Assembly (NCBI GenBank): GCA_036567845.1
Contig: DATCTT010000027.1
Location: 11 to 64,010, forward strand
Direction: 5' to 3'
DNA length: 64,000 nt
Source of the DNA: Candidatus Ozemobacteraceae bacterium
GTDB taxonomy: Bacteria > Muiribacteriota > Ozemobacteria > Ozemobacterales > Ozemobacteraceae
The position numbers were made by a program, and so were the translations under genes. The notes under the pieces were generated by a model. The model was not told where the DNA came from. It saw only the letters and a program-made list of their open reading frames with translations, and did no database searches. Positions 1 to 64,000 of this stretch are shown piece by piece (within the stretch, counting starts at the first letter, position 1; each line of letters starts with the position of its first letter).

Positions 1-621
1 ATTTTTCAGGATGTTCAGAAACGTTTCGATCGTCTGCCGTGACGCGTCAGACGAGGAGACAAGGCTCGAGGTGAGATCCTCGATCACCGAGGAGCGGTGT
101 TCGGGTGGCACGAGGCGGGCGAGATTTTCGAGGGGGCCGGCGCTGGGTGGCGTGACGGCTAGTACGGACGGGATATCGCCCGGGGCAATCGTGATCCCGA
201 GTCTGGCGAGCAGATACGCGGCCAGCGGGCCGAGTGGCGGCGGTGAGAGCAGGGCCGGCCCGAAGCCGGCAAGCACGAGATCCTGCGGAAACAGCTTCAG
301 AAGCACGGCCGCCTGGCTGGGCGGCATGAGCGGGACAACGCTGCATGCGCGTTTCAGAAACATCGCGCGGACCGTCGCGTCGAACCGGGCGAGGGTCATG
401 GTTGCAAGCAGTGCCTGCGAAGGGGGAAGGGAGGGAAGCAGCGTGTCCCAGAATGCGGTGGGGGCGCCCTTGAGCGGCAGAAGAAGCAATTGCAGATCAG
501 CCCAAGTTGGCCGCTGCAGCGGATCACCCGCCTCATCGGCCCAGGCGGCGAGGAGCTTCCGCAGGTCCTGGGTGGGTGACGAGCCCGTCGAACCCGGGGA
601 CCGCGTGCTGCCGGTGCTCAT
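1..621 (-). CDS. Hypothetical protein, partial; the C-terminus runs off the window start
   Basis: My own minus-strand translation from ATG (reverse complement of 619-621) gives MSTGSTRSPGSTGSSPTQDLRKLLAAWADEAGDP...TFLNILKN, with no stop before position 1. It is absent from the ORF track because no stop lies in the window. The overlapping plus ORF 11..643 is Arg/Ser-rich, consistent with an off-frame artefact. Confidence 0.4.
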   Translation of the reverse strand, partial: MSTGSTRSPGSTGSSPTQDLRKLLAAWADEAGDPLQRPTWADLQLLLLPLKGAPTAFWDTLLPSLPPSQALLATMTLARFDATVRAMFLKRACSVVPLMPPSQAAVLLKLFPQDLVLAGFGPALLSPPPLGPLAAYLLARLGITIAPGDIPSVLAVTPPSAGPLENLARLVPPEHRSSVIEDLTSSLVSSSDASRQTIETFLNILKN

Positions 622-766
622 ACCTGTGTCTCGAACTGCATAACTATTTTTCATTATGCCATTTCCACGTGTCTGACGCAAACCAGATGGGCAATCCCGG
701 ACAGCCGCAAGCCTTCCGGACCGGCATCTCGCGTTCGACCGAAGAGTGCGGTATTCTGTTGGCATC

Positions 767-1687
767 ATGAAACGCTTCGATGTCGCCGGGCTGGGCCAGT
801 GTTCCATCGATCTGCTGGCCACGGTGTCGGCATACCCGCCAGTCGATGTGAAAGCCGAAACCTCCGCGTTCGAGATCCAGGGCGGCGGTCCCGTTGCGAC
901 GGCTCTCGTCGCGGCTTCCCGGCTTGGCCTCTCCACCGCCTTTCTCGGAAAGATCGGGGGGGATGAGTATGGCGAGCTGATCCGCAAAGGTCTCGAAGAT
1001 GAGCGGGTGAACCTCGAAGGACTGGTGACGGCCCCGGAAAAGACATCCCAGACCGCGTTCATCGCCGTCGAGCAGGGAAGCGGCCGCCGAACCATCTTCT
1101 GGCACCGCGGCTCCGCGTTTCCCCTCGAGGTGGACGAGCTGCAGAAGGACGTCATCCGGCAAAGCCGTTTTCTCCACCTCGACGGGCTTCACATCCAGGC
1201 TTCGTTCGAGGCGGCAAAGCTCGCGCGTCGCATGAAGATTCCCGTCATGCTCGATTCAGGCACATACCGACCCGAAATCGAGCCCCTGCTGCCGCTGATC
1301 GACTACCTCGTCGTCGGAAAAGGTTTTGCGTTCAGCTTTCTCAACACGAAAGATCCGGTCGAAGCCCTCCAGGAGCTGACAACCTACGGATGCCGCATGG
1401 TCTGCATCACGCTGGGTGATGAGGGCTGCGTGGCGGCCGCAAACGGGGTGCTGTTCCGCCAGCGCGCCTGGAAGGTCAGCCCGCTCATCGATACGACCGG
1501 GTGTGGCGATGCCTTCCACGGCGGGTTGATCTACGCCTTGCTGAAACAATGGCCCACCCCGACATGCCTTGGCTTTGCCGCTGCTGTCGCGGCTCTCAAA
1601 TGCCGTGCCCTTGGCGGCCGCACTGCCCTCCCGACTCTCGAACAGGCTCTGAGCCTGCTTCCGAAGCGTCTGCAGCCCGTTTCCTGA
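767..1687 (+). CDS. PfkB-family carbohydrate kinase (ribokinase/fructokinase-like)
   Basis: MKRFDVAGLGQCSIDLL at the N-terminus and the PfkB signature-2 DTTGCGDAFHGGLIYAL near the C-terminus. ATG at 767 is in frame with ORF 746..1687. Confidence 0.85.
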   Translation: MKRFDVAGLGQCSIDLLATVSAYPPVDVKAETSAFEIQGGGPVATALVAASRLGLSTAFLGKIGGDEYGELIRKGLEDERVNLEGLVTAPEKTSQTAFIAVEQGSGRRTIFWHRGSAFPLEVDELQKDVIRQSRFLHLDGLHIQASFEAAKLARRMKIPVMLDSGTYRPEIEPLLPLIDYLVVGKGFAFSFLNTKDPVEALQELTTYGCRMVCITLGDEGCVAAANGVLFRQRAWKVSPLIDTTGCGDAFHGGLIYALLKQWPTPTCLGFAAAVAALKCRALGGRTALPTLEQALSLLPKRLQPVS

Positions 1688-1871
1688 CGGTTTCCGGGGC
1701 AGGTGCCGGCCGGAATGGCGGCTATCTGAGACATCCGTGCCGTTCGAGGGGATAGATCCGAGGTCACAACCGGCCCGGGCATTGACGGGTTCCGGTTTCA
1801 TTCCTATAATTGATACAACGTTGTACACCCGACCCGGAAAAATCCGCTCCAGAAGGGAATGGAGGTTGCAT

Positions 1872-3422
1872 ATGATGTTTCGCACAAAAACCAGGATTCG
1901 TATCATTTCGCTTTTCACCGCCCTGATGTTCGTGGCTTCGACGTTTGGGGCCTACGCACAGCAGGGAACGATGGTTCAGCAGATCCCTGCCGGAACCAAG
2001 GTCGACCTCTCTTCCCTCGCGAACAATGTTCCCGAGATCGGCATGCTCAAGACCAATCTGGGCACGATCGAGGCGGCGCTCAAACAGATCGAAACCACGG
2101 CGGCGCCGCTCTACAACAAGGTCGCCCCGTCCAACATGGAAGCCATGACCATCGGTGAACGGATCAAGGCGATTCTCGGCAACACCAAGTCGATGGTCAA
2201 CGACAGCATGAGCACCTACAAAGGCCAAGTCAACGACTGGTATGCGCAGCGCGGTCTTCCCGCCGATCCATCGTTCGAGCAACAGCTCGGCGTGGGGCTC
2301 AATGAGCTCGGCGTTCAGGCCGGCCAGATGCCCTTGAATGGCAAGGGTGACGCGATCGTTGCCAAGCTCAAGACGATTGTTGATGCGATCAAGACCAAGA
2401 TGCAGACGATCATCAACGCCATCCGTGCCCGCATCGTGGCCCTGGCCCAGAAGGTCGGCCTCATGAAGAAGGACGAGAAGGGCCCGGCCAAGGACAAGAC
2501 GGGGTCGATCGAGCCCCAGGCCGACGTGCAGTATGCCGACACCTTCTCCGGCAAACTCCAGAAGGGCGTTGCTGAAGGCACCAAGAATGCCAAGCAGTCG
2601 CTCAAGAGCAGCTTCTCATTTACCAACCTGGCCGTGACCACGACCGTCGCGGTGGGCACCAACTTGGCCCTGCAGATGATCAAGGGTGAGAAGCCCTCGT
2701 TCGGAAAGGCCGCCAAGGCCGTTGCATCGCTTGAGTTCGCTGGCAGCGTCGTGGGTTCCGCAATTGGTGCCGCAGGTGGTCAGTTCACCGCTTCGATCGT
2801 CCGCTCCTTCCTGCCCGGCCCGATCGGCTGCCTCGTGGGCGCCGTGATCCCGGTCATGATGGGCTCGGCCGCCGGCCAGATCGGCTCCTCGCTTGCCGGT
2901 GACATCAAGAACCGCCAGTTCGACCTGGGCAAGGCGATCAAGTCGATCGACCCCGTGGATCTGATCGGCTCCTCAATCGGTTCCACCATCGGCATGGCGC
3001 TTCTCTCGCCGATCCCCGTCATTGGGCCGATCATCGGCGGTATCGTCGGCGGCGTCGTGGGCAGCAAGGTTGCCAAATGGGTCCAGGGGATCTTCAAGGG
3101 CAACAAGATCAGCATCTTCAACCGCGGCCGGAACTTCACCCCCTCTTCGAGCTCGAACTCCAGCTCCGGCATCACCTTCGGCAGCGGCCAGAGCTTGGGC
3201 ATCTTCACCGGCGGCCAGGCCGGCAACGGCATGATCCCGACCGGCAACGCCGAAACCCCGGTCAGCGGCGATGTCCAGACTGTCGAGAAGAAGTATTACG
3301 AGACCTATCTCAACTACAACCGCCTGGTCGAAGCCGGCAAATACGACGAAGCCAAGAAGGTGTACGAAGACCTCAAGGTGTATTCCGACCAGTATAACGC
3401 CCTCAAGAACCAGGCCAAGTAA
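1872..3422 (+). CDS. Secreted protein with a glycine-zipper-like hydrophobic segment and a C-terminal coiled-coil/Lys-Tyr-rich tail; function unknown
   Basis: GGAGG at 1861-1865 then ATG at 1872. Signal peptide MMFRTKTRIRIISLFTALMFVASTFGAYAQQ. A Gly-rich small-residue segment GSVVGSAIGAAGG...IGGIVGGVVGSKV. C-terminal KKYYETYLNYNRLVEAGKYDEAKKVYEDLKVYSDQYNALKNQAK. Confidence 0.7.
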   Translation: MMFRTKTRIRIISLFTALMFVASTFGAYAQQGTMVQQIPAGTKVDLSSLANNVPEIGMLKTNLGTIEAALKQIETTAAPLYNKVAPSNMEAMTIGERIKAILGNTKSMVNDSMSTYKGQVNDWYAQRGLPADPSFEQQLGVGLNELGVQAGQMPLNGKGDAIVAKLKTIVDAIKTKMQTIINAIRARIVALAQKVGLMKKDEKGPAKDKTGSIEPQADVQYADTFSGKLQKGVAEGTKNAKQSLKSSFSFTNLAVTTTVAVGTNLALQMIKGEKPSFGKAAKAVASLEFAGSVVGSAIGAAGGQFTASIVRSFLPGPIGCLVGAVIPVMMGSAAGQIGSSLAGDIKNRQFDLGKAIKSIDPVDLIGSSIGSTIGMALLSPIPVIGPIIGGIVGGVVGSKVAKWVQGIFKGNKISIFNRGRNFTPSSSSNSSSGITFGSGQSLGIFTGGQAGNGMIPTGNAETPVSGDVQTVEKKYYETYLNYNRLVEAGKYDEAKKVYEDLKVYSDQYNALKNQAK

Positions 3423-3444
3423 GCTCTTCCTCCTGTCCGAATCC

Positions 3445-3478
3445 AAACCCCCGTCGGCATTGCCGGCGGGGGTTTCCC
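3445..3478 (+). terminator. Rho-independent terminator after the glycine-zipper protein gene
   Basis: Stem cccccgtcggca (3448-3459) pairs with tgccggcggggg (3461-3472, one mismatch), followed by a TTT run. Confidence 0.6.
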
Positions 3479-3577
3479 TTTCGCTGCATTTGCGCCGCTG
3501 GCGGATTGACGGGAATCCGGGGGTGTAGTACCATTCTGCGCCATCGATCGTCAGGTCCGGTTCGTGGAGGCGGAACA

Positions 3578-4813
3578 GTGAAGATTCTCGTTCTGGGTTC
3601 AGGAGCGCGCGAACACGCGCTGGTGCACTCTCTCTCCCATTCCCCCTCGGTACTGAAAATTTATGCCTGCCCCGGGAACGCCGGCATGCGGGATATCGCG
3701 GTCTGCCAGCCGTTCCGCGGGAACGCCGAACTGGTTCAGTTCGCCCGCGACAACGTCGAGCTGGCCGTGATCGGCTCGTCACGCTATGTCGCCGAGGGAA
3801 CCGTCGATGCCCTGGTGCGCGCCGGCATCCCCGTCATCGGACCTGCTGCCGACGCCGGCCGAATCGAGACCAGCAAAGCCTTTGCGGCGGCGTTCATGGT
3901 CAAGCACAACATCCCCTCGCCGATGACCCAGGTGGTCGCGAACCCGCGCGAGGCCGAGAAGTTTCTCGACGAGAACCCCTGGGTGCGTGTCGTCAAGTGC
4001 GACGGCTTCTCCCGCGGAAGCGGCGTTGCCGTCGTCGACTCGACCGACGAGGCCAAAGAAGCCGCACATCGCCTGTTCAAGGCCTTTGGCCCGCCGATCA
4101 TCCTGCAGGAGCGCGTCAAGGGCGTCGAGTGCTCCTACACCATCCTGACCGACGGCCGACAATGGGTTTCCTTCAGCTCCTGCCGCGATTACAAACGTGC
4201 GAACGACAACGAGACCGGCCCGACGACCGGTGGCCTGGGCGCCGTCAGCCCCTCGCCCGATCTGACACCCGAGCTCGAGGAGCGGATCCGGCAGCGCATC
4301 GTCCTGCCTGCTGTGGCCGGGATGCAGAGCGACAAGCTGTTGTATCGTGGCTTCCTCTCGTTCCAGCTCATGCTGACGCCGAGCGGCCCCAAAGTGCTCG
4401 AGTTCAACGCCCGCCTCGGGGATCCCGAAACCCAGAGCATTCTCGCCCGGTTCCGGGGGAACTTGGCCACCCTGCTGATGGACTGCGCGCTCGGTCGTCT
4501 CGACTCGACCGGTTCCGAGGTCGCTTTCGGGAAGCACAGCGCCGTCTCGGTCGTGCTTGCCCGGGCCGGATACCCCCTTGACGAACAAGTCCTGCCCGAG
4601 ATCCGGAAGCTGGAGGACGTGAAAGACTCGACGATCTTTCATGCCTCGAACGAGCTTGGCCCGTCCGGTGAGTGGGTGTTCCGCAGCGGCCGCCTCATCA
4701 CCCTTTCGGCGGTCGGTGAGACCCTCGCCGATGCCCGCCGCATCGTCTACGGCGATATCGATCGGCTGATGCTGAAGAATATCCATTTCCGGCGGGACAT
4801 CGGCGCCTCCTGA
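3578..4813 (+). CDS. purD: Phosphoribosylamine--glycine ligase (GAR synthetase)
   Basis: GGAGG at 3566-3570 then GTG at 3578. VKILVLGSGAREHAL is the classic PurD N-terminus, with an ATP-grasp body and a length of about 410 aa. Confidence 0.9.
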   Translation: MKILVLGSGAREHALVHSLSHSPSVLKIYACPGNAGMRDIAVCQPFRGNAELVQFARDNVELAVIGSSRYVAEGTVDALVRAGIPVIGPAADAGRIETSKAFAAAFMVKHNIPSPMTQVVANPREAEKFLDENPWVRVVKCDGFSRGSGVAVVDSTDEAKEAAHRLFKAFGPPIILQERVKGVECSYTILTDGRQWVSFSSCRDYKRANDNETGPTTGGLGAVSPSPDLTPELEERIRQRIVLPAVAGMQSDKLLYRGFLSFQLMLTPSGPKVLEFNARLGDPETQSILARFRGNLATLLMDCALGRLDSTGSEVAFGKHSAVSVVLARAGYPLDEQVLPEIRKLEDVKDSTIFHASNELGPSGEWVFRSGRLITLSAVGETLADARRIVYGDIDRLMLKNIHFRRDIGAS

Positions 4814-4844
4814 GATGCCCCGCAACCAGACTTCCTGAAAAACC

Positions 4845-4880
4845 ATCAGGCCCCGGATTCCTCCGGGGCCTGATATTTTC
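4845..4880. terminator. Bidirectional hairpin terminator between the convergent purD and PLD genes
   Basis: caggccccgg (4847-4856), loop attcct, ccggggcctg (4863-4872), followed by atattttc. Confidence 0.55.
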
Positions 4881-4893
4881 AGATATATATATA

Positions 4894-7146
4894 TCAAATC
4901 ATCGATTTCAGGAAGGTGAGCTTCGAAAGCGTCTTCATCAGCCACATCTTCTTGCCGGGCAGATCGTCCGGACCGAAGACCGCCTTCGCGTTCCCCTTGT
5001 CATCCAGCTCGATCCGATATTCCTTCGACACCGCGATGTCACTCATGATGCCGGACCGGAGCTCCGCGGCGAAGGCACGGGACTTGATCGCGGCGACGAC
5101 TTCCGAGTTTACTTCCTCGCTCAGGTAGTCCATGTTGTAGGTGCCGATAACCGCGACCTTGCCGTCGAACACAAAGGTTTTCGCATGGAGCTTGCGCTGC
5201 GCGGCGAAGGTGAAGATGCGGGCGGTCGGGATTTCCTTGAGAATGCGTTTCCAGTCCGCATAGAACATCGCCTGGGTCGCGAGACTGTCGGTCGAGGCGG
5301 GGCTGTTGGTGTGGATGATGATCCGCACGCCGCGTGCGCTGGCGCGCTTGAGGGCTGCGTTCGCCCGTTCCGTCAGGACGACATAGGGGTTCTGGATCAC
5401 GATCTCGGAGCGGGCACCGTCCATGAACCGGATCAGCTGGTCGGTGATGTCGTTGCGGGGGCCGGCGAGCGAGTGCTTGTCGATGATCTTGACCGGTGCC
5501 TCGTGCGCTCCGGCGAAGGATTCGAAGCCGCTGAAACCCTTCAGATGCTTGTAATTGGCGAGTTCTGTTTGATACTCGGTGAGCGCCTTGGTCCGCCGTT
5601 TGTCCAGGTTCTGGGCCGTGGTCAGCGCGTTACCGCCGATGTGGGCGGACATGGCGTCGAAGGCGAGCTCCAGCTCCTTGCTCATCACGTCGATGTTGCC
5701 CCACAGATCCTTCGTGATGTTCGTCTGCTTGCGCTCGGTGAACTCCTCGTCGAACGCCAGGTCGAGCTGCTTCGCGATGGCGGCGCTGCGGACGACCACG
5801 TCACAGTCACGATACGCCGTCGGCATGTCTTCCGGATCGACGAAGTAGTGGCTCGAGATGTTGCGGCCGCCCACGACCGAATACTCCCCGTCGACAACGA
5901 GAATCTTGTCGTGGTTGCTGGCCATCAGCTTGCGCGGGTCGAGCACGAACGTCACGAGATTCTCATGAACTGGGTTGAACACCTTGACTTCGACGTTGGG
6001 ATAGCTGACCAGTTCCTGGACGAAATCCTGGCCCATCAGCTTGCGCGTGAAGCCCTTCGTGCCGCGGGCATCCATCATGAACCGGATCTTGAGCCCTTCG
6101 CGGGCCTTGCGCAGCAGCGCGCCCTGGAGAGCCAGGCCGAAGATATCCTTGTCGACGATGAAATACTGGATGTCGATCGAGGTGCGGGCTTCGTTGACCA
6201 GCTTCCAGCGGGTGTACCAGGCATCCGAGTTCTGATACAGCAGCCGGACGTCAGCCGCATCGTCACTCCCGCCCGAGGCCGGCCGGAACTGGTCGAAGCT
6301 GATGTCGGGCGCTGGCAGGAAACGGGCTGCAAGGTTCTCATAGGCGATCATGAACGTCTTGTAGTCGTCCTGTATGTTCGTGAACGACCAGACGTTCTTG
6401 AAATACGAGCCGAACCGGAAAATCTTGACCGGGAAGGCGAGCCACGAGGTGTCGCGATACTTGCCATACTGCGCGGCCACGACGGAATACTTGGTCGAAA
6501 GGGTGGTCTTCCACTGGTCGAACTGTTTGTTCGCGGCGTAATACTTGAGCCGGGCCTGCGCTTCGCCGGCCCAGGCGGGGTTGCGGGTGTCGGAAGCGAG
6601 TTGCTGCAGGATCTCAGTGGCCTTGGCTGTGTCGCCCTTGAGCTGTTCATAGGCTTTGGCCAGCTCATACTTCAACTGTGCCGCATGGGCCGAGGCTGGA
6701 TTGGCCTGAAGATACTGCTCGATACGGGAAATGGCCGCATCGGGGGATTTCCGGTTCTGGTCGCTCCAGAGCGCCTGGAGCATACTGCGGATCTCGGTGG
6801 GAAGCTGGGGGGCGACCTTCGCTGAGGAGGTCGAGCCCGTGGAGGAGGTCGCGGACTCGTCGGTGCCGGAAGGCGTCGCCGTTTCCTGATCGATATCCGA
6901 AGCTGCCTGCGCTTCGTCCGTCGACTGGTTCAACGTTGCCTCGTAGGCGCCCTTGGCCTGGGTGTAGGCAGCGAGCGCCTTCTTCACCTCGGTCTCGGAA
7001 AGTCCCTTCGAGACGGCGTCCTGATACGCCTTGTAGGTGGAGATATACTGGTCGTAAACGGCCCGTGTGTCGGTCTGGCCGAACGCGGTTGCCGATGCCA
7101 GCATGAGGAACAGGGACATCCGGACCCAGGTCGACGGAGTGCGCTT
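4894..7146 (-). CDS. Secreted phospholipase D-family protein (two HKD motifs) with an N-terminal TPR-like/low-complexity region
   Basis: RBS GGGAGG 7 nt upstream of ATG (7146). Signal peptide MKRTPSTWVRMSLFLMLASATAFGQ. HKD motifs NHDKILVVDGEYSVVGGRNI and KLHAKTFVFDGKVAVIGTYNMD. Confidence 0.85.
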   Translation of the reverse strand, partial: KRTPSTWVRMSLFLMLASATAFGQTDTRAVYDQYISTYKAYQDAVSKGLSETEVKKALAAYTQAKGAYEATLNQSTDEAQAASDIDQETATPSGTDESATSSTGSTSSAKVAPQLPTEIRSMLQALWSDQNRKSPDAAISRIEQYLQANPASAHAAQLKYELAKAYEQLKGDTAKATEILQQLASDTRNPAWAGEAQARLKYYAANKQFDQWKTTLSTKYSVVAAQYGKYRDTSWLAFPVKIFRFGSYFKNVWSFTNIQDDYKTFMIAYENLAARFLPAPDISFDQFRPASGGSDDAADVRLLYQNSDAWYTRWKLVNEARTSIDIQYFIVDKDIFGLALQGALLRKAREGLKIRFMMDARGTKGFTRKLMGQDFVQELVSYPNVEVKVFNPVHENLVTFVLDPRKLMASNHDKILVVDGEYSVVGGRNISSHYFVDPEDMPTAYRDCDVVVRSAAIAKQLDLAFDEEFTERKQTNITKDLWGNIDVMSKELELAFDAMSAHIGGNALTTAQNLDKRRTKALTEYQTELANYKHLKGFSGFESFAGAHEAPVKIIDKHSLAGPRNDITDQLIRFMDGARSEIVIQNPYVVLTERANAALKRASARGVRIIIHTNSPASTDSLATQAMFYADWKRILKEIPTARIFTFAAQRKLHAKTFVFDGKVAVIGTYNMDYLSEEVNSEVVAAIKSRAFAAELRSGIMSDIAVSKEYRIELDDKGNAKAVFGPDDLPGKKMWLMKTLSKLTFLKSMI

Positions 7147-7354
7147 CATACGGTACCTCCCAGGCTCTTCAAAGGATAATTTGTCCAATTATACGAGCGA
7201 ACCCGGGGGGGGCGTAAAGGGTACGCAGTTCCCCGCGAAGAATCTCACGAGAGATTTGAGAGGTTCTCGCAAGGGGGAAGGGGGCGACACGGGAGACCTC
7301 TGTACGTATTCTGGATGAGAATTTCCTGCGGCAATTGGCAGAAACGAGGAGTTT

Positions 7355-7894
7355 TCAGGCGGGGCTTGAGGGCGCCGGATAGCGGAACAGGCCAGAAATG
7401 CCCAGCAGGATGGCGGCGAGGAGCGGCAGGAAGGCGATCCGGATGAGATGCGGCCCCTGGAACAGGTACACCTTCACCTGGCCGGGCTCCTGCTGGGTCA
7501 GCCGAAGCGTGTAGGTGCCGTTGCGTGTGGCGGGGGCATAGATGGTCTGCCAGGTTGGGGGGGCCGCCGGGTCAGGCGGCCGGAGGAGATGAACCGTCTG
7601 ATCGGTCACGGGGGCGTTGTCGGGGTTCAGGACCTCGATACGAACATCACGGAGTTCACGCTGTTTCGCCCCAACATCGATACGGAACGGATCCCCGGCC
7701 GTTGCCGCGAAGGTGAGCTCCGATGCGAACGGCGTGGCAGGGGCCTGTGCGGGTTCGAGGCCGAGCATTCCTTCGCCGATGCCGGCCTGAAAATAATTCG
7801 GATCGATCAGGAGAAGGGCCGCTGTTAGAATACCAAGAACGATAAAATAGCGGATGATGATCCAGGCCACGCCTCCGCGTCGGTGCTCTCGCAT
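7355..7894 (-). CDS. Hypothetical membrane protein (N- and C-terminal TM segments)
   Basis: RBS GGAGGGAG 8 nt upstream of ATG (7894). MREHRRGGVAWIIIRYFIVLGILTAALLLI forms a TM helix, and the C-terminal IAFLPLLAAILLGISGLF is also hydrophobic. It lies downstream of clpB on the same strand. Confidence 0.45.
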   Translation of the reverse strand: MREHRRGGVAWIIIRYFIVLGILTAALLLIDPNYFQAGIGEGMLGLEPAQAPATPFASELTFAATAGDPFRIDVGAKQRELRDVRIEVLNPDNAPVTDQTVHLLRPPDPAAPPTWQTIYAPATRNGTYTLRLTQQEPGQVKVYLFQGPHLIRIAFLPLLAAILLGISGLFRYPAPSSPA

Positions 7895-8062
7895 GCGTTT
7901 CACTCCCTCCAATCCCTTTCTCCCGTGGTGCCTGCCGGTTCCCGCGGCACGCCCCATACCGATACGATATCAAAAATCCGTTCCCCAGGTATGCCTATTG
8001 GTGAATGTTGCGGGGTGGGTGTGGGGGCGGGTCTCAGACCCGCCCCTACGGAAACATCGATG

Positions 8063-10675
<2,613 letters not shown>

Positions 10676-10793
10676 TGATATCTAACCTCCGGCGTCCGCC
10701 GCGGGTGAAAAAAGATGTTCCCCGCTGTAACTAACAAAAATCGTGCCACAGGCAAAAGTGTCTCTGGAAGACCGCTGTCACCGGTCGAACACG

Positions 10794-10805
10794 TGCGACG
10801 TCGCA
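10794..10805. promoter_or_regulatory. Perfect 12-bp palindrome TGCGACGTCGCA in the clpB/aclB divergent intergenic region (candidate regulator site)
   Basis: The sequence equals its own reverse complement and sits in the 336-bp divergent region. No CIRCE or clear sigma32 motif was seen. Confidence 0.25.
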
Positions 10806-10931
10806 TCAGACAGCCTCCCGCGCGACGTTTCCGTCGCATCCAGATGCCCCCAAGTGCCGGGCGAAACACGATCGCCCGCCTCTCCTCGGCTCCCGCCTGT
10901 TTTCTCGCCAGCCGGCTCGCATATCGCCGCT

Positions 10932-10962
10932 TGACGGTTGAGGGAAGGTACTATATACCCAT
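10932..10962 (+). promoter_or_regulatory. Sigma70-like promoter candidate for aclB
   Basis: cTTGACG, a 15-16 nt spacer, then TATATA; about 45 nt upstream of the aclB ATG. Confidence 0.3.
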
Positions 10963-11011
10963 AGAACATGCGGCCCCAGAGAGCCGTATGACAGGGAAAG
11001 GAGCAGGATTC

Positions 11012-12286
11012 ATGGCACAACGGGGTATCCGTGAGTATCATGGCAAGAAGATGCTGGCCCGCCACCTGGGCGAGTATCTGAACGGCGGGATCGGCTACGA
11101 CGGCAAGATCGTGCTCGTTGACGAGAAAACCGACTGGAAACAGCTGCGCACGGAGAATCCGTGGCTCGGCTCGATGCCTCTGGTCGCGAAGCCCGATCAG
11201 CTGTTCGGCAAGCGCGGAAAGCATGGTCTCGTGCTCGTCAACAAGAATTTCGACGAGACCAAGGCCTGGATCATCGAGCGCATGGGCAAGACCACCAAGG
11301 TCGGCGAGACGACCGGCACGCTCACGCATTTCCTCATCGAGCCCTGCATTCCGCACGAAGCCGAATATTATGTCGCGATCAAATCGACCGCCGAGGGGGA
11401 TGTGATCTACTTCTCGCTTGAAGGCGGCATCAGCGTCGAGGAAAACTGGGACAAGGTCATCCAGATCCAGGTGCCGGTTCTCAAGGGCATCGACGGGATC
11501 GACATTGAGAAGGTCCTGCCCGCGCAGCTCGGCAAGAACAAGAAGCTCGTTGCCCGGTTCATCATCGGGCTGTACAAGTATTTCGCGGCGCTCCATTTCA
11601 CCTACCTCGAGATCAACCCGTTCGCCATCGCCGGCGAATCGATCATTCCGCTCGACATGGTCGCCAAGCTCGACGATACGGCTGAGTTCTGCGCGGCGAA
11701 GTTCTGGGGGGAGGACATCGAGTTCCCGGCCGCGTTCGGCCGCAACTTCACACCGGAAGAGCAGAAAGTGCGCGAGCTCGACGCGATGTCGGGTGCTTCC
11801 CTCAAGCTGACCCTGCTCAATCCCGATGGCCTCGTTTGGAACATGGTCGCGGGCGGCGGTGCCTCGGTCATTTTTGCCGACACGGTGTGCGATCTGGGCT
11901 TTGCGAAGGAACTGGCATTTTACGGGGAGTATTCCGGCGACCCCAGTACCCAGCTCACCTATGAGTATGCCAAGACCGTCATGGATCTGATGACCCGCAA
12001 GCCGGACCCGCAGGGGCGGCCGAAATGCCTGATCATTGGCGGCGGCATCGCCAACTTCACCGACGTTGCGAAGACCTTCACCGGAATCATCATGGCGATG
12101 AAGGAATACGCAAAGAAGCTTCAGTCGGTGGGTGCCCGGATCTACGTTCGGCGCGGCGGCCCGAATTACCACGAGGGCCTCGCCAAGATCAAGGCGGCGG
12201 CGACCGAGCTCGGTCTGCCGATCGAAGTGCACGGGCCGGACTACCACATGACCCGTGTCGTGCGCGACGCCCTCCAGACGGCGTGA
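11012..12286 (+). CDS. aclB: ATP-citrate lyase beta subunit (ATP-grasp, SucC-like)
   Basis: RBS AAAGGAG then ATG at 11012. ATP-grasp fold sharing the architecture of the succinyl-CoA synthetase beta subunit, about 425 aa. It immediately precedes an AclA-type gene. Confidence 0.85.
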   Translation: MAQRGIREYHGKKMLARHLGEYLNGGIGYDGKIVLVDEKTDWKQLRTENPWLGSMPLVAKPDQLFGKRGKHGLVLVNKNFDETKAWIIERMGKTTKVGETTGTLTHFLIEPCIPHEAEYYVAIKSTAEGDVIYFSLEGGISVEENWDKVIQIQVPVLKGIDGIDIEKVLPAQLGKNKKLVARFIIGLYKYFAALHFTYLEINPFAIAGESIIPLDMVAKLDDTAEFCAAKFWGEDIEFPAAFGRNFTPEEQKVRELDAMSGASLKLTLLNPDGLVWNMVAGGGASVIFADTVCDLGFAKELAFYGEYSGDPSTQLTYEYAKTVMDLMTRKPDPQGRPKCLIIGGGIANFTDVAKTFTGIIMAMKEYAKKLQSVGARIYVRRGGPNYHEGLAKIKAAATELGLPIEVHGPDYHMTRVVRDALQTA

Positions 12287-12311
12287 CTGCGGAAAGGAAC
12301 CAGAGAAGACC

Positions 12312-14156
12312 ATGAAACGACCGTCATATCTTCTGTTCGATAAAAACACCCGCGCGATCGTCTTCGGCATGCAGACGAACGCCGTCCAGCGCATGCTCGA
12401 TTTCGACTACTGCTGCAAGCGGGAAAAGCCCTCCGTCGCCGGCATCGTCGACCCGGGCCGCTCGGGCACCAGCAAATGCTTCTATGGCAAGAAGGAAATA
12501 TTCGTGCCGGTCTATCCCGACATCGCGACGGCCGTCGCGGCTCACCCCGATGTCGACGTGATGATCAACTTCGCCTCGTTCCGGTCGGCCTACGACACGA
12601 CGATGCAGGCACTTGACGCCGAGCAGATCCGCACGATCTGTGTCATCGCCGAGGGCGTTCCCGAACGTTTTTCGCGTCACATGCGCGCTGTCGCCCTCGA
12701 GCGCGGTAAGACGATCATCGGCCCGGCCACTGTCGGCGGCATCGCGGCCGGCGCCTTCAAGATCGGCAACACCGGCGGCACGATCGACAACATCTGCTCC
12801 TCCAAACTCCACCGGCCGGGCTCGGTCGGCTTTGTGAGCAAGTCCGGCGGCATGTCGAACGAGGCCTACAACATCATCGCCCGCAACAGCGACGGCCTGT
12901 TCGAAGGCATCGCCATTGGGGGGGACGCGTATGCCGGTTCGAATCTGCTCGAGCATCTGATGCGCTTCGAAGCCAATCCCGCGATCAAGATGCTTGTCTG
13001 TCTCGGTGAGGTTGGCGGCGAGGAGGAATGGCGCATCGTCGATGCTCTTCGGTCGGGCAAGATCAAGAAGCCTCTTGTCATGTGGGTCACCGGCACCTCG
13101 ATTAAATATATGCCGAAGGGTATACAATTCGGCCACGCCGGCGCGAAGGCTGACGCCAGCCGGGAGACGGCCGAGGCGAAGAACGACGCCCTGCGCGCCG
13201 CCGGAGCGATCGTGCCGACCTCGTTCGACGATTTCGACAAGGCAATCAGGGATACCTTCGACAAGCTCGTGGCGAAGGGCGTCCACAAGCCGATCCCCGA
13301 CGTCGAGCCGCCGGCGATTCCGATGATGTATAAGGAAGCCGCGGCCCGCAACCTCGTGCGCCGGCCGACCAACTTCACCTGCACGATCTCCGACGACTCG
13401 GGCGACGAGTTGATCTACGCGGGACACAAGATCAGCAAGGTGATCTCGGAAAACTACTCGCTCGGCGAGGTCATCGGCCTGCTCTGGTTCAAGGAACGGC
13501 TGCCCAAGTGGGCGGCGGGCTTCATGGAAAACGTCCTGAAGCTGTGCGCCGACCACGGCCCCTGCGTCTCGGGCGCCCATAACGCCATCGTGACGGCTCG
13601 TGCCGGTCGCGACCTGATGAGCGCCGTCGCCTCGGGCCTTCTGACGATCGGCCCCCGGTTCGGCGGTGCCGTCGCCGGTGCGGCCCTAGCGTTCAAGGCT
13701 GCGCGTGACGCCCAGATGACGCCGGAAGGCTTCGTCGACGACATGAAGAAGAAGAACGAGAAGATCCAGGGAATTGGGCATCTGATCAAGAGCCTCAAGA
13801 ATCCCGACATGCGCGTCGTTCTTCTGAAAAAGTTCGCCAAGGAGAACTTCCCCGCGACCCCACTGCTGGACTATGCCCTCGAGGTCGAGCAGATCACGAC
13901 GTCGAAGAAGGACACCCTGATCCTCAACGTCGACGGTTGCATCGGCGTTCTGTCGGTCGACATGATGTATGGCCTCGGCTGGGACGAGGAAAAGATCCAG
14001 GAAGTCGTCGACAGCGGCGGCCTCAACGGCCTCTTCCTGCTCGGCCGCACGATCGGCATGATCGGCCACTACATGGATCAGCGCCGACTCGAAGCCCCGC
14101 TCTACCGCCACCCCTGGGACGACGTTCTCTACGATCTCCCGAAACTCGAAGAGTGA
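12312..14156 (+). CDS. aclA: ATP-citrate lyase alpha subunit (CoA-binding, phospho-His, citrate-synthase-like C-terminus)
   Basis: ATG at 12312. GIQFGHAGA phospho-histidine loop, CoA-binding N-terminus, 614 aa. The aclB-aclA gene order matches Chlorobi/Nitrospira-type loci. Confidence 0.85.
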   Translation: MKRPSYLLFDKNTRAIVFGMQTNAVQRMLDFDYCCKREKPSVAGIVDPGRSGTSKCFYGKKEIFVPVYPDIATAVAAHPDVDVMINFASFRSAYDTTMQALDAEQIRTICVIAEGVPERFSRHMRAVALERGKTIIGPATVGGIAAGAFKIGNTGGTIDNICSSKLHRPGSVGFVSKSGGMSNEAYNIIARNSDGLFEGIAIGGDAYAGSNLLEHLMRFEANPAIKMLVCLGEVGGEEEWRIVDALRSGKIKKPLVMWVTGTSIKYMPKGIQFGHAGAKADASRETAEAKNDALRAAGAIVPTSFDDFDKAIRDTFDKLVAKGVHKPIPDVEPPAIPMMYKEAAARNLVRRPTNFTCTISDDSGDELIYAGHKISKVISENYSLGEVIGLLWFKERLPKWAAGFMENVLKLCADHGPCVSGAHNAIVTARAGRDLMSAVASGLLTIGPRFGGAVAGAALAFKAARDAQMTPEGFVDDMKKKNEKIQGIGHLIKSLKNPDMRVVLLKKFAKENFPATPLLDYALEVEQITTSKKDTLILNVDGCIGVLSVDMMYGLGWDEEKIQEVVDSGGLNGLFLLGRTIGMIGHYMDQRRLEAPLYRHPWDDVLYDLPKLEE

Positions 14157-14185
14157 CAACCGGCCCGCTCGCGGGCACGACGATG

Positions 14186-14224
14186 AAAAGCCGGCTTCCC
14201 GCCCTGGGAAGCCGGCTTTTGTAT
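14186..14224 (+). terminator. Rho-independent terminator after aclA
   Basis: aagccggcttccc (14188-14200), loop gccct, gggaagccggctt (14206-14218), followed by ttgtat. Confidence 0.65.
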
Positions 14225-14231
14225 AGGTATA

Positions 14232-14266
14232 TATAAAAAAAAAGCCCCGGGCATGAGCTCGGGGCC
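14232..14266 (-). terminator. Rho-independent terminator for the minus-strand lipoprotein gene (T9 tract on the minus strand)
   Basis: A9 (14235-14243) then gccccgggcatgagctcggggc. On the minus strand this is a GC hairpin followed by T9. Confidence 0.6.
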
Positions 14267-14277
14267 ATTGTGTTAGA

Positions 14278-17001
14278 TCATCTGATCGACGCTGGCGGCA
14301 AGACCGAGCCGGGTTGGGGCCAGACGGTGGAGGCATCCGAGAACTTCGTGAGGAACAGGCGGGTGCCGTCGGGGCTCAGGAGCCCTGAAACCGTTACGGT
14401 ATGGCCGGCCGATTCCCACATGTCGTGACCTCCGACAGGGTCCTGATAGCGGAATTTAGGGCTCTTCTCGAGGGTGGCTGGGTCGAAGGTGACGTAGGCG
14501 CTGTATCTCACCGTCTCTCTCGTCCAGAGGAGCTTGAAAGTCGTTGCGGGATCGGTCGACTTCGGATCGACGCTCAGGATACCGCTCAGGTCCGTGATCA
14601 GCGTTCCGGAGGCGGGCTCCTCGGGCGGAGTGAATGGAACCTCGGGATTGGGCCAAATGGTTGAGGAATCTTCGAAGGTGGTCATGAACAGGCGCTGGGC
14701 ACCGGTTTCGTCGGTGAACAGCTTGCCGGAAATCGTCACGGTGTGTCCATCGGATTCCCAGAGGTCACGACCGGACGTCGGATTCTGGAATCGGAAGGCG
14801 GGCACCTTGGTCAGCGCGTTCGGATCGAAGATGACGTAAGCGCTCTTCATGCCCGCCGCATCCCTCCAGGTGAACTTGAACATGTTCCGGGGATCCGGGG
14901 AACTGCGATCGAAACTCCAGAGACCGCTCTGATTGGCGATTGCCGCGCCTTCTGCCGGTTCCCCCGGGATCTCGATGCCGGGCGGAACGAAGCCGGTATC
15001 CGAGGCGGGCCGTATGGCGAACACCTTGACCACTGCCGGGCCGTAATCCGGAGCCGGTCGCTTCTCGATGATGAGGCCCTCCATGGTGACGGCCATGCCG
15101 AGCATGTTCTGCATGGCGTTCCTCACGGCTTCGGATTCGGGGAGGAATCTCGTGCGGATTCTCTGGGTGAGGCCGAACCAGAACTCACCAGCCGCATCAC
15201 GTTCGAGCGGGCCGCCCGTGAAGGTCATGGGCTCGAGCTCCGGGATCGTGACGACGTCGTCGGCATATCCCGTGATGCGGAACGTGGCGGGCATGCTGTT
15301 CATTACATCTGGCTTTGCTGTATAGTAGCCAATATATACGTGAGGGGTCGTTGTGGCCGTTACGGGCTGGCCGCCGACCAGGCTCCCATCGGCTACCATG
15401 GCGATATATCCGCTGAAAGAGGCCGGGCCTTCCGGAAAGCCTTCCGGGGGCTTGATATAGAGGTGACCGTTGCACTCCTCGATGATTCCCATGATCCGGC
15501 CGGGCAGATCGCCGGTGGGATCCTGGGGAATTTCGGCCGGTATATAGGTGAAACCCATCTCAGGGCCCTGCATCAGGAGCACGAACAGGGCGGCGGCGAG
15601 ATCCTTCGCGTTAGCTGAATTGGCGATGGCGGGAACGTTCGCCAGGATCTTGCCGATGATCAGATCGCGGATGGCGTCATGGTAGATCGTGAGCTGGTCG
15701 GGCGTCGGAGGGAGCGGGGACACCGTCTGCTTTCGCACCGAAGCCGCCAGGGTCAGCTCACCGAGACCGGTGTCGAAGCCCGAGCTGGTATTGATGCGCT
15801 GGGTTTCCCGAGGTGCGGGATACAGGCGGGTGATCAGGGGCGGAGTGCCTTCAAACAGGCCGAGATTCATGAAGGTGGTCTTGAAGGCGGCCTGGATCAG
15901 GCCGTGGACCGGATCGGCCTGGAACATCGCCCGGACGGCATCGGCGCTCGGAGCGGCCTTCAGAGCCGTCATGAGGCGCTCGAGGCTGTCGGAGATCAGC
16001 TGGTAATCGGCCATCGGCAACGCTGGCGGTGTCATGGTTGTCATAACCTTGAGAGCGGCGATGACGCCTTCCAGCTTGCCTGCCAGGGTCTGGGCTTCGA
16101 GATGCTGGGTGACCTCGGGGGCGTTGACGATGCCGGGCAGAGTCTCGCCGATCAGTTTGTCATCTGCATCCTGCAGCCCAAGGAGGACATCTGGTGGCAG
16201 GCCGAGCGAGCGGGCGCGCAGCCGGAGCTGGTCGCCGAACAGCTGCCAGCCTTCCGCCTCGCAGTAGAGGCCCTGGGCGATGCCTTCGCAGATCTCGCGC
16301 TGGAGGGAGAAAGCAAACTCGCGGAATTCGACAAACTTTGCGTCTTCGAGGCCGGCCTGGCGGAACATCTGGAGCTGGGCTTTCTCGCGGTTGACGAATG
16401 CTTGGGCGATCCTCGCCAGCTCGAGCTCCCCAAGAGTCGGGAGTTTTTCGATCGGAATGATGCTCAGGATCTCGCCCAGATTGACTTCGAACGTGGCATC
16501 GAAATCCTCGGCGAACCGAACCAGCTTCGCCTGGTAGATTGAGTTGGGATCGATGACGGGCGCCGAGGCAATCTTCCCTTCAAGGATCTCGGGCAGGACC
16601 CCTTCGAGGACCGTGCCGCCGAGAGTAGCGCGCAGGACGATGTTGCGCCGGCCGGTCGGAAGCCCTTCGATCCGGTAATACCCGGTGGCATCTGTCGTCG
16701 CCCGCTGGCCGAACGGGACGAACACGCCGCGATCATCATAATCACCGGCCTCGACCGTCATTCCAGCGGCCGGGGTGGAGACGGATTTCAGCAGGCTGCC
16801 CCGGATGCTCCGGGAAATGGCCGCGTTGCTGACAAAGCCTGTCGCAACGCCGTTTCCAGACGTGAGTCCCTCGTTCGTTCCGGGATTGTTCTGGCCGCCG
16901 GGGAGCAGATCATCGCCGCCTCCGCCGCCTCCACAACCCGTGACGAGGAGAGATGCGGCGACCACGCAAAAACAAAGCATACGAAAAAGCAAGGACTTCA
17001 T
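14278..17001 (-). CDS. Large lipoprotein (907 aa) with a carboxypeptidase-regulatory-like domain and two tandem ~100-aa C-terminal repeats; function unknown
   Basis: Lipobox LLVTGC followed by a poly-Gly linker. GYYRIEGLPTGRRNIVL has a CarbopepD_reg-like flavour. The C-terminal repeats are SGLWSFDRSSPDP...FRFQNPTSGRDLWESDGHTVTISG and SGILSVDPKSTDP...FRYQDPVGGHDMWESAGHTVTVSG. Confidence 0.8.
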   Translation of the reverse strand: MKSLLFRMLCFCVVAASLLVTGCGGGGGGDDLLPGGQNNPGTNEGLTSGNGVATGFVSNAAISRSIRGSLLKSVSTPAAGMTVEAGDYDDRGVFVPFGQRATTDATGYYRIEGLPTGRRNIVLRATLGGTVLEGVLPEILEGKIASAPVIDPNSIYQAKLVRFAEDFDATFEVNLGEILSIIPIEKLPTLGELELARIAQAFVNREKAQLQMFRQAGLEDAKFVEFREFAFSLQREICEGIAQGLYCEAEGWQLFGDQLRLRARSLGLPPDVLLGLQDADDKLIGETLPGIVNAPEVTQHLEAQTLAGKLEGVIAALKVMTTMTPPALPMADYQLISDSLERLMTALKAAPSADAVRAMFQADPVHGLIQAAFKTTFMNLGLFEGTPPLITRLYPAPRETQRINTSSGFDTGLGELTLAASVRKQTVSPLPPTPDQLTIYHDAIRDLIIGKILANVPAIANSANAKDLAAALFVLLMQGPEMGFTYIPAEIPQDPTGDLPGRIMGIIEECNGHLYIKPPEGFPEGPASFSGYIAMVADGSLVGGQPVTATTTPHVYIGYYTAKPDVMNSMPATFRITGYADDVVTIPELEPMTFTGGPLERDAAGEFWFGLTQRIRTRFLPESEAVRNAMQNMLGMAVTMEGLIIEKRPAPDYGPAVVKVFAIRPASDTGFVPPGIEIPGEPAEGAAIANQSGLWSFDRSSPDPRNMFKFTWRDAAGMKSAYVIFDPNALTKVPAFRFQNPTSGRDLWESDGHTVTISGKLFTDETGAQRLFMTTFEDSSTIWPNPEVPFTPPEEPASGTLITDLSGILSVDPKSTDPATTFKLLWTRETVRYSAYVTFDPATLEKSPKFRYQDPVGGHDMWESAGHTVTVSGLLSPDGTRLFLTKFSDASTVWPQPGSVLPPASIR

Positions 17002-17136
17002 ATTCCTCTATGCCTCCAGAAAAATAATATCTTTGTTGAGGGCGCTGTATCGAAGCTAGCGGAGAACCGATCCGGAAGTCAATGACGAATGGGCTTCATG
17101 TGTCTCATCCAGGGCGTGACGAGAGTTTCCTCAAAA

Positions 17137-18765
17137 TCATCTCGGGGGCATGACTTGCTGAACACGATCCGTGACATCGACGAGGACAGACCGGCCCGAT
17201 GCGAGCGGAGGAACAAAGTCGGAACCGGCGAGAAAGATGTTGCGATCCGGGAGGGGGGGGAGATCTTCACTGAGATATTCTGAACGGATCGACCGGAACA
17301 GATTGACCAAGGAGAGGTCCTGCCTCAACCGGCCATATCTTCGATTCTGGCAGTAAACGGCGATCAGATTCGCGAAGCGCTCCTTCAGATGCGAGGCATT
17401 CATGTCCCCATACCGGAAATAGCAGCCAGGGCCATGATCGGATGCGAGAATGATCACGCGAGGGCGGTTGGATGGGGAGACAAGAAGAGTGTTGACGAGG
17501 TCGCGGACGCGCTGTTGCAGCCATGCGAGCTGGTTCACATAAGCGCGTTTGTATTCTTCCTCGGTCCTGTTCCAGCGGATGTTGATGGCGTCGATATAGC
17601 TGAAACAATATAATGGCTCAATTTCTTGCCCCTGGGCGTCGAAAACGAATGGTGCATGCGGGGCAAAGAGATGAGCGAAGGCAAAGACCGGTGCCGAAGC
17701 GGAGGAGGCTTGCGGCATGGCATCGAATGCGAAGCGGATGCGATCCCTGTGGCCTTCATAGGGAAAGAATAGTTCGCGATAGCGGGGGGGAATGGACTTG
17801 GTAACGGCTGAAGGAAGAACGGACGCGAGAGCCGGCAGGATGGTACGGCCGATGATGGTGCCTGTGAATTCCCCTGTTTGAGGATACTGGTTGGTCTCGA
17901 AAACACCAGAAGGGGATACGTTTGTATAATAATATCCGCTTTTGTATATTTTAAGATGATATCCCCGGTGGGCGAATGCGGCCATTGTCGGATTTGTCGC
18001 CATCCTGGCAACGAAATCTTCCGGATACAGGGTTGGGGCAAGAAGATCGTCGATATATCGGCCTTCCAGCATCGAGAGAAAGCTTGCGAAGGTTGAAGGA
18101 TAATTTGCTGTGCTGCGGTCGGCTACGTAGAAGCCCCGGTCCCGAAGAAACCGGGTAAATGAGGATGCATTGAAGCCATAGAGGTCCCGAAGCACATCTT
18201 CGCGAGCATAGGCATCGAGAATGAGACAGTATATGTCGGGATCTACTGTCTCCGGGGCAGAGCGTGGTGCCGGCTGGGAGGCTGGAAGAACGTGGCCAGT
18301 CGAACGTGCTGGGCGGTTTGAGAAGACGTAGAGCTGTTCGGCGCCCGTCAGCAGAACGAAGATCAGGAGATAGACGTTCATGATTCGGAGCGGCCGGTCA
18401 AGTTTCATGCGTGTCCGTCGCAGCAGAATGGCGAATATCAGAAGAGATGTAGCGATGGTCAAAAGCATCAGGAGGTGACGGCCGTATGGGGACAGGTCTC
18501 TAGGCAACATCGGGACGATGAATTCGAATGCCGTGCCGTATCCGAAAAAGGCCGTCAGAACCAGCAGGGAAAACAGGCCTGCGTGTTGCCGGTCGGCCCA
18601 GAGGCGCTTTGAGAGGAGAACGAGAACGGTTGCCAAGCAGGCAAGACCTGCGACGACGGAGATCTCCCCGGTCTGGAGAAACAAGGTATTCTCAAAGAGA
18701 AGTCGGGTGTTCCAGATCAGGAAATACAGGAGCGAAGGGAGCTCAGGATTGCTCAGCATCGACAT
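17137..18765 (-). CDS. Membrane protein with an N-terminal polytopic domain and a C-terminal sulfatase/alkaline-phosphatase-superfamily domain (LTA-synthase/phosphoglycerol-transferase-like)
   Basis: About 5 TM helices N-terminally. Then DAYAREDV and ILASDHGPG motifs typical of the sulfatase fold. The start overlaps the stop of the upstream methyltransferase. Confidence 0.75.
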   Translation of the reverse strand: MSMLSNPELPSLLYFLIWNTRLLFENTLFLQTGEISVVAGLACLATVLVLLSKRLWADRQHAGLFSLLVLTAFFGYGTAFEFIVPMLPRDLSPYGRHLLMLLTIATSLLIFAILLRRTRMKLDRPLRIMNVYLLIFVLLTGAEQLYVFSNRPARSTGHVLPASQPAPRSAPETVDPDIYCLILDAYAREDVLRDLYGFNASSFTRFLRDRGFYVADRSTANYPSTFASFLSMLEGRYIDDLLAPTLYPEDFVARMATNPTMAAFAHRGYHLKIYKSGYYYTNVSPSGVFETNQYPQTGEFTGTIIGRTILPALASVLPSAVTKSIPPRYRELFFPYEGHRDRIRFAFDAMPQASSASAPVFAFAHLFAPHAPFVFDAQGQEIEPLYCFSYIDAINIRWNRTEEEYKRAYVNQLAWLQQRVRDLVNTLLVSPSNRPRVIILASDHGPGCYFRYGDMNASHLKERFANLIAVYCQNRRYGRLRQDLSLVNLFRSIRSEYLSEDLPPLPDRNIFLAGSDFVPPLASGRSVLVDVTDRVQQVMPPR

Positions 18766-20150
18766 TCCCGGGATTTCATCAGAAACAGTGTGCGTTTTGT
18801 GTCCCGCACGGGCATGGCGGCGAGGGTGTCAAACCTGCAGGCCATGCTGGCTTCGAACGCCGCCTGTGAATACCCGGTGAAGATATCTTTCCGGACGGCG
18901 AGGAGTCGCTGCACCTGGGAATCTTCGCGGGGGACGAACTCGATGATCAGGTGGCGTCCGAGACCGGCCAGGAAGGCGGCGACACGGTCGAAGGGCAGGT
19001 TGTTGCCGATGACGAGATGGTGGATGAGAGCGAGCGCCATGACGAGATCGACCGGGCCGCGATCCGCGAATGAAGCCCGTTCGGTATGGGCCCAGCCGAA
19101 GGCCGGGGTGGGGTTGGTCAGATCCAGCAGCAGAGGAAGAAGTCGGGTGTCACCGCGGGAGCGGACGTCCCGGTAATTACGCTCGACTGCCGCCGGATCG
19201 ATGTCCCAGGCCACGGTCAGGGCTCCCCGCTCGCTAGCGAGGCGGCTGAACACGCCGGTGTTCGCCCCGAGATCCCAGGCTGTCCCCGGGGAGACCCGGT
19301 CGATGAGGCCGGCGACCAGTTCGCGCTTTTCCGTGAAGCCGGTCTCTGAATAATTTGTATTTGTATAATATTCCGCCCACGTCGTTCCGGCGGGATGCCA
19401 GTCGAGAGCCTCGATGGCGCTCTGAAGACCGTCGACGATGCCGCGAACGGCCTGGGGATGAACCTTGCGGCCGGCGGCGGGGTGGGGGGTGTCCGAGGCA
19501 AGGCTCGACTGGGCTCGTGCGTGCAGGTGCAGATGCATCAGGAGCTGGAAGGAAAACCAGGTGCGCAGCGGGAGCAGGCGCGAGGCGAGGTCCAGCGGAA
19601 TACCGTCGAGATGGAGCTGAGAGAGGCGGCCCAGGCTGACATCGACGCGACTCATCAGCGCGAGGGGGGCGAGGAAGTGGCGGCAGAACTGCTGATAGGC
19701 GGGCCAGGGCTCGTCTGCCCGGGCTTTTTCGAAGGAAAGGGTGTCGAGAAGCACGATTCGGCCTTCGTGCAGCTGGAAATTGAAGGCCGAGGCGTCCTTG
19801 AGCCGCATCCCGTAATTCATCGCGAGCGACTGGAGAGCGAGCGCCGCCCGGGCCGCGTCCCGGAGCTGACTGAACGACCATTCACAGGGGTGGGAGATGA
19901 ACCGGACCGTCTCCGGCCGGATGACGCGGAAACAGCCCTCGGGATCAAGGGGTGGTTCGCCGGTCTCCTCGTGTCGGATCAGCAGGCCGTCTTCGATCAG
20001 ACGCGCATACAGGCCGGATCGCATGAAGTGTTCATAATCCTCCTGCCCGATTGCTTGTATCTGGCGATATAGAATGCCGTTCCGGGAAAAGACGAAGCCA
20101 GCCGGGTCTCGAAACGAGGCCCGATGCCGATCCTGGTGATTGACCGTCAT
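18753..20150 (-). CDS. Two-domain protein: unknown N-terminal domain plus a C-terminal class I SAM-dependent methyltransferase
   Basis: MTase motif I WDLGANTGVFSRLASERG and post-I VAWDID. N-terminal 250 aa are unassigned (FRDPAGFVFSRNGILYRQ). Confidence 0.75.
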   Translation of the reverse strand: MTVNHQDRHRASFRDPAGFVFSRNGILYRQIQAIGQEDYEHFMRSGLYARLIEDGLLIRHEETGEPPLDPEGCFRVIRPETVRFISHPCEWSFSQLRDAARAALALQSLAMNYGMRLKDASAFNFQLHEGRIVLLDTLSFEKARADEPWPAYQQFCRHFLAPLALMSRVDVSLGRLSQLHLDGIPLDLASRLLPLRTWFSFQLLMHLHLHARAQSSLASDTPHPAAGRKVHPQAVRGIVDGLQSAIEALDWHPAGTTWAEYYTNTNYSETGFTEKRELVAGLIDRVSPGTAWDLGANTGVFSRLASERGALTVAWDIDPAAVERNYRDVRSRGDTRLLPLLLDLTNPTPAFGWAHTERASFADRGPVDLVMALALIHHLVIGNNLPFDRVAAFLAGLGRHLIIEFVPREDSQVQRLLAVRKDIFTGYSQAAFEASMACRFDTLAAMPVRDTKRTLFLMKSRECRC

Positions 20151-20467
20151 TTCTTCGCGGAGGGGTGATCGTCGGGCTGTGGTGGTCTCTCGGTGCTGTC
20201 GGGCTTCTTCCTGCCCGTCAGGAAATCTTTAAATTGCTGCCAGTACAGTTTGAGGGCGTAGAGGCCTCCGAACAGCGTCGCCACGATGATCTGAAAGATG
20301 TAGCTTCCGGTGCCGGGATCGATATAGGCATCGGCCGGTGAAATGATCAGAAAAGAGAGGCCCAGCGCCAGCGGAATGCGGCTGGACAGGGCGGAAAGAG
20401 CGGTGTGCATGGATCCTCCTGAGGAACGGGCAGAATCGGTCGGGAACGCCGGCGAATGCCTGGTCAT
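20147..20467 (-). CDS. Small membrane protein (single TM); the real start may be the internal Met (about 20410)
   Basis: Hydrophobic LALGLSFLIISP and IFQIIVATLFGGLYALKLYW. ATGA overlaps on both flanks (20147-20150 and 20464-20467), suggesting translational coupling. Confidence 0.45.
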   Translation of the reverse strand: MTRHSPAFPTDSARSSGGSMHTALSALSSRIPLALGLSFLIISPADAYIDPGTGSYIFQIIVATLFGGLYALKLYWQQFKDFLTGRKKPDSTERPPQPDDHPSAKK

Positions 20468-21237
20468 CTCGGCTTTCTCGTGAGGCCGTGCTTGAAGAGG
20501 CGGTCGACCTCTTCGCCGAACCGGCCGTCGGCGAGGTGGATGACGAGATGGGGCAGGGGTTCGTGGCCGCCGTTGTAGAAGCGCTCGGCCTCGATCAGGA
20601 CAAGGTGGGCGGGCTGGCCCTCTTTCGGGATCACGAACCGGATGCGCTTCAAGCCGAAGTGGGCTGACTTGAAATGCTCGCAGGCCTCGTAAAACCGGTC
20701 GGCCGGGATGATCATGGCCAGCTTTGCCCCATAGGGCAGCAGATAGGCCGCCGACTCGATGAAGTCGGCCAGGGTGCCGTTCAGCTCGTGGCGCGCGGCG
20801 GCGCGGCTGGGCTTTTCCGGGATCTTCCCGCTTCCCTTCGGGTAGTAGGGGGGATTCATGACGACCAGGTCGAAGGATTCCGGCAACATGCGCGCCGGTA
20901 TTTCCCGGATATCGACATGCTCGAACTCCATGCCGATCAATCGGGGGTTGAGTTCGAGATTGCGCTTTGCAAGATGATGAAACTCTTCCTGCAGCTCCAT
21001 GCCGGTGATGGTCAGAGCGGGGTTTCGGTATTTCAGCATGAAGGCCAGAATGCCGCTGCCCGAGCCGAGGTCGGCAACCCGGGAAACGCTCGGGGAGAGC
21101 GGGGCAAACTCGGCCAGCAGAAGAGTGTCGATGGCAAACGCCGTGCCGTCGATCTTCTGGATCAGCTTCAGATCGGTGCCGACGACCTCGTCGAGCCGCT
21201 CGTCCGTGTCGAGGAAAACGCTCTGCATGCCAGGCAT
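20464..21237 (-). CDS. Methyltransferase-small-domain protein, TrmN6/YfiC-like (N6-adenine MTase fold with NPPY)
   Basis: VADLGSGSGILAFML (motif I), VVMNPPYY (motif IV, NPPY), about 257 aa. Confidence 0.75.
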   Translation of the reverse strand: MPGMQSVFLDTDERLDEVVGTDLKLIQKIDGTAFAIDTLLLAEFAPLSPSVSRVADLGSGSGILAFMLKYRNPALTITGMELQEEFHHLAKRNLELNPRLIGMEFEHVDIREIPARMLPESFDLVVMNPPYYPKGSGKIPEKPSRAAARHELNGTLADFIESAAYLLPYGAKLAMIIPADRFYEACEHFKSAHFGLKRIRFVIPKEGQPAHLVLIEAERFYNGGHEPLPHLVIHLADGRFGEEVDRLFKHGLTRKPR

Positions 21238-21291
21238 TCTACCCCGGATTCGGAAATGTTTACAGGGGGTGACGGCCTCGGGGACGGCAGA

Positions 21292-22404
21292 TCAGAAGTT
21301 GATCGCGAGGGAAAGCGAGTAGCGGCGGTCTTCCCGATCACCAGGACGGGGGCCGAGCTCTTCGGAATACGTCGCGAACTCGATGCGCGCTTCCCGAAAG
21401 GTCGCCGTAGCGCCGGCGCTCAGATAGCCCCCGCGAACGCCGCCCCGCAGGGTGAGCCAGGGCCGGGGAAGCGTTTCGAGGCCGAGCCGGAGCTTCGAGA
21501 AAAATGTGCCGTCGCTGGTGACATCGGCGAGATCGGCTGCCAGCAGCAGTTTGCGGGTGCGGCTCGAGGAGCCGGTGAGAGGCCGGACGGCGGTTCCGAT
21601 GTCGACGCGGCGCGGCAGGCGTCCGATGGAGGGATCGACCTCGGACTCGAACAGATTGCTCACCGAGAGGCCGATCGACTGGTTCCACGCGTTCGAAAGC
21701 CGGTACAGCACGCCGCCGTCGAGATCGAACGCCGCGCCCTTCCGGGCGTCGTCCCGCAGATCATCCTCGGAGAGCGTGGCGAAATCCCGTGCATCGTAGC
21801 TGCGGTCGATGCTGCGCCGCGAGAGAAACTTCATGCCCAGGCCCCAGTGGCCGGTCGCAGCATCGCCGAAGACGATACGGTTGCCGGGAATCGGGCGGGC
21901 GATGGCGCCGACCAGCACCGAGTCGATATCGCCTTTTGCCCGGATCGCGGGATTGGTCGGCCGCTCCACGCCGATCTGGGCGACCGTCTGATACAGAAAG
22001 CCGGCGCCGAAACCCGTTCCCCCGAGATAGTAGGCGAGATTCGAGGCGACGGTGCGGGCCTGCTGCCCCATGACGTCGCTCAGAAGGCGGTTGTTCGCGG
22101 CGCGGGCCTCGGGGGTGTCTGCATCTGACAGGCCATTGGTCTTGTTCTCCACGCGCCGGAGATCCTGATTGATCTCCCCCGTCGCGTCGAGAACGGCGTA
22201 CGATTTGTCGGTGATCTGGCCCAACCCGGCCGGATTCGAGAACAGGGCCTGCTGGTCATCGGCCACGGCCGTGAATGCCCCGCCCATGCCCTGCTGCCGC
22301 GGGGTTTCGTACACCAGCGGGTGGGCCTGCTTCGCCGGAAGGGGCGTGGCGGCGAGGATGGCCAGGGAGAGGGCTGCCAGTCCGGCGCGGATGATCGGTC
22401 GCAT
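21292..22404 (-). CDS. Outer-membrane beta-barrel protein (signal peptide, C-terminal Phe); PorV/FadL-like flavour but family unassigned
   Basis: Signal peptide MRPIIRAGLAALSLAILAATPLPA. Alternating beta-strand pattern, ending ...YSLSLAINF (terminal aromatic residue). N-terminal GMGGAFTAVADD motif. Confidence 0.7.
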   Translation of the reverse strand: MRPIIRAGLAALSLAILAATPLPAKQAHPLVYETPRQQGMGGAFTAVADDQQALFSNPAGLGQITDKSYAVLDATGEINQDLRRVENKTNGLSDADTPEARAANNRLLSDVMGQQARTVASNLAYYLGGTGFGAGFLYQTVAQIGVERPTNPAIRAKGDIDSVLVGAIARPIPGNRIVFGDAATGHWGLGMKFLSRRSIDRSYDARDFATLSEDDLRDDARKGAAFDLDGGVLYRLSNAWNQSIGLSVSNLFESEVDPSIGRLPRRVDIGTAVRPLTGSSSRTRKLLLAADLADVTSDGTFFSKLRLGLETLPRPWLTLRGGVRGGYLSAGATATFREARIEFATYSEELGPRPGDREDRRYSLSLAINF

Positions 22405-22406
22405 CG

Positions 22407-23258
22407 TCAGTTCGTCCCGTCGATCTCGGTCAGGAGCGCGGAAAAACTGGCCGCATGCACATCGTGGAAGGGGTGGACGGCTTCGAGCCGGTCGGCGAGA
22501 TCCCCGACGGCCGTGATGGTTGCCCTGTTCGAGGCACTGAAACTGCCGGTGAGCCGGGCGCCGTTGACGGGGGAGAGGAAGGTCCAGGCCTCGCCCCGCC
22601 CGTCGAATCCATACACGAGATCGCTGAACGCCTGTTCCAGCGACAGGCCCGAGGTCGCCGCCCCGCCGATGAAGGCGGCATACAACTCGGGCCAGGTCGC
22701 GGTTTTCGCGTCGTTCGTGGTGAACGTGATCTGGTCGTAGATGTCGAGCCGGCCATTCTTGTTCGTGTCATACTTCTCGAGCAGCCGCTTCGCGGCGATC
22801 AGGGGCGGTATCAGCCCCCGGGTGAGCCGGTCGGTGCGGGATGGCGCCGGCACCGACTGCATCATGCGCGAAGCCCGTTCGAGCCGGTCGATGTCCGAGA
22901 TGGTCGTTGCGCACTGGAACCACAGCGCCGCCCGGTCATACGGGCCAACCCCGTTTTGCATCGTGTCGAGCACGGACAGCACCCGGAAGCCGGCGAGGCC
23001 GGCTTCGGATTCGGCCAGTCCCTGGACTACGGGGCCGGTCGCATTTCCGCGATTCACGAGCTTCTGGAAGATCTCGCGCGCGCCGGTATAATCGCCGGAG
23101 CCAAGCGCCAGATAAGCTTCGTCGACGAGCTCGTCGTCGGTGCGCCCGCTCATGGCCGTGTCCATGCCGTCAAACAGATTGCATCCCGTCAGGCCGAGCG
23201 CGACCCAGAGCATCAGGAATGCCCGGAGGATGCGCGCCCCTCTACCCATGCTGAACAT
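22407..23258 (-). CDS. Lipoprotein of unknown function, translationally adjacent to the OMP gene
   Basis: MFSMGRGARILRAFLMLWVALGLTGC with lipobox LTGC. The stop at 22407 is 2 nt from the OMP start at 22404. Confidence 0.55.
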   Translation of the reverse strand: MFSMGRGARILRAFLMLWVALGLTGCNLFDGMDTAMSGRTDDELVDEAYLALGSGDYTGAREIFQKLVNRGNATGPVVQGLAESEAGLAGFRVLSVLDTMQNGVGPYDRAALWFQCATTISDIDRLERASRMMQSVPAPSRTDRLTRGLIPPLIAAKRLLEKYDTNKNGRLDIYDQITFTTNDAKTATWPELYAAFIGGAATSGLSLEQAFSDLVYGFDGRGEAWTFLSPVNGARLTGSFSASNRATITAVGDLADRLEAVHPFHDVHAASFSALLTEIDGTN

Positions 23259-23414
23259 CGTGACTCCCGAAGTTGACGGATTCATACCGGATATCGGCAG
23301 ATCCCGGCAGCCCGTGAAGAGGGTTCCGCCCAATCCCCCGAAACTTTTTCCGTACACCTGTGGTATCTATGGGAGTAGAAGTCCTGGAATGACTGTCTGG
23401 AAGGAGCCATCGCC

Positions 23415-24305
23415 ATGAACTCCCTGCTTCGCGCGTCCGGTGTTGCGTTGCTGTGTCTGCTTGCCGCCACCGTATCGGCCGGTCCGTTCGACCGTTCGAC
23501 CGTGCTTGTCGACGGGGCGGATACCGCCACCGCATCACTCATTCCGCCGAAGACCGTCGAGCAGCATGTGCGCGTGGCTTCCTATAACATCGCCCATGCC
23601 CGCGGCAACGAGGAAGGCAAGGACAAGAACGAGATCGCCCGCAAGGAGAATCTTGACGGGATCGCGGCGCTGCTGAAGCAGCACGAGATCGATATCGCGG
23701 GGCTGACCGAAATCTCCCAGGGCGATCTGCGGGCGAAGTTCCGCAATCAGCCGAAATACATCGCCGAACATGCCGGAAATCTCCATTACGTCTACGGGGA
23801 GAATGTCAGCCGGCTGCTCGGCCTGCTGGCGACCCAGGGAAATGCCGTTGTTTCACGGTTTCCGATTCTTTCTTCGAAGAACCACGTGTTGTACCGGACC
23901 GACCCCAAACATGAACAGCGGAGCTGCCTCGAGGCCATTCTCGATCTGGGAAACGGCCGCCGGCTCTGCGTGCTCGTCGCCCACCTGAGCCTGCTCGCGG
24001 AAGAGTCGGACAGGCAGGTCGAACAGCTCTGGAAGCTGGCGCTCGAGAGCAAGTATCCGGTCGTCCTGATGGGTGATTTCAACTCCCGCCCCGGAAGCAG
24101 CCGGATCAAATGGCTGGCCAGCCGCATGAAGGATACGACCGCCAACGTGAACACGACATTCCTGAACAAGCCCGATGTGAAGATCGATTATATTTTCAGC
24201 TATGGTTCGATCCGTGCCGGAACGGCGTTCGTCGACGGATTCGAGCAGGGTTACTCGGACCACGGCTGTCTCATCAACGAACTCTGGATCCGCTACCTCC
24301 GCTGA
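23415..24305 (+). CDS. Secreted endonuclease/exonuclease/phosphatase (EEP) family protein
   Basis: Signal peptide MNSLLRASGVALLCLLAATVSA. SYNIAHARG, LMGDFNS and the GYSDHG catalytic His region are typical of the EEP fold. Confidence 0.75.
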   Translation: MNSLLRASGVALLCLLAATVSAGPFDRSTVLVDGADTATASLIPPKTVEQHVRVASYNIAHARGNEEGKDKNEIARKENLDGIAALLKQHEIDIAGLTEISQGDLRAKFRNQPKYIAEHAGNLHYVYGENVSRLLGLLATQGNAVVSRFPILSSKNHVLYRTDPKHEQRSCLEAILDLGNGRRLCVLVAHLSLLAEESDRQVEQLWKLALESKYPVVLMGDFNSRPGSSRIKWLASRMKDTTANVNTTFLNKPDVKIDYIFSYGSIRAGTAFVDGFEQGYSDHGCLINELWIRYLR

Positions 24306-24357
24306 ACGAGAGAAACGCACCGCGAAGGCGCCGGGGCGCGGAGGGGAACGAAGAATG

Positions 24358-24450
24358 CTTCACCACAGAGACACCGAGGCACAGAGGTGAAGGGGGCTTA
24401 CTCTGTGTCTCCGTGACTCTGTGGTGCGCCGTCTTTTCAACACGCCAGAC
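24358..24450. terminator. Long imperfect hairpin with a T-tract, acting as a bidirectional terminator between the convergent EEP and asnA genes
   Basis: caccacagagacaccgaggcacagag ... ctctgtgtctccgtgactctgtggtg forms a stem of about 26 bp with mismatches, followed by cgccgtctttt. Confidence 0.5.
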
Positions 24451-24525
24451 ACAGCGATCCAGATGTGAGGGCGAAGCCTGTACGTTGTGGCACGGTGGGG
24501 AGGCGTTCCCTCGCGGTCTTGTGGC

Positions 24526-25548
24526 TCAGAGGAGCGGGACGCCGCGGGCGCGGAATGCCTGTTCGGTTTCGGTCGGCCAGACGCTCGCCTGGACTTCGCC
24601 GATATGGGCCTTTTCGAGCAGATACATGCAGAGACGGGACTGGCCGATGCCGCCCCCGATGCTGAGGGGGATCGTGCTCTCGAGGACGCCTCGGTGGAAC
24701 TCGAGTTCGCGGCGGTCGCGCAGACCCGCCATCTCGAGCTGGCGTTCGAGGGCCGGGGCATCGACGCGGATCCCCATCGAGGAAAGCTCGAGCGGCTTGC
24801 CTCGCACCGTGTCCCAGACGATGATGTCTCCATTGAGGCCGCGGGTTCCGGGGCCGGTTGGGGGGCTCCAGTCGTCGTAATCCGCCGCGCGCAGGTCGTG
24901 CGGCTTGCCGCTGCTGAGCGGGTGGCCGATGCCGATCAGGAACACGGCGCCGAACTCGCGGGCGATCTCGGCTTCCCGCTGGGCCGGCTCGAGACCCGGA
25001 AAGCGTGCCTCGAGCTCCTCGGTGTGGAGAAAGGTGATGCGTTCTGGGAGCTTTTGCCCGAGGGCGGGAAATGCGGCTGTGACGTCTCGATGGGTTTCGA
25101 GAATTGCATTCCATATATTAATAACAATATATTTCAGGTGGTCGAGGGTGCGTTCGGCCGGGGTGACGACGCGTTCCCAGTCCCACTGGTCAACGTAGAT
25201 GCTGTGGATCTCGTCGACGATCTCGTCCTTGCGGATGGCGTCCATGTCGGTGTACAGGCCGTGGCCCGCCTCGAAGCCATACCGGCCCAGGGCGTGACGC
25301 TTCCATTTCGCCAGGCTGTGGACGACCTCGATCGTCTCGGGGCGGAACTTCGTGACGAACGAGACCGGTTTCTGGGTGCCGGCCAGGTCGTCCTGGAGCC
25401 CATTGCCGGTTTTCAGGAACCGGGGGGCCGTGACACGGACGAGGCGGAGCCGCTCGGCGAGGCGATGCTCGAAGACATCCTTAACATGCTTGATCGCGTG
25501 TTCGGTCGTGAACAGATCGAGGGCCGGCCGGTAACGTTCTGGAAACAT
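24526..25548 (-). CDS. asnA: Aspartate--ammonia ligase (asparagine synthetase A)
   Basis: MFPERYRPALDLF start, GGGIGQSRLCMYLL signature near the C-terminus, about 340 aa (class II aaRS-like fold). Confidence 0.85.
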   Translation of the reverse strand: MFPERYRPALDLFTTEHAIKHVKDVFEHRLAERLRLVRVTAPRFLKTGNGLQDDLAGTQKPVSFVTKFRPETIEVVHSLAKWKRHALGRYGFEAGHGLYTDMDAIRKDEIVDEIHSIYVDQWDWERVVTPAERTLDHLKYIVINIWNAILETHRDVTAAFPALGQKLPERITFLHTEELEARFPGLEPAQREAEIAREFGAVFLIGIGHPLSSGKPHDLRAADYDDWSPPTGPGTRGLNGDIIVWDTVRGKPLELSSMGIRVDAPALERQLEMAGLRDRRELEFHRGVLESTIPLSIGGGIGQSRLCMYLLEKAHIGEVQASVWPTETEQAFRARGVPLL

Positions 25549-25721
25549 ACAACTCCTGTCGCAATGCGGTGTGCCGCGCAAACCTTGGGGATGCAGCGGC
25601 GGGGGCTGTCATCAAATGTACCAAGCCCGGGATCGACAATCAAGACCCGGCTCTCGAAAAGAGGCTTCCGAGGCCGTCTTCGCGATTGACGACCCCCTGT
25701 ACCGCCCGTATAATCGAAGGC

Positions 25722-26855
25722 ATGAAACGCCTTTTCGTGATTCTTGCCGTTCTGCTGAGCCTCGCCGCCATCGGCTGCGGGGGCGGCGGCGGCAGCAACC
25801 CCGTCAGCACGACCACCACTCCGCAGATCGCCGGGTTTTCCCCTCAGACGGGAGGACCCGGAACCACCGTTCAGCTCTGGGGAGCCTATTTCGGTGCGGC
25901 TCAGGGCTCGAGCATCGTCTATTACAACTACGAGCCCTGCACCATCAACTCCTGGAGTGACACGATCATCAGCTGCACGCTCCCGAACACCGCCCGCACG
26001 AGCGGTACGTTCATCGTCAGCGTCGGGGGCAAGTCTTCGGCCGCAAGCACCCAGTTCACGCTCAACGCCCCGCAGATCACCAGCATCTTCCCGGCCGGCG
26101 GGCCGGCCGACACGCTTGTGACGATTTCGGGTGTCGGATTCGGCACGAGAACCGACTACTCGCGTGTTTCCTTCAATGGTTCCAACGCGCCGATCGAAAG
26201 TTGGTCGAACTCGTTCATCACCTGCCGGGTCCCCTCGGGCCTTCAGAACGGGTCGGTTCCCGTCATCGTCTATATCAGTTATGACTATTATGTAACGACG
26301 TCGTTCAATTATGTATTGCCTGCTATAACAAGTCTGTCGTCCGTCAATTCCAGCTCGACGGGAAACAACGTGGGCGCGGAGATTGCCATCAATGGCCAGG
26401 GCTTTGGCTCCTATCAGTCCGAATACAATGGCCAGATTTCCTTTGGGGGGGCACCGGTTTCCTGGACGTCCTGGACATCCAACCGCGTGACCTTCCGGAT
26501 ACCCGCGGGCACGGCGGCCGGATACCACTCCGTCTCGATCACGGTGAACGGGAAAAGCGTCAGCTCGGGCTGGAATGTCTACGAGCCCAATCTTTCCAAT
26601 CCGAATCTGTCGACGGTTTACGACCAGGGCGACCTCGTCACGCTGTCAGGAAATTATCTTGGTCTCTATACCGATCAGGCTCAAAGATCTGTGAAATTCG
26701 GCGATGCAACCGTGACATCGTTTGTGTCATGGACGGATACGGGCATTTCGTTCTACAATCCGATCGAGCCCACGCTGCTCTCCAATCCCACGATTTCGGC
26801 CTCTGTCGTCGTGGGGGGGCTCCAGTCCAATGCGGTTAATGTCAAGGTAAACTGA
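25722..26855 (+). CDS. Lipoprotein with about four IPT/TIG (Ig-like) repeats
   Basis: MKRLFVILAVLLSLAAIGCGGGGGS (lipobox AIGC). Repeats of the type P.I..F.P..GG.G..V.I.G.GFG. A TATAAT at 25709-25714 lies just upstream. Confidence 0.75.
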   Translation: MKRLFVILAVLLSLAAIGCGGGGGSNPVSTTTTPQIAGFSPQTGGPGTTVQLWGAYFGAAQGSSIVYYNYEPCTINSWSDTIISCTLPNTARTSGTFIVSVGGKSSAASTQFTLNAPQITSIFPAGGPADTLVTISGVGFGTRTDYSRVSFNGSNAPIESWSNSFITCRVPSGLQNGSVPVIVYISYDYYVTTSFNYVLPAITSLSSVNSSSTGNNVGAEIAINGQGFGSYQSEYNGQISFGGAPVSWTSWTSNRVTFRIPAGTAAGYHSVSITVNGKSVSSGWNVYEPNLSNPNLSTVYDQGDLVTLSGNYLGLYTDQAQRSVKFGDATVTSFVSWTDTGISFYNPIEPTLLSNPTISASVVVGGLQSNAVNVKVN

Positions 26856-26862
26856 GGAAACG

Positions 26863-27282
26863 ATGCAGGAAGCGATCACGAAGATCAAGGAGGTGCTGCA
26901 GCTGATCGACGAGCTGAAACGTCAGTTCGCGGTGCGGCGCCATCCGGATGGATGCAGCAAGCTTCTGTACACGGGCGTGGCCGAGTCGAATCTCATTGAC
27001 AAGCTGATCCCGGTTGTCGAAAAGCGGTTTGGTCCTGCTTACAAGCCGGCAGGCCAGTCGGCGCTGCTGAAAAACTGGTTCGACGGGTTTGTCAAGGGAG
27101 TCGGGGGCATCCGGCGCGATCAAACCCTCTTCCGGCTCGATATCTCCCCCGAGCTGAGCATGTTCTGCGCGTTCTGGCCCTGGGGCTCCGAGCCGGTCAA
27201 AACCTCGATCCGCATCGGCCTCCTTTGTGCCGACGAGGATCTCGAGAAGAAGATGGAGTCTTCCCTCCAGGGCTGCTTCTAA
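26863..27282 (+). CDS. Hypothetical protein (139 aa), probably cotranscribed with the IPT lipoprotein
   Basis: RBS GAGGAAA then ATG, 8 nt after the upstream stop. No recognisable motif. Confidence 0.5.
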   Translation: MQEAITKIKEVLQLIDELKRQFAVRRHPDGCSKLLYTGVAESNLIDKLIPVVEKRFGPAYKPAGQSALLKNWFDGFVKGVGGIRRDQTLFRLDISPELSMFCAFWPWGSEPVKTSIRIGLLCADEDLEKKMESSLQGCF

Positions 27283-27443
27283 GGCACATGCCTGTGCTCA
27301 GGGCAAACGGGAACTCCTTGATCTGTGAGGAGGGAGTTTCTGGGGATTGATTCATCCTCAACCTCTCGCATACCGGACCGGTTGCCGTCGTTCGCTTTTC
27401 CACGACCCGCTCACCGGCCCCTTCCCGGAGGGGGCGCTTTCTC

Positions 27444-27452
27444 TGGTATAAT
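27444..27452 (+). promoter_or_regulatory. Extended -10 promoter element (TGgTATAAT) for the alpha-amylase gene
   Basis: tggTATAAT at 27444-27452, about 33 nt before the ATG at 27485. RBS-like cagagggggcggaag in between. Confidence 0.35.
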
Positions 27453-27484
27453 GAAAAAACCAGATACATCAGAGGGGGCGGAAG

Positions 27485-28801
27485 ATGGATCGTACCATTC
27501 GGAATCACTGCCGTATCGGCTGGGTTCTGCTGGCTCTGTTTCTGTGCTGTGCTGCCCTCACGGAGGCTGCGCCAAGACGTTCGGCCGGGCAGCACATTCT
27601 GATGCAGAGCTTCGGTTGGAACTCCCAGGCTCGCGGGGTTCCCAGCCGCTGGTACAAACTGGTCGGTGATCGGGCCCGCGACATCGCCGATCTGGGCGTC
27701 ACGATGATCTGGCTGCCTCCGGTTTCCCGCTCGGTCAGCCCCCAGGGCTATCTTCCCGGCGATTACTACGACGTGGGAACCGAGCAGAGCCCCACCTTCT
27801 ACGGCGACCGCGACCAGCTCGTTGCGTGTCTCCGAAGCCTCGACCAGGCCGGCCTGCTTGCCATTGCGGATATCGTCGTGAATCACCGGTGTGCCAGTCA
27901 CCAGGATGCCAACGGCGTCTGGAACATCTACAACTTTGCCTCGGGAAAGGCCCGCTGGGATGGGCGGATGATCTGCTCAGGCGAATACGGAGGTTCGGGC
28001 CAGCGTGATTCGGGGGATAACTTCGGCCCGGCACCCGATCTCGACCATTCCAACAGCAGTGTCCAGAGCGACATCATCGAGTGGCTCAAATGGCTGAAAT
28101 CCCTGGGATTTGACGGCTGGCGGTATGATTTCAGCCGTGGATACGCCCCGGAATATACCGCTATCTATGATAAGGCGACGGCCCCCGCTTTTTCCGTCGG
28201 CGAAATCTGGACCGATATGGCTTTCAGCGGCTCCTCCCTCAATCCGAATCAGGACGCCCACCGCCAGGTTCTGTGTAACTGGCTCGACAGGGCCGGGGAC
28301 AAGGCCGCGGCCTTCGACTTCACGACCAAGGGCATTCTCCAGGTTGCAGTCATGGGCGAATACTGGCGGCTGCGTGACTCCAGCGGAAAGGCGGCCGGCC
28401 TGATCGGCTGGTGGCCGGCCCGCGCCGTCACGTTTCTCGACAACCACGACACCGGTTCCCAGCAGAACCACTGGCCGTTCCCCGCGGAAAAGGTCATGCA
28501 GGGATACGCCTATATTCTCACGCATCCCGGCACCCCGTGCGTGTTCTGGGAGCATGTCTACGATTGGAAACTGCGCGAACCCATCAAAAAGCTGATCGAT
28601 GCCCGCCGCCGGTGCGGCATCGTGGCGGACAGCAAGCTCGAGATCGTGAAGGCCGAACAAGGCCTATACGCGGCTTTCGTGGGCGGGAATCTCGCCATGA
28701 AACTCGGCCCTGCCGACTGGAACCCGGGTGACGGGTTCGAGCTGCTCGCGAGCGGCGATCAGTATGCCGTCTGGGGGAAAAAGGCCGCGGCGGGGAGATG
28801 A
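27485..28801 (+). CDS. Secreted alpha-amylase, GH13 (plant/archaeal-like subfamily)
   Basis: Signal peptide. ILMQSFGWNS (region I), DIVVNH, GWRYDFSRGY (catalytic Asp), GEIW, FLDNHDTG. Confidence 0.9.
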   Translation: MDRTIRNHCRIGWVLLALFLCCAALTEAAPRRSAGQHILMQSFGWNSQARGVPSRWYKLVGDRARDIADLGVTMIWLPPVSRSVSPQGYLPGDYYDVGTEQSPTFYGDRDQLVACLRSLDQAGLLAIADIVVNHRCASHQDANGVWNIYNFASGKARWDGRMICSGEYGGSGQRDSGDNFGPAPDLDHSNSSVQSDIIEWLKWLKSLGFDGWRYDFSRGYAPEYTAIYDKATAPAFSVGEIWTDMAFSGSSLNPNQDAHRQVLCNWLDRAGDKAAAFDFTTKGILQVAVMGEYWRLRDSSGKAAGLIGWWPARAVTFLDNHDTGSQQNHWPFPAEKVMQGYAYILTHPGTPCVFWEHVYDWKLREPIKKLIDARRRCGIVADSKLEIVKAEQGLYAAFVGGNLAMKLGPADWNPGDGFELLASGDQYAVWGKKAAAGR

Positions 28802-28904
28802 CCAGACTGGCCGTTCCGTGCTATTGTTCCGATGACCGATGAAAGTGCGCCGAACGGGCACACTTCTGATTTTCGGCGATCTTCACTCCGGGAGTCTCTG
28901 CATC

Positions 28905-29558
28905 ATGTCTGAAGAGGTGCGGTTCGGCGACAACTACACGGATCTTTCCAGTGAGTCTGGTGTCAATGCAGGATTTCAGTTCGAGTTTTTCTGCGAACAT
29001 TGCAACGATACGTGGCGCACCCCGTTCGTTCCCTACCGGCGGGGCCAGCTTTCCGGCTGGCTCGGCAAGGCCTCGGATCTCCTCGGTGGCCTGTTCGGTG
29101 GGGCGGGGGATGTCGCCAGCGGAATGGCCGAGTCGGGATTCGGCGCGGCACGGGACGCCGCATTTCGTGAAGCGGTGCAGATGGCGCGCGGTCGGTTCCA
29201 TCGGTGCGGAACCTGTGCCCAGTATGTGTGCGATCGCTGCTGGAATCGGGAACGGGGGCTCTGCCTCCAGTGCGCTCCGGATACGGATGCCGAGATTGAA
29301 GCCGCCCGGGCGCGCGGCGAAACGGAGGCGGCGATCGAGGAGGCAACGGAGGAAGGGCGTTCCCGAGGAAAAAAGCGGGATGTGAAGACGGCGAAGCAAC
29401 TCGTCTGTCCGGCATGCGGCGAAAAGAGCGGCGGAGGGAAATTCTGTGCCGCGTGTGGCGCGAAGATGGATGCAAAAGCCTTTTGTCCGGAGTGCGGGAA
29501 GCCCGTCGCGAAGTCCGATGCGTTCTGCCGCGAGTGCGGGCATCGACTGAACGGGTGA
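28905..29558 (+). CDS. Zinc-ribbon domain protein (multiple CxxC pairs)
   Basis: CEHCN, CGTCAQYVCDRC, CLQC, CPACGEKSGGGKFCAACGAKMD, CPECGKPVAKSDAFCRECGHRL. The start is uncertain (28839 or 28905). Confidence 0.55.
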   Translation: MSEEVRFGDNYTDLSSESGVNAGFQFEFFCEHCNDTWRTPFVPYRRGQLSGWLGKASDLLGGLFGGAGDVASGMAESGFGAARDAAFREAVQMARGRFHRCGTCAQYVCDRCWNRERGLCLQCAPDTDAEIEAARARGETEAAIEEATEEGRSRGKKRDVKTAKQLVCPACGEKSGGGKFCAACGAKMDAKAFCPECGKPVAKSDAFCRECGHRLNG

Positions 29559-29771
29559 CCCGGGTAGCGTATCGCCGCGGGCGAGGTACCCCGGCGGCAA
29601 GGCGGGATGAGCAAACGCGCGCGGCGGCGTTCAAAAGCGTGGTGTACACTGCGCTGCTGGTTTACATAAATAATTACGGATAAATTGTACAGCTTCCATT
29701 GCAAGGGACCGCCGTGGTCTGAAACGCCAAGGGGTACCCTGTGGCGGGGAGTTGCTCCTGGACAGAGGCGG

Positions 29772-38191: not shown

Positions 38192-41100
38192 CTAAGCGGG
38201 CGGCTTTGCGCAAAGCGCGGCAAAGGCGCATGTGGAACAGGGTGCCTCGGCGGGGGGCTGCCAGGCGCGTTCGCCGCGGATCCGCGCCACGAGCTCCGTG
38301 GCTGACCGCTCGAAGGCCGGGAGGTCGGGATCGACGGGCTCGATGCGCACCGATGTCTCGGTCAGATAGGCCAGAGCCGCGGATGCGAAGGCGAGGGCGC
38401 CGCTCTTCCCGAACAGGCCCCGGCGGGCCGCAGCGAGATACAGAGCAAGCTGCCGGGCATAGACCGCGTGGGCCGCAGGTGAAAAAGCATGAGATTTATA
38501 ATCAATGATATATACTTCTCCGTCCCGTAGATCGATGCGGTCGGCAAACCCGCGCAGCAGGAACGGGCCATCCTGGTCTGACGTTCCTGTCACCTCGAGC
38601 CGGAGGTTCACCTCGGCCTCGAGATGTGCCGCATCTGTCGCCGCCAGGGGTGAGGCGAGATACGAGGCGAGCAGGGCTGCCGCGCGGTCCCTGCCCGCCG
38701 CCCCTTCCTCACCGTGAAGAGGGACCAGCCGGTCGAGCAGCCCGAACAGCCGGTCGCGTCGGACGTCGTCCGGGAGGGCGGACACGTTTCCCTCGTGGTA
38801 CAGGCGCAGGGTGCGATGAACGAGGTTGCCGACGGCCGGCCCGCGTCCGGACTCGGACGGACCCGCAAGGGGCGCGATATGCCGGCGCTGAAAAAAATAT
38901 CGCCGGGGACACTGCTCATACGCATCGAGATCCCCGAGCGAGTAGATCTCCTCACTCACTCCGCTTCCTGCCACCCGCCTGGGCCGGGACGCCTCCTCCC
39001 GGAGACGGAGAAAACGGCCGGTGAGAGCGGTGATCTGCGGGGTGAGATCGACTCCATCAGCCGGCTGGGACGGGAGAGGGGTGGCGGGGGCGGAGGAAGC
39101 CGTTCCTGCCGCAAGCCATCGCTCCGCGACAGTGGGCCACTCCGCGAGGGCGTCGACGGAGCCGAGGGTTTCATCCGCGCGAAGCATGCCGGCAAGCTCT
39201 CCGATGGGCTGGCCTGGTTTGTCGATATCCGTTTCCGAGCCGCTGATGACAAGAAGATCACGGGCGCGAGTGAGGGCGACATACAGCTTCCGGCGCTCTT
39301 CGGCGGAATTGGCGACCTGCTCCGCGTCGAAAACGGCCCGGATTTCGGCCTCCGGGCTGCCCTCACACTCTTTCCGATGGACCACGAGCCCCTGGTCGCG
39401 GGTCATGAACAGGCCCTGTTCGCGTTTGAACGTGCGCGTGTGGAGGTTCGGCAGAAAGACGACGGGGAACTCGAGCCCTTTCGATTTGTGAATGGTCAGG
39501 ATCTTGACGGCTTCGCCCTCCTCGAGACCGAGACCGGCCTCGTCCTCGTCGACCCCGGACTCGATCGTCCGGTCATGGTAGGCAAGGAAGTCGCGGAGGG
39601 TCGTGAAGACACCGTTGGCTTCGAACGCCCGGACGATACCCACGAATTTCGCGAGGTTGTTCTCGAGGCGGCGCCGGCGCAGATCATCCGTCTGGGCGGC
39701 CGCGTGCTCGAGGAACCCGGCCTGCTCGAGCACGGCATGGACGAGGTCGAGAATCCCCAGCGTGCCGCTCATTCCCTGAAGGCGGACGAACAGCCGGCGG
39801 AACGAGCGGACACGCTCCGGCAGGACGCTCTCGGGAAGGGCCAGCAGGTGGGCGAGGAGGCTGACGTGTTCTTCCCGCCTGTCATGGAACAGCGCCGACA
39901 GCTCCGCATCCGAAAGGCCATACTGGGGCCCGGTCAGGATCGTCGCCAGCGAGAGATCGTCGGTCGGCCGCACGAGAAGCCGGAGAAACGCGACAACGGC
40001 AGCGATCTCATGGCGCGCGTAGAATCCGAGGCCGCCGGCCATCACATACGGGATCCCGCGGACCAGCAGGGCGTCTTCGTAGGCGCGGGGAAGACGGTTG
40101 ACGGAGTGGACGATGATCGCGAAGTCTCCATACGCTGCCGGCCGTTTCCCCTGCCGGGTCTCGATGGCCAGGCCGCCGCGGACAAGAGTCTGGATGAGGT
40201 CGGCGATGGTTTCGGCCTCTTCGGAACTGCCGGGCGCCGCGGCAAGAAGACAGGCAATCGGTCTTGGTCTGGTCGAAGCGCCACGATCGGCTGTCTGAGG
40301 CGGTGGCGGATTTTCAATATTGCGGGAAATATATCTGTCGGCCAGAGTCAGGATTTCCTGAACGGACCGATAGTTCTGGTTCAGCCAGATCGTGCGGGTT
40401 GCGGGAAACGCATGGAAGGTGCGGATGTCGGCACCCTGGAACCGATAGATGCTCTGTTTCTCGTCGCCGACAACGGTGATGTGGCCTTCGCGGCCGTCGA
40501 CGAACGTCCGGATGATGCCGAACTGCTCCTGGTTGTTGTCCTGAAACTCGTCGATCAGGAAAACCCGTTGTGCCGGATCGCTGCCCGCGGCACGCTGGTC
40601 GGCGATCAGGGCCGAGCTGCGGAGGAGGATCTCGTCGAAATCGAGCAGGTGTCGTTCCCCGAGCTTCTGGAGATACCGGCTGTAGAATCGGAAAAACCAG
40701 ATCTGGACCCTCTTTTCGAGGGGAGAGGGCGGTGTACCGCGCCGGGCGAATCGCTCGTCGGTGAAACGCTGGAACCCGCCGGGTGAGAGGAGAAACCGCC
40801 GGACGTGGCCAAGGAGGCCTGGAAACAGGCTTGTGACGTGATGAGCCTGGTCGGGGCCGAACGCCTCGGGGCCCTCGAGCAGTGCATCGGCATGGGCCGC
40901 CCGGAACTCCTCGAGAAGATCGGCGAGAAGCAGGCGGCGGCCGCCTTCGGTCAGAACCGTGTCACCCCGGTCGATGCCGGCGCCGAACGGGTCGCGGCGA
41001 AGCAGATCGCCGAGGAAGGCGTGGAAGGTCGAGACCTGGAGATTGCGAAGCACTGAAGCGGTGAGGCCGCGTGCCGGATGCGCGAGCCGCTCCTTCATCT

Positions 41101-41302
41101 CCGCGGCGGCCTTACGGGTGTAGGTGATCGCGACCAGCTCCATCGGCAGGATTCCCTGGCGGAGCAGGGCCACGATGCGTCGTGTCAGGACCTCGGTCTT
41201 GCCAGAGCCCGCTCCGGCAGCGATTTTCAGAAATCCGGCAGACGGCTCGCGAACGGCATCCTGTTGCTCGGGGTTCAGCCCGGTAAGGAGGTCAGTCAGC
41301 AT
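38192..41302 (-). CDS. UvrD-like helicase plus C-terminal RecB-type PD-(D/E)xK nuclease with a 4-Cys (Fe-S) cluster; second subunit of an AdnAB/AddAB-type helicase-nuclease
   Basis: Walker A AGAGSGKT. Nuclease IIDYKSHAF. Cys ligands YEQCPRRYFF ... CSTCAFAALC. 1036 aa, overlapping the upstream paralog by 11 nt. Confidence 0.85.
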   Translation of the reverse strand: MLTDLLTGLNPEQQDAVREPSAGFLKIAAGAGSGKTEVLTRRIVALLRQGILPMELVAITYTRKAAAEMKERLAHPARGLTASVLRNLQVSTFHAFLGDLLRRDPFGAGIDRGDTVLTEGGRRLLLADLLEEFRAAHADALLEGPEAFGPDQAHHVTSLFPGLLGHVRRFLLSPGGFQRFTDERFARRGTPPSPLEKRVQIWFFRFYSRYLQKLGERHLLDFDEILLRSSALIADQRAAGSDPAQRVFLIDEFQDNNQEQFGIIRTFVDGREGHITVVGDEKQSIYRFQGADIRTFHAFPATRTIWLNQNYRSVQEILTLADRYISRNIENPPPPQTADRGASTRPRPIACLLAAAPGSSEEAETIADLIQTLVRGGLAIETRQGKRPAAYGDFAIIVHSVNRLPRAYEDALLVRGIPYVMAGGLGFYARHEIAAVVAFLRLLVRPTDDLSLATILTGPQYGLSDAELSALFHDRREEHVSLLAHLLALPESVLPERVRSFRRLFVRLQGMSGTLGILDLVHAVLEQAGFLEHAAAQTDDLRRRRLENNLAKFVGIVRAFEANGVFTTLRDFLAYHDRTIESGVDEDEAGLGLEEGEAVKILTIHKSKGLEFPVVFLPNLHTRTFKREQGLFMTRDQGLVVHRKECEGSPEAEIRAVFDAEQVANSAEERRKLYVALTRARDLLVISGSETDIDKPGQPIGELAGMLRADETLGSVDALAEWPTVAERWLAAGTASSAPATPLPSQPADGVDLTPQITALTGRFLRLREEASRPRRVAGSGVSEEIYSLGDLDAYEQCPRRYFFQRRHIAPLAGPSESGRGPAVGNLVHRTLRLYHEGNVSALPDDVRRDRLFGLLDRLVPLHGEEGAAGRDRAAALLASYLASPLAATDAAHLEAEVNLRLEVTGTSDQDGPFLLRGFADRIDLRDGEVYIIDYKSHAFSPAAHAVYARQLALYLAAARRGLFGKSGALAFASAALAYLTETSVRIEPVDPDLPAFERSATELVARIRGERAWQPPAEAPCSTCAFAALCAKPPA

Positions 41303-44300
41303 CGTCGGAAGCCTCCTGCGTGGAATCGGGTGTCGGGAGGCGGAGCTGGTCGAGCCGTTCCTGGCAGAATGGTTGGAATTCGCAGTGCTTTGTCGGTGAA
41401 CGGTTGATGCAGGACATTGCCGAGGCCGCCGGAGAAGGATGGCAGTCGAACACCCGTTCTGAAACGATCCTTTCCATGAGCCGCTCCAGGGTGTCGCTGA
41501 AGGTGGCGAACTGGTCGGGTGTGACCTGGACGGCCCATTCGGGGCCTGCGCCCAGTCCGAGCATCGCCGATTTCAAAAAACCCGGCTGGAAGCCATTGTA
41601 TTTCCTTTTATATAGATCATCCTTCGGATACACGGTGCCGGCACACACCCGTTCATGGCCCAGCTGGCGCGCGGCAAGAAGATAGAAGGGAAGTTGGATT
41701 TCGGATGGCGGGCCGGATTCCGGGAATGCCTCGCGCAGCATCGAGGCGGCCGACTTTGCCGAACCCGTCTTGTAGTCGATGATCCAGATCGTGCTGTCCG
41801 CATCCTCGAGCCACCGGTCGATCCGCCCTTTGCAGGGATATCCGCGGAACTCGAACCGGAACCCCGCCTCGACGCCGATGGTGCCGGTCGCCGGAATCTG
41901 GCCGTTGACGTAGACGGCTTCGCGATACCGGTTCAGAATTTCCCGGGCCTGGCCGTCATACTGCTTCCGCTGGAGCACGGGGAGCTGGCCGAGAAGTGGC
42001 ACACCATGGGACCTCCAGAGGGCTTCCAACTCATCAAATCTTGGCGATCGGCCGCCCGCGAAGGTTCCAGCCGGGTCATGCAGAGCCTGGAGGCACGCGT
42101 GGATCGCGTTTCCGAAGATGAGCGCGGGTTGCCGCTCGATCCGGTCGTCGCGCAGGCGGAGGACGTGACGGTAGAAGAACCGTCGGGGACAGTCGATGAA
42201 ATCGCGAAGCGCCTGGGCAGAAAACCGGAATCCCGCGGGCAGTTCGGCCGGACAGGGGGGGGCAATTCCGAATCGGCGTGGTTTCAGAAGATCCCTGTCT
42301 GCTTCATCCGTGTCGGAGATTGCGTGGACGGCTTCAGACAGGCCCTGCAGGCCGGACTCCAGGCTCAGGCGCTCCTCCGGGGACAACCGGGCCAGGTGGG
42401 TGCGGAGTTCGCCGATCGTCAGGATTCGCTGTTCATGCCAGTCACGGTGGGGGTGAAGACCGAGTTCGTCCAGGAACGGCGCCGGCAGGGCGGGGTCGGT
42501 TCCGATGCGGCGGGGCATCGTGAGGATCAGCCCTTCTTCGGCCCGCGTCAGGGCAACATACAGCAACCGGCGTTCCTCTTCGAGATGGTCGGCGTGATCG
42601 GCGGGGTAGGGGTTGAAGAAGCGGATCTCCCTGTCACTTGCGTCGATCGCTTTCTGCACCGCGGCCAGGCCGGCCGAGCCGATCAGGAGGTTCTCGCGGA
42701 GGCGGACGGGGAACTGGTCCTCGCAGAGTCCCGTCACGAACACCACGGGAAACTCGAGCCCTTTCGACTGGTGGACCGTCATCAGCCGCACCCCCGGCGC
42801 TGCCGGGGCCACGTCGGCTGCCGGCTCATCCTCCTGTTCGAGGGTCGATGCGTAATACGTGAGCCACTCATCGAAGCTCGGCATCAGATCAGCGGCGACG
42901 GGGGGGCGGCCAAACTGTTTTTCCCGGACGTCGCAGAAATCGTCAATCATGTTCCGGAACCGCATGACATGCCGTGCTCCGGGAGACGCCGGGTCGGCGA
43001 CGAGATGCGGAACGGCGAGTAGAAGCCGGGCGAATAGGGTGACGAGCGGAAGGCCGATTCCGTCATGCAGGAGGCGCAGGGTCTCGCGGAACGCGATGAG
43101 CCGGGTGACTGTGTCCGGGGTGGGAGGGACGAAACCGTCGGGAAGCGGTTCGTCAGGCGGGCGGTCGAGCCAGGCGTCGAGTGCGGTCTCGAGAGCCGCC
43201 CCGGGGGGAAGGGCGGCGAGATACTGCTGGACCCAGATGGGGTCGAGGCCAAAAACGGGGGAGGCGAAGGCCCGCCGCAGAGGTTGCTCTCGGGCTTCCT
43301 CCGGACCTGCCGTCGCCTGGAGCAGCGAGGCGAGCGCCGTCACCTCTTCGGACCGAAAAAATTTCATATCACCGGCTATATCAAAAGGGATATGCATTGC
43401 CCGGAGAGCCTCAGACAACAGATCGATCTGGTAATTGTTCCGGACCAGGATCGCGATTTCGCCGGGGGTGAAGCACCGATGGGTCCCGTACGTGAGCAGT
43501 GAGGCGATGCGGCGGGCGATCATGCGCGCCTCGTCGAGCTCGTCACGGGCCTCGAGCAGCTCGACGAAGCCCTGACGGCTGCTGCGCGCCACAAGGCCGC
43601 CCGGGCTTCCGCCGGAAGGGGGACTTTTGGGGGCAAGCTCCTGCGACCAGTGCAGGTTGGAGGCCAGGGCGAGAATGTCGGCGGCGCTGCGGTAGTTGCC
43701 GCCGAGTGAAAACAGACGGGCTTTGAACTCGCGTCGGAAGGCGCTGCGCGAACCCATCATACCTGGATCCGCCCCGCGGAACCGGTAGATGCTCTGCAGT
43801 GGGTCGCCGATCACCGCGATGCGGGGGGGCGGCACCTCGTCCGGGCTTTTCAGCAGCCGGAGAAGGAGATACTGGGCCGGGTCGGTGTCCTGAAACTCGT
43901 CGACGAGGACGACCCGGAACCGGTCGCGATACCGGGCGGCCGTGTCGGGATCGCGGAGAGCCTGGATCGAGAACGAGATCAGATCGCGGAAATCGAGGTA
44001 GCCGGTCCGGACCCGCTCCTCCTCATACCGCCGGTACAGATGCAACAGCTCGTCGAGACGCTGCCTGGCCATGGAGGGCGGTGGATGGGCGGTGATGGCC
44101 TGTTGGAGCTGGTCGGGAGTCACGAGATTCGATTTGAGCAGCGAGATGAACGTGAGCACTTCGAGCTGGAAACCGCGTTTGGTGAGCACCCGGCCGAACA
44201 CCGGGAAGGTTTCCGGAGTCAGTCGTGCACAGATGCCCGCCATCAGCAGGGCTTCCTTGAAGCCCGTGAGCAGTCGGAAATCCGGCCTGATGCCAACCAG

Positions 44301-44603
44301 GTGATACCGCTCGCGAAGCAGGCGGGCACAGAACGAGTGGAACGTTGAGATCCAGCACTCGTCGTAGCTGTGGGGGTGGTATTCCATGACCCGCCCCCGG
44401 AGTTCGCGTGCGGCCTTTTCCGAGAAGGTCAGGGCAAGAATCTCGCGGAGCCTGGTGCCTTCAGAGAGCAGGCGGCCGATCAGCACTGCAATGGTCCGGG
44501 TCTTGCCGGTGCCGGGGCCGGCGACGATCATTGTGGGCCCCTTGAACCCGCGGATGATGGCCTTCTGTTCGTCGTTCAGTCGGTCGAAGTCTTCGGAGAG
44601 CAC
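41292..44603 (-). CDS. UvrD-like helicase plus C-terminal RecB-type nuclease with a 4-Cys cluster; first subunit of an AdnAB/AddAB-type helicase-nuclease
   Basis: Walker A AGPGTGKT, DEFQDTD (motif II). Nuclease IIDYKTGSAKS. Cys ligands FIDCPRRFFY ... CINRSPTKHCEFQPFC. 1103 aa. Confidence 0.85.
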   Translation of the reverse strand: MLSEDFDRLNDEQKAIIRGFKGPTMIVAGPGTGKTRTIAVLIGRLLSEGTRLREILALTFSEKAARELRGRVMEYHPHSYDECWISTFHSFCARLLRERYHLVGIRPDFRLLTGFKEALLMAGICARLTPETFPVFGRVLTKRGFQLEVLTFISLLKSNLVTPDQLQQAITAHPPPSMARQRLDELLHLYRRYEEERVRTGYLDFRDLISFSIQALRDPDTAARYRDRFRVVLVDEFQDTDPAQYLLLRLLKSPDEVPPPRIAVIGDPLQSIYRFRGADPGMMGSRSAFRREFKARLFSLGGNYRSAADILALASNLHWSQELAPKSPPSGGSPGGLVARSSRQGFVELLEARDELDEARMIARRIASLLTYGTHRCFTPGEIAILVRNNYQIDLLSEALRAMHIPFDIAGDMKFFRSEEVTALASLLQATAGPEEAREQPLRRAFASPVFGLDPIWVQQYLAALPPGAALETALDAWLDRPPDEPLPDGFVPPTPDTVTRLIAFRETLRLLHDGIGLPLVTLFARLLLAVPHLVADPASPGARHVMRFRNMIDDFCDVREKQFGRPPVAADLMPSFDEWLTYYASTLEQEDEPAADVAPAAPGVRLMTVHQSKGLEFPVVFVTGLCEDQFPVRLRENLLIGSAGLAAVQKAIDASDREIRFFNPYPADHADHLEEERRLLYVALTRAEEGLILTMPRRIGTDPALPAPFLDELGLHPHRDWHEQRILTIGELRTHLARLSPEERLSLESGLQGLSEAVHAISDTDEADRDLLKPRRFGIAPPCPAELPAGFRFSAQALRDFIDCPRRFFYRHVLRLRDDRIERQPALIFGNAIHACLQALHDPAGTFAGGRSPRFDELEALWRSHGVPLLGQLPVLQRKQYDGQAREILNRYREAVYVNGQIPATGTIGVEAGFRFEFRGYPCKGRIDRWLEDADSTIWIIDYKTGSAKSAASMLREAFPESGPPSEIQLPFYLLAARQLGHERVCAGTVYPKDDLYKRKYNGFQPGFLKSAMLGLGAGPEWAVQVTPDQFATFSDTLERLMERIVSERVFDCHPSPAASAMSCINRSPTKHCEFQPFCQERLDQLRLPTPDSTQEASDDAD

Positions 44604-44616
44604 GGGAAGCGGCCTT

Positions 44617-44940
44617 TCAGGGGGTTCGGGGATAGACGAGATCGAACTGGGGGGAGCCGGTCACCGCCCAGAGAATCACGAAATGGTGGATGACATCTGA
44701 GAGGGCCAGTGCCCCGCCCAGAACTGCGAGGTGCCGCTTCCAGACGGGATCTCTCACGAAGGCCGACACGAGCAGGATCAACAGGCCGATGAGGCCGTGA
44801 TGGATGCGGTAGCCGAAGGTGAGCCGGCCGACGCTCGCAGCCGTGTCCCGGGCCGCCTCGAGACCGAAGCCGAACCGCAGGGCGGCCGTCACGGCCTCGA
44901 TTGCCGCGGCTAGAAGGAAAATCGGTTTCCAGGAGCTCAA
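44617..44940 (-). CDS. Small hydrophobic membrane protein (about 3 TM helices) upstream of the helicase-nuclease pair
   Basis: PIFLLAAAIEAVTAAL, HGLIGLLILLVSAF, LAVLGGALALSDVIHHFVILWAV. It overlaps the VWA gene stop by 4 nt. Confidence 0.4.
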   Translation of the reverse strand: MSSWKPIFLLAAAIEAVTAALRFGFGLEAARDTAASVGRLTFGYRIHHGLIGLLILLVSAFVRDPVWKRHLAVLGGALALSDVIHHFVILWAVTGSPQFDLVYPRTP

Positions 44941-46562
44941 TTGTCGCTGTCCGTGTCGGGAAGATCGGGCGTTCCGGGAAGATCCGTTCCGGCGTCCGCC
45001 GACCCTTCCCCGGATGTTGGCACTTGATACTCATGACTCAGGCTTTTTTCCAGCCCTTCGAGCATCTGATTCGTCCCGGCGGCATTCTCGTCGGCAGCCT
45101 GCTGCTGATCCTCCTGCATCCGGCGTTTCGAGGCGTTCAGCTCGTCGATGTTCCGGTTCACGCCGTCGATGTGGGCGTCATGGCGCTGCTGGTTCTGATC
45201 GTGCAGCTCGCGCATCTCGCGATTGAGCTGATCGGTTCGGGCGTTCTGGTCGCGTTTGAAATCCTGCCGCCATTGCTGATGAGCGTCATGAGAGGCTTTC
45301 AGGGTGGCGTTTAATTCCGCGATATGGGCTTTTTCCTGTTCCGATGCTCCGGGACGGGGCTGGATGGGTTTGTATTCCTGCCACACGGGCATCGCCTCCG
45401 TCGCGATATCGGTCCAGGTGGCAAGCTGATTCCGGTCCACATGGGCGATATCCGGCGATGTGCCCGTGTCGGGGGCCTCGACGCGGCCGAGCCGGACGTC
45501 GTGGCGGATGGTCCTGGTTCCCAGGCCCGTGGCTGCGGATGCGGCATCCCCTTCCCGGATGGCGATGCCAGGGATGCCCCGCCCCGGCTTGTCCGATGCG
45601 CCGGGCTGGCGTTCGACCCGGACCGGATCGAGGGGGGCGACGTAGGCGCCCGTGCCCTGGTCTTTGCGGCCTTGGTGCTCGCTGACCACCGTCAGCTCGC
45701 GGCGCGAGCCGTCCCGCTCGGGGGCGGGTGTTGTATAGCTTAGTTTATATCTTCGCTCGAGCATCATTCGGGAGCTGATCTTCTGGAAAATGCCGGCCAG
45801 CTGTTCGGCCGACGGGGCCCGCAGCAAAGCTCCTTTGGTCGTGCGGGCGAGCTGCTCGAGGAAACTTTCGTCAATGCTTGTACCGAGGGCCACGCAGATG
45901 ACGCGGATGCCGTTCTTGCTGGCGTGGGCGATCACCTCATCGGCTTTCTTCGTCGAAAAGCCGGGTTTGCCCTGCGGACTTTCGTCGCGACCATCCGTGA
46001 GCAGCACGATGGTCTTGCGGTCATCGGTGCCGGCAGCCGAGCGCAGCTGCTCGCAGGCCTGATACAGGGCGTCGAATAGGGCCGTGCCTCCCCATGGGCG
46101 CATTTTCGCGATGCCGCCGAGCAGGGGTTCCTGTTCGCGCGTGAACTCAGTCACGAGATCGACGTCGCTTGCGAAGGTGATCAGGGAAATGCGCGCCGGC
46201 ATGTTCATCCCTTTCACGAACATCGCCGCCGACTCCTTCACCGTCGTGACCACAGGTTCCATGCTCGAGGAGCGGTCGAGAAGAAGGGCAATGAACGGCT
46301 CCCGGCGGACGAGATCGATGGTGAAACTCGTGATCGGCGTTTCGCGTTCGTGCAGGGTGAAGGCATCATGGAGGAGTTCTGTGGCATCCGGGGTGAACAC
46401 CCGCATCATCACCCGGATCTTCGGGTAATCGATGGGTGACACGGTTTCGATCACCGAGGAAAATCCTGGATCGGCCGCGTGGGCCGGCGATCGGCCCGTC
46501 AGGGCGAACGTGAGCAGGAGCAGGACCACCAGCCATACATGGCCGGGACGACGGGTGCGCAT
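44937..46562 (-). CDS. Secreted von Willebrand factor A (VWA) domain protein with a C-terminal coiled-coil/Gln-rich tail
   Basis: Signal peptide ...LTFALTGRSPAHA. MIDAS motif LLLDRSSSM, VLLTDGRD. C-terminal QQWRQDFKRDQNARTDQLNREMRELHDQNQQRHD. Confidence 0.75.
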   Translation of the reverse strand: MRTRRPGHVWLVVLLLLTFALTGRSPAHAADPGFSSVIETVSPIDYPKIRVMMRVFTPDATELLHDAFTLHERETPITSFTIDLVRREPFIALLLDRSSSMEPVVTTVKESAAMFVKGMNMPARISLITFASDVDLVTEFTREQEPLLGGIAKMRPWGGTALFDALYQACEQLRSAAGTDDRKTIVLLTDGRDESPQGKPGFSTKKADEVIAHASKNGIRVICVALGTSIDESFLEQLARTTKGALLRAPSAEQLAGIFQKISSRMMLERRYKLSYTTPAPERDGSRRELTVVSEHQGRKDQGTGAYVAPLDPVRVERQPGASDKPGRGIPGIAIREGDAASAATGLGTRTIRHDVRLGRVEAPDTGTSPDIAHVDRNQLATWTDIATEAMPVWQEYKPIQPRPGASEQEKAHIAELNATLKASHDAHQQWRQDFKRDQNARTDQLNREMRELHDQNQQRHDAHIDGVNRNIDELNASKRRMQEDQQQAADENAAGTNQMLEGLEKSLSHEYQVPTSGEGSADAGTDLPGTPDLPDTDSDN

Positions 46563-46696
46563 ACGGGTTCCCTCCCTCTTGACCGGGATATTCTATCACA
46601 AGGGCAGCGGTGCTTGACTTGAAGCCGTCCGGTCGGGCACACTTTGCACAAGCACGGGCTATGCCCGTCGGGATACTGCCGCATCAGGAGGCGAAC

Positions 46697-47101
46697 ATGA
46701 AATTCATCGGGGCCGACACGCACAAGTGCGTGGGAGCGAAGAGCTGCGAGAAGACCTGCGCCAGGACGTTTTTCAAGACCGAGGATGTGGCGTATTCGGC
46801 GATCCGTGTCACGCGCACGAAAGACGGGTGGGACATCAACGTCTGCAACCAGTGCGGCAAATGCATCGAGATCTGCCCGGAGAAGGCCATTTCGCGGAAC
46901 AGGGCCGGCACCGTCGTGATCGACAAGTCCCTGTGCGTCGGCTGCTTCATGTGCGTCGGCTTTTGCCCGACGCTGTCGATGCGCGTGGCGCCCGGCGGTC
47001 GTGAGCCGTTCAAGTGCGTTTCCTGCGGCGCCTGTGCCAAGGCTTGCCGAAGCTGTGCCCTGACCCTGAGTGAGCGCGATCACGCGCAGCTGCCGTCTTG
47101 A
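46697..47101 (+). CDS. 4Fe-4S ferredoxin-type protein (probable electron-transfer partner of AOR)
   Basis: RBS CAGGAGG. CNQCGKCIEICP and CVGCFMCVGFCP (two CxxCxxCxxxCP motifs), plus extra Cys pairs. 134 aa. Confidence 0.75.
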   Translation: MKFIGADTHKCVGAKSCEKTCARTFFKTEDVAYSAIRVTRTKDGWDINVCNQCGKCIEICPEKAISRNRAGTVVIDKSLCVGCFMCVGFCPTLSMRVAPGGREPFKCVSCGACAKACRSCALTLSERDHAQLPS

Positions 47102-47126
47102 CGGATCGAGGAGAGGAGTGAATAAT

Positions 47127-49322
47127 ATGATAGACTATACTAAACGGACCTCGTATCTGGGTGATCTGGAAAAGCAGCGAGGCGCTCACCGGCTCGTCTT
47201 CGAGGGGAGCTTCAAGCCGGGACTGCCTGAGCGCGGCTACAACAACCGCACGCTGTTCATCAACCTCTCGACGAAGACCATCACCGAAAAGCCGGTGACG
47301 GAACAGATGAAGGAGATCTTCATCGGCGGCCGCGGCTTCGGTCTCTGGTATCTCTGGAATGCTGTCACCCCAAAGACCCGCTGGAACGACCCCGAGAACG
47401 AGATCGTCATCAGCCCCGGGCCCCTCGGCGGCAACACGCAGTATCCGGGTTCCGGCAAGTCGCTCGTCGTCTCCCTGTCGCCACTCACCGACATTCCGAT
47501 CGACAGCAACGTCGGCGGGCATTTCGGGCCCCTGCTGAAGTTCAGCGGCTTTGATGCCCTCGAGATCCAGGGAAAGGCGGATGCTGACGTCGTCATCTTC
47601 ATCGACGGGCAGAAGGGGGTCATCCGGGTCGAGGAGGCACCGCTCGAAAGCGTCGACAGCCATATCGCCGCGGATATATTCACACACATGTATGCCGAGA
47701 ACGAACTGGACCGGCGGAACATCTCGGTCATCGCTTCGGGCAAGGGCGCCGATCATGCCCTGATGGGCTGTCTGAACTTCTCCTGGTATGACCACCGGCG
47801 CGGCGTTGCGCGGCTCAAACAGGCCGGTCGGGGCGGCATCGGAACGGTGTTCCGGAACAAGAAGGTCAAGGCTGTTGTCGTGCGCGGCCCGGCCGTCAAG
47901 GGCGACATGAACCGTCCCGCCGATCTGGACCGGGTGCGCAACACCGGCATCCGGTTGCATCGCGAGATCCACGATAACGATGACAAGCAGTGCCACATGC
48001 GGACACAGGGCACCGCCCACCTCGTCGAGGTGATGAGTGACTACGATCTGCTGCCGGTCTGCAACTTCCAGTATGGTTCCCACGACGATGTAAAAAATAT
48101 CGCATCGTATAAATGGGGCGAACGGTTCACCCAGGGAATTCCCGACGGCTGCTGGCATGGCTGCTCGATGGGCTGCTCGAAGGGCGCCGACGGCCATATC
48201 GTGAAGACGGGGCCCTACAAGGGCCACTCCGTCACGGTCGACGGTCCGGAATACGAGACGGCTGCCGGTCTCGGGTCGAACTGCGGCATTTTCGACCGCG
48301 ACTGGATCCTCGAGGGCAACTTCTACTGCGACACCTACGGCATCGACACCATCTCGTTCGGCACGAGCTGCAGCTTCGTGATGGAGTGCTGGCAGCGTGG
48401 CATCCTGAATGCCGAGCGCACCGGCGGGGTCGAGCTGACGTGGGGCAATGGCGAGGCGCAGATGGAGCTGCTGCACCAGATGGCTCGCAACGAGGGGTTC
48501 GGGGCGATCGTCGGCCAGGGTGTCGCCCGCATGAAAAAACTGTTCATCGAAAAAGGTTGGGGGGATCCGAAACTGATCGAGGATATTGGCATGGAGGCGA
48601 AGGGCCTCGAATACTCCCAGTATCTCTCGAAGGAGTCCCTGGCGCAGCAGGGCGGTTATGCCCTGACCAACAAAGGGCCGCAGCACGATGAGGCCTGGCT
48701 GATCTTCATGGACATGGTCAACAACCAGCTGCCTACATTCGAGGACAAGGCAGAGGCCCTGCATTACTTCCCGATGTTCCGCACCTGGTTCGGTCTGAAC
48801 GGCCTGTGCAAACTGCCCTGGAACGACGTCGAACCGGATGACAACCGCAAGGTCAATAGTCCGATGGAGGCGGCGAAAGTGCCGGCCCATCTGCAGAACT
48901 ACTGCGATCTCTTCTCCGGCATCACCGGCCGCGAGATGAACCGCGACGAGCTGGTCTTCATGTCCGAGCGGGTCTACAACTTCCAGCGCGTTTTCAACCT
49001 GCGCATGGGAAAGGGGCTGCGCAAGTTCGACCAGGCGCCCTACCGCTCGACCGGCCCTGTCACCCGCGAGGAGTATGAATCGCGCGCCGAGCGGTATGAC
49101 AAGCAGCTTCGGGAACAAATCGGCATCGACCCGGCCGGAAAATCCGTCGACGAAAAGATCGCTCTCCACCGGAGATGGCGCGAAGATCGGTATCAGAAGC
49201 TCTGTGATGCCGTCTACAAGCGCCGCGGCTGGACAAAGGATGCCGTGCCGACCCTCGAGACCCTGAAAAAACTCGGCATCGATTTCCCCGACGTCGTAGA
49301 GGTCGTCAAAAAGTATCTCTGA
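47127..49322 (+). CDS. Aldehyde:ferredoxin oxidoreductase family (tungsten/molybdopterin) enzyme
   Basis: RBS GAGGAGAGGAG. N-terminal AOR_N IFIGGRGFGLWYLW. Length 731 aa, with a C-terminal extension beyond typical AORs of about 600 aa. Confidence 0.85.
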   Translation: MIDYTKRTSYLGDLEKQRGAHRLVFEGSFKPGLPERGYNNRTLFINLSTKTITEKPVTEQMKEIFIGGRGFGLWYLWNAVTPKTRWNDPENEIVISPGPLGGNTQYPGSGKSLVVSLSPLTDIPIDSNVGGHFGPLLKFSGFDALEIQGKADADVVIFIDGQKGVIRVEEAPLESVDSHIAADIFTHMYAENELDRRNISVIASGKGADHALMGCLNFSWYDHRRGVARLKQAGRGGIGTVFRNKKVKAVVVRGPAVKGDMNRPADLDRVRNTGIRLHREIHDNDDKQCHMRTQGTAHLVEVMSDYDLLPVCNFQYGSHDDVKNIASYKWGERFTQGIPDGCWHGCSMGCSKGADGHIVKTGPYKGHSVTVDGPEYETAAGLGSNCGIFDRDWILEGNFYCDTYGIDTISFGTSCSFVMECWQRGILNAERTGGVELTWGNGEAQMELLHQMARNEGFGAIVGQGVARMKKLFIEKGWGDPKLIEDIGMEAKGLEYSQYLSKESLAQQGGYALTNKGPQHDEAWLIFMDMVNNQLPTFEDKAEALHYFPMFRTWFGLNGLCKLPWNDVEPDDNRKVNSPMEAAKVPAHLQNYCDLFSGITGREMNRDELVFMSERVYNFQRVFNLRMGKGLRKFDQAPYRSTGPVTREEYESRAERYDKQLREQIGIDPAGKSVDEKIALHRRWREDRYQKLCDAVYKRRGWTKDAVPTLETLKKLGIDFPDVVEVVKKYL

Positions 49323-49379
49323 CAATAGTTCATTCCTGCTTCCGTTTCCCTTCGGCTTTTCGAGCCGATCAGCCCGTTT

Positions 49380-49877
49380 ATGACGGCCAAACGGGCTTTC
49401 AGTGCAATTTTCGAGGGGAGCTGTCCGAAAGTCTCCGTTTCGGGGAGGAAATGCGTGCGAACGACGCAGGCGGATGTGGAGCTGCTGATGAAGCGGCTGG
49501 TGGAGCCGGTGCGGAAGATGCTTCGGGAAAGCGGAGGATTTCTTCCGTTTGGGGCGTATCTCGACACCGCCCGCCGTGTCCGGAAGTTCCAGGCCGAGGT
49601 CGATGACGCGTGGGACCAGGATGAGCTCGCGGGGTTTTTCGAGGAAAAATTGCAGGGATATGCAGCCGCGAAGAAAGCGGTCGCGACCGCCATCGTCCGC
49701 GACGTGCGTGCAGCGCCGCCCGGAAAGCGCAAGGCGGAAGACTGCGCCGCGTTTGCGCTCGATCACGTCGACGGCTACTCGGTCATCGTCTTTCTGCCGT
49801 ATGTGATCGACGAAGGCGGCAAGGTGTTGTTCGGAGAGCTGTTCGCGATCGACGGCGACAGCAGGATCTTTTCATGA
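49380..49877 (+). CDS. Hypothetical protein (165 aa)
   Basis: ORF only; no motif recognised. It lies between AOR and the ThiF-like gene. Confidence 0.35.
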   Translation: MTAKRAFSAIFEGSCPKVSVSGRKCVRTTQADVELLMKRLVEPVRKMLRESGGFLPFGAYLDTARRVRKFQAEVDDAWDQDELAGFFEEKLQGYAAAKKAVATAIVRDVRAAPPGKRKAEDCAAFALDHVDGYSVIVFLPYVIDEGGKVLFGELFAIDGDSRIFS

Positions 49878-49997
49878 GCAGATTTTGAAACCCGCTCCGA
49901 CGGTATGGGAGCAGCGCGGCGCTCGAGCGATCAAGGTTGTCGGGGGCATGCCAGGTTGATGTAGGGGCATATTTATAACCAGCCCGTCACGATATGT

Positions 49998-50873
49998 GTG
50001 AGGATTGATGCAAAGGAAAGGCATTGCGTGAAGTGCAGAATCAATGAGCGGGATGCGGAGATCGGGGGCGGGACCAGCCTTGGAAAATTGGCTGAGGCGC
50101 ACTGCCCGGGGGCGGATCTGTTCATCCTGAACGGGTGCCCCGCGGCGCCGGATACGATTCCAGGGGAAGGCGACGCGATCGTGTTCATCCGGCGCGGCGT
50201 GAAGCCGGCCCCGGAGGAGCTGGATGCTCTCCTTGCGGCTCGTCACACCCCGGGCGTACATGAAAAGCTGAAACGATCCTCGGTCGGCATCGCCGGCTGT
50301 GGCGGGCTGGGCTCGACCGTTGCCCTGGCCCTCGCCCGCGTCGGGATTGGCCGACTTGTTTTGGCCGATCACGACGTGGTCGAGCCGAGCAATCTAAATA
50401 GGCAGCAGTATTATATAGATCAGATTGGCATGGCGAAGGTCGAGGCGCTCCGGACGACGATCGCCCGAGTAAACCCGGCCATACAGGTCACGGTCTGGGG
50501 GGAACGGCTGGTGCAGCCGACGGTTGCTTCGCTCTTTGCCGGTGTAGACGTGCTGGTTGAGGCGCTCGACCAGGCCGACCAGAAGGCGATGCTGGTCGAG
50601 GCGGCGATGAAGGCCTTCCCCACCAAACCTCTCGTGTTGGGCTCCGGGATGGCGGGGTGGGGAGGGAACGAGCGCCTGCGCACCCGGATTTCCGGCACCA
50701 TGACGGTGTGCGGTGACGAGACGGCCGAGGCCGTGCCCGGCCGGGGCCTGATGGCTCCACGCGTCGGCATTGTTGCACACATGCAGGCCAACCGCGTCAT
50801 GGAACTGCTTCTCGGGCCAGATGAGGGTATCGGCCCCGAACTCGTAACAGGGAGATTCGACGAGACATGCTGA
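49998..50873 (+). CDS. ThiF/MoeB-family E1-like adenylyltransferase with an N-terminal fused ThiS/MoaD-like beta-grasp domain
   Basis: GIAGCGGLGSTVALALARVG (Rossmann GxGxxG), NLNRQ. The N-terminal 75 aa are LFILNGCP...GDAIVFIRRG, ThiS-like but with no terminal GG. Confidence 0.75.
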   Translation: MRIDAKERHCVKCRINERDAEIGGGTSLGKLAEAHCPGADLFILNGCPAAPDTIPGEGDAIVFIRRGVKPAPEELDALLAARHTPGVHEKLKRSSVGIAGCGGLGSTVALALARVGIGRLVLADHDVVEPSNLNRQQYYIDQIGMAKVEALRTTIARVNPAIQVTVWGERLVQPTVASLFAGVDVLVEALDQADQKAMLVEAAMKAFPTKPLVLGSGMAGWGGNERLRTRISGTMTVCGDETAEAVPGRGLMAPRVGIVAHMQANRVMELLLGPDEGIGPELVTGRFDETC

Positions 50874-51064
50874 AAGTCAACGGCGAGCCGCTGAAATACC
50901 AGAAAGACATGACCGTTTCCGACGTCATCCGGGCGAAGAAATACTCGTTTCCTTTGTTGATCGTGAAGATCGATGGCGTCTACATTCCGCGCGAAAGCTA
51001 CGACATCACCCCCGTCCCGGACGGCGCCACCCTCGACATTATCCATCTCATCAGCGGCGGTTGA
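50867..51064 (+). CDS. ThiS/MoaD-family ubiquitin-like sulfur-carrier protein (C-terminal Gly-Gly)
   Basis: 65 aa, MLKVNGEPL...DGATLDIIHLISGG. It overlaps the E1-like gene by 7 nt. Confidence 0.7.
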   Translation: MLKVNGEPLKYQKDMTVSDVIRAKKYSFPLLIVKIDGVYIPRESYDITPVPDGATLDIIHLISGG

Positions 51065-51168
51065 GCCGTCCCGGTTGCGATTTTCCGGCGTTCTAAGTAC
51101 GCTTGAATGTCCACCACTCGACAACCCAGACATTTCCTTCCAAATTTCAGCCGAGGAGCGCGACATTG

Positions 51169-52263
51169 ATGAGCGACACGCCCGTCTTTCCCGAAATAAT
51201 CTTCGATACAGACCCCCTGGGCCTGGCCGATAAGATGGCCCCCCTTTCCCCGACCGTCGACATCATCATCGAATCCGATGCTGAAGCGGCCGTTGAGGAG
51301 GAGATCTCGTTCGGTCTCCCGACCCCGGAAGGCGAGATCATGGAGACGAGAGGACGGGTGAAAGCGGTTGCGCCACGCGAGGGCGGGTATGCCCTGACGG
51401 TCGAGATACGGGAAGTCGATGCTGCCATGCGAGGGACGGCCCATTCCAGTCTCAGGGGAACGGCGAAGCCTGCCGCTGGTGGCCTTCAGCCGGTCTGGGG
51501 AATCGGGCTGAAGCAGACCGACAACACCTATGCGATTCTGGTCAACAGCCCGGCCGGCGTGCTCACAGCAGCTCAGCTGAGCAAACTGGGCGAGCTGGCG
51601 GCCCGGGGGACGGGCGTGGCCAAGCTCACCCACGCCCAGCGGGTTATTCTTCTGGCGCCCATGGAGCGGCTCGAGGCGATTCGCGCCGAGCTCGACCAGG
51701 TCGGTCTTCGCGTCGGCGTGCTCCATAAGGGGGTCAGGAATGTGCGGGCGTGCTGTGGTGCGCGTTGTCGCTTCTCCGATCGCACCGATGCCATCGGAAC
51801 CGCCCTGGCAATCGACAAAGTCCTGTACGGGCGCGGGGAGACCTTCGATGTCAAGCTGGCGATCTCGGATTGCATGCGCAATTGCTCCGAAAGCTACTGT
51901 TGCGACATCGGACTGCTGGGAGGCGGAGGGAAATACCGCATGGTCGTCGGCGGTCGCGGCAGTCAGATCCCTTTCCGGGCTCTCCATCTTGCCGGCGATA
52001 TCGAGCCGTCCGACGTTCCGGCGGCCGTTGCCGAAGTCCTCGACTGGTACGAGCAAAACGCCCGCGAAGGGGAGCGATTCTGGAAAATGATGGTGCGGCT
52101 TGGCGAGGCCGAAGCTGCCAGGTTCGGTCTGGCTGATATTGCAGTAGCTATGGAAAAGCTCGGAGACGGGGTCGACGAAGTGCGACGGCTCCGGGAACAG
52201 CTGGCCCGGCTCGCCACGCTCCACCGCATGAAGAACGAACTCCGTTTTTGCCGACCGAAGTGA
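51169..52263 (+). CDS. Nitrite/sulfite-reductase-like Fe-S protein (ferredoxin-like half-domain plus 4Fe-4S/siroheme-type Cys motif) with an unassigned ~120-aa N-terminal extension
   Basis: RBS GAGGAG. RACCGARCRF and CMRNCSESYCCD Cys clusters are spaced like NIR_SIR Fe-S/siroheme ligands. A GIGLKQTDNTYAILVNSPAGVLTAAQLSKLGELA ferredoxin-like half-domain precedes them. Confidence 0.7.
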   Translation: MSDTPVFPEIIFDTDPLGLADKMAPLSPTVDIIIESDAEAAVEEEISFGLPTPEGEIMETRGRVKAVAPREGGYALTVEIREVDAAMRGTAHSSLRGTAKPAAGGLQPVWGIGLKQTDNTYAILVNSPAGVLTAAQLSKLGELAARGTGVAKLTHAQRVILLAPMERLEAIRAELDQVGLRVGVLHKGVRNVRACCGARCRFSDRTDAIGTALAIDKVLYGRGETFDVKLAISDCMRNCSESYCCDIGLLGGGGKYRMVVGGRGSQIPFRALHLAGDIEPSDVPAAVAEVLDWYEQNAREGERFWKMMVRLGEAEAARFGLADIAVAMEKLGDGVDEVRRLREQLARLATLHRMKNELRFCRPK

Positions 52264-52275
52264 GGAACTGAGAAG

Positions 52276-54432
52276 ATGCCCGTTGGAAGCCACAAAGACG
52301 CATTCAAGGCCCATCAGCTGGTCAAAAAACTCGTTGCCAAGGACGGGGCAACTCCGCTGCCGACGCTTGCCGCAGAGATCCTCATGGATTTCGTCAAGAG
52401 TCAGCGGCAGATCAACCAGCGGGAGTCGGCGACGCACCTCCCGACGGATCAGAATGTGTATGACCAGGAGAAGCTGAAGGCTGCTCTCGAAGCCGTGGGC
52501 AGCTTGTGCGGCCAGTGCGAGGAAGCTCATAACGACGCCTGTTTCGTCAATCAGGCACGCCGCGTCCTGATCGCTGCCAGGACCGGCGTCGATCTGGGCC
52601 AGGCCTTCGACGGCAAGAAGAGCCTCGATGAGCTGGTGCGGGAGGCCGAGCGTCTCGCTGCCGAACGGGCGGCCGCCCCCCCGGAGACAGCCGCTGCGAG
52701 CGCCGGGACCACTCCCGTTTCCGGAGAGACGGACGCGGCTGCGACCGGAAGGCTGCGTCAGGAGCTTGCTTCCCTTCAGGAAAGGGAAGTGTTCCGCAGC
52801 ACGCTGATCGACGAGATCGTCGATACCATCGGCAAGGTGTCCGCGGGCAACTATGCTGCGAAAATGCCGGTGCATGAAGATGAGCAGCTCGGCAAGCTCG
52901 CGACGTCGTTCAATCTCATGCTTGATGCGATGAACGCGACGATGTCCCACCTCGATCACCTCGTGAACGCTCGGAACGCCGAGCTGAAGCAGATCATGAA
53001 CACCGTGCCGCTGGGCCTGCTCTCGCTGAACGCCGAGCTCCGGGTGAATCCGGAATACTCCCGGACCGCCGCCCTGATCTTCGGCGTGGACGAACTGCGG
53101 GGCCGCGATTACCCAGAACTGCTCGGACTTACGCCGCGCCGCCAGGAAGAGCGGAATGCGCTGAAGGATTATCTCGACATCCTTCTGATGGGCATCGACT
53201 GTCCCGACGCCGATCGCCTCAACCCCTTCGCCGAAATCCTGCTGCCCCGGGGTGTCTGGGTGCGTCTCCGTTATCATCTCGTGCAGACCGAGTCCGGGCA
53301 GGGGAACCTCCTCGTTGTCGTGGAGGACGTCACCGAGACGAAGAAGCTGGAAGCCCGGGTTGAAGCGACTCAGCGCGAAAGTGCCCAGATCAAGGCGATT
53401 GCCGAGGCTCCCGATCTGTTCCGCGACGTTATCGCCGACAATCAGAAGATTCTCGATCAGACCATCACCCTGCTTGATGGGAATGGCCCGGCATCCTCTC
53501 AGGAACGGATCGATGCCATGTTTCGGGGTGTCCATACGGTCAAGGGGGTGGCCGGAAGCTTTGGCATGTCCGAAGTCGGAAAGCAGGCGGGAATTCTCGA
53601 AAATGCCCTGGCCCGGGCGCGCGATCTCGGCTCCCTGACCACGGAACGGACGGAGGAGATCCGCCGCGAGCTCGGCCTTCTCGGCGAGGCGATGGGGGAC
53701 GTGAAAAAACTGGCGAAGCTCATTTTAGGGGATGATTCCCTGACCGGCGGCCCGGCTCTGAAGGTGTCCCTCGAGCAGCTGCAGGAACTCGAGCGCGAGA
53801 TGCGGGACGCGGCGGTGGACGAAGGGGTCCGCGCGCGTATGCTCGGCAAGATCCGTGACCTGCGGCTCGTCCCGGCGAAGAAAGCCCTGGAGCGCACGAT
53901 CCGTCTCGTTCCGGGGCTGATTTCCCGACTCAACAAGCAGGTGTCCTTCCGCCTCGAGGGCGAGGACGTTCCGTTGCCGGTTGAACTTGCGCAGAACCTG
54001 AACGGTCCTTTGATCCACCTTATCCGGAACGCGTTCGACCACGGTGTCGAGGACGAGGAACTGCGGCGCGGTGCCGGAAAGCCGGAGCAGGCGTCGGTCG
54101 CTCTCACCATTCACCGGCGGGAGCGCTGGATCGAAGTGGCCGTATCAGATGACGGCAAGGGGCTCGACCCTGAGGTGCTCCGGGCCAGCGCCATCCGCAA
54201 GGAGCTTCTCTCCCCGGAGGAGGCCGGGAATTTGTCGGCGGAAGCGTGTCTCAACCTGATCTTCCTTCCCGGCTTCTCGACGGCAGCTTCGGTCACCGAG
54301 ATCTCCGGGCGGGGTGTTGGGATGGATGTCGTCCAGACTGAAATCGCAAACATGGGCGGGCGGATCACCATTGATTCGACACCGGGAAAAGGGTCCCGGT
54401 TCACCCTGCACGTTCCGATAGCCTGCTCCTGA
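52276..54432 (+). CDS. Cytoplasmic CheA-like histidine kinase: Cys-containing N-domain - HAMP - sensor region - HPt - HATPase_c; no CheW-like P5 domain
   Basis: HAMP IDEIVDTIGKVSAGNYAAKMPVHEDEQLGKLATSFNLMLDAM. HPt FRGVHTVKGVAGSFG. HATPase N-box IRNAFDHGVED, G-boxes DDGKGLD and SGRGVGMDVV. N-terminal CGQCEEAHNDAC. No TM segments. Confidence 0.8.
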   Translation: MPVGSHKDAFKAHQLVKKLVAKDGATPLPTLAAEILMDFVKSQRQINQRESATHLPTDQNVYDQEKLKAALEAVGSLCGQCEEAHNDACFVNQARRVLIAARTGVDLGQAFDGKKSLDELVREAERLAAERAAAPPETAAASAGTTPVSGETDAAATGRLRQELASLQEREVFRSTLIDEIVDTIGKVSAGNYAAKMPVHEDEQLGKLATSFNLMLDAMNATMSHLDHLVNARNAELKQIMNTVPLGLLSLNAELRVNPEYSRTAALIFGVDELRGRDYPELLGLTPRRQEERNALKDYLDILLMGIDCPDADRLNPFAEILLPRGVWVRLRYHLVQTESGQGNLLVVVEDVTETKKLEARVEATQRESAQIKAIAEAPDLFRDVIADNQKILDQTITLLDGNGPASSQERIDAMFRGVHTVKGVAGSFGMSEVGKQAGILENALARARDLGSLTTERTEEIRRELGLLGEAMGDVKKLAKLILGDDSLTGGPALKVSLEQLQELEREMRDAAVDEGVRARMLGKIRDLRLVPAKKALERTIRLVPGLISRLNKQVSFRLEGEDVPLPVELAQNLNGPLIHLIRNAFDHGVEDEELRRGAGKPEQASVALTIHRRERWIEVAVSDDGKGLDPEVLRASAIRKELLSPEEAGNLSAEACLNLIFLPGFSTAASVTEISGRGVGMDVVQTEIANMGGRITIDSTPGKGSRFTLHVPIACS

Positions 54433-54493
54433 CTGCGTGAGTGGCAAGCCAGTCCCCTTCTGCCAGACGAGGCGGAAGGGGACTGGAGGATCG

Positions 54494-56371
54494 TTACAGA
54501 TCCATTTCCCAGGACACGGCCAGGCGCCGGCCGGGCTCGCCATATCCGTAGATCCTCTGGGAACGCGTGTTGGCGATGTTCAGCAGGGCCAGCCGGAACG
54601 TGCCACCGTGGAACCGGCTCAGATAGCCGATATCCGTGCGATCCGTCGGTGAGACGGAACGGGTGTTTCCGGCATCGTCCCAGCTCGCCCCCCACCGGGC
54701 ATACCGCGCAAACACCTCGCCGTTTCCGGCAGGATGACGCAGAGTCAGGGCTCCGGCATGCCCCGGTACGCGGGGCAGGGTGCAGCCTGAGCTCAGGATC
54801 CGGGCCCGGGGCGTGCGGGAATACTCGAACTCCATGCGGCAGCGGCCGCTGGACATCCGCACGTCAAGTTCGTGGCCGGTGATTTCGGCGGTTTCCAGGT
54901 TCGCCGCCTTGATCCCCCAGGCATAGGCCGGGTCCGTCGTGGCGACGGTTCCGATGAGATTGTCGGCGCGTGTCCGGTAGCTGCGCACCTCGATGATGCC
55001 ATCGGTACCTGCCCGCTGGGTAAGCGCGAGCGAGAGAGTGCGCCCTGTCTCGGGGGCCAGGTGCTCGTCGCCGTAGTTCGGGTAGAACCGTTCATTGAGC
55101 GACGGACGCCGGAAGGAAGTTCCCCAGGCGGCTTCCAGACTGCGTTTGCCCTGCTCCCGGGAAAGGGCGAGCTTGCCCGTCGCGGCGGTGTCGCCGGGGT
55201 TTGTATAACGATCGATACGTCCGATCGACCGGAGCTTCCAGCCGGCTGCCGGGCTCCAGGAAACCCCGCCCCGAAGCGCATCATCTGCCTCATTCCGCTC
55301 GAGGATGCCGTCGTTCGATGCGTCCGTTTCCTGATGTGAAACGCCCAGGTCGATCTCGCCGCGCGACAGATACCAGAACCGGTCGATCGCCTGCTGGTGC
55401 GTGAGAGAGTGCATGTCATACCCGTTCCAGGGATCTGTCGGATCATCCCCGGCAAGAACCGCGTCACGCCGGCCGGCCGTGTACTGCCACTCCCCGTCCG
55501 GAAGGGGCCGCGCGATGTGCAGATTCATCGTCGATTCCGACCGGTGCTGGATGAAGTCGGGATCGTCGACAGGGGCTGAAGTGATCGGGGAAAACGTGTC
55601 CAGGGCCGTGTCCGACGAACGCCAGCCGAGAAGGAATCGGACGGCAGTGCCGTTGGTCGATCGGCTCTGGATGCCGATCTGCAGGCGCTCCTGCTCGAAC
55701 GGATCCGTTTCGGCATTGCCCTGCCGTCCGTCGGCAGCCGACCAGCCCTGAGTCCGGAAGGTCATCCCGGAAACCCCCAGAGTGGCATCCCCAAGCGCCA
55801 ATGCCGCGTTCAGCTCGCGGCCGTTTCCCCCAACTCCGTCTGAAAACAGGCGAATACTCGAAGTGGCCGGAATGGCGGTTCGGAGATGGAGGACCCCCCC
55901 GATGGCGTTGCTGCCCCACCAGGATGCGCCTGAACCGCGGTACACCTCGACGGAATCGAGGAGCCCCGGGTCGATGTCGCCCAGGTCGGGATTGCCCGTG
56001 AAGGGGTCGTTCACCGGCATGCCGTCACGCAGAACGAGCACGCGCGCGCCGGTGAAGCCTCCCAGCATCGGACTGGCGAGCCGCCCCGGCCCGCCCTGGG
56101 GCGGAGTCACGAGCACGCCGCCCCCCAGAGCCTCGGGGCCGGTCGTCGGTAGAAATCTGCCGATATCCTCCGCCCCGGCACGGGAGACGGCATCGCCGAC
56201 GAGCTCGCACGGCGGCTTCCACGCCGGTGCCGTCACCGTGACCGTTGGAAGCTGCACGACCGGCTGGGAAGCTGTTACGGCGGGCAGACCGGTGGTCGGG
56301 TGGACCAGGAATGCCAACATCGGCAGCAGAAAACGGGAAAAGCGGGAAATGAAACGATGGAAAACGAGCAT
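54494..56371 (-). CDS. TonB-dependent receptor-like outer-membrane protein (plug domain clear; start uncertain; atypical C-terminal residue)
   Basis: Plug motifs RVLVLRDGMPVNDPFTG and EVYRGSGASWWGSNAIGGVLHL. Candidate starts at 56476, 56425 and 56371 (GAGGTG RBS before 56371, then a signal-like MLVFHRFISRFSRFLLPMLAFLV). It ends ...SWEMDL rather than an aromatic residue. Confidence 0.65.
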   Translation of the reverse strand: MLVFHRFISRFSRFLLPMLAFLVHPTTGLPAVTASQPVVQLPTVTVTAPAWKPPCELVGDAVSRAGAEDIGRFLPTTGPEALGGGVLVTPPQGGPGRLASPMLGGFTGARVLVLRDGMPVNDPFTGNPDLGDIDPGLLDSVEVYRGSGASWWGSNAIGGVLHLRTAIPATSSIRLFSDGVGGNGRELNAALALGDATLGVSGMTFRTQGWSAADGRQGNAETDPFEQERLQIGIQSRSTNGTAVRFLLGWRSSDTALDTFSPITSAPVDDPDFIQHRSESTMNLHIARPLPDGEWQYTAGRRDAVLAGDDPTDPWNGYDMHSLTHQQAIDRFWYLSRGEIDLGVSHQETDASNDGILERNEADDALRGGVSWSPAAGWKLRSIGRIDRYTNPGDTAATGKLALSREQGKRSLEAAWGTSFRRPSLNERFYPNYGDEHLAPETGRTLSLALTQRAGTDGIIEVRSYRTRADNLIGTVATTDPAYAWGIKAANLETAEITGHELDVRMSSGRCRMEFEYSRTPRARILSSGCTLPRVPGHAGALTLRHPAGNGEVFARYARWGASWDDAGNTRSVSPTDRTDIGYLSRFHGGTFRLALLNIANTRSQRIYGYGEPGRRLAVSWEMDL

Positions 56372-56487
56372 GGGGCCGCGCCACCTCTGAAAAAAATACC
56401 GCGCTCCCCGGGCCGGAGACGCCATGCGTCGTCTGTTCGGCACGATCTCCCGATCCGCGAGGAGTCGCGTGCTCATCCGACAGGTAT

Positions 56488-56650
56488 TCCGGCTCCCGGA
56501 TCATCCTCCCGCCGGCCCTTCCCACCCTTGCGGGTAGTGGCTTGCCGGCGTTTGTCCCCGATTACGGCGACGGGCTCGCGCAGGTGTTTCACCTGCTTCC
56601 CTGCTGGCCTGCGGTCAGGCCATGGCGATGAGGCCCTCTGGATACCACAA
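56488..56650 (-). ncRNA. Candidate cobalamin (B12) riboswitch in the leader of the TonB-dependent receptor gene
   Basis: The minus-strand leader reads ...GGGAAgcAGGTGAAAcACCTGcgcgagcccgtcgccGTAAtcgg...gcaaGCCACTacccgcaagGGTGGGAAGGccggcgggaggatgatCCGGGAGCCGGaa. This matches the conserved GGGAA/GGTGAAA/GTAA core and the CCACT...GGGAAG plus B12-box-like elements of E. coli btuB. Confidence 0.5.
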
Positions 56651-56728
56651 CCGGCCCCTCCGTGCAAGAACCCGTTCTGTGCCGGAGACCCCCTGTGGTA
56701 GGATGGATCGGTCGGAAGGGAGGGAAGT

Positions 56729-58055
56729 CGTGAGCGGCCAGGCCGATGACGCCATGCATGCGGGGACGGTGATGCCCGTTCAGAACGATGCCCTGCTGCC
56801 CGAGGTGCGTCGAGAGATCAACGCCACCCTGCGGCCGGCATTCCTGGTCGGGGCGCTGTTTGGCATCTTCGCCGGAGCCTTCATGCTGATCATCCATTGG
56901 GTCGGCCTCATGCCCGATATGGCCATTCCGGCGCTGTGGGCATTCGTGTGCGGGATCACGGTGCTTGGCCTGTATCTGCTGGCCAGGCACGATGCCATTC
57001 CTGCCGTCCGGCCGTGGATCGTGGTGCTGCCGCTGGTTTCTCTGCCGACGATCATTTTCGTGGTTTCCTGGTTGATCCTCCCGGGTGGCACCGCCACCTA
57101 CCTGACGGGACCGCCCTCCTATCTGTATTTCTTTCTCGTCGTGCTGACGGGGTTCTGGATGCAGGCGCGTGTTTCCATCGGGGCAAGTATCTTTGCCGCA
57201 GCGCAGTTCATCGTCGCCTACCAGTTCGCCCGGGAGCATCTGCAGCATATTTCTGGCCCCGATGCGCTGTTCCTGCAGGATCTGAAGGACCCGGTCCTGT
57301 GGGGCTTCAAGGCTGTCATGCTGGTGCTGACCGGGATCGCGGTTGGCGTGTTGTCGCGCTCGGCCCGCCGGCTGATCGGTCGGATGATCGACAAGGAGCG
57401 GGAGCGGGCCTCGCTCGACCGGCTGTTCGGCCAGTATGTCAGCCCGGCCGTGCGCGACCGGCTGATGACCTCTGAGGCTGTCCGGGGCGAGATGCGCGAT
57501 GTCGCGGTCCTTTTCTGCGATATCCGCTCGTTCACCACGATGTGCGAGGGCATGTCGCCGGCTGCCGTCGTCGAGCATCTCAACCGGTATCTCGATGAGA
57601 TGGTCGCCTGCATCCAGGCGGAGGGGGGCGTCATCGACAAGTTCATCGGGGATGCGATCATGGCCACCTTCGGCGGGGTCGCGCCGCTCGAGGCGCCTGC
57701 CGCTTCGGCCGTGAAGGCTGCCCTGATGATGCAGAAGGAACTGGTTGTCCTCCGCTCCGACTGGACGCTCCAGAATCTTCCGCTTCTCCGGTCGGGAATC
57801 GGCATCCATTACGGCCCGGTTCTGCTCGGCCCAATCGGCAGCGAACAGCGTCGCGAGTTCACGGTTATCGGCGACACCGTGAACACCGCTTCCCGGCTGG
57901 AAACACTGACAAAAGATCACGCCTGCTCGATCATCTTTTCTGATGCCGTTTTTGAGGCTTTGTCCCCCGATCTTCGGCAGGGATTTACCGAGCTGGGGAC
58001 GGTGCCGGTCAAGGGGCGAACCGCGCCTGTCCGGATTTTCGGCAACAGGGATTGA
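56729..58055 (+). CDS. Membrane-anchored class III adenylate/guanylate cyclase (6-TM N-domain plus CYTH-less cyclase homology domain)
   Basis: Cyclase motifs VLFCDIRSFT, KFIGDAIMATFG and GDTVNTASRLE. The N-terminal about 200 aa have 6 hydrophobic helices. GTG at 56729 after GGAAGGGAGGGA; alternative ATG starts lie downstream. Confidence 0.8.
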
Positions 58056-58192
58056 TCCCGACGCGCTTCTGCTGTTGTGGGGTGGCCCTCCGGGCGACGC
58101 GGGTTTGGAAGGGCCCCTTCGGCGTCGAGAACATCTGGTATACTCACCCGGACAGGGCGAAAGAACGAAATCATCGCCCTGGGAGGAAGCAG

Positions 58193-59116
58193 ATGGGTGA
58201 GCGGGACTCTGCGAAAGGGCGAAGGATCATACTGGGCTGCCTTCTTGTGTGCGGCATCGCCCTGGCCGGGTGCGGATTCACAAAATATACGTATGACGAT
58301 TTGAAGAAGGCCGAACAGGCGCGAGATGGAAAGGCCGTCGTCAATATCTATCGTTCTCTCGCCGACAGCGGGGATGCGACGGCCGCCGTCGTTCTGTCTT
58401 ATATCGCCTACGATGGATCATGGGGCGATCCGGACAAGGAAATGGCCTGGAAGTATACAAAAATGGCTGCGGCAGCCGGTCATCCGGAGGGCCTGTTCAA
58501 TCTCGGCCTGATGCATATCGATGGAAGCGGCGGTCTTGCGAAAGACTATGGCCGGGCACGGGAGCTTTTCCTCCGAGCCGTGGAAAAAGGGTTTGCCGCA
58601 GCGAACTGCGGGCTTGCCTATCTCGAGCGAGACGGGCTTGGATGCTCTCCGGACGCAAAACGGGCATTCGACTACGAACTGGCTGCCGCGAAGACCGGCA
58701 ACCCGCGATCGATGTATGAAGTCTGTCTTGCGTATTTCCGTGGAAAAGGGGTTTCGAAAGACGTGCGGCGGGCCTATTACTGGGCTGTCGGCGCCTGGAC
58801 GGACCCCATCACGCGCGAGGCGCGCGACGTGGCGAAGCGGATCGAGGAGGAGGAAAAGCTGACGCCGGCCGACAAACAGGCGGTTCTCGAGGAGATCCGT
58901 GCGGCGGCGAAGGCGGGTGGCATCGAGGCCCGCTGGTTGTTCAGCCTGCATCGCTCGGGGGGCATGGGGGTGTCGAAGGATCCTGTTCAGGCTTGTGCCT
59001 GGCTGCTCAGGGCCCCGTCCGCGCTGTATACCGTCCGACCGATGCGCGGTGTCGAGGATCTGTTCAGCAAGGCCGATATCGCCCGGGCGAAGGAGCTGGC
59101 GGGAACTCTTCGGTAA
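58193..59116 (+). CDS. Sel1-like repeat (TPR-like) lipoprotein
   Basis: RBS GGGAGGAAG then ATG at 58193. Lipobox IALAGCG. Sel1 repeats with GHPEGLFNLGLMHIDGSG and AANCGLAYLERDGLG. Confidence 0.75.
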   Translation: MGERDSAKGRRIILGCLLVCGIALAGCGFTKYTYDDLKKAEQARDGKAVVNIYRSLADSGDATAAVVLSYIAYDGSWGDPDKEMAWKYTKMAAAAGHPEGLFNLGLMHIDGSGGLAKDYGRARELFLRAVEKGFAAANCGLAYLERDGLGCSPDAKRAFDYELAAAKTGNPRSMYEVCLAYFRGKGVSKDVRRAYYWAVGAWTDPITREARDVAKRIEEEEKLTPADKQAVLEEIRAAAKAGGIEARWLFSLHRSGGMGVSKDPVQACAWLLRAPSALYTVRPMRGVEDLFSKADIARAKELAGTLR

Positions 59117-59170
59117 GGTGACTCCGGTGCCGTGGTGCCGGACGGAAGACATCGTTGCAAGGAGCATGAG

Positions 59171-60235
59171 ATGGCACGCATTCTGAACAACACGGCGAAA
59201 TCGTCGAAGAAGCGGGAAACGGCACCGGGAATCGTTCCGCTGCTGCGCGACCTCGAGGCGATTGCCTCTCCGTCAGGGTTCACCGACGAGATCGCCCGGT
59301 ATCTCGTCCGGACGGCTGAAAAAGCCGGCATTGCCGGCCGGCTGACAAACAAGGGCGGCGTGCTGATCGGCAACCATCCGGCACCGGTGCTGCTGGTGTC
59401 CGGCCATGTCGACACGCTGGGCGCGATGGTGTCGCATATCAACGGCGATGGAACTCTGGCGATCACGAAGATCGGTGGGCCGCTTCTCCCGTCGTTCGAG
59501 GGAAACTATCTCACCGTCTGCACCGATGCCGGAACGCGGTATCGGGGCACTCTGCTGCTCAACAACCCGGCTGCGCACGTAAACCGCGCGGCCGAGTCGA
59601 CCGAGAGAAAACCCGAGAGCATGCATGTGCGGCTCGACGCGGAAGTACGCCGCGCCGCCGACGTGGAGAAACTCGGGATCGGGGTGGGCGACTTCGTCTG
59701 TTTCGACGCCCGGTTCGAACACACCGACACCGGCTTCGTGAAAGCGCATTTTCTCGACGACAAGGCCGGCTCGGCCGTGATGCTGGCCACGCTTCTCGAA
59801 CTCGGGGCGGCGCGGCTGAAAAAGCTTCCTGTCTGCTTCTTCTTCACCACCTATGAAGAGGTCGGTCACGGGGCCTGTGCCGGTATTCCCGAAACCGTCC
59901 GGGAGATGCTGGTCGTCGACATGGGCGTCGTCGGCGACCGGGTGGCGGGCGACGAGTACTCCGTCTCGATCTGCGCCAAGGACTCGTCGGGGCCATACGA
60001 TCTGGGCATGCGCCGGAAGCTGGTCGGACTCGCCCGCGGGAACGGAATTCCCCACAAGGTCGACGTGTTCCCCTTCTACGGATCGGACGGTTCGGCTGCC
60101 CTGCGCGCTGGCCATGATCTGCGGGTCGGTCTCATCGGCCCCGGGGTTTCCGCTTCGCACGGCTGCGAGCGGACGCATGAGACCGGGTTGCGTGCCACCC
60201 GCGACCTGCTCGTGGCATATCTCGAACAATTATAA
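59171..60235 (+). CDS. M42-family aminopeptidase (FrvX/glutamyl-aminopeptidase-like)
   Basis: RBS AAGGAG then ATG at 59171. VSGHVDTLG, FLDDKAG and TYEEVGHGA metal-ligand motifs. Confidence 0.85.
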   Translation: MARILNNTAKSSKKRETAPGIVPLLRDLEAIASPSGFTDEIARYLVRTAEKAGIAGRLTNKGGVLIGNHPAPVLLVSGHVDTLGAMVSHINGDGTLAITKIGGPLLPSFEGNYLTVCTDAGTRYRGTLLLNNPAAHVNRAAESTERKPESMHVRLDAEVRRAADVEKLGIGVGDFVCFDARFEHTDTGFVKAHFLDDKAGSAVMLATLLELGAARLKKLPVCFFFTTYEEVGHGACAGIPETVREMLVVDMGVVGDRVAGDEYSVSICAKDSSGPYDLGMRRKLVGLARGNGIPHKVDVFPFYGSDGSAALRAGHDLRVGLIGPGVSASHGCERTHETGLRATRDLLVAYLEQL

Positions 60236-60313
60236 TGTGTAAAATAAACGGGGCGGCGCCTTGTGCGCCGTCCCGTTTTGCCTGCTGGTGCGGGCTGTCG
60301 GAGGGAATCCCCG

Positions 60314-62182
60314 TCAGTCGTTCTTGCGAGAGATGACCGTCGCGAGCCCTTCGGGGTGCGTCGAGGCTTCCAGCTCCCGGACGATGGCGCTGTCGCCGTT
60401 GATCTTCCCCTTCAGGACCGGCAGATGCGTCTCCCCGCCGCGGGTGACGCGCAGCGTGAAGTCGGGCTCGCAGGGGAGGGTTTTGATGCCGTCGAGATCG
60501 AGGCGGAACGGCTGGATCAGCTCATTGCGCCGCGAGATCAGCCGCTCGACGGCCACCTTCTGGGCGAACGACGGCCAGCCGCTTTCGGCAAAACACCGCT
60601 CGAGATCGGCGCGGCTGAGCTTCGCGATGCGCAGGGCCATCCAGCGGGCGTCAGCCCAGGAGCAGTCCTTCCATGCCCGCGGCACGTACAGGGGGCGCAT
60701 GACGAAGTTGATGGTTCCGAGGCGGGTCCGCACAAACGAGGGCTCGAACGAGTTCAGCTCACCGGATGGTTTCAACCCGCCGAGGGTGCAGCCGAGGTCG
60801 CTCTGGAACTCGACGGTGCGGTCGAACTGGCGGGTTTTGAGGTTGTAGACGAGGCCGACGCGCGCGTTGTCGTCCTTCATGTCCTTGTTCTTGATCCAGG
60901 CGTTGAACACGATCGAGCCGCGGGTGACCCGGTCGGTCTCGGCTCCGGCCGTGCTGAGCGCAGCGCCGCCAAGCCGCTTGATCGCGGGGTTATACAGCGA
61001 AAGCTGGCACTCTTTGAACTTCACGAAGGCCGCGCCGACATACTTGGGGTCGATCGATTCCCGTTCTGCCATCTGCTTGTCGACGATCCCGTGGCCCAGG
61101 ATGGTATTGCCGTTCTTCACGAGGTTGCCGTCGAGCAGATACCGGTCGGCGTGAAACTGGAACTTCGAGTTCAGCAGCATCTCGGACAGGCGGCTGAAGG
61201 AGTGGACGGCATCTGGCCCGGTCTTGTCGGGCGGAGTGAGGATCAGCAACGACTCGCCGGGGCCCGAGTAGAACTTGAGATCCTCGAACGAGGCGCCCAG
61301 ATCGATAGCCAGCCGCGTCATCGCGACATCGGTGTGGACCTCGTCGCCCCACTTCAGTTTCCAGGTCAGGCCATACCGATCCTTCACCGTGATCTTCGGC
61401 GAGGTGGCATCCTCCTTGAGCTCGTCATAGAAGAGGATACGCCGGGCATACCCGAGGTCGAACCGGGCGAGCTTTTTCTCGCAGGCCCGGATCAGCGACA
61501 CCTGCTCGTTCACGAAGTCCTGGAAATTGTTGCCGGGTGCTTTCCCGCTCAGGGCCGGGTGGTCCGGTGCGGGCTGCAGGCGGGAGATCTCGACGGGGGA
61601 AAGCCGGGAAAGCTCCTCGCGCGAGACGGGGGTGGTGCTTCCGGCCTTGAACAGCCGCGCCGCTTCGCGTTTCGCGCCGAGTGGCCCGATTGGCTGCTCG
61701 GGGGCGATTCCCTCGGGGACGGACATGGCCAGGCTGCCGCCGAGCACGTTGCTGAACATGCGGAATCGTCTGCCGAGCTTGCCGAGAGGCGACTCTTCGG
61801 GGGCTTGCGCCATGTCGGCCAACAGGGCGTAATGGAGCCGCTGGAGGCGGATGAACTCGTGCGCCGCATCCCCGCTTCCCTGCGGGGTTTCCATGGCGGC
61901 GAGAAGCGCCTGCGCATCGGCAACCAGCTTCGCGTATGCGACGGCGGAGGCGTTCTTCGCCTGCTTCTCGGGCTTGTCGGGGTATTTTGCACGGAGCGCC
62001 TTCATCACTTTCGCGTGTTCTCCCGCGACGCGGACGGCGAACGCCTTCACGTTCGCTGCCGAGTAGGACAGGACGGGGTAATCCTTCACAGCATCCTGCA
62101 CGGCCCGGGCCGGCAGCGGGACGGCCGTCGGAGCGGCGCATGCGAGCGCCAGGACGACGAGAAGGGAAGATCGACGGGTCAT
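60314..62182 (-). CDS. Secreted hypothetical protein (622 aa), family unassigned
   Basis: Signal peptide MTRRSSLLVVLALACAAPTAVPLPARA. Uniform coding composition and no recognised catalytic motif. A convergent terminator-less junction with the M42 gene. Confidence 0.6.
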   Translation of the reverse strand: MTRRSSLLVVLALACAAPTAVPLPARAVQDAVKDYPVLSYSAANVKAFAVRVAGEHAKVMKALRAKYPDKPEKQAKNASAVAYAKLVADAQALLAAMETPQGSGDAAHEFIRLQRLHYALLADMAQAPEESPLGKLGRRFRMFSNVLGGSLAMSVPEGIAPEQPIGPLGAKREAARLFKAGSTTPVSREELSRLSPVEISRLQPAPDHPALSGKAPGNNFQDFVNEQVSLIRACEKKLARFDLGYARRILFYDELKEDATSPKITVKDRYGLTWKLKWGDEVHTDVAMTRLAIDLGASFEDLKFYSGPGESLLILTPPDKTGPDAVHSFSRLSEMLLNSKFQFHADRYLLDGNLVKNGNTILGHGIVDKQMAERESIDPKYVGAAFVKFKECQLSLYNPAIKRLGGAALSTAGAETDRVTRGSIVFNAWIKNKDMKDDNARVGLVYNLKTRQFDRTVEFQSDLGCTLGGLKPSGELNSFEPSFVRTRLGTINFVMRPLYVPRAWKDCSWADARWMALRIAKLSRADLERCFAESGWPSFAQKVAVERLISRRNELIQPFRLDLDGIKTLPCEPDFTLRVTRGGETHLPVLKGKINGDSAIVRELEASTHPEGLATVISRKND

Positions 62183-62224
62183 AGGTCCTCAATTGGTATT
62201 ACATTATATATAATAATAAGTTTA

Positions 62225-63064
62225 TCACGGTTTCATGGTCAGGTCGGCTCCGTCGGTGCGGAACACGATGTTCCCGTTCTCGTCGGTCCGCAGGATGGTC
62301 GTGCCCAGCTTGCGAAGAGCCGCGACCAGGGCTGCCTCCGGAACATCCCCGGCCGATTCGTCACAGGTGATGACGGCATACCGGGGCCGGACGGCGGAGA
62401 AAAAAGTCTCGGTCGCGTCATTGAAGCCGGTCCCATGGTGAGGGACCTTCAACACATCCGCCCGGAGGGCTTCCTTCCGGGTGCAGAGATCGGCCTGGCC
62501 GTCAGCGAGAGCATCGGCAGCAAACAGGAACGAGACGGCGCCGAAGGTGAGCTTCAGCACCAGGGATGCATCATTCTTGTCGGGGTGCGCTTTCGAGGGG
62601 CCGAGGGCCGTCAGAACGTAGCGATCCCCCTCGAGGAGGATGTCGCCGGGCTTGACGAGGAGGGTGCGGCCGGGATCGCGCGGATCGATCGGCCGGATGG
62701 TTCTGCCGACGGGAAACGCCTTCACCACGGCCGGATACCCACCGGCATGGTCCTTGTGTTCATGTGTGACGACGACCAGATCGATCGCCCGGATACCCCG
62801 CTTCTCCAGGTTCCTGAAAAGGTCGGCCGAGGTCTTCTCATACCCGGTGTCGAGCAGGCAGGTTTTTCCATCAGGGAGCCGGATGATGATGGCATCCCCT
62901 TTTCCAACATCGATGAACGCGACTTCGAGCCAGCCGGCCGGAAGCGGGTTTTTCTGGCCGGATGCCGCCTTCCCCTGCGCCGATGCCATTCCCGGCAGCA
63001 GAGAAATATACAGCATCAGACAGATCAACAGAAACAGGGATTGGCGAACCCGGATTTGAAACAT
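62225..63064 (-). CDS. Secreted metallo-beta-lactamase-fold hydrolase (ComEC C-terminal-domain-like)
   Basis: Signal peptide MFQIRVRQSLFLLICLMLYISLLPGMASA. LVVVTHEHKDHAGG (HxHxDH), later VLKVPHHG. Confidence 0.7.
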   Translation of the reverse strand: MFQIRVRQSLFLLICLMLYISLLPGMASAQGKAASGQKNPLPAGWLEVAFIDVGKGDAIIIRLPDGKTCLLDTGYEKTSADLFRNLEKRGIRAIDLVVVTHEHKDHAGGYPAVVKAFPVGRTIRPIDPRDPGRTLLVKPGDILLEGDRYVLTALGPSKAHPDKNDASLVLKLTFGAVSFLFAADALADGQADLCTRKEALRADVLKVPHHGTGFNDATETFFSAVRPRYAVITCDESAGDVPEAALVAALRKLGTTILRTDENGNIVFRTDGADLTMKP

Positions 63065-63147
63065 AGTAAATACTATTCCTTGCTCGTAAAATCGCCCTCG
63101 AGCGGGACCTAGACTTTCATTATACCGTAATAGCCTGGGGGCGTGGG

Positions 63148-64000
63148 TCACTCGATCGTGATATGGACCTGGGCGGCCTCTTCCCCGGGCGTCAGGGCCG
63201 TGATGGTGTGGGCTCCGGGTTGCATGGGCCAGAATGCCTCGTAAGGCGGGCCGACACGTGCAACCTCGACGCCATCAACCAGCCAGATGATCTCGGAAAG
63301 GGGCTCTTCCGGGATCGCCCGGAGCCGCACGAGGTTTTCCTCGTCGGGAGAGCGGACGAATCGATCGCCGGTATGGGGAGAGACGATCGTGAGCCGACCC
63401 CATCCGATGCCTTCGGCGTCCGGTCTGGCGACGCGCAGCCTGCCGGCGGGCGAGGGAAGGGGAGGAGAGAGGCCTTTGGGCTGGGATGCCGCTTGGGAAG
63501 AGTCTTTCAGATGAACCCCCGGCCCTTCCGGATGCGCTCCCGGAAGCGGGGCATAGGGGTCCCCGATCTCGATCCCGCCTTCGAGGACGAACGGGTCTGC
63601 GCCCCGGCTCATGCCCCGGGCCCGAAGCCAGTCGGCATACTCGGGGGGAAGTTCGTGGAACCGGCCCTGGCGGGCATGAAAGGGACAGGGGTCGGTAGGC
63701 TCCGAACCGCGCGCGAAGAGCTCCATGGCCTGTATCGGACAGAATGGGGTCGGGCGTTTCCCAGAGATGCCGCAGACGGGGGCGGCCACGACGGAGGAGG
63801 GTTGCGGGAACCAGTCGCTTCGGCCGCTCGCATTGAGAGCGAGGAGAAGGTCGTGGCCGACCGGTCCGCAGGCGACGGCGCCGGAGAGGCCGTAGGTGGG
63901 TGAGCCGTCGAAGTTTCCGACCCACAGGCCTACCAGATGCCGGGGGGTCAGGCAGAACAGCCAGCAGTCGCGATAATTTGTGCTTGTGCCGGTCTTGAGG
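63148..64000 (-). CDS. Penicillin-binding protein (class A, PBP1C-like), C-terminal part; the gene continues beyond the window end
   Basis: My minus-strand translation upstream of listed ORF 63148..63789 stays open to position 64000 and reads LKTGTSTNYRDCWLFCLTPRHLVGLWVGNFDGSPTYGLSGAVACGPV (KTG motif of the transpeptidase). This is followed by the beta-sandwich C-terminal domain typical of PbpC. Confidence 0.6.
   Translation of the reverse strand, partial: LKTGTSTNYRDCWLFCLTPRHLVGLWVGNFDGSPTYGLSGAVACGPVGHDLLLALNASGRSDWFPQPSSVVAAPVCGISGKRPTPFCPIQAMELFARGSEPTDPCPFHARQGRFHELPPEYADWLRARGMSRGADPFVLEGGIEIGDPYAPLPGAHPEGPGVHLKDSSQAASQPKGLSPPLPSPAGRLRVARPDAEGIGWGRLTIVSPHTGDRFVRSPDEENLVRLRAIPEEPLSEIIWLVDGVEVARVGPPYEAFWPMQPGAHTITALTPGEEAAQVHITIE

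Follow-up and report, generated by a model that had tools for sequence, protein, structure and literature searches.

ATP-citrate lyase (ACL) is classically the key enzyme of the reductive TCA cycle, and an aclBA gene pair in a 64,000-nt stretch of DNA from a Candidatus Ozemobacteraceae bacterium (hereafter, the window) raises the question of whether the pair marks such a cycle in its host or serves another role. The presence of ACL in Ozemobacteraceae is itself already known, from GenBank annotation and from a mention in one paper. A sequence-only reading of the window had taken the pair as a signature of the reductive cycle in an anaerobic autotroph or mixotroph. We arrive at a different reading, to which we assign as a whole a probability of roughly 55%: the pair would form an ACL operon whose enzyme belongs to a eukaryote/Methanothrix-like clade and acts in citrate formation, while the palindromes upstream would belong to the neighbouring clpB.

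The assignment of the two genes as ACL agrees with the sequence-only reading. AclB contains both an ACL-type ATP-grasp domain (Pfam PF24948, Citrate_synth_N; 258.6 bits, cut-off 83) and an ACL citrate-binding domain (PF16114, Citrate_bind; 265.1 bits, cut-off 26.8), each covering the full profile. AclA combines CoA_binding (PF02629) and Ligase_CoA (PF00549) with a citryl-CoA lyase module of citrate synthase homology (PF00285, Citrate_synt), fused C-terminally at residues 402–600. The best PDB matches, aligned end-to-end, are the ACLY chains of Methanothrix concilii (6hxi_B for AclA, 841 bits; 6hxi_A for AclB, 526 bits). Human ACLY scores 755 (AclA) and 397 (AclB) bits and the Chlorobium limicola enzyme 418 (6hxj_B, for AclA) and 165 (its AclB, for AclB), against 87/50 for citryl-CoA synthetase, 44 for citryl-CoA lyase and at most 114 for the alpha subunit of succinyl-CoA synthetase. 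The QFGHAGA loop of AclA, whose context had been singled out as a check, aligns exactly on human QFGH760AGA, so that the phosphohistidine is H275 (human H760); the lyase residues H415, H490 and D541 correspond to human H900, H975 and D1026, and all four are invariant across 70 clade members. AclB also keeps the citrate-loop residues matching human N346, T348 and R379. Both genes are under strong purifying selection (dN/dS of 0.04–0.15 for aclB and 0.03–0.12 for aclA). By domains, PDB ranking, catalytic residues and selection, aclBA is assigned as a heteromeric ATP-citrate lyase (EC 2.3.3.8).

It is highly improbable that the pair is instead a relative of succinyl-CoA synthetase or of citryl-CoA synthetase/lyase miscalled as ACL, or a functionless, decaying remnant. 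Because NCBIfam has no ACL model, its top matches are to subunits of succinyl-CoA synthetase and to citryl-CoA lyase, and some public orthologue records are titled 'succinyl-CoA synthetase alpha subunit' or 'citrate/2-methylcitrate synthase'; however, the NCBIfam scores fall far under their cut-offs (66 vs 375, 144 vs 336 and 68 vs 245 bits), whereas the ACL-specific Pfam domains reach 259 and 265 bits and the proteins align over their full length to solved ACLY structures with every catalytic residue retained. A grouping with either of these enzyme families, which the sequence-only reading had named as the sign of a wrong assignment, is absent (841/526 vs at most 114 bits). Against a remnant, both ORFs are intact and dN/dS stays within 0.03–0.15. 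As far as sequence goes, domains, scores, residues and dN/dS reject all of these candidates.

AclA shares 98% identity with a public Ozemobacteraceae metagenome-assembled genome (MAG) and 78–95% with other Riflebacteria, which assigns the host to the family Ozemobacteraceae of Candidatus Rifleibacteriota; the earlier description of an under-described lineage is therefore correct. In neighbour-joining, midpoint-rooted trees, the Riflebacteria ACL sequences form a single clade, and the gene order purD, cls, clpB, aclBA is conserved among Riflebacteria. Clade and gene order together point to vertical inheritance of the operon within Rifleibacteriota. Beyond the phylum, AclA is 55–63% identical to a set that includes Thermoplasmata, M. 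concilii (60%) and human (55%), but only 39% identical to the Chlorobiaceae cluster representative P0156, which lies on the opposite side of the tree. The enzyme is accordingly placed by these sequences in the ACL clade of Methanothrix, Thermoplasmata, Bipolaricaulota, Myxococcota and eukaryotic ACLY, and is not of the Chlorobiaceae type. Among known reductive-TCA ACLs, this separation is from those of Chlorobiaceae, as few outgroup sequences in the trees are named and none was recognised as coming from Nitrospira, Campylobacterota or Aquificota.

The same two products, of 424 and 614 aa, come from independent public gene calls for two identical contigs. The outer coordinates given earlier for the pair, from the aclB start to the aclA end, are correct (Table 1). 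The aclB stop and the aclA ATG are separated by 25 nt, aclA has its own ribosome-binding site, GGAAAGGAA, and aclB lies immediately 5' of aclA and co-oriented with it in the window and in 68 of the 68 related loci with upstream DNA covered. The motif CTTGACA-N17-TATAC(C/A) recurs about 50 nt 5' of the aclB ATG in essentially all of the ~30 Riflebacteria loci, with unconserved flanks, and the corresponding element in the window would act as the aclB promoter. Downstream, a predicted terminator hairpin begins 30 nt past the aclA stop codon and folds at -29.1 kcal/mol (z-score -5.1), a stability equalled by none of 200 shuffled sequences. Promoter of sigma-70 type, aclB, aclA and intrinsic terminator would thus make up a self-contained bicistronic operon.

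Table 1. Positions of genes and sequence elements, counted from the first nucleotide of the 64,000-nt window.
Feature	Position	Strand	Details
clpB, divergent ATP-dependent chaperone	8063-10675	-	870 aa; NCBIfam TIGR03346, 1355.8 bits, cut-off 1232
Putative sigma-54-type -24/-12 element TGGCACGATTTTTGT	10734-10748	-	59 nt from the clpB ATG, in the correct orientation
Perfect 12-bp palindrome TGCGACGTCGCA	10794-10805	.	Invariant in 5 relatives
Second inverted repeat GCGAC-N6-GTCGC	10822-10837	.	Half-sites identical to those of the palindrome
Predicted aclBA operon	10931-14222	+	Putative promoter to predicted terminator
Putative aclB promoter	10931-10959	+	-35 TTGACG 10931-10936; 17-nt spacer; -10 TATACC 10954-10959
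aclB ribosome-binding site GGGAAAGGAG	10994-11003	+	Read from sequence; unchanged in the 5 closest relatives
aclBA gene pair	11012-14156	+	aclB start to aclA end
aclB	11012-12286	+	424 aa
aclA	12312-14156	+	614 aa
Predicted intrinsic terminator after aclA	14186-14222	+	15-bp G+C-rich hairpin, 3' arm running into UUUUGU
ORF with Lys/Arg/Pro-rich stretch	~36322-36939	-	
Polyferredoxin gene	46610-47101		Precedes the AOR-family gene
AOR-family gene	47070-49322	+	PF02730 (AFOR_N) 163 bits; PF01314 (AFOR_C) 329.7 bits

It seems quite unlikely to us that AclBA cleaves citrate within a complete reductive TCA cycle in an anaerobic autotroph or mixotroph using reduced ferredoxin. The classical role of ACL would fit such a cycle, as would the ferredoxin-linked aldehyde:ferredoxin oxidoreductase (AOR) and polyferredoxin genes of the window. 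AclAB of an Ozemobacteraceae MAG has also been counted under the reductive TCA cycle in a metagenome survey (PMC11300587), and partner enzymes may exist in the genome outside the 64-kb window. However, no gene for 2-oxoglutarate:ferredoxin oxidoreductase, pyruvate:ferredoxin oxidoreductase, fumarate reductase or another TCA enzyme was found among the ~45 window ORFs scanned, and no reductive-cycle partner gene lies within 10 kb of aclBA in ~30 Riflebacteria loci. The contrast between 39% identity to Chlorobiaceae ACL and 55–63% to the human, Methanothrix and Thermoplasmata enzymes also speaks against it, as does the membership of the clade: its named members are eukaryotes, an acetoclastic methanogen, Myxococcota and Bipolaricaulota, and none of them is a known reductive-TCA autotroph. 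The methanogen, Methanosaeta/Methanothrix, is reported to be without succinyl-CoA synthetase (bioRxiv 10.1101/2022.10.25.513756) and would therefore be unable to close the cycle. Published work describes Riflebacteria as heterotrophs that ferment anaerobically (PMC7509429), and the window is rich in hydrolases, encoding an alpha-amylase, a C25 peptidase and an M42 aminopeptidase as well as a TonB-dependent receptor; gene content and literature together describe an anaerobic organoheterotroph. Given that ACL of the eukaryote/Methanothrix-like kind occurs across the whole of the fermentative candidate phylum Riflebacteria, it is on its own no proof of CO2 fixation, and with its clade, the lack of partner genes nearby and the fermentative lifestyle described for the phylum, we do not uphold aclBA as a signature of the reductive cycle or of autotrophy.

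Gene neighbourhoods in sister lineages offer another clue to function. Four other lineages of the clade have TCA-branch genes next to aclBA. In Myxococcota the order is aconitase-aclBA, and in a second Myxococcota group it is aclBA-isocitrate dehydrogenase family; Bipolaricaulota have the linkage aconitase-iclR-icd-aclBA, and in Methanothrix aclBA is followed by an aconitase-family gene. By analogy, this suggests a biosynthetic branch from citrate to 2-oxoglutarate, an argument borrowed from the sister lineages, as aconitase and isocitrate dehydrogenase genes are unlinked to aclBA in the Riflebacteria loci. Following solved homologues at 55–60% identity, AclB would bind ATP and citrate, and His275 of AclA would be phosphorylated by ATP and pass the phosphate to citrate as citryl phosphate. 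CoA bound by AclA would then give citryl-CoA, which the C-terminal lyase module (His415, His490, Asp541) would split into acetyl-CoA and oxaloacetate. The net reaction would be near equilibrium and reversible, and the direction favoured here would be the ATP-conserving one, from acetyl-CoA, oxaloacetate, ADP and Pi to citrate, CoA and ATP, with citrate passing through aconitase and isocitrate dehydrogenase to 2-oxoglutarate. We infer that AclBA most likely stands at the citrate node of a TCA pathway that is branched and biosynthetic, in a host living as an anaerobic organoheterotroph; ACL would then be no marker of CO2 fixation here. Desulfobacter postgatei, whose ACL reportedly works as an ATP-yielding citrate synthase in an oxidative cycle (Moller, Schauder, Fuchs and Thauer 1987), would be a functional precedent for citrate formation by ACL in an energy-limited anaerobe. 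The parallel is one of function, and D. postgatei uses sulfate to oxidise acetate completely, while fermentation is the lifestyle described for Riflebacteria.

The same linkage of aconitase and isocitrate dehydrogenase would fit a flow from 2-oxoglutarate to citrate equally well, and the enzyme might then cleave citrate at the cost of ATP into acetyl-CoA and oxaloacetate, as in eukaryotes, without a full reductive cycle. The citrate would be imported or come from reductive carboxylation of amino-acid-derived 2-oxoglutarate, for which the peptidases and AOR of the window, compatible with amino-acid fermentation, could be a source. Cleavage is the physiological direction of eukaryotic ACLY, that is, of all characterised relatives in the clade. 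We nevertheless consider this unlikely: for a fermenter short of energy, which already has pyruvate as its source of acetyl-CoA, it would be a drain on ATP, it would set up a futile cycle with citrate synthase if both were in the same compartment, and none of the Riflebacteria loci examined has a gene for a citrate transporter next to aclBA. Returning to citrate formation, a stronger version, which we offer tentatively and hold to be doubtful, is that AclBA is the only citrate-forming enzyme of Riflebacteria, and perhaps of the whole prokaryotic branch of the eukaryote-like clade, yielding ATP and feeding 2-oxoglutarate synthesis by way of aconitase and isocitrate dehydrogenase. If so, equating aclAB with the reductive TCA cycle would be a systematic false positive of metagenome surveys for Riflebacteria, Bipolaricaulota, Myxococcota and Methanothrix, and the closest prokaryotic kin of eukaryotic ACLY would be the bacterial and archaeal clade described here and not the autotroph clade.

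Among enzymes of solved structure, ACLY-A/B of Methanothrix (Methanosaeta) concilii (PDB 6HXI, 6ZNW) is the most similar, likewise consisting of two subunits, of matching lengths; D541 is the counterpart of the Asp that is replaced by Ala in 6ZNW (…LNVAG…). It comes from an archaeal host in which the aclA start overlaps the last bases of aclB, with the aconitase-family gene downstream, whereas here 25 nt separate the two genes, which form a pair on their own facing clpB. The position following the second catalytic His also differs, with Leu in this AclA, Lys in the Methanothrix protein and Arg in the majority of members. Human ACLY (PDB 6POE, 6HXH, 3MWD and others), with the metazoan sequences the neighbouring clade in the neighbour-joining tree, matches AclA over residues 488–1097 (the 55% identity given above) and AclB over residues 3–419. 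It is, however, one chain of 1101 residues that includes a regulatory linker; working in the cytosol, it uses citrate that mitochondria export and provides acetyl-CoA for lipid synthesis and histone acetylation, in contrast to the two polypeptides and one compartment here. AclAB of Chlorobium limicola and other Chlorobiaceae (PDB 6HXJ) shares the heteromeric domain architecture, the chemistry and the aclB-aclA order, but is much more distant (418/165 bits) and serves an autotrophic cycle together with 2-oxoglutarate:ferredoxin oxidoreductase and fumarate reductase. In Hydrogenobacter thermophilus, the same two half-reactions are divided between homologous modules, citryl-CoA synthetase (PDB 6HXQ) and citryl-CoA lyase (PDB 6HXP); there the lyase is a separate protein, while here it is fused to AclA, and similarity is low (87/50 and 44 bits).

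The region upstream of aclB is shared with the divergent clpB, an arrangement kept in many Riflebacteria. The perfect 12-bp palindrome TGCGACGTCGCA was earlier assigned to an aclB promoter region shared with clpB. It is present and conserved, but its position follows clpB: in 5 relatives it lies 120–127 nt from the clpB start and 217–318 nt from aclB, and it is still beside clpB in Ca. Ozemobacter sibiricus, ~790 nt from aclB, with +189 from clpB and -796 from aclB at locus L003. Perfect palindromes of 12 bp occur 33 times in the window, roughly once every 1.9 kb, and TGCGACGTCGCA alone is not rarer than chance; its invariance in the 5 relatives, whose intergenic DNA has otherwise diverged, indicates a real cis-element. 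The second inverted repeat has invariant half-sites and a variable spacer in these relatives, 147–154 nt from the clpB start, and at L003 it likewise stays with clpB. GCGAC-N0-8-GTCGC has four matches across the 64 kb, two of them upstream of clpB, 27 nt apart. Closer to clpB, TGGCACGATTTTTGT is the sole match to TGGCAC-N5-TTG in the window (0.33 expected), although its -12 reads TTGT and not TTGC. Homologous elements, often a perfect TGGCAC-N5-TTGC, lie 40–121 nt 5' of clpB in other Riflebacteria, including loci L006 and L064, where clpB is not adjacent to aclB. TGGCACGATTTTTGT would be a sigma-54-type promoter element of clpB, and the palindrome and second repeat are probably enhancer-binding-protein sites for that promoter; neither rpoN nor an enhancer-binding-protein gene was seen in the 64-kb window.

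Other features of the window agree in part with the first description. GC content is ~62% (0.58–0.655 across 2-kb bins) and not 65%. Of the tungsten-type AOR and ferredoxin then named, the window does contain genes for an AOR-family protein and for a ferredoxin, with tungsten and molybdenum types indistinguishable from sequence; the AOR-family protein resembles solved tungsten-containing AORs, scoring 183 and 181 bits against the AOR structures 9g7j and 1aor. As these PDB alignments begin at about residue 56, the true start of the gene is probably near 47232. The AOR/polyferredoxin cluster lies 33 kb from aclBA. Of the lysine-rich, H1-like DNA-binding protein also proposed, the Lys/Arg/Pro-rich stretch was recovered, in a minus-strand ORF.

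The genes aclB and aclA encode an enzyme that, as far as sequence allows, is an ATP-citrate lyase (ACL). The longer in-frame ORFs from a mechanical listing (10715–12286 and 12255–14156) begin at upstream codons; in fact aclB and aclA start at the ATGs that follow GGGAAAGGAG and GGAAAGGAA, and exactly the same lengths are found in public gene calls on two contigs encoding an identical AclA. In AclB, Pfam recognises the ATP-grasp domain specific to ACL (PF24948, 258.6 bits) and the citrate-binding domain (PF16114, 265.1 bits); AclA contains CoA_binding, Ligase_CoA and, C-terminally, Citrate_synt. ACL is not among the NCBIfam models, and those for succinyl-CoA synthetase (66 and 144 bits, cut-offs 375 and 336) and citryl-CoA lyase (68 bits, cut-off 245) scored far below threshold. 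Compared with all PDB sequences in end-to-end alignments, AclA and AclB reached 841 and 526 bits with Methanosaeta concilii ACLY (6HXI), 755 and 397 bits with human ACLY, and 418 and 165 bits with Chlorobium limicola ACL (6HXJ), as against 87 and 50 bits for Hydrogenobacter citryl-CoA synthetase, 44 bits for citryl-CoA lyase and at most 114 bits for succinyl-CoA synthetase alpha. The phospho-histidine loop QFGHAGA matches the human loop, with His275 aligned to human His760; in the lyase module, His415, His490 and Asp541 correspond to human His900, His975 and Asp1026 (in M. concilii entry 6ZNW the equivalent Asp is replaced by Ala), and AclB keeps the citrate-loop residues matching human Asn346, Thr348 and Arg379. 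All four catalytic AclA positions are invariant across 70 aligned members of the clade described below, and dN/dS against six relatives is 0.03–0.15 (Nei–Gojobori). Given the PDB ranking, the residue alignment and this conservation, the genes neither group with citryl-CoA or succinyl-CoA enzymes nor depart from the GHAGA loop, and the sequence-only reading of them as ACL holds. The enzyme is an ordinary, well-conserved orthologue in a structurally solved family. The window has Leu at residue 491 (window ~13782–13784), directly after the second catalytic His, as do 7 of 30 Riflebacteria sequences; most others have Arg, and the counterpart is Arg976 in the human enzyme and Lys in Methanothrix.

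Features of the window discussed in the text
Feature	Position	Strand	Remarks
clpB	8063-10675	-	chaperone gene, divergent from aclB
Third invariant island	10733-10749		ACAAAAA(T/C/A)CGTGCCAC
Palindrome	10794-10805		TGCGACGTCGCA, perfect 12 bp
Second inverted repeat	10822-10837		GCGAC-N6-GTCGC(A), invariant island, variable spacer
aclB promoter (predicted)	10931-10936; 10954-10959	+	TTGACG; TATACC
aclB	11012-12286	+	424 aa; co-oriented with aclA
aclA	12312-14156	+	614 aa
Hairpin after aclA	14186-14220	+	15 bp, 30 nt past the aclA stop, 3' arm into UUUUGU
Lysine-rich ORF	~36322-36939	-	
ORF opposite the lysine-rich ORF	36286-37017	+	no Pfam match
Two UvrD-helicase/PD-(D/E)XK nuclease genes	38192-44603	-	adjacent; 1036 and 1103 aa
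Polyferredoxin gene	46610-47101	+	precedes AOR
AOR-family gene	47070-49322	+	AFOR_N + AFOR_C; true start probably near 47232
165-aa ORF	49380-49877	+	in AOR cluster; function not assigned
ThiS-like/ThiF fusion gene	49998-50873	+	3' of AOR
Sulfite/nitrite-reductase-like gene	51103-52263	+	in AOR cluster
HAMP-Hpt-HATPase kinase gene	52276-54432	+	end of AOR cluster (46610-54432)
TonB-dependent receptor gene	54494-56476	-	Plug + beta-barrel domains
Cobalamin riboswitch	56462-56644	-	RF00174, 76.4 bits, full-length

A scan with AclA that covered one genome for each GTDB species gave 71 loci, and aclB lies immediately 5' of aclA in all 68 that have upstream DNA. The protein is 98% identical to that of a Candidatus Ozemobacteraceae MAG, 94–95% to three more MAGs, 87% to Ca. 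Ozemobacter sibiricus and 78–82% to some 25 other Riflebacteria, among them Ca. Rifleibacterium amylolyticum; identities are 62–66% to Myxococcota (Haliangium, Kofleriaceae and others) and 58–61% to Bipolaricaulota and MAGs labelled 'uncultured Thermotogae'. The host phylum is Candidatus Rifleibacteriota and the closest AclA relatives are Riflebacteria MAGs, so an under-described lineage had been rightly suspected. Because a gene order recurs across Riflebacteria (purD, a phospholipase-D/cardiolipin-synthase-like gene, a 200-aa gene, clpB, aclB-aclA) and their AclA proteins form a single clade in neighbour-joining trees, the pattern indicates vertical inheritance of aclBA inside the phylum. 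Two loci with this order and Riflebacteria-type aclBA come from MAGs labelled Candidatus Methylomirabilis sp. (L009, DYKG01000001.1) and Erysipelotrichia (L031, SABV01000050.1), and one Riflebacteria-type protein (P0041) is labelled Clostridiales; all three fall inside the Riflebacteria clade, and the records are probably mis-binned or mis-labelled.

For AclA, a protein search gave identities of 63% with MAG proteins of Methanothrix and Thermoplasmata and of 71% with some Myxococcota; identity is 60% to M. concilii and 55% to residues 488–1097 of human ACLY. Searching 1.84 billion cluster representatives exhaustively with HMMER gave 336 clusters at E <= 1e-30, and in a midpoint-rooted neighbour-joining tree of the full-length representatives, Riflebacteria, Myxococcota, Bipolaricaulota, Methanothrix and Thermoplasmata formed one group beside metazoan ACLY. 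The Chlorobiaceae cluster (P0156, named by look-up; 39% identity) lies on the far side, so that the tree shows the Riflebacteria ACL in a different clade from the Chlorobiaceae one. Among the outgroup clusters, look-ups attached organism names to Chlorobiaceae, a DPANN archaeon and a Dojkabacteria MAG alone. Most of the other representatives are without one, so these trees do not show where the ACLs of Nitrospira, Campylobacterota and Aquificota fall. Named members of the Riflebacteria-type clade are mostly heterotrophs, methanogens and eukaryotes. Several AclA-like proteins of ~1000–1040 aa (P0012, P0020, P0065 and others) have the ligase-CoA and citryl-CoA lyase modules repeated internally in tandem: copy 1 keeps GHAGA and has ADRDP instead of ADHGP, and copy 2 keeps ADHGP and NVDG and has lost GHAGA; these sequences look eukaryote-like.

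The sequence-only reading had taken aclBA as the signature of the reductive TCA cycle and its occurrence alongside a tungsten-type aldehyde:ferredoxin oxidoreductase (AOR) and ferredoxin as suggesting an anaerobic autotroph or mixotroph. Among ~45 plausible window ORFs, all searched against Pfam and some against NCBIfam, we found no 2-oxoacid:ferredoxin oxidoreductase, fumarate reductase, aconitase, isocitrate dehydrogenase, malate dehydrogenase or citrate synthase, and the conserved neighbours of aclBA in Riflebacteria include none of these partner genes either. The original description of Ca. Ozemobacter sibiricus reportedly predicted that it grows on carbohydrates, either fermenting or reducing Fe(III). 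The window itself has a hydrolytic, heterotrophic profile, encoding an alpha-amylase, IPT/TIG and VWA proteins, a gingipain-like C25 peptidase, an M42 aminopeptidase, a sulfatase-like protein and a TonB-dependent receptor, and Riflebacteria are treated as anaerobic fermentative heterotrophs (PMC7509429). The AOR-family protein (183 and 181 bits to solved AORs) and the polyferredoxin are indeed encoded, but they are as compatible with an anaerobic fermenter as with an autotroph, and their cluster lies 33 kb from aclBA, with no linkage to it in relatives. At least one published survey has counted such organisms as encoding the reductive TCA cycle: on the basis of ACL it lists the AclAB of 'Ozemobacteraceae MAG27' and 'Bipolaricaulis MAG166' under that pathway (PMC11300587), an assignment apparently resting on marker genes alone. 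With the window ORFs, the conserved neighbours, the ACL clade and the hydrolytic gene content all giving it no positive evidence, we regard the full cycle as improbable.

The ACL reaction is near equilibrium, and in Desulfobacter postgatei the enzyme is said to have been shown running towards citrate with a gain of ATP. In the other prokaryotic lineages of the clade, the operon is physically tied to the branch from citrate to 2-oxoglutarate: aconitase-aclB-aclA are joined in several Myxococcota, an Iso_dh-family gene follows aclB-aclA in the Myxococcota group sister to Riflebacteria, Bipolaricaulota-type MAGs have aconitase-iclR-icd-aclB-aclA, and in Methanothrix an aconitase-family gene follows aclB-aclA. 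Linked operons of sister lineages lie at ~3000–11800 in loci L046, L047, L058 and L061, at ~6600–11900 in L034, L038 and L040, at 6640–11163 in L074 and at 6658–11835 in L078. The Riflebacteria operon itself is without aconitase or isocitrate dehydrogenase linkage. Since Methanosaeta/Methanothrix is reported to be without succinyl-CoA synthetase, its ACL cannot be working in a closed reductive cycle. The linkage in sister lineages, the Methanothrix case and the reversibility of the near-equilibrium reaction favour a role in which ACL would form citrate while conserving ATP, the citrate feeding 2-oxoglutarate and glutamate synthesis in an energy-limited fermenter; we give this direction and pathway a probability of roughly 40%. 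Alternatively, the enzyme might cleave citrate at the expense of ATP outside a full cycle, which seems rather unlikely. Just 5' of the operon in the Bipolaricaulota-type MAGs are genes for two squalene/phytoene synthases and an amine-oxidase-type desaturase.

ACL genes routinely serve as a reductive-TCA marker when carbon fixation is scored in metagenomes. Given the different clade, its mostly heterotrophic, methanogenic or eukaryotic named members and the sister-lineage operons linked to aconitase and isocitrate dehydrogenase, this marker should be read with phylogeny and partner genes, and the useful outcome is a negative one: aclBA of this clade, taken without them, should not count towards a reductive TCA cycle. 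Public Riflebacteria MAGs already list orthologues under the names 'ATP citrate synthase' or 'ATP-citrate lyase alpha-subunit', and literature on ACL in Riflebacteria consists of passing mentions. The presence of AclAB in Ozemobacteraceae is already published (PMC11300587); the physiological role of ACL in anaerobic heterotrophic bacteria is a modest question and the sole one raised here.

A motif CTTGACA-N17-TATAC(C/A) occurs ~50 nt 5' of aclB in essentially every Riflebacteria locus, within otherwise unconserved DNA; its copy in the window escaped a consensus promoter scan because the -10 element ends in C. The terminator after aclA was missed by a terminator scan, and RNA folding then confirmed the hairpin (-29.1 kcal/mol, z-score -5.1). 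The conserved promoter motif and the terminator suggest that aclBA forms a complete two-gene transcription unit of its own, under a promoter of the housekeeping type; an Rfam scan found no match in the aclB leader.

The 12-bp palindrome that had been placed in the aclB promoter region, shared with clpB, is present, but its position follows clpB and it probably plays no part in aclB regulation. With 33 perfect 12-bp palindromes in the window it is unremarkable by itself, and the exact 12-mer with at most one mismatch is expected 0.31 times per window. Phylogenetic footprinting of the clpB-aclB spacer in the five closest genomes (mean column identity 60%) revealed three invariant islands, of which the palindrome is the first. 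The third reads TGGCACGATTTTTGT on the clpB strand, a sigma-54-type -24/-12 element, and TGGCAC-N5-TTG has a single match in the 64 kb. The two palindromes lie 120–127 and 147–154 nt from the clpB start in every case and 190–318 nt from aclB. The aclB start of Ca. Ozemobacter sibiricus is ~985 nt from clpB, and there they stay beside clpB together with TGGCAT-N5-TTGA; Riflebacteria in which aclB does not adjoin clpB have the aclB promoter and no such palindrome. An aclB operator was therefore rejected, given the varying distance and this absence.

Two conserved inverted repeats, TGCGAC/GTCGCA, lie upstream of what appears to be a sigma-54-type promoter driving clpB (10733–10838). The sigma-54-type element is widespread 5' of clpB in Riflebacteria: related elements, often a perfect TGGCAC-N5-TTGC, occur 40–121 nt upstream in many of them, also where clpB does not adjoin aclB. 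Inverted repeats 5' of clpB in more distant Riflebacteria share no common motif, which confines the TGCGAC sites to the Ozemobacter-like subgroup. The known heat-shock operators CIRCE, HAIR and the CtsR box, as generally described, do not resemble TGCGAC/GTCGCA. The most economical reading is that the repeats would bind an enhancer-binding protein activating a sigma-54 clpB promoter, rather than regulating aclB; neither rpoN nor a gene for such an activator turned up in the window. Among bacteria, it is unusual for a heat-shock chaperone to be under the control of sigma-54.

Elsewhere in the window, the AOR cluster is overlapped by long antisense ORFs that mislead naive ORF picking. The lysine-rich protein earlier called 'H1-like' is present: its ORF has a Lys/Arg/Pro/Ala-rich stretch (10 Lys in 40 residues) and a more ordinary C-terminal part. 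The GC content is ~62%, not the 65% first given. The only Rfam match in the window is the cobalamin riboswitch directly 5' of the TonB-dependent receptor gene, which together look like a BtuB-type B12 uptake unit. The two UvrD-helicase/PD-(D/E)XK nuclease genes are an AddAB/RexAB-type double-strand-break repair pair.

Follow-up and report, generated by a model that had tools for sequence, protein, structure and literature searches.

Six genes lie one behind the other on the minus strand at positions 17137-23258 of the window (the whole 64,000-nt stretch of Candidatus Ozemobacteraceae DNA that was analyzed), and the question raised by this locus is whether they work as a single envelope-modification operon. 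We find that the interval is made up of two distinct gene blocks, adjacent on one strand and termed here modules A and B. With a probability of roughly 60%, module A is a set inherited in Riflebacteria which is juxtaposed to a NoeA/NoeB-type trio, module B, with proposed envelope-modifying roles. The features of the region are as follows.

22407..23258, minus strand: lipoprotein, 283 aa, with signal peptide and LTGC lipobox (module A)
21292..22404, minus strand: beta-barrel outer membrane protein (OMP), 370 aa, sub-threshold relative of the PorV/PorQ / FadL / TraF_2 superfamily (module A)
20464..21237, minus strand: NPPY methyltransferase, 257 aa, TrmN6/COG4123 type, PF05175 MTS E 2e-11 (module A)
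20147..20410 (longest ORF to 20467), minus strand: small membrane protein, 87 aa from ATG 20410, Lani_1193 equivalent (module B)
18753..20150, minus strand: NoeA/Lani_1194-family protein, 465 aa, kinase-like N-domain and class I SAM methyltransferase (module B)
17137..18765, minus strand: alkaline-phosphatase (AP)-fold membrane protein, 540-542 aa, NoeB/Lani_1195 equivalent, five TM helices at the N-terminus plus an alkaline-phosphatase-superfamily domain (module B)
14278..17001, minus strand: 907-aa lipoprotein gene, downstream, context only
14242..14260, minus strand: only intrinsic-terminator-like site on this strand beyond the gene string, hairpin with 6 pairs, then a T run

Gene layout and junctions

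All six open reading frames were recovered at the coordinates originally predicted for them, as were the motifs MNPPYY, GMGGAFTAVADD and the LTGC lipobox, but a string of seven genes is reached only if the 907-aa lipoprotein gene is counted. Overlaps of 4-13 nt had been proposed between successive genes, and these are solid at two of the five junctions. The ATGA at 20147-20150 which joins the small gene to the two-domain methyltransferase gene was confirmed and is conserved (across 65 loci, a median of 16 nt separates the small-gene stop from the SFRDP codon in the NoeA-like gene), while the two-domain methyltransferase and AP-fold genes overlap by 13 nt from ATG 18765 or by 7 nt from ATG 18759, the latter being the annotated start of the AP-fold gene in P0121. 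Elsewhere the proposal did not hold, as the lipoprotein and OMP genes are separated by a 2-nt spacer (TGA-CG-ATG) and the OMP and NPPY methyltransferase genes lie 54 nt apart. At the remaining junction an ATGA is present at 20464-20467, but the overlap is doubtful because ATG 20410 is preceded by a perfect AGGAGG at a distance of 4 nt and because the two genes do not overlap in a 74%-identity relative. The small protein is annotated as 87 aa in relatives. The small gene thus more probably starts at ATG 20410 than at 20467, and it is probably the choice of the longest ORF that creates the overlap.

Further along the minus strand no terminator-like site was observed before 14260-14242, which is beyond the 907-aa lipoprotein gene; read on the plus strand, this palindrome has 9 pairs, 8 of them G-C. 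The 907-aa lipoprotein is kept in close relatives only (81% identical in locus L086) and was not found in 85 other NoeA-like loci.

Two gene blocks on one strand

Homologues of the lipoprotein, OMP and NPPY methyltransferase were found near the two-domain methyltransferase gene at none of the 85 other NoeA-like loci, and three Riflebacteria genomes (L094-L096) keep the order lipoprotein-OMP-(insert)-NPPY methyltransferase with no trio within 7 kb. Module A is therefore independent of the trio, and no link between it and the other genes of the interval could be demonstrated. Both results stand against the original model of one envelope-modification operon of six (or seven) genes, in which the OMP-lipoprotein pair would export or receive the product of both methyltransferases and the AP-fold enzyme, as do the doubtful methyltransferase/small-gene overlap and the presence of the trio in Chloroflexi and Clostridia, which judging from taxonomy probably have no outer membrane. 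The model draws on the common strand, the short gaps and the position of the first terminator-like site, and on gene order, since a 91%-identity relative has all six genes together and the 74%-identity relative, whose contig is short, has at least the last five (OMP, NPPY methyltransferase, small, NoeA-like and AP-fold). In addition, NeuB and CMP-transferase genes are inserted between the OMP and TrmN6-like genes in other Riflebacteria, a hint that envelope genes are drawn to this site. Taken together, we regard a single operon of this kind as unlikely. Modules A and B may nevertheless be co-transcribed in the window's own lineage, because the genes stay together in relatives and no terminator-like site separates them. 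Of the six genes only the trio, a conserved unit adjoined by glycan genes in part of its loci, fits the description as an envelope modification cassette; the set as a whole does not.

With respect to its content, module A comprises the lipoprotein, a PorV/FadL-like OMP and a TrmN6-like methyltransferase in a gene order apparently inherited in Riflebacteria. The 283-aa lipoprotein matched no Pfam family and its N-terminus gave only a weak BamD-like TPR match (TIGR03302, 22.5 bits versus a cut-off of 81.4); its orthologues elsewhere in Riflebacteria share 34-95% identity with it, and each of them lies directly upstream of the OMP gene. The PorV-like N-terminal motif predicted for the OMP is real, since an GMGGAFTAVADD-type motif is common to this protein and the PorV/PorQ (T9SS) and FadL/TraF_2 barrels, and of 40 homologues 39 matched PorV_fam, 27 TraF_2 and 11 Toluene_X (1139 representatives were found at E<=1e-3). 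The OMP is a relative of this superfamily, but all its scores are below the family cut-offs (30.4 bits versus 90 for PorV_fam), and no T9SS genes were seen around it. Contrary to the original interpretation of the set, the NPPY methyltransferase proved to be a full-length TrmN6/COG4123-type protein by PF05175, NF047853 (TrmN, model positions 30-232/244) and its closest solved structure, PDB 3lpm (E 1.5e-28), followed by 7wm5/7wm6. It has the NPPY motif and full-length similarity in common with the TrmN6/YfiC (COG4123) tRNA m6A37 methyltransferases, and phylum-wide orthologues are called TrmN6 by their sources. In contrast to TrmN6/YfiC, it scores far under the NCBIfam equivalog cut-off (69.9 versus 350 bits) and the Riflebacteria gene is consistently downstream of the lipoprotein-OMP pair.

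The NoeA/NoeB-type trio

Module B is a widespread three-gene module, found in dozens of phyla, which encodes a tiny membrane protein, the kinase-methyltransferase NoeA and the membrane phosphotransferase-like NoeB. It is not new, and equals the small ORF, noeA and noeB of S. meliloti pSymA (Ardourel et al. 1995, cited in PMC9758233 and PMC9048898) and Lani_1193/1194/1195 of Legionella anisa, a family described bioinformatically (Sci Rep 2022, PMC9758233). By its description there, the Legionella set has the same make-up, an atypical kinase (R, D, N, D)-class I methyltransferase with small and AP-fold flankers, and is framed as possible Legionella effectors; among 816 family neighborhoods the small protein is given for 65% and the AP-fold membrane protein for 38%. 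In our own set, the small protein was encoded beside the NoeA-like gene at 74 of 85 loci by tblastn and at 8 more by motif search, and the AP-fold gene was present at 46-47 of about 85. As about 45% of loci have no adjacent AP-fold gene, its coupling to NoeA is not obligatory. Family membership and domain make-up of the trio are shown by these data, as is the conservation of its gene order and gene overlap, and the three distal genes form a conserved functional unit. GT2, GT4, epimerase, NeuB-like and CMP-sugar genes are repeatedly found in its vicinity, and surface-glycan genes adjoin it in part of the loci. In S. meliloti the same three proteins are encoded in the same order (nodL, a 71-aa YLDPGTGS protein, noeA, noeB) and the small ORF overlaps the noeA start. 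There they are located on a symbiosis plasmid, behind nodL and under a nod box, and act as host-range genes, whereas the window trio is chromosomal in a Riflebacteria MAG, beside unrelated genes and with no NodL-like acetyltransferase.

The NoeA-like protein is a full-length homologue of S. meliloti NoeA (35% identity, E 6e-78). It had been predicted as a methyltransferase with a 250-aa N-domain of unknown nature; the two-domain architecture stands, with the class I SAM methyltransferase at about residues 270-460, but the N-domain (about residues 10-250) is the atypical kinase-like domain of NoeA/Lani_1194. Sequence searches with this domain matched nothing, and it was assigned through NoeA/Lani_1194 homology and published residues. 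It carries R29, D119-x4-N124, D136 and H206-x-H208-x-H210, of which R29, D119, N124 and D136 are invariant, and in the Lani_1194 description the same residues (R38, D, N and D) are assigned as those of an atypical kinase, with borderline remote-homology scores (HHpred E 3-7, FFAS -9 to -10) and with BCDIN3D as best FFAS template for the NoeA methyltransferase domain (PMC9758233). In the AF2 model the four invariant residues are placed along a long helix, strand, D-x4-N loop, hairpin and D, in the same succession as in a kinase catalytic core. WbdD of E. coli O9a (PDB 4ax8/4azs; PMC3482155) was considered and rejected as a family for this protein: its domains are in the reverse order (methyltransferase-kinase-coiled coil, versus kinase-like then methyltransferase with no coiled coil), the kinase parts have no detectable sequence homology, and its partners are WbdA and Wzm/Wzt rather than a micro-protein and an AP-fold enzyme.

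The AP-fold protein carries D184, T225, H365, H370, D443 and H444; in 36 divergent members (20-49% identity) T225 and H444 are nearly invariant and the other four fully so. Its profile matches S. meliloti NoeB with an E value of 2e-15, and the match takes in the D, T, H..H and DHG segments; NoeB has TM helices, the AP fold and the same catalytic motifs, although this pair is far more diverged than the NoeA pair. Its top fold matches include EptC, EptA, MCR-1 and LtaS. These, with LtaP, BcsG and GacH, are membrane AP-superfamily phospho-group transferases, and to this group and PbgA/YejM the sequence similarity is marginal (profile versus PDB, E 0.0005-0.5), the first metal ligand being Asp instead of Glu. 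Because of these fold matches, the Thr at the nucleophile position and the lack of a C/S-x-P-x-R motif, the protein is phospho-headgroup-transferase-like, in agreement with the prediction, and not sulfatase-like. PbgA is also among the closest folds, but a non-catalytic sensor or scaffold like PbgA/YejM appears improbable, as does a plain hydrolase. Residue conservation across the 36 members argues for retained catalysis; from sequence a hydrolase and a transferase are not distinguishable.

The small protein comprises a signal-peptide-like segment ending in ADA, Y-I-D-P-G-T-G-S, one TM helix and a basic tail, and belongs to no Pfam or NCBIfam family. The family motif Y-x-D-P-G-[TS]-G-S is invariant (Y48, D50, P51, G52, G54, S55), as is Q59. 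Fewer than 15 residues precede the Tyr in 14 of 65 small proteins, and positions -3 and -1 are occupied by small residues in 41 of the 65.

A proposed mechanism for the trio

One possibility, which we doubt, is that the small protein is a substrate and not an adaptor, its exposed octapeptide being decorated on Ser/Thr by the AP-fold enzyme, while the role of the NoeA-like enzyme would be to synthesize or prime the donor, or else to modify the tail on the cytoplasmic side. AP-fold phospho-form transferases acting on proteins are established, with PptA decorating pilin and EptC decorating FlgG as the analogy. The octapeptide and Q59 do not vary between phyla whereas the remainder of the small protein drifts, a pattern that suits a recognition or acceptor site; proteins with and without a signal peptide converge on the same N-terminus, and a planctomycete has a second small-protein/AP-fold pair with no NoeA-like gene. 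However, the small protein pairs with NoeA more often than with the AP-fold gene, and its overlap with the NoeA gene suits a stoichiometric partner equally well.

In the adaptor reading that we prefer, the NoeA-like protein would be cytoplasmic, its kinase domain phosphorylating a substrate at the inner membrane face, most plausibly a lipid-linked glycan or a lipid head group, and its WbdD/Bin3-like methyltransferase domain would then methylate the same substrate, possibly on the new phosphate. The topology of the trio is suggested by the strongly basic TM4-TM5 loop of the AP-fold protein (LRRTRMKLDRPLR), by the basic tail that follows the TM helix in the small protein, and by the N-terminal features of the 65 small proteins given above. 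The small protein is predicted to span the membrane once, N-out/C-in, such that its tail would dock the NoeA-like enzyme and its octapeptide would be exposed outside. The active site of the NoeB-like enzyme, a metal-binding set with a Thr nucleophile, would face outward after TM5, and the enzyme may act on an envelope polymer or lipid after its export, transferring or trimming a phospho-substituent in the way of EptA, LtaS, BcsG or GacH. Our best guess is that the trio phosphorylates and methylates an envelope glycan or lipid on the inner side of the membrane and that this is coupled to the transfer of a phospho-group on the outer side.

Organization of the gene string

The window belongs to a MAG of Candidatus Ozemobacteraceae (Riflebacteria), and its best protein matches were 100% identical. 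The original prediction described a seven-gene operon in which successive genes overlap. Six minus-strand ORFs were found between 23258 and 17137.

Genes of the minus-strand string
22407-23258, minus: lipoprotein, 283 aa, LTGC lipobox
21292-22404, minus: beta-barrel protein (OMP), 370 aa
20464-21237, minus: NPPY methyltransferase, 257 aa
20147-20410, minus: micro-protein, small membrane protein
18753-20150, minus: MT2, two-domain methyltransferase, 465 aa
17137-18765, minus: Sulf, sulfatase-fold membrane protein, 542 aa

The predicted overlaps were solid at the micro-protein/MT2 junction (ATGA, 20147-20150) and the MT2/Sulf junction (7-13 nt), but not upstream, where the lipoprotein and OMP genes are separated by a 2-nt spacer and the OMP and NPPY methyltransferase genes by a 54-nt gap. 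Overlap between the NPPY methyltransferase and micro-protein genes depends on the start selected: the ATGA at 20464-20467 requires the longest-ORF start, while an internal ATG at 20410, located 4 nt past an AGGAGG and called as the start in relatives, gives a micro-protein with a normal signal peptide. In a relative at 74% identity these two genes do not overlap. With respect to MT2, the deposited protein (P0001, start at 20025 instead of 20150) has 423 aa and begins 42 residues late, which removes both the invariant SFRDP.GF motif and R29. The 465-aa start is backed by homologues and by one JGI call, and an exact-sequence look-up of this form matched nothing because the deposited annotation starts shorter. 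A gene for a 907-aa lipoprotein was found 135 nt beyond Sulf, and the sole terminator-like hairpin on the minus strand here (14260-14242) lies 3' of it. Further genes of the window are as follows.

Other genes in the window
14278-17001, minus: 907-aa lipoprotein with LVTGC lipobox, poly-Gly linker, one CarboxypepD_reg domain and, at the C-terminal end, a pair of similar ~100-aa repeats (...FKFTWRDAAGMKSAYVIFDP... / ...FKLLWTRETVRYSAYVTFDP...); conservation limited to close relatives
23415-24305, plus: secreted endonuclease/exonuclease/phosphatase-family (EEP) gene, divergent from the 283-aa lipoprotein gene across a shared 156-nt intergenic region; kept in a close relative
10715-14156, plus: ATP-citrate lyase (ACL) genes, judged from position and from the Pfam content of the orthologues in L086 (locus of a 91%-identity relative), which suggest a reductive TCA cycle; they adjoin ClpB (8063-10675) and a PLD-domain protein (4894-7188)
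31474-33675, plus: gingipain-type Peptidase_C25 with propeptide, of note given the PorV-like OMP in the same genome
38192-44603, minus: AddAB-like pair of overlapping genes (~1000-1100 aa); both encode domains of the UvrD helicase and PD-(D/E)XK nuclease types
56462-56644, minus: cobalamin riboswitch (76 bits), immediately preceding a TonB-dependent receptor gene (54494-56476, minus; Plug and barrel)

The trio as a NoeA/NoeB module

The last three genes of the string are the NoeA/NoeB module, which is widespread and has been described before; the window adds an example from Riflebacteria. MT2 is homologous over its full length to S. meliloti NoeA (35% identity by BLASTP, E 6e-78) and matched 57 Sinorhizobium pSym records by tblastn at 33-35% identity across residues 8-462 (E about 1e-56). 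On pSymA, nodL is followed in turn by the gene of a 71-aa "hypothetical protein", noeA and noeB, and since the 71-aa protein reads ...VPAHA-YLDPGTGS-MLVQ... it is the micro-protein of the trio. NoeB carries N-terminal hydrophobic helices and matched a profile of 36 Sulf relatives (E 2e-15) in two segments corresponding to the Asp/Thr and FAH..PH/GDHG motifs, with an hhalign probability of 96.7% against the Sulf family and a pairwise BLASTP E value of 0.001 at best.

Both noeA and noeB belong to the nodulation genes that affect host range (Ardourel 1995, via PMC9758233 and PMC9048898), and the NoeA/Lani family was described in 2022 in a bioinformatic survey of Legionella kinases (PMC9758233). 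In that survey Lani_1194, the Legionella anisa counterpart of MT2, has an atypical protein-kinase-like domain in which R38 replaces the beta3 lysine and D, N and D are conserved, and 94% of its homologues join this domain to a class I methyltransferase in a single protein. Among 816 neighbourhoods, 65% contained homologues of Lani_1193 (micro-protein) and 38% homologues of Lani_1195 (AP-fold protein), and both Lani_1195 and NoeB were predicted to adopt the AP-fold, with YejM and EptA as best templates (PMC9758233). Our literature searches found no paper on NoeA biochemistry after 2022 and nothing relevant to DPGTGS/DPGSGS.

Clustering of MT2 relatives at 90% identity left at least 8000 protein clusters, with more than 595 GTDB species matches, and among the matches listed identity between phyla was 50-58% (52-58% for WOR-3, Chloroflexi, Planctomycetes, Acidobacteria, Clostridia, Proteobacteria, Bacteroidota and others). 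Synteny was analyzed at 85 MT2 loci from other genomes. The micro-protein was directly upstream of MT2 at 74 of these by tblastn and at 8 more by motif search, and two of the three remaining loci have no upstream sequence. A Sulf homologue was near MT2 at 46-47 of the 85 loci, mostly directly downstream. In the window, MT2 has the neighbours typical of the NoeA/Lani_1194 family, with the small hypothetical protein on its upstream side and the AP-fold membrane protein downstream. The micro-protein stop precedes the codon for the invariant MT2 motif SFRDP by a median of 16 nt, which means that the two genes almost always overlap. Further recurrent neighbours, each at no more than 10 loci, were GT2 and GT4 glycosyltransferases, epimerases, NeuB-like synthases, CMP-sugar synthetases and an ABC ATPase, which taken together indicate a surface-glycan setting.

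In Anaerolineae, at nine loci including L011 9405-10487, L013 2498-3499 and L034 9402-10421, the place of the AP-fold gene 3' of the NoeA-like gene is taken by a conserved ~335-aa membrane protein of unassigned family that bears ATKVLMS.HAF.D. The planctomycete locus L001 has a second micro-protein (YLDPGSGS, 11358-11693) and an AP-fold gene (12004-13572) ~2 kb 3' of the trio, without a second NoeA-like gene.

In MT2, residues R29, D119, N124 and D136 were invariant in 26 sequences from many phyla and match R38/D/N/D of Lani_1194, giving the arginine in place of the beta3 lysine, the D-x4-N and the DFG-type aspartate expected of an atypical kinase active site. The AF2 model (pLDDT 84.9, pTM 0.86) runs from a long helix (93-112) through a strand, the loop K-D-A-S-A-F-N, a hairpin (125-134) and D136 to a further strand, a predicted order which appears to be that of the kinase catalytic core. 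Sequence and profile searches with the N-domain alone found no family: at E<=10 the PDB gave only a chance uridylate-kinase match and the Pfam scan nothing consistent, and the kinase-like domain is absent from Pfam and NCBIfam. The hhalign probabilities of <1% for the N-domain profile against NPTII and a Ser/Thr kinase of L065, a locus from another genome, were obtained with single-sequence targets and are uninformative. The C-terminal domain is a class I SAM methyltransferase; Foldseek against the PDB returned only methyltransferase-domain matches among those listed, and the best FFAS template for NoeA was BCDIN3D (PMC9758233). WbdD differs from MT2 in domain order, with methyltransferase, kinase and C-terminal coiled coil in succession. 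A phosphocholine route, combining a choline/ethanolamine kinase with a phosphoethanolamine N-methyltransferase, was unsupported beyond generic methyltransferase fold matches. We also observed an invariant H206-x-H208-x-H210 in the helical part of the kinase-like domain, with Q214 likewise invariant and C156 elsewhere; the motif could be a metal site.

The micro-protein, for which no Pfam or NCBIfam family was found, has invariant Y48, D50, P51, G52, G54, S55 and Q59. At 41 of 65 loci small residues occupy positions -3 and -1 of the tyrosine after a hydrophobic stretch, while at 14 of 65, mainly in Chloroflexi, fewer than 15 residues precede it and no signal peptide is therefore possible. The mature protein very probably comes out alike in both forms: ~45-60 aa long, it would expose the Y-x-D-P-G-[TS]-G-S octapeptide outside, cross the membrane with one TM helix and keep a basic-then-acidic tail inside.

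In the AF2 model of Sulf (pLDDT 88.5), residues 9-149 form five N-terminal helices and the AP-fold domain comes after them; this arrangement of a roughly five-TM bundle with an AP-fold domain is that of NoeB/Lani_1195 and of EptA-LtaS-like enzymes. Because the loop preceding TM5 is strongly basic, the catalytic domain should lie outside the cytoplasm, and the topology of the trio as a whole is strongly indicated. Among 36 family members (20-49% identity) D184, H365, H370 and D443 are invariant, and 90% or more of the sequences keep T225 and H444; assigned by motif order, these would be the metal ligands and the Thr nucleophile. That the AP-fold protein is non-catalytic or purely hydrolytic is unlikely. 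The sequence at the nucleophile position is NYPSTFASF (consensus NY.xT..S), and the PF00884 score of 26.3 bits is barely above 25. A true formylglycine sulfatase was rejected because the C/S-x-P-x-R formylglycine motif was not found at this position.

The 91%-identity relative has an additional AP-fold paralogue (P0124; L086 11266-12867, L090 10001-11602), 37% identical to Sulf, which sits between the NoeA-like gene and the Sulf orthologue and has no counterpart in the 17137-18765 region of the window. With it the gene string of this relative has seven genes versus six in the window.

The adjoining lineage-specific block

Three distant Riflebacteria keep the lipoprotein (34-50% identity), OMP (38-68%) and methyltransferase (60-68%) in the same order.

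Loci with the conserved block in distant Riflebacteria
L095 5059-7789: lipoprotein, OMP and methyltransferase orthologues directly adjacent
L094 853-7753: four nonulosonic-acid genes (Epimerase_2, NeuB, PglD-like, CMP-transferase) between OMP and methyltransferase
L096 3322-7765: MatE gene between OMP and methyltransferase

No trio was found within 7 kb of the block at these three loci, and homologues of the lipoprotein, OMP, NPPY methyltransferase, 907-aa protein and divergent EEP gene were found at none of the 85 other MT2 loci. At L096 the ACL genes follow past one small opposite-strand gene; in the window and the 91%-identity relative the trio and the large lipoprotein lie between methyltransferase and ACL genes, the relative having the one additional AP-fold paralogue there as well. 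Most simply, the trio was inserted beside the block in the lineage of the window. The locus resolves into a member of a known module, and the lineage-specific gene block that it adjoins is unrelated to it. An operon-level functional unit does not follow from same-strand packing and ATGA overlaps, and it is improbable that all six genes form a single functional cassette. The observation of a coupled envelope gene string was confirmed in part, and its interpretation partly supported.

Within the block, the NPPY enzyme contains MNPPYY, covers NF047853 (TrmN) model positions 30-232 of 244 with a full-length COG4123-type architecture, and aligned with PDB 3lpm over 5-239 (E 1.5e-28). Its NF047853 score of 69.9 bits lies far below the equivalog cut-off of 350, and sources name its orthologues across Riflebacteria TrmN6. 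The stable linkage to a lipoprotein and an OMP is odd for a supposed tRNA methyltransferase. The OMP scored 30.4 bits against the PorV/PorQ family NF033709 (cut-off 90), matching residues 35-70 alone, and its best homologue gave E 2.6e-19; it is a sub-threshold relative of PorV/PorQ, FadL and TraF_2 barrels. Assignment to the T9SS was rejected because the scores were under cut-off.

Proposed mechanism and significance

The data demonstrate family membership, domain content, conservation of the catalytic residues, gene order and gene overlap. We infer that the trio would act across the cytoplasmic membrane as an envelope-decoration device, and what it acts on, what it makes, in which order it reacts and how its proteins assemble may be pictured as follows. 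The cytoplasmic NoeA-like enzyme would phosphorylate and methylate a precursor associated with the membrane, and a methyl phosphate like that made by WbdD may result. The micro-protein would hold this enzyme at the membrane while presenting its conserved N-terminus on the outer face, where the AP-fold enzyme would either add a phospho-substituent to an exported glycan or lipid or take one away. That the micro-protein is a substrate and not an adaptor is unlikely. A more specific version is a long shot: a trans-membrane relay in which the micro-protein does more than anchor. Here the NoeA-like enzyme would make a methyl-phosphorylated or otherwise phospho-methylated lipid-linked donor at the inner face, and the extracytoplasmic Y-x-D-P-G-[TS]-G-S N-terminus would be the covalent carrier or acceptor used by the NoeB-like phosphotransferase, much as D-alanine is carried by DltX in the Dlt pathway. 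If true, the relay would amount to a phospho-form decoration of envelope polymers that occurs across bacteria and had so far gone unrecognised.

Of the conserved bacterial modules with uncharacterised chemistry, the NoeA/NoeB trio is one of the more widespread. The comparison gives experiments a defined micro-protein motif and topology, a conserved gene overlap with NoeA, a putatively outward-facing AP-fold partner whose catalytic residues appear intact, and a methyltransferase domain nearest to phosphate-methylating enzymes. The module itself stays a worthwhile problem.

Follow-up and report, generated by a model that had tools for sequence, protein, structure and literature searches.

The closest described relatives of the locus analysed here belong to helicase-nucleases that combine SF1 motors with RecB-family or Cas4-like nucleases. 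AdnAB, known structurally from the AdnA and AdnB subunits of M. smegmatis (PDB 6PPJ, 6PPR, 6PPU, 7SJR and 9NP6), has been reported in Actinobacteria only (PMC6452273). Its Fe-S cluster is found in AdnA only; AdnA keeps its Walker A motif and binds nucleotide, there being no evidence that it hydrolyses ATP during resection, and Trp325 of AdnB is the ratchet pawl (PMC13000450). AddAB of the B. subtilis type (PDB 3U44, 3U4Q, 4CEH, 4CEI and 4CEJ) is a dual-nuclease heterodimer in which the first subunit, AddB, carries an inactivated helicase-like domain and an 'iron staple' Fe-S nuclease; the AddA nuclease has no Fe-S cluster (PMC3378879). The UvrD-Cas4-like fusions of the pfam12705 branch, a large family, join a UvrD-like SF1 helicase and a Cas4-like Fe-S nuclease in one polypeptide and are encoded by single genes, in type III R-M or Dcm/Vsr contexts or often stand-alone (Hudaiberdiev et al. 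2017, PMC5704561).

Here we describe two adjacent genes, HN1 and HN2, from an uncultured Candidatus Ozemobacteraceae (Riflebacteria) MAG, found in a stretch of 64,000 nucleotides that we call the window. We assign a probability of about 0.75 to the reading that the two proteins make up an ATP-driven heterodimer of the AddAB/AdnAB class of helicase-nucleases, which would resect double-strand breaks for RecA-dependent repair in the host.

Results

The four minus-strand ORFs proposed by the first-pass annotation are present (Table 1), in the order VWA, small 3-TM gene, HN1, HN2, spaced by -4, +13 and -11 nt: the VWA and small ORFs overlap by 4 nt (TTGA), a gap of 13 nt precedes HN1, and the 11-nt overlap of HN1 and HN2 goes with a GGAGG located 9 nt before the HN2 ATG. 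The unit starts with VWA, because the 918-aa minus-strand ORF upstream of it (47010-49766) was rejected as a gene, being a shadow of the plus-strand Fer4 and AFOR genes. The divergent intergenic region, which holds a GGGAGGG upstream of the VWA ATG, is presumed to be the promoter region, and the divergent Fer4-AFOR arrangement recurs in two other loci (L001 and L088). The OTCase gene begins 100 nt downstream of HN2 and is a conserved neighbour, since it follows HN2 in L001, L002, L089 and L090 as well; it possibly shares a transcript with HN2. No significant structure was detected in the 100-nt gap between them (fold z 0.45), and the first terminator-like hairpin along the cluster comes past the OTCase gene. 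Judging from this layout, co-transcription of VWA, the small gene, HN1 and HN2 is plausible. The surroundings consist of housekeeping genes (purD, ClpB, ATP-citrate lyase, AsnA, OTCase) and are not a defence island: PADLOC returned only generic UvrD/GajB matches in the window, and the neighbourhood of HN1 and HN2 holds no genes of type III R-M, of Dcm/Vsr or of any other kind of defence.

Table 1. Positions of the features in the window and the basis on which each was recognized.
Feature	Position	Strand	Basis
Intrinsic-terminator-like hairpin, 12-bp stem then U run	37063..37091	-	-28.4 kcal/mol, z -6.65
Aspartate/ornithine carbamoyltransferase (OTCase) gene	37111..38091	-	Pfam OTCace + OTCace_N
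HN2, 1036-aa UvrD-like helicase + Fe-S-type PD-(D/E)xK nuclease	38192..41302	-	Pfam, NCBIfam, AF2 model
HN2 nuclease domain	38210..38941	-	Invariant columns, alignments A2 + A3
HN2 Walker A GAGSGKT, residues 30-36	41195..41215	-	Motif read
HN1, 1103-aa UvrD-like helicase + Fe-S-type PD-(D/E)xK nuclease, GTG start	41292..44603	-	Pfam + AF2 model
HN1 nuclease domain	41361..42227	-	Invariant columns, alignments A1 + A4
HN1 Walker A GPGTGKT, residues 29-35	44499..44519	-	Motif read
Small 3-TM membrane protein, 107 aa, TTG start overlapping VWA stop	44617..44940	-	Three hydrophobic segments
Predicted secreted VWA/MIDAS protein, 541 aa, polar C-terminal tail	44937..46562	-	Pfam VWA 4.4e-16
Divergent intergenic region, 134 nt, between VWA (-) and Fer4/AFOR (+)	46563..46696	.	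Sequence read

The domain content confirms a tandem pair of SF1 helicase/RecB-family nuclease paralogs of the AddAB/AdnAB class. HN1 matches the Pfam families UvrD-helicase (1.8e-63), UvrD_C, PDDEXK_1 (2.6e-33) and ADDB_N (5.7e-8), HN2 matches UvrD-helicase (3e-49), UvrD_C and PDDEXK_1 (2.9e-29), and the two are 28% identical over the motor. HN2, which is 100% identical to a protein of a Ca. Ozemobacteraceae MAG at NCBI (P0164), also matches addA_alphas (2.5e-67) and addA_Gpos (3.9e-66) of NCBIfam, both under the cut-off; the equivalogs addA (223.7 vs 707.65) and addB (41.8 vs 903.7) stay far under theirs. Motifs I-VI and the nuclease residues E, D, D-x-K and QxxxY are conserved among 77 homologs of HN1 and 79 of HN2. 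The UvrD-type set of HN1 is complete (I, Ia, Ib, II, III, IV, V and VI), therefore HN1 may be a second active motor and not a dead scaffold. Degeneration of motifs III-VI in one subunit, which the first-pass annotation had considered, is thus not found. In Walker A, the residues G31, G33, K34 and T35 of HN1 and G30, G32, G34, K35 and T36 of HN2 are each invariant among 51 family members, and the motif is kept in 76 of 77 full-length Riflebacteria homologs of HN1 and in 78 of 79 homologs of HN2. That both subunits have it had been called unusual; it is normal for AdnAB, as AdnA retains the motif (PMC13000450) and its ortholog in L078 has Walker A, DEFQD and motif III.

The nuclease domains carry the catalytic residues E912, D929, D943-Y944-K945 and Q970/Y974 in HN1, where IIDYK starts at residue 941, and E895, D921, D934/K936 and Q951/Y955 in HN2, where it starts at residue 932. 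One upstream and three downstream cysteines had been described for each subunit. This is exact for HN2, with C798 (CPRRYF) and C1022, C1025 and C1031 (CxxCx5C), but HN1 has four cysteines downstream (C1054, C1065, C1074 and C1080) of C805 (CPRRFF), which lies just upstream of the nuclease span in Table 1. The ligands of HN1 would be C805, C1065, C1074 and C1080, with the spacing C-x8-C-x5-C. Both sets are conserved: the four HN2 cysteines are invariant in the 51-sequence alignment A3, CxxCx5C occurs in 76 of 79 homologs, and a motif count finds the cysteines in 75-76 of the 79 homologs from Riflebacteria and in 36-38 of the 39 remote homologs; in HN1, C805, C1074 and C1080 are invariant, C1065 is conserved at >=90%, and CPxx with C-xN-C-x5-C (N = 4-11) is present in 77/77 homologs. 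Cluster binding by HN1 is less certain, because C-x8-C departs from the canonical CxxC. The HN2 nuclease profile can be aligned over its full length with the AdnA nuclease of M. smegmatis, DCPLRW and CANCPVRSSC included, and with the core of AdnB only; by this alignment and its ligand pattern, HN2 is predicted to have a nuclease of the Cas4/AddB/AdnA 'iron-staple' type with four cysteine ligands. The HN1 profile matches the AdnA Fe-S nuclease, over the N-terminal cysteine and the catalytic core, and Cas4. Among helicase-nuclease chains, the AdnA nuclease is the best match of both profiles. Stand-alone Cas4 comes slightly ahead of it for the HN1 profile.

Whole-protein comparisons separate the two subunits. 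With AdnA orthologs the HN1 profile gives 290 bits and the HN2 profile 187; all AddB sequences score higher with HN1 and all AddA sequences higher with HN2, whereas AdnB is ambiguous in its relation to HN2. The AF2 model of HN1 (pLDDT 86.9) gives its best whole-chain superpositions with AddB (3u44_B, TMq 0.61, rmsd 8.8) and AdnA (6ppj_A, TMt 0.67, rmsd 7.7) and none with AddA (rmsd 32). The model of HN2 (pLDDT 86.8) has AddA as its best PDB match in Foldseek (4cej_A, E 2.8e-44), superposes on AddA and on AdnB (for AdnB TMt 0.66-0.68, rmsd about 9) and does not superpose over the whole chain on AdnA or AddB (rmsd about 33). On these profile scores and AlphaFold/Foldseek comparisons we assign HN1 to the AddB/AdnA position and HN2 to the AddA/AdnB position, so the best reading of the pair is a heterodimeric break-resection enzyme of the AddAB/AdnAB class.

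The genes also travel together. HN2 directly follows HN1 in 8 of the 10 Riflebacteria loci, and it does so in the distant pair L006 too; the stop-start overlap is seen in 7 of the 8 loci with compared called coordinates, L006 included. The exceptions to the pairing are L088 and L005, where HN1 has no adjoining HN2; HN1 may therefore work on its own, or HN2 may lie at another place in the genome. Taxonomically the two families agree: both occur in Riflebacteria and then in a clade of about 30% identity, most of whose named members belong to Dormibacteraeota/Dormibacteraceae, and by a manual tally 21 'longest contig' lengths are common to the two lists of matches. L006 holds true orthologs of both HN1 and HN2, with 1171 and 1174 bits on the respective profiles.

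The genes upstream behave differently. The signal peptide predicted in the VWA protein (AHA|A near residue 29) and its MIDAS motif (DRSSS at 96-100) agree with the periplasmic-type protein described before; its tail is rich in Q/E/N/D/K/R around residues 420-510. Of the 10 Riflebacteria loci only three have the gene (the window, L001 and L007), and these belong to the clade with >=73% HN1 identity. The other 7 and every distant pair lack it, and its position is taken elsewhere by a divergent HD_4 or Peptidase_M42 gene. The small protein, whose three TM segments are likewise seen, has the invariant elements E15, RFG, R45, HHG, SD, HHF and GSPQFD and matches no Pfam, NCBIfam or PADLOC family. 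Its gene stands immediately 5' of HN1 in 6 of the 10 loci, spanning 47-73% HN1 identity; in three of them (L002, L090 and L088) it starts the cluster without VWA, next to a divergent Peptidase_M42 or HD_4 gene. It is absent from L003, L004, L005 and L089, and in L089 a divergent Peptidase_M42 gene is directly 5' of HN1. Homologs form 306 representative clusters in 1.84 billion proteins, and those of Planctomycetota adjoin PQQ-propeller, xanthine-dehydrogenase-family or MFS genes and have no helicase gene around them.

Discussion

Taking the AdnAB studies as the mechanistic template (PMC13000450, PMC3321194), and by homology to both AdnAB and AddAB, HN2 would run ahead on the 3' strand as a 3'-to-5' SF1A motor and cut this strand with its C-terminal nuclease. 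HN1 would follow behind HN2 on the same strand, and its Fe-S-stapled nuclease, positioned at the fork, would cut the displaced 5' strand.

A different view would be that HN1 and HN2 are independently acting enzymes of the UvrD-Cas4 type, ancillary in defence or repair, and that they are adjacent paralogs, not subunits. Each of them resembles such fusions in its domains, has a full motor and a full nuclease and thus looks self-sufficient, members of this large family often stand alone (PMC5704561), and HN1 occurs without an adjoining partner in two loci. However, these are two diverged paralogs in a housekeeping context with no defence genes nearby, their order and stop/start overlap are conserved from Riflebacteria to a pair only 30% identical, the families are taxonomically parallel, and the asymmetry between them in profiles and whole-chain folds mirrors that of AddB/AddA and AdnA/AdnB. 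We consider independent action unlikely.

Still less probable is a single four-gene module, for example an envelope-linked system for DNA processing or defence whose membrane protein would anchor or regulate the helicase-nucleases. All four genes point the same way with tight junctions and no hairpin interrupts them, the identical four-gene order is found in L001 and L007, and the small gene often directly precedes HN1. Against this, VWA is missing from most Riflebacteria loci, its predicted export would separate it from the cytoplasmic helicases, the small gene is missing from four loci and its Planctomycetota homologs have no helicase close by, and the PADLOC matches of both proteins are only noise. 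A functional link of VWA to HN1 and HN2, the partnership put forward by the first-pass annotation, is therefore not supported, and VWA is most likely an unrelated, recently juxtaposed, lineage-specific neighbour. The small membrane protein is found beside HN1 more persistently, but its Planctomycetota homologs occur in unrelated contexts; it is a phylum-level syntenic neighbour.

The heterodimer proposed here resembles AdnAB in being encoded by two neighbouring genes on one strand, with products of about 1050-1100 aa, and in the layout of each subunit, which has a UvrD-like motor at its N-terminus and a RecB-family nuclease at its C-terminus. The first subunit likewise has Walker A, DEFQD, motif III and a four-cysteine Fe-S-type nuclease, and the models of HN1 and HN2 superpose on AdnA and AdnB, respectively. 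With AddAB it shares the order AddB-like to AddA-like, the dual-nuclease architecture with an 'iron-staple' type first subunit, the ADDB_N match and the best structural matches. There are also differences: HN2 has four cysteine ligands and AdnB has not (no C-terminal cysteines occur in AdnB orthologs), the pawl residue in motif III of HN2 is Phe and not Trp, motif IV (NYRS) is kept in HN1 and degenerate in the AdnA ortholog of L078, and the ligand spacing C-x(4-11)-C-x5-C of HN1 contrasts with CxxCx5C of AdnA. AdnAB is also distant, with about 100-120 blastp bits over the motor domains, and in PDB searches PcrA/UvrD come out closer to HN1 and HN2 than AdnA or AdnB do. As for AddAB, the Nitrospira AddB (L076) lacks motifs I-V, all of which HN1 has. 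HN1/HN2 is neither plain AdnAB nor plain AddAB. A plain enzyme, in which the HN1 motor would be a passive conduit and the extra HN2 cysteines incidental, fits the sizes, the adnA-adnB gene order and the nucleotide-binding Walker A of AdnA, but is the least credible reading given the invariant HN2 cysteines that align with the AdnA ligands, the intact motif IV, the missed NCBIfam cut-offs and a host outside Actinobacteria.

What distinguishes the pair is the combination of full motor motifs and Fe-S ligand cysteines in both subunits. Cysteine sets in both had been regarded as unusual, and they are indeed absent from characterised AddAB and AdnAB, but AddAB-like pairs from at least six further lineages have them too. 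The uncharacterised pairs from Marinamargulisbacteria (L035), Actinomycetota (L040), Sumerlaeota (L050), Sysuiplasma (L052) and Coriobacteriia (L057) have a first subunit without helicase motifs, which is therefore AddB-like; L006 and Velthaea (L011) are closer. The AddA-position subunit of these pairs ends in CxxCx5-7C, like HN2, and the upstream cysteine (CP motif) is present in most second subunits, that of L057 being not clear. Helicase motifs in the first subunit together with both cysteine sets are limited to Riflebacteria, L011 and L006: the first subunit of L011 shows motifs II, III and V, with Walker A not found, and that of L006 has the complete set, the second subunit in the L006 clade carrying Trp in motif III.

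Gene pair and its conservation

HN1 and HN2, the products of two overlapping minus-strand genes (see the table below), each combine a UvrD-helicase domain (Pfam E-values of 1.8e-63 and 3e-49, respectively) and a UvrD_C domain with a PDDEXK_1 nuclease domain (2.6e-33 and 2.9e-29), and the two proteins are 28% identical over the motor. HN2 matches P0164, a protein of a Candidatus Ozemobacteraceae MAG, at 100% identity. The nearest relative of HN1, at 90% identity, is also labelled Candidatus Ozemobacteraceae; homologs at 43-90% identity are from Riflebacteria, Rifleibacteriota or Ozemobacteraceae wherever they are labelled, and the next ones, at about 30% identity, are labelled Dormibacteraceae, Patescibacteria or just 'bacterium'. 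The homologs of HN2 come from Riflebacteria and then, at about 30% identity, from Dormibacteraeota and Limnocylindrales. By hand tally, 21 entries have an equal longest-contig value in the match lists of HN1 and HN2.

The pairing was followed in ten Riflebacteria loci (the window and comparison loci L001-L005, L007, L088, L089 and L090), and HN2 lies directly 3' of HN1 in eight of them. The HN1 stop and the HN2 start overlap in 7/8 loci whose called coordinates were compared, including the distant pair L006, which is orthologous subunit by subunit (1171 bits with the HN1 profile, 1174 bits with the HN2 profile). HN1 is found without an adjacent HN2 in L005 and L088, which bears on the question of HN1 acting alone; HN2 may be located elsewhere in these two genomes or may have been lost. 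The gene that follows HN1 there is a convergent glycosidase or a YitT gene.

Features of the helicase-nuclease region in the window and of related genes in the comparison loci
Feature	Locus	Position	Strand	Remarks
VWA protein gene	window	44937-46562	-	541 aa
Small hydrophobic protein gene	window	44617-44940	-	107 aa, TTG start
HN1	window	41292-44603	-	1103 aa, GTG start
HN1 putative ligand region (residues ~1054-1080)	window	41361-41500	-	
HN2	window	38192-41302	-	1036 aa, ATG start
Intrinsic-terminator-like hairpin	window	37063-37091	-	12-bp stem, -28.4 kcal/mol, z -6.65; after the OTCase (carbamoyltransferase) gene
4Fe-4S ferredoxin (Fer4) gene	window	46697-47101	+	ATG at 46697
Aldehyde:ferredoxin oxidoreductase (AFOR) gene	window	47070-49322	+	
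ThiS-like/ThiF fusion gene	window	49998-50873	+	after AFOR
ATP-citrate-lyase-type gene	window	10715-12286	+	Citrate_bind/Citrate_synth_N
ATP-citrate-lyase-type gene	window	12255-14156	+	CoA_binding/Ligase_CoA/Citrate_synt
Peptidase_C25 gene	window	31474-33675	+	gingipain-like, with propeptide domain
TonB-dependent receptor gene	window	54494-56476		Plug + beta-barrel
Cobalamin riboswitch	window	56462-56644	-	Rfam RF00174, 76.4 bits
HN1 homolog without adjacent HN2	L005	8001-11618		
HN1 homolog without adjacent HN2	L088	8357-11779		
Small-protein homolog	L002	7651-8004		
Small-protein homolog	L088	8001-8336		
Small-protein homolog	L090	4651-4995		
Small-protein homolog	L087	7001-7396		

Subunit assignment

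The first-pass annotation had placed the pair in the AdnAB/AddAB class, and family matches, profiles and structure models all bear this out. HN1 gives weak matches to Pfam ADDB_N and NCBIfam addB_Gpos, and the AddA models score HN2 higher than HN1. When profile HMMs of HN1 and HN2, each built from a 51-sequence family alignment, were compared, all AddB sequences preferred the HN1 profile and all AddA sequences the HN2 profile. The AdnA orthologs of L077 and L078, two loci verified as AdnAB by their matches to M. smegmatis AdnA (5e-105) and AdnB (1.5e-148), scored 290 bits on the HN1 profile versus 187 on the HN2 profile, and the AdnB orthologs scored about 215 bits on both alike. The AlphaFold2 single-chain models (pLDDT 86.9 for HN1 and 86.8 for HN2) divide in the same manner: over the whole chain HN1 matches AddB (3u44_B, TMq 0.61, rmsd 8.8) and AdnA (6ppj_A, TMt 0.67, rmsd 7.7) and superposes poorly on AddA (rmsd 32), and HN2 has AddA as its top match (4cej_A, E 2.8e-44, TMq 0.56) and AdnB as its second (TMt 0.66-0.68, rmsd about 9), with an rmsd of about 33 on AdnA/AddB. 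Since the three lines of evidence agree, HN1 is assigned to the AddB/AdnA position and HN2 to the AddA/AdnB position; like domain content, conservation and pairing, this is a direct result of the analysis. The gene order HN1-HN2 is also that of addB-addA and adnA-adnB.

Motor motifs

HN1 and HN2 both contain all of motifs I, Ia, Ib, II, III, IV, V and VI. Of 77 full-length Riflebacteria homologs of HN1, 76 have Walker A, 76 DEFQD, 74 motif III and 75 motif V; among 79 homologs of HN2 each motif is found in 77-79. The canonical AddB from Nitrospira (L076) has none of these helicase motifs, and the AdnA ortholog keeps motifs I, II, III and V and has lost motif IV. An intact Walker A motif in both subunits, which the first-pass annotation called unusual, is therefore not so for AdnAB, because the AdnA ortholog retains motif I as well. 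In the PDB, the top sequence matches of HN1 are PcrA (2e-59) and UvrD; phmmer matches both HN1 and HN2 to PcrA/UvrD far better than to AdnB, and AdnA is absent from these searches at E <= 1e-10. By its sequence, HN1 is closer to working UvrD/PcrA than AdnA is. The pawl position of motif III holds Phe in both Riflebacteria subunits (78/78 for HN2), the same residue as in AddA and RecB, whereas a Trp pawl is found in AdnB (L077, L078) and in the distant clade's second subunit.

Nucleases and putative Fe-S ligands

The catalytic residues of both nucleases are invariant: E912, D929, D943-Y944-K945 and Q970/Y974 in HN1, and E895, D921, D934/K936 and Q951/Y955 in HN2. A single-sequence phmmer search of the PDB with the HN2 nuclease returned only noise. 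The HN2 nuclease profile (nuclease profiles were built from 6-7 orthologs) aligned end to end with the nuclease of M. smegmatis AdnA, DCPLRW and CANCPVRSSC included, and with AdnB it aligned in the catalytic core alone. In the 51-sequence alignments, C798, C1022, C1025 and C1031 of HN2 are invariant, as are C805, C1074 and C1080 of HN1, with C1065 of HN1 conserved in at least 90%. By motif count, 75-76 of the 79 homologs from Riflebacteria have the HN2 Cys, and so do 36-38 of the 39 distant homologs. The canonical ligand spacing of AddB, AdnA, Cas4 and Dna2 is CxxCx5C. HN1 itself has C-x8-C-x5-C, and among its homolog proteins (P0001-P0120) the spacing is C-x(4-11)-C-x5-C in 77/77 from Riflebacteria and C-x6-C-x5-C in the Dormibacteria-like clade. 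Riflebacteria HN1 proteins have an extra conserved Cys, C1054, in an FDC motif.

The Fe-S cluster has been placed in AdnA and AddB only (PMC13000450, PMC3378879), and the AdnB orthologs of L077 and L078 have no C-terminal Cys. Cys sets in both subunits also occur in five other lineages and are thus not as unusual as the first-pass annotation held. Our comparison panel consists of loci from a scan of genome contigs with HN1, which was dominated by the generic VDEFQDTD pattern and returned mostly UvrD, PcrA and AddA loci of many phyla and one close relative, L007. Even in this incidental panel, a CxxCx5-7C tail is also carried by the AddA-position subunit of AddAB-like pairs from Marinamargulisbacteria (L035), an Actinomycetota MAG (L040), Sumerlaeota (L050), the archaeon Sysuiplasma (L052) and Coriobacteriia (L057), and that subunit has the upstream Cys (CP motif) in 4/5 of the pairs, L057 being ambiguous. 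The first subunits of these five pairs are without helicase motifs. First-subunit helicase motifs together with Cys sets in both subunits are, among the panel, limited to Riflebacteria, the L006 clade and Velthaea (L011); L011 has, by the motif scan, motifs II, III and V, and Walker A in neither subunit. These patterns suggest that dual Fe-S AddAB variants may be widespread but undescribed, and in the literature searched we found no description of dual-Cys pairs, either with or without first-subunit helicase motifs.

Comparison with known systems

A defence-system reading was dropped, as the PADLOC matches on the window were only generic (GajB/UvrD-type and DRT-helicase) and the VWA and small proteins gave nothing beyond a noise-level JetC match. 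RecBCD, in which RecB has RecC and RecD as partners and a nuclease without Fe-S, is likewise distant: no recC-like or recD-like ORF adjoins HN1/HN2, and the NCBIfam recB scores (153.8-188.6) are below the cut-off of 696. Closer are the UvrD-Cas4-like fusions (pfam12705 branch), which, like HN1 and HN2, join a UvrD-like helicase and a Cas4-like 4-Cys nuclease in one chain; weak Cas4 matches in NCBIfam and the match of the HN1 nuclease profile to Cas4 (4r5q_A, 1.9e-4) point to the same likeness. However, the fusions described so far (PMC5704561) are single genes, located beside type III R-M or Dcm/Vsr in a defence context or standing alone, whereas HN1 and HN2 form a conserved tandem pair among housekeeping genes.

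AddAB and AdnAB each match in part. HN2 shares with AddA an active-type SF1A motor but differs in its nuclease, since AddA is without Fe-S and HN2 has four Cys aligning to the AdnA ligands; its scores are below the NCBIfam cut-offs (addA_Gpos 223.7 against 707.65, addA_alphas 228.2 against 860.75). HN1 agrees with AddB in the ligands of an Fe-S nuclease and differs from its inactivated helicase-like domain by keeping motifs I-VI, and it scores 41.8 on addB_Gpos against a cut-off of 903.7. With AdnAB the pair shares two adjacent genes, each for a UvrD-like motor and a RecB-family nuclease. As in AdnA, phosphohydrolase motifs (Walker A, DEFQD, motif III) accompany a predicted 4-Cys nuclease (C805/C1065/C1074/C1080) in HN1, although the spacing differs from the CxxCx5C of AdnA. 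HN2 departs from AdnB, with its Trp pawl and a nuclease without Fe-S, by Phe and by C798 plus CxxCx5C. A 2019 survey found AdnAB exclusively in Actinobacteria (PMC6452273). HN1/HN2-type genes are presently annotated merely as 'ATP-dependent DNA helicase', and surveys for RecBCD, AddAB and AdnAB may score such genomes as having no end-resection complex, a practical consequence that is modest.

Possible mechanism and significance

Bacterial resection of double-strand break (DSB) ends is usually described in terms of three solutions: RecBCD with two motors and one nuclease, AddAB with one motor, two nucleases and Fe-S in AddB, and AdnAB with one proven motor, a motor-like subunit, two nucleases and Fe-S in AdnA. 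Judged by its motifs, the Riflebacteria pair is AdnAB-like, with neither motor decayed and both nucleases of the predicted Fe-S 'iron staple' type, and the same undecayed dual-'iron staple' pair appears in a deep clade including Dormibacteraeota-like genomes.

With AdnAB and AddAB as templates (PMC13000450, PMC3321194), HN1 and HN2 would together bind a DSB end as a heterodimer, in which HN2 would move 3'-to-5' on the 3' strand and feed this strand through the motor domain of HN1 to its own nuclease, while the 5' strand would go through the HN1 nuclease and the Fe-S subdomain of HN1 would be situated at the fork. The heterodimer, the binding of clusters, the assignment of strands and a role in repair are thus predictions from homology to AdnAB/AddAB. 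With its full motif set, HN1 could act as another active motor with the polarity of HN2, and the Cys set of HN2 would staple its nuclease as that of AddB is stapled.

The boldest reading is a dual-motor, dual-Fe-S machine in which both HN1 and HN2 hydrolyze ATP and with which, in Riflebacteria, the conserved His-rich 3-TM protein encoded directly 5' would work; we consider it unlikely, with a probability of roughly 0.12. HN1 and HN2 would then both translocate along the 3' strand, in tandem and with a separate cluster stapling each nuclease, and the 3-TM protein might, for example, tether or gate end-processing at the membrane. If true, this would be a fourth architecture beside RecBCD, AddAB and AdnAB. 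The pair offers a test case both for whether a trailing motor in the AdnA/AddB position can be active and for what an Fe-S staple contributes to the 3'-strand nuclease. It also suggests that the specialised AddB/AdnA subunits could derive from a pair of complete helicase-nuclease paralogs.

Gene cluster and the upstream genes

The description of four packed ORFs given in the first-pass annotation is accurate, because the ORFs and their Pfam domains were found, together with the signal peptide (…AHA|A) and MIDAS motif (DRSSS, residues 96-100) of the VWA protein, which also has a strongly polar tail, and three hydrophobic segments in the small protein. Its interpretation holds with respect to the class of the pair, the features it called unusual are only partly so, and the VWA gene as a partner of the helicase-nucleases is unsupported: the protein is predicted to be exported, and its gene is present in 3/10 Riflebacteria loci. 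The VWA ORF runs 4 nt into the small ORF, which starts with TTG; 13 nt separate the end of the small ORF from the HN1 start, and the last 11 nt of HN1 lie within HN2, whose ATG has GGAGG 9 nt 5' of it. A 918-aa minus-strand ORF (47010-49766) was rejected as a fifth operon member, since it has no family match and merely shadows Fer4 and AFOR on the plus strand; therefore VWA is the first gene of the co-oriented cluster, 134 nt from the divergent Fer4-AFOR pair. The same pair, likewise divergent from the helicase cluster, is seen in L001 and L088.

A scan of the cluster found no terminator-like hairpin between VWA and the one after the OTCase gene, and the 100-nt gap between HN2 and OTCase is unstructured (z 0.45), so co-transcription from VWA to OTCase is plausible. 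The hairpin after OTCase is the only convincing terminator downstream of this whole run. No promoter was detected 5' of VWA or inside the cluster by a scan for the sigma-70 consensus, which may not be that of Riflebacteria.

L001 and L007, both from Ozemobacteraceae with about 73% HN1 identity, have the four genes in identical order. The small gene is present in 6/10 Riflebacteria loci; in the more distant L002, L088 and L090 it lies immediately 5' of HN1 as the first gene and adjoins a divergent Peptidase_M42 or HD_4 gene, and L003, L004, L005 and L089 have neither the small nor the VWA gene. With a predicted exported product that most relatives do not have, the VWA gene is most readily explained as an insertion, specific to this lineage, ahead of an older block of the small gene, HN1, HN2 and OTCase. 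The persistence of the small gene may reflect function or merely inherited synteny.

The small-protein family is rare and sharply conserved: in a set of 1.84 billion proteins it has 306 representative clusters, which come from Riflebacteria and Planctomycetota. Its 18 members searched against Pfam and NCBIfam matched no family even at E <= 10. The Planctomycetota genes adjoin PQQ-propeller, xanthine-dehydrogenase-family or MFS genes and have no helicase gene in their vicinity. The invariant residues are E15, RFG, R45, HHG, SD, HHF and GSPQFD. Four invariant His and acidic residues lie in or near the membrane, and the pattern looks like a candidate metal-binding or catalytic site. Some family members are fused into proteins of 500-600 aa.

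Chromosomal surroundings

The window is ordinary chromosome. Its other genes encode PfkB, PurD, a PLD-family protein, ClpB, two ATP-citrate-lyase-type proteins, AsnA, an amylase, a C25 peptidase, a GT2-methyltransferase, OTCase, a histidine kinase and a TonB-dependent receptor with a cobalamin riboswitch, and none of the window genes shows signs of a mobile element or defence island. The riboswitch is directly 5' of the receptor gene, a BtuB-like arrangement. The two ATP-citrate-lyase-type genes adjoin each other and suggest that this Ozemobacteraceae genome may encode an ATP-citrate lyase and, possibly, a capability for the reductive TCA cycle. L001 and L002 also have a Peptidase_C25 gene a few kb away from the helicase pair, so the synteny of the region in Riflebacteria is an extended one.

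Follow-up and report, generated by a model that had tools for sequence, protein, structure and literature searches.

In this study, we found that an aldehyde:ferredoxin oxidoreductase (AOR) operon of a Candidatus Ozemobacteraceae bacterium carries its own putative sulfur-relay pair, composed of a ThiF-family-2 E1 enzyme and a 65-aa WorX-type ubiquitin-like (Ubl) carrier. Judged from gene context alone, the pair probably serves as the sulfur supply for the AOR tungstopterin. The operon lies in a window of 64 kb (64,000 nt, the whole stretch of DNA analysed) and comprises five genes on the + strand, encoding a polyferredoxin, the AOR, a small ORF, the ThiF-family E1 and the Ubl. All five were found at the positions given by the initial annotation, as was the 7-nt overlap between the Ubl start and the E1 stop (ATGCTGA at 50867-50873). 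The cofactor-maturation role that the annotation had offered as one of two readings is favoured by synteny, by the subfamily to which the Ubl belongs, by the occurrence of related pairs in Moa and tungstate contexts, and by the lack of a TPP riboswitch. The idea of AOR-linked cofactor sulfur transfer is not new (PMC1779556, PMC6365974, PMC13328260): AOR-linked MoaD/MoeB clusters have been predicted to act in W-cofactor synthesis (PMC1779556), aorD and aorE are putative W-cofactor maturation factors (PMC6365974), and WorL is adjoined by WorX and thiF (PMC13328260).

The first gene (46697..47101, + strand) encodes a WorS-type polyferredoxin of 134 aa with multiple Fer4-family Pfam matches, no Tat signal and 16 Cys (counted in the translation) that make up four [4Fe-4S] motifs; it is predicted to be the electron-transfer small subunit of the AOR. 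A polyferredoxin also lies directly 5' of the AOR in L001, L003, L006, L015 and L017 (L numbers are our locus identifiers) and directly upstream of it in 38 of the 80 AOR loci from metagenomes. The AOR-family large subunit, WorL (47127..49322, + strand; 731 aa), matched AFOR_N (9e-48) and AFOR_C (3e-98) in Pfam; the alternative start GTG 47118, 9 nt upstream, would give 734 aa, the length annotated in relatives. Its closest solved structures, 9g7j, 1aor and 8c0z (~170-183 bits), are all AORs, and alignment to 1aor revealed that the Glu of GPEYE, the His of the Q-H-D/E site, the Thr of GTA, the D-x-x-G-x-D-T pterin motif and the cluster cysteines are retained, with the first Cys displaced by one position. 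We place the operon in the Class II tungsten-type (WorS polyferredoxin plus WorL/AOR), an assignment from sequence that does not discriminate between W and Mo.

The relay pair begins with an E1-like adenylyltransferase of ThiF family 2 (50028..50873, + strand; 281 aa). The longest ORF runs from 49998, and GTG 50028 is probably the start because the homologs are 281 aa in length. Within ORF 49998-50873, Pfam located a ThiS-like domain (PF14453, aa 13-67, 1.7e-9) and a ThiF domain (PF00899, 1.4e-38). The combination of a fused cis-ThiS with a free trans-ThiS, previously thought unusual, is how this E1 family is normally built: 7,956 homologs were found at E<=1e-10, and among the 120 matches listed nearly all carry PF14453 plus PF00899. 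The fused N-terminal domain has no free C-terminus and cannot act as a carrier; a docking or regulatory role is more likely. The free Ubl (50867..51064, + strand; 65 aa, ending HLISGG) matched Pfam ThiS (4.7e-7) and TIGR01683 (41.5 bits, cut-off 37.45). On HMMs built from 53 AOR-linked Ubls and from 21 thiamine-operon ThiS, it scored 82.9 and 27.2 bits, respectively, while the AOR-linked HMM gave thiamine-operon ThiS only 19-43 bits. These scores indicate that it belongs to an AOR-linked 65-aa 'HLxSGG' subfamily of ThiS, the term WorX-type referring here to membership by our own AOR-linked HMM rather than to direct comparison with published WorX sequences.

The gene order Fdx-AOR-(hyp)-E1-Ubl is shared by different genera of the Ozemobacteraceae and by lineages unrelated to them. 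It is kept in four Ozemobacteraceae lineages (L001/L002, L003, L006 and L095), whose E1s are only 57-91% identical, and it is also present in L015 and in the Eisenbacteria loci L017 and L106. An AOR-centred survey of 80 metagenome loci (AORs 60-99% identical to the window AOR) revealed an HLxSGG-type Ubl within 3 kb of the AOR in 56 loci, including 27 of the 36 that are flanked on each side by 2 kb or more of sequence, and a ThiF-family-2 E1 near the AOR in 27; thiG, thiH, thiE or thiC was near the AOR in none of the 80. In the E1 tree, 59 of 70 bootstrap replicates placed the window copy outside the smallest clade that unites every thiamine-operon E1. This tree is weakly resolved: of 90 replicates, 7 recovered the exact thiamine-clade bipartition and 28 the window clade.

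The E1 family was found in several genomic contexts. In L008 and L018 the gene order is E1-Ubl-MoaA-MoaC-MOSC-MoaB, and in L142 a ThiF-Ubl pair is divergent from AOR-WtpA(BC)-MoeA-MoaA-MoaC-MoaB (WtpA, 297.6 bits vs a cut-off of 242.75); the islands L144, L161 and L166 have an additional DUF1697 gene 3' of the AOR. Among 80 members of the family from reference genomes, about 27 lie within thiS-thiG-thiH-thiE operons, and the layout of a fused ThiS-ThiF with a solo ThiS was described in 2006, first from thiamine operons (PMC1779556). The window pair might accordingly be a housekeeping thiamine ThiF/ThiS with ThiG encoded elsewhere and the AOR as a chance neighbour, or an E1/Ubl shared between thiamine and pterin synthesis, given that several Ubl pathways can share one E1 (PMC11323500). 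NCBIfam equivalog models indeed label both window proteins thiamine ThiF/ThiS above the curated cut-offs (for the E1, NF006395 at 263 bits vs 159 and TIGR02354 at 213 bits vs 152; for the Ubl, TIGR01683), but the same models also pass members from Moa operons and tungsten islands, so the thiamine names do not discriminate context. A tblastn search seeded from E. coli and Pfam scans of the remaining main ORFs detected, in the 64-kb window, none of the thiamine genes thiG, thiH, thiE and thiC and none of the Moco genes moaA, moaC, moaD, moaE and moeA. The four thiamine genes are likewise absent from all 7 Riflebacteria-clade loci. The initial annotation had held that a pair adjacent to thiG in relatives would mean a simple thiamine locus; such adjacency never occurs in the Riflebacteria relatives examined, but it does in more distant family members. 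Of the 6 thiamine-operon loci tested, 5 have a TPP riboswitch just 5' of the E1; no such riboswitch was detected in the window, L003, L005, L006, L007, L008, L015, L017 or L018. The thiamine-operon copies have a TPP riboswitch and an 'FVGGG' ThiS, and the window copy has neither. Together with the Ubl scores on the two HMMs, these data make a thiamine role for the window pair unlikely.

For the preferred role in supplying sulfur to the AOR pterin, family chemistry suggests that the E1 would bind the free Ubl and use ATP to adenylate the Gly-Gly at the C-terminus of the Ubl; the E1 has both the ATP-binding and the Arg/Asp motifs, with GxGxxG, NLNRQ and the Asp motif conserved. The acyl-adenylate would then be converted into a thiocarboxylate by means of a sulfur donor encoded elsewhere. 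The E1 is probably an adenylase only, in the manner of MoeB, because it lacks both a rhodanese domain and a conserved catalytic Cys (Cys228 is variable); the C-terminus had been singled out earlier for a rhodanese domain or CxxC zinc motif, and both proved absent. Gene context suggests that the Ubl thiocarboxylate may give dithiolene sulfur to the pyranopterin (cPMP to MPT), and that the pterin would be loaded with tungsten and then inserted into the AOR. A ThiS-family Ubl contributes to MPT as well in Thermococcus kodakarensis (PMC11323500).

Several observations speak against this supply role: the Ubl is ThiS-like and not MoaD-like, the NCBIfam names point to thiamine, the E1 tree is weak, and in the Riflebacteria relatives L005 and L007 the pair stands alone, with neither an AOR nor any Moa gene closer than 10 kb. 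Furthermore, MoaE, which a MoaD-type carrier obligatorily needs as its partner in MPT synthase, was found beside the pair only in L051. The lack of MoaE from the AOR, Moa and tungsten islands with the pair, the solitary pairs of L005 and L007, the MOSC sulfur-carrier domain protein in the L008/L018 operon, and a Geobacter-type E1 paralog that adjoins MnmA and a PLP Cys/Met enzyme would also suit a sulfur relay to a target other than the MPT dithiolene, such as the W sulfido ligand, tRNA 2-thiolation or another thio-cofactor. We consider such a target improbable. The islands hold MoaA, MoaC, MoeA and MoaB, and only the sulfur transfer of MPT synthase lacks a gene there; the pair would fill this step. 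Moreover, the window clade has no tRNA-thiolation gene near the pair, and a terminal sulfido ligand on the W centre comes from background knowledge only.

Between the AOR and the E1 lies a protein-coding gene that is not part of the conserved module. A 9-bp inverted repeat, AGCCCGTTT...AAACGGGCT (49371..49397, + strand), was read from the sequence 3' of the AOR stop; its stem is present in the MFE fold, the stability of the entire spacer is unremarkable (z -1.31), and a terminator scan made no call there. The repeat might act as a weak terminator or attenuator, but its relevance is uncertain. The coding-type composition (GC1/2/3 = 0.65/0.43/0.75) and the homologs of ORF 49380-49877 indicate that it is a real gene. 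Its start is probably GTG 49455, behind GGAGG, rather than ATG 49380, which gave the 165-aa ORF reported earlier, because every one of its 12 homologs is 138-142 aa in length; the five with a named source are all from Candidatus Ozemobacteraceae. The resulting lineage-specific 140-aa protein (49455..49877, + strand) has no assigned function and no Pfam, NCBIfam, PADLOC or PDB sequence match, and its AF2 model is unusable (pLDDT 44.8). Present in L001/L002 and missing from L003, L006, L015 and L017, it is a genus-level insertion.

This small ORF had been suggested as a possible E2 or JAB partner in a ubiquitin-like conjugation or anti-phage system, for which the E1 and the Gly-Gly-ended Ubl would provide the core. 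The Rossmann core of the E1 does match the Cap2-like E1-E2 models of PADLOC (92 bits at most) and 6A-MBL cap2_3 of NCBIfam (66 bits), and in archaea sulfur-carrier Ubls become conjugated to proteins as well (PMC11323500). However, the PADLOC matches cover the adenylation domain only (approximately profile positions 290-435 of 579), leaving the E2 part unmatched, and score lower than ThiF (263 bits). No JAB, E2, CD-NTase or effector gene was found nearby, no E2/JAB family was detectable in the small ORF, which most syntenic relatives lack, the E1 has no conserved catalytic Cys, and the neighbours are metabolic, the block being kept with the AOR across lineages. Conjugation or defence is thus not supported, and we consider it a very improbable reading.

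The closest known systems are the AOR-linked MoaD/MoeB clusters of Iyer, Burroughs and Aravind (PMC1779556, Table 1 row 3; 2006), predicted to make molybdopterin for the AOR tungsten cofactor. As in the window, a Ubl carrier is strictly adjacent to the AOR, frequently accompanied by an E1 and a 4Fe-4S ferredoxin, and the clusters are set apart from thiamine and main Moco operons. Their carrier, however, is MoaD-like (~80 aa, PPVSGG) and their E1 a MoeB with zinc CxxC, whereas the present cluster has a ThiS-like carrier and a ThiF-family-2 E1 with a fused ThiS-like domain, and lacks MoaE, MoeA and the pyridine-nucleotide disulfide oxidoreductase. The proposed chemistry, in which Gly-Gly is adenylated and the thiocarboxylate donates the dithiolene sulfurs, resembles that of E. 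coli MoeB-MoaD-MoaE, and the missing catalytic Cys is consistent with the adenylase-only mode of MoeB; nevertheless, the window E1 has no zinc CxxC, its carrier is not MoaD-like, MoaE is not a neighbour, and the E1 matches MoeB (1jw9) at only ~70 bits, roughly equal to E. coli ThiF (1zud). Thiamine-operon ThiF family 2 (TIGR02354/NF006395; delta/epsilon-proteobacteria and Firmicutes) shares ~50-57% identity with the window E1, passes the same curated HMM cut-offs and has the same arrangement of PF14453 plus PF00899 followed by a free ~65-aa ThiS, but differs in its adjacent thiG/thiH/thiE, its TPP riboswitch and its FVGGG-ended ThiS. In T. kodakarensis, the gene for UblC (TK1065) also adjoins an AOR, and its deletion lowers tungsten-enzyme activity, with AOR activity at ~54% and FOR activity abolished (PMC11323500); unlike the window Ubl, UblC is archaeal, MoaD-type, paired with a radical-SAM gene instead of an E1, and additionally forms protein conjugates (PMC11323500). 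In the WorX/thiF operons of the Adams laboratory (PMC13328260), such as that of Cetobacterium somerae CsWOR87, a ThiS-like protein and thiF adjoin the catalytic subunit, as here; WorX/thiF are regarded as pterin-cofactor processing factors and not enzyme subunits, the function of WorX being stated as unknown (PMC13328260). CsWOR87 is Class I and has no WorS, whereas the window WorL, with its four-cluster WorS lacking a Tat signal, fits Class II of that scheme.

Our analysis upheld the five-gene block at 46697-51064 (+) much as the initial annotation had drawn it, apart from two start codons; the locus is real and correctly described. The product of the first gene (46697-47101, +) is a ferredoxin of 134 aa whose 16 cysteines form four cluster motifs and which has many Fer4 matches in Pfam; its N-terminus, MKFIGADTHKC as read from the translation, contains no twin-arginine motif. 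It is followed by an aldehyde:ferredoxin oxidoreductase (AOR) family protein (47127-49322, +) with AFOR_N (PF02730, 9e-48) and AFOR_C (PF01314, 3e-98) domains, a small ORF with a coding-type codon-position GC pattern (49380-49877, +), a ThiF-family adenylating enzyme, hereafter E1 (49998-50873, +), in which a ThiS-like domain (PF14453) precedes the ThiF domain (PF00899), and a free 65-aa ThiS-family protein with a Gly-Gly end, hereafter Ubl (50867-51064, +), whose ATG overlaps the E1 stop codon within ATGCTGA. The small ORF has 12 homologs, the best being a 99% match, and their length of 138-142 aa in every case places its likely start at GTG 49455, preceded by GGAGG, which leaves a 140-aa protein. 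Similarly, the 281-aa length of the E1 homologs makes GTG 50028 the likely E1 start.

The solved structures nearest to the AOR are 9g7j, 1aor and 8c0z. Alignment with 1aor (P. furiosus AOR) revealed that the Thr of GTA, the Glu of GPEYE and the DxxGxDT motif are all kept, that the His matching the G-C-H-I-K site is retained, and that the three cysteines of the C-x-x-x-C-x-x-x-C stretch, the first shifted by one, are kept together with the distal cysteine. The residue numbering of the catalytic and pterin sites in this comparison partly follows PMC13328260. Judged from its sequence, the window enzyme belongs to Class II of the Adams-laboratory scheme, being composed of the large subunit WorL and a four-cluster ferredoxin WorS without a Tat signal. 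No tungstate or molybdate transporter was found in the window.

The E1 scored above the cut-offs of NF006395 (263 bits, cut-off 159) and TIGR02354 (213 bits, cut-off 152), with PF14453 at aa 13-67 of the 291-aa ORF (1.7e-9) and with conserved GxGxxG, NLNRQ and Asp motifs. Look-up returned no exact record of the 291-aa form and close homologs served instead, the best match being a Candidatus Ozemobacteraceae MAG protein of 90% identity. The combination of a fused and a free ThiS, initially regarded as unusual, turned out to be common in this family: a search gave 7,956 proteins at E<=1e-10, PF14453 and PF00899 occur together in nearly all of the 120 matches listed, and fusions of ThiS to ThiF that are accompanied by another, solo ThiS were described in 2006 (Iyer, Burroughs and Aravind 2006; PMC1779556). 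The fused N-terminal ThiS-like domain cannot be a carrier. When aligned with MoeB and ThiF of E. coli, the window E1 lacks both of the zinc-binding CxxC motifs that mark MoeB-type E1s, has a truncated C-terminus and contains no rhodanese domain. The sole candidate catalytic cysteine, Cys228, occurs in 31 of 88 family members, while 48 have Val at this position. The presence of the ATP-binding and Arg/Asp motifs, the lack of CxxC zinc and rhodanese elements and the variability of this cysteine together fit an adenylase-only, MoeB-like mode, while similarity to PDB entries was equal toward MoeB (70 bits) and ThiF (66 bits). In neighbour-joining trees of E1, the thiamine-operon copies grouped apart from the window, with weak support: 59 of 70 bootstrap replicates put the window outside the thiamine MRCA clade, the exact bipartitions were recovered in 7/90 (thiamine clade) and 28/90 (window clade) replicates, and only the clade of short AOR-linked ThiF proteins (70/90) was reasonably supported. 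As these trees are poorly resolved, they carry no weight in our conclusions.

We surveyed the neighbourhoods of close and distant E1 homologs plus 80 family members from reference genomes, annotated by tblastn with seed proteins from the window, E. coli and L008 (L-numbers denote homologous loci from other genomes and metagenomes), and found the family in at least five contexts. About 27 loci, mostly from Desulfuromonadales, are thiamine operons with the order E1-ThiS-ThiG-ThiH-ThiE, the ThiS having 66 aa and ending in FVGGG. AOR operons with the order Fdx-AOR-E1-Ubl, the 65-aa Ubl ending in HL[IMV]SGG, occur in Ozemobacteraceae (the window, its closest relative L001/L002, L003 and L006), in L015 and in Eisenbacteria (L017). 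Ozemobacteraceae MAGs with this block include GCA_035388825.1, GCA_020725785.1 and GCA_049305675.1. Two loci (L008, L018) are Moa operons, PurM-E1-Ubl-MoaA-MoaC-MOSC-MoaB, with a Ubl ending in HLITGG, and in four others (L051, L072, L082, L091) the gene after E1 encodes a MoaD-type Ubl (77-88 aa, C-terminus PV[SA]GG), with MoaE and MoaC nearby in L051 and MoaA in L091. A Geobacter-type copy lies between a PLP-dependent Cys/Met enzyme and MnmA and has no free Ubl, and in two other Riflebacteria (L005, L007) the E1-Ubl pair stands alone. The Geobacter-type ThiS-ThiF paralog has this position beside MnmA, the tRNA 2-thiouridylase, in L023, L024, L030, L038, L040, L055, L067, L078-L080 and L088, which suggests a tRNA-thiolation role for this branch, where the fused domain might act differently. 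An 81-aa ORF 5' of the Geobacter-type E1 was rejected as a gene, being an out-of-frame shadow of the PLP-enzyme gene.

The pair does adjoin thiG in the roughly 27 thiamine-operon members, and it does so in none of the seven clade relatives: no thiG, thiH/thiO or thiE was found in the window or in these relatives with 10-kb flanks, and tblastn and Pfam searches detected no thiamine or Moco synthesis genes elsewhere in the 64-kb window. The TPP riboswitch (RF00059), which lies 50-150 nt upstream of E1 in five of six thiamine-operon loci, is absent from the window and from eight clade or AOR-linked loci, and no Moco riboswitch was found in the same set. Neither spacer beside the small ORF shows unusual structure (z -1.31 and +1.39), and promoter and terminator scans gave nothing decisive. 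Because the curated models TIGR02354, NF006395 and TIGR01683 pass thiamine-operon, AOR-linked and Moa-operon members alike (window 50028-51064; L008, L017, L028, L142), database names do not settle function. Thiamine annotations are over-specific for this E1/Ubl family.

The window Ubl, which ends in HLISGG, is encoded 1.5 kb downstream of the AOR gene in the same orientation. We built an HMM from 53 AOR-linked Ubls, each less than 60% identical to the window Ubl and located via the AOR rather than via the Ubl, and a second HMM from 21 thiamine-operon ThiS proteins. On the former, which is an in-house model built independently of published WorX sequences, the window Ubl scored 82.9 bits, versus 27.2 bits on the latter; thiamine ThiS proteins scored 19-43 bits on the AOR-linked HMM. 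The Moa-operon Ubls and those of the solitary Riflebacteria pairs (L005, L007) are of the AOR type (68-90 bits), and E. coli MoaD scored 1-2 bits on both models, the window Ubl being ThiS-like and not of the MoaD type (~80 aa). By these profile scores, the window Ubl is a member of the subfamily found beside AOR genes.

A complementary survey centred on AOR, in which a five-AOR alignment was scanned over metagenome contigs, recovered 80 loci whose AORs share 60-99% identity with the window AOR; in the four loci that were checked, GC content went down to 38%. A 65-aa Ubl homologous to the window Ubl was present within 3 kb of AOR in 56 of the 80 loci, and in 27 of the 36 that have 2 kb or more of flank on each side. 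A ThiF-family-2 E1 (27/80) and a WorS-type ferredoxin (38/80) were also found near AOR, and thiG, thiH, thiE or thiC in no locus (0/80). Fused E1s are a minority beside AOR, where the protein is in most cases only 193-212 aa long and has no N-terminal ThiS-like domain. Four loci on low-GC metagenome contigs (L142, L144, L161, L166) are tungsten-cofactor islands: a short ThiF and a Ubl lie divergently upstream, and downstream of AOR come a WtpA-type tungstate ABC transporter, MoeA, MoaA, MoaC and MoaB, with a DUF1697-like gene before the transporter in the last three. The binding protein of L142, the only locus in which WtpA was identified, matches TIGR03730 at 297.6 bits (cut-off 242.75). No MoaD or MoaE was recognised in these four islands. 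The islands encode all cofactor steps but sulfur transfer, and ThiF and Ubl are the sole candidates for that step. L170 is a further locus of this type. Tandem AOR paralogs share one contig in L118, L141 and L160, with the Ubl between them in all three; ThiF lies between the two AORs in L118 and upstream of both in L141 and L160.

The initial annotation had offered ubiquitin-like conjugation or defence as an alternative, with the small ORF to be searched for E2 or JAB folds, and our data did not bear this out. The PADLOC matches of E1 are confined to its Rossmann core, with at most 92 bits and roughly profile positions 290-435 of 579 covered. PADLOC returned nothing for the Ubl, the small ORF or the neighbours, and no E2 or JAB/DUB partner. 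Conjugation and defence systems (Cap2 E1-E2, JAB, Bil, 6A-MBL) were rejected, since the E1 matches are only partial and the catalytic Cys is not conserved. Profile searches of the small ORF for E2 or JAB folds (Pfam, PADLOC, PDB) gave no match; the 140-aa protein had no sequence match in Pfam, NCBIfam or PDB, and the PDB profile search gave nothing below E = 0.1. An AF2 model from the 12-sequence alignment (pLDDT 44.8, pTM 0.30) was too poor for a fold search, leaving an E2 or JAB fold in this protein a remote possibility. The ORF is confined to the closest genus-level relatives; most syntenic loci lack it, which speaks against a core role.

The reading that the E1-Ubl pair is a sulfur-transfer or tungsten-cofactor module for AOR, which the initial annotation put first, is the best-supported function and was already a prediction in the literature. 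Ubl genes that are strict neighbours of AOR genes, in many cases accompanied by an E1 and a 4Fe-4S ferredoxin, have been linked to tungsten-cofactor synthesis (Iyer, Burroughs and Aravind 2006; PMC1779556), and the equivalent aorD/aorE were regarded as putative W-cofactor maturation factors (Arndt et al.; PMC6365974). The Adams laboratory named the ThiS-like neighbour WorX, which adjoins thiF, stating its function to be unknown and predicting a part in pterin biosynthesis (PMC13328260). In T. kodakarensis, MPT and tungsten-enzyme activity depend in part on the Ubl next to AOR and in part on a ThiS-family Ubl (PMC11323500); experimental precedent for such Ubls is from archaea only. For the present block, gene content, motifs and conserved synteny are directly established. 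Following the chemistry of the family, E1 would activate the free Ubl by adenylating its Gly-Gly terminus, and the adenylate would then be turned into a thiocarboxylate by a sulfur donor whose gene lies elsewhere. The genomic context further suggests that this thiocarboxylate would provide the dithiolene sulfurs of the pyranopterin, which would be loaded with tungsten and end in AOR.

The main loose end is MoaE, for which tblastn and Pfam searches found no gene in the window; without it, the pair may have a role shared between thiamine and pterin synthesis, may serve another sulfur target or may follow a non-classical route. One specific version, that E1 and the WorX-type Ubl form a separate tungstopterin sulfur relay that replaces MoeB/MoaD and works without a classical MoaE, for example on a MOSC protein or an apo-AOR scaffold, we consider improbable. 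If it were true, each AOR would have a private cofactor supply line, and thousands of 'thiamine ThiF/ThiS' annotations in the subfamily would be wrong.

Several other genes of the window deserve mention. A 386-aa protein encoded 3' of the Ubl (51103-52263, +) carries NIR_SIR_ferr and NIR_SIR domains behind ~135 N-terminal aa without an assigned domain, and a CheA-like kinase gene (HAMP, Hpt, HATPase; 52276-54432, +) begins 13 nt after it, which makes an odd pair. Both lie between the Ubl and a TonB-dependent receptor in the window only and are missing from the 90%-identical L001/L002, and the NIR_SIR protein was set aside as a sulfide source on account of this absence. The receptor (54494-56476, -), whose Plug domain was seen in L001, has a cobalamin riboswitch directly upstream (RF00174, 76 bits; 56462-56644, -) and probably serves B12 or corrinoid uptake. 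Immediately upstream of the block are a large AddAB-like UvrD-helicase/PD-(D/E)XK nuclease pair (38192-41302, -, and 41292-44603, -) and then a VWA-domain protein (44937-46562, -), an arrangement kept in L001 and L006. Farther away, a gingipain-like Peptidase_C25 protein with a propeptide domain is encoded at 31474-33675 (+), and two adjacent genes with ATP-citrate lyase matches, at 10715-12286 (+; Citrate_synth_N and Citrate_bind) and 12255-14156 (+; CoA_binding, Ligase_CoA and Citrate_synt), are a hint that this Ozemobacteraceae genome may encode citrate cleavage or a reductive TCA cycle. A literature search on Ozemobacter metabolism yielded nothing useful.

In summary, thiamine and pterin-linked members of this family can be discriminated by the Ubl C-terminal motif (HLxSGG versus FVGGG), the Ubl subfamily HMM, the presence or absence of a TPP riboswitch and the neighbouring genes. 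Over-specific thiamine names matter for the metabolic reconstruction of uncultured anaerobes, in which thiamine prototrophy could be over-called, and our survey points to a tractable experiment on cofactor acquisition by tungsten enzymes. Comparative genomics has recorded AOR-linked Ubl/E1 pairs in bacteria since 2006, and their function was still described as unknown in 2026; the locus studied here reveals no new kind of system and adds to the known ones an example from a candidate phylum, Riflebacteria.
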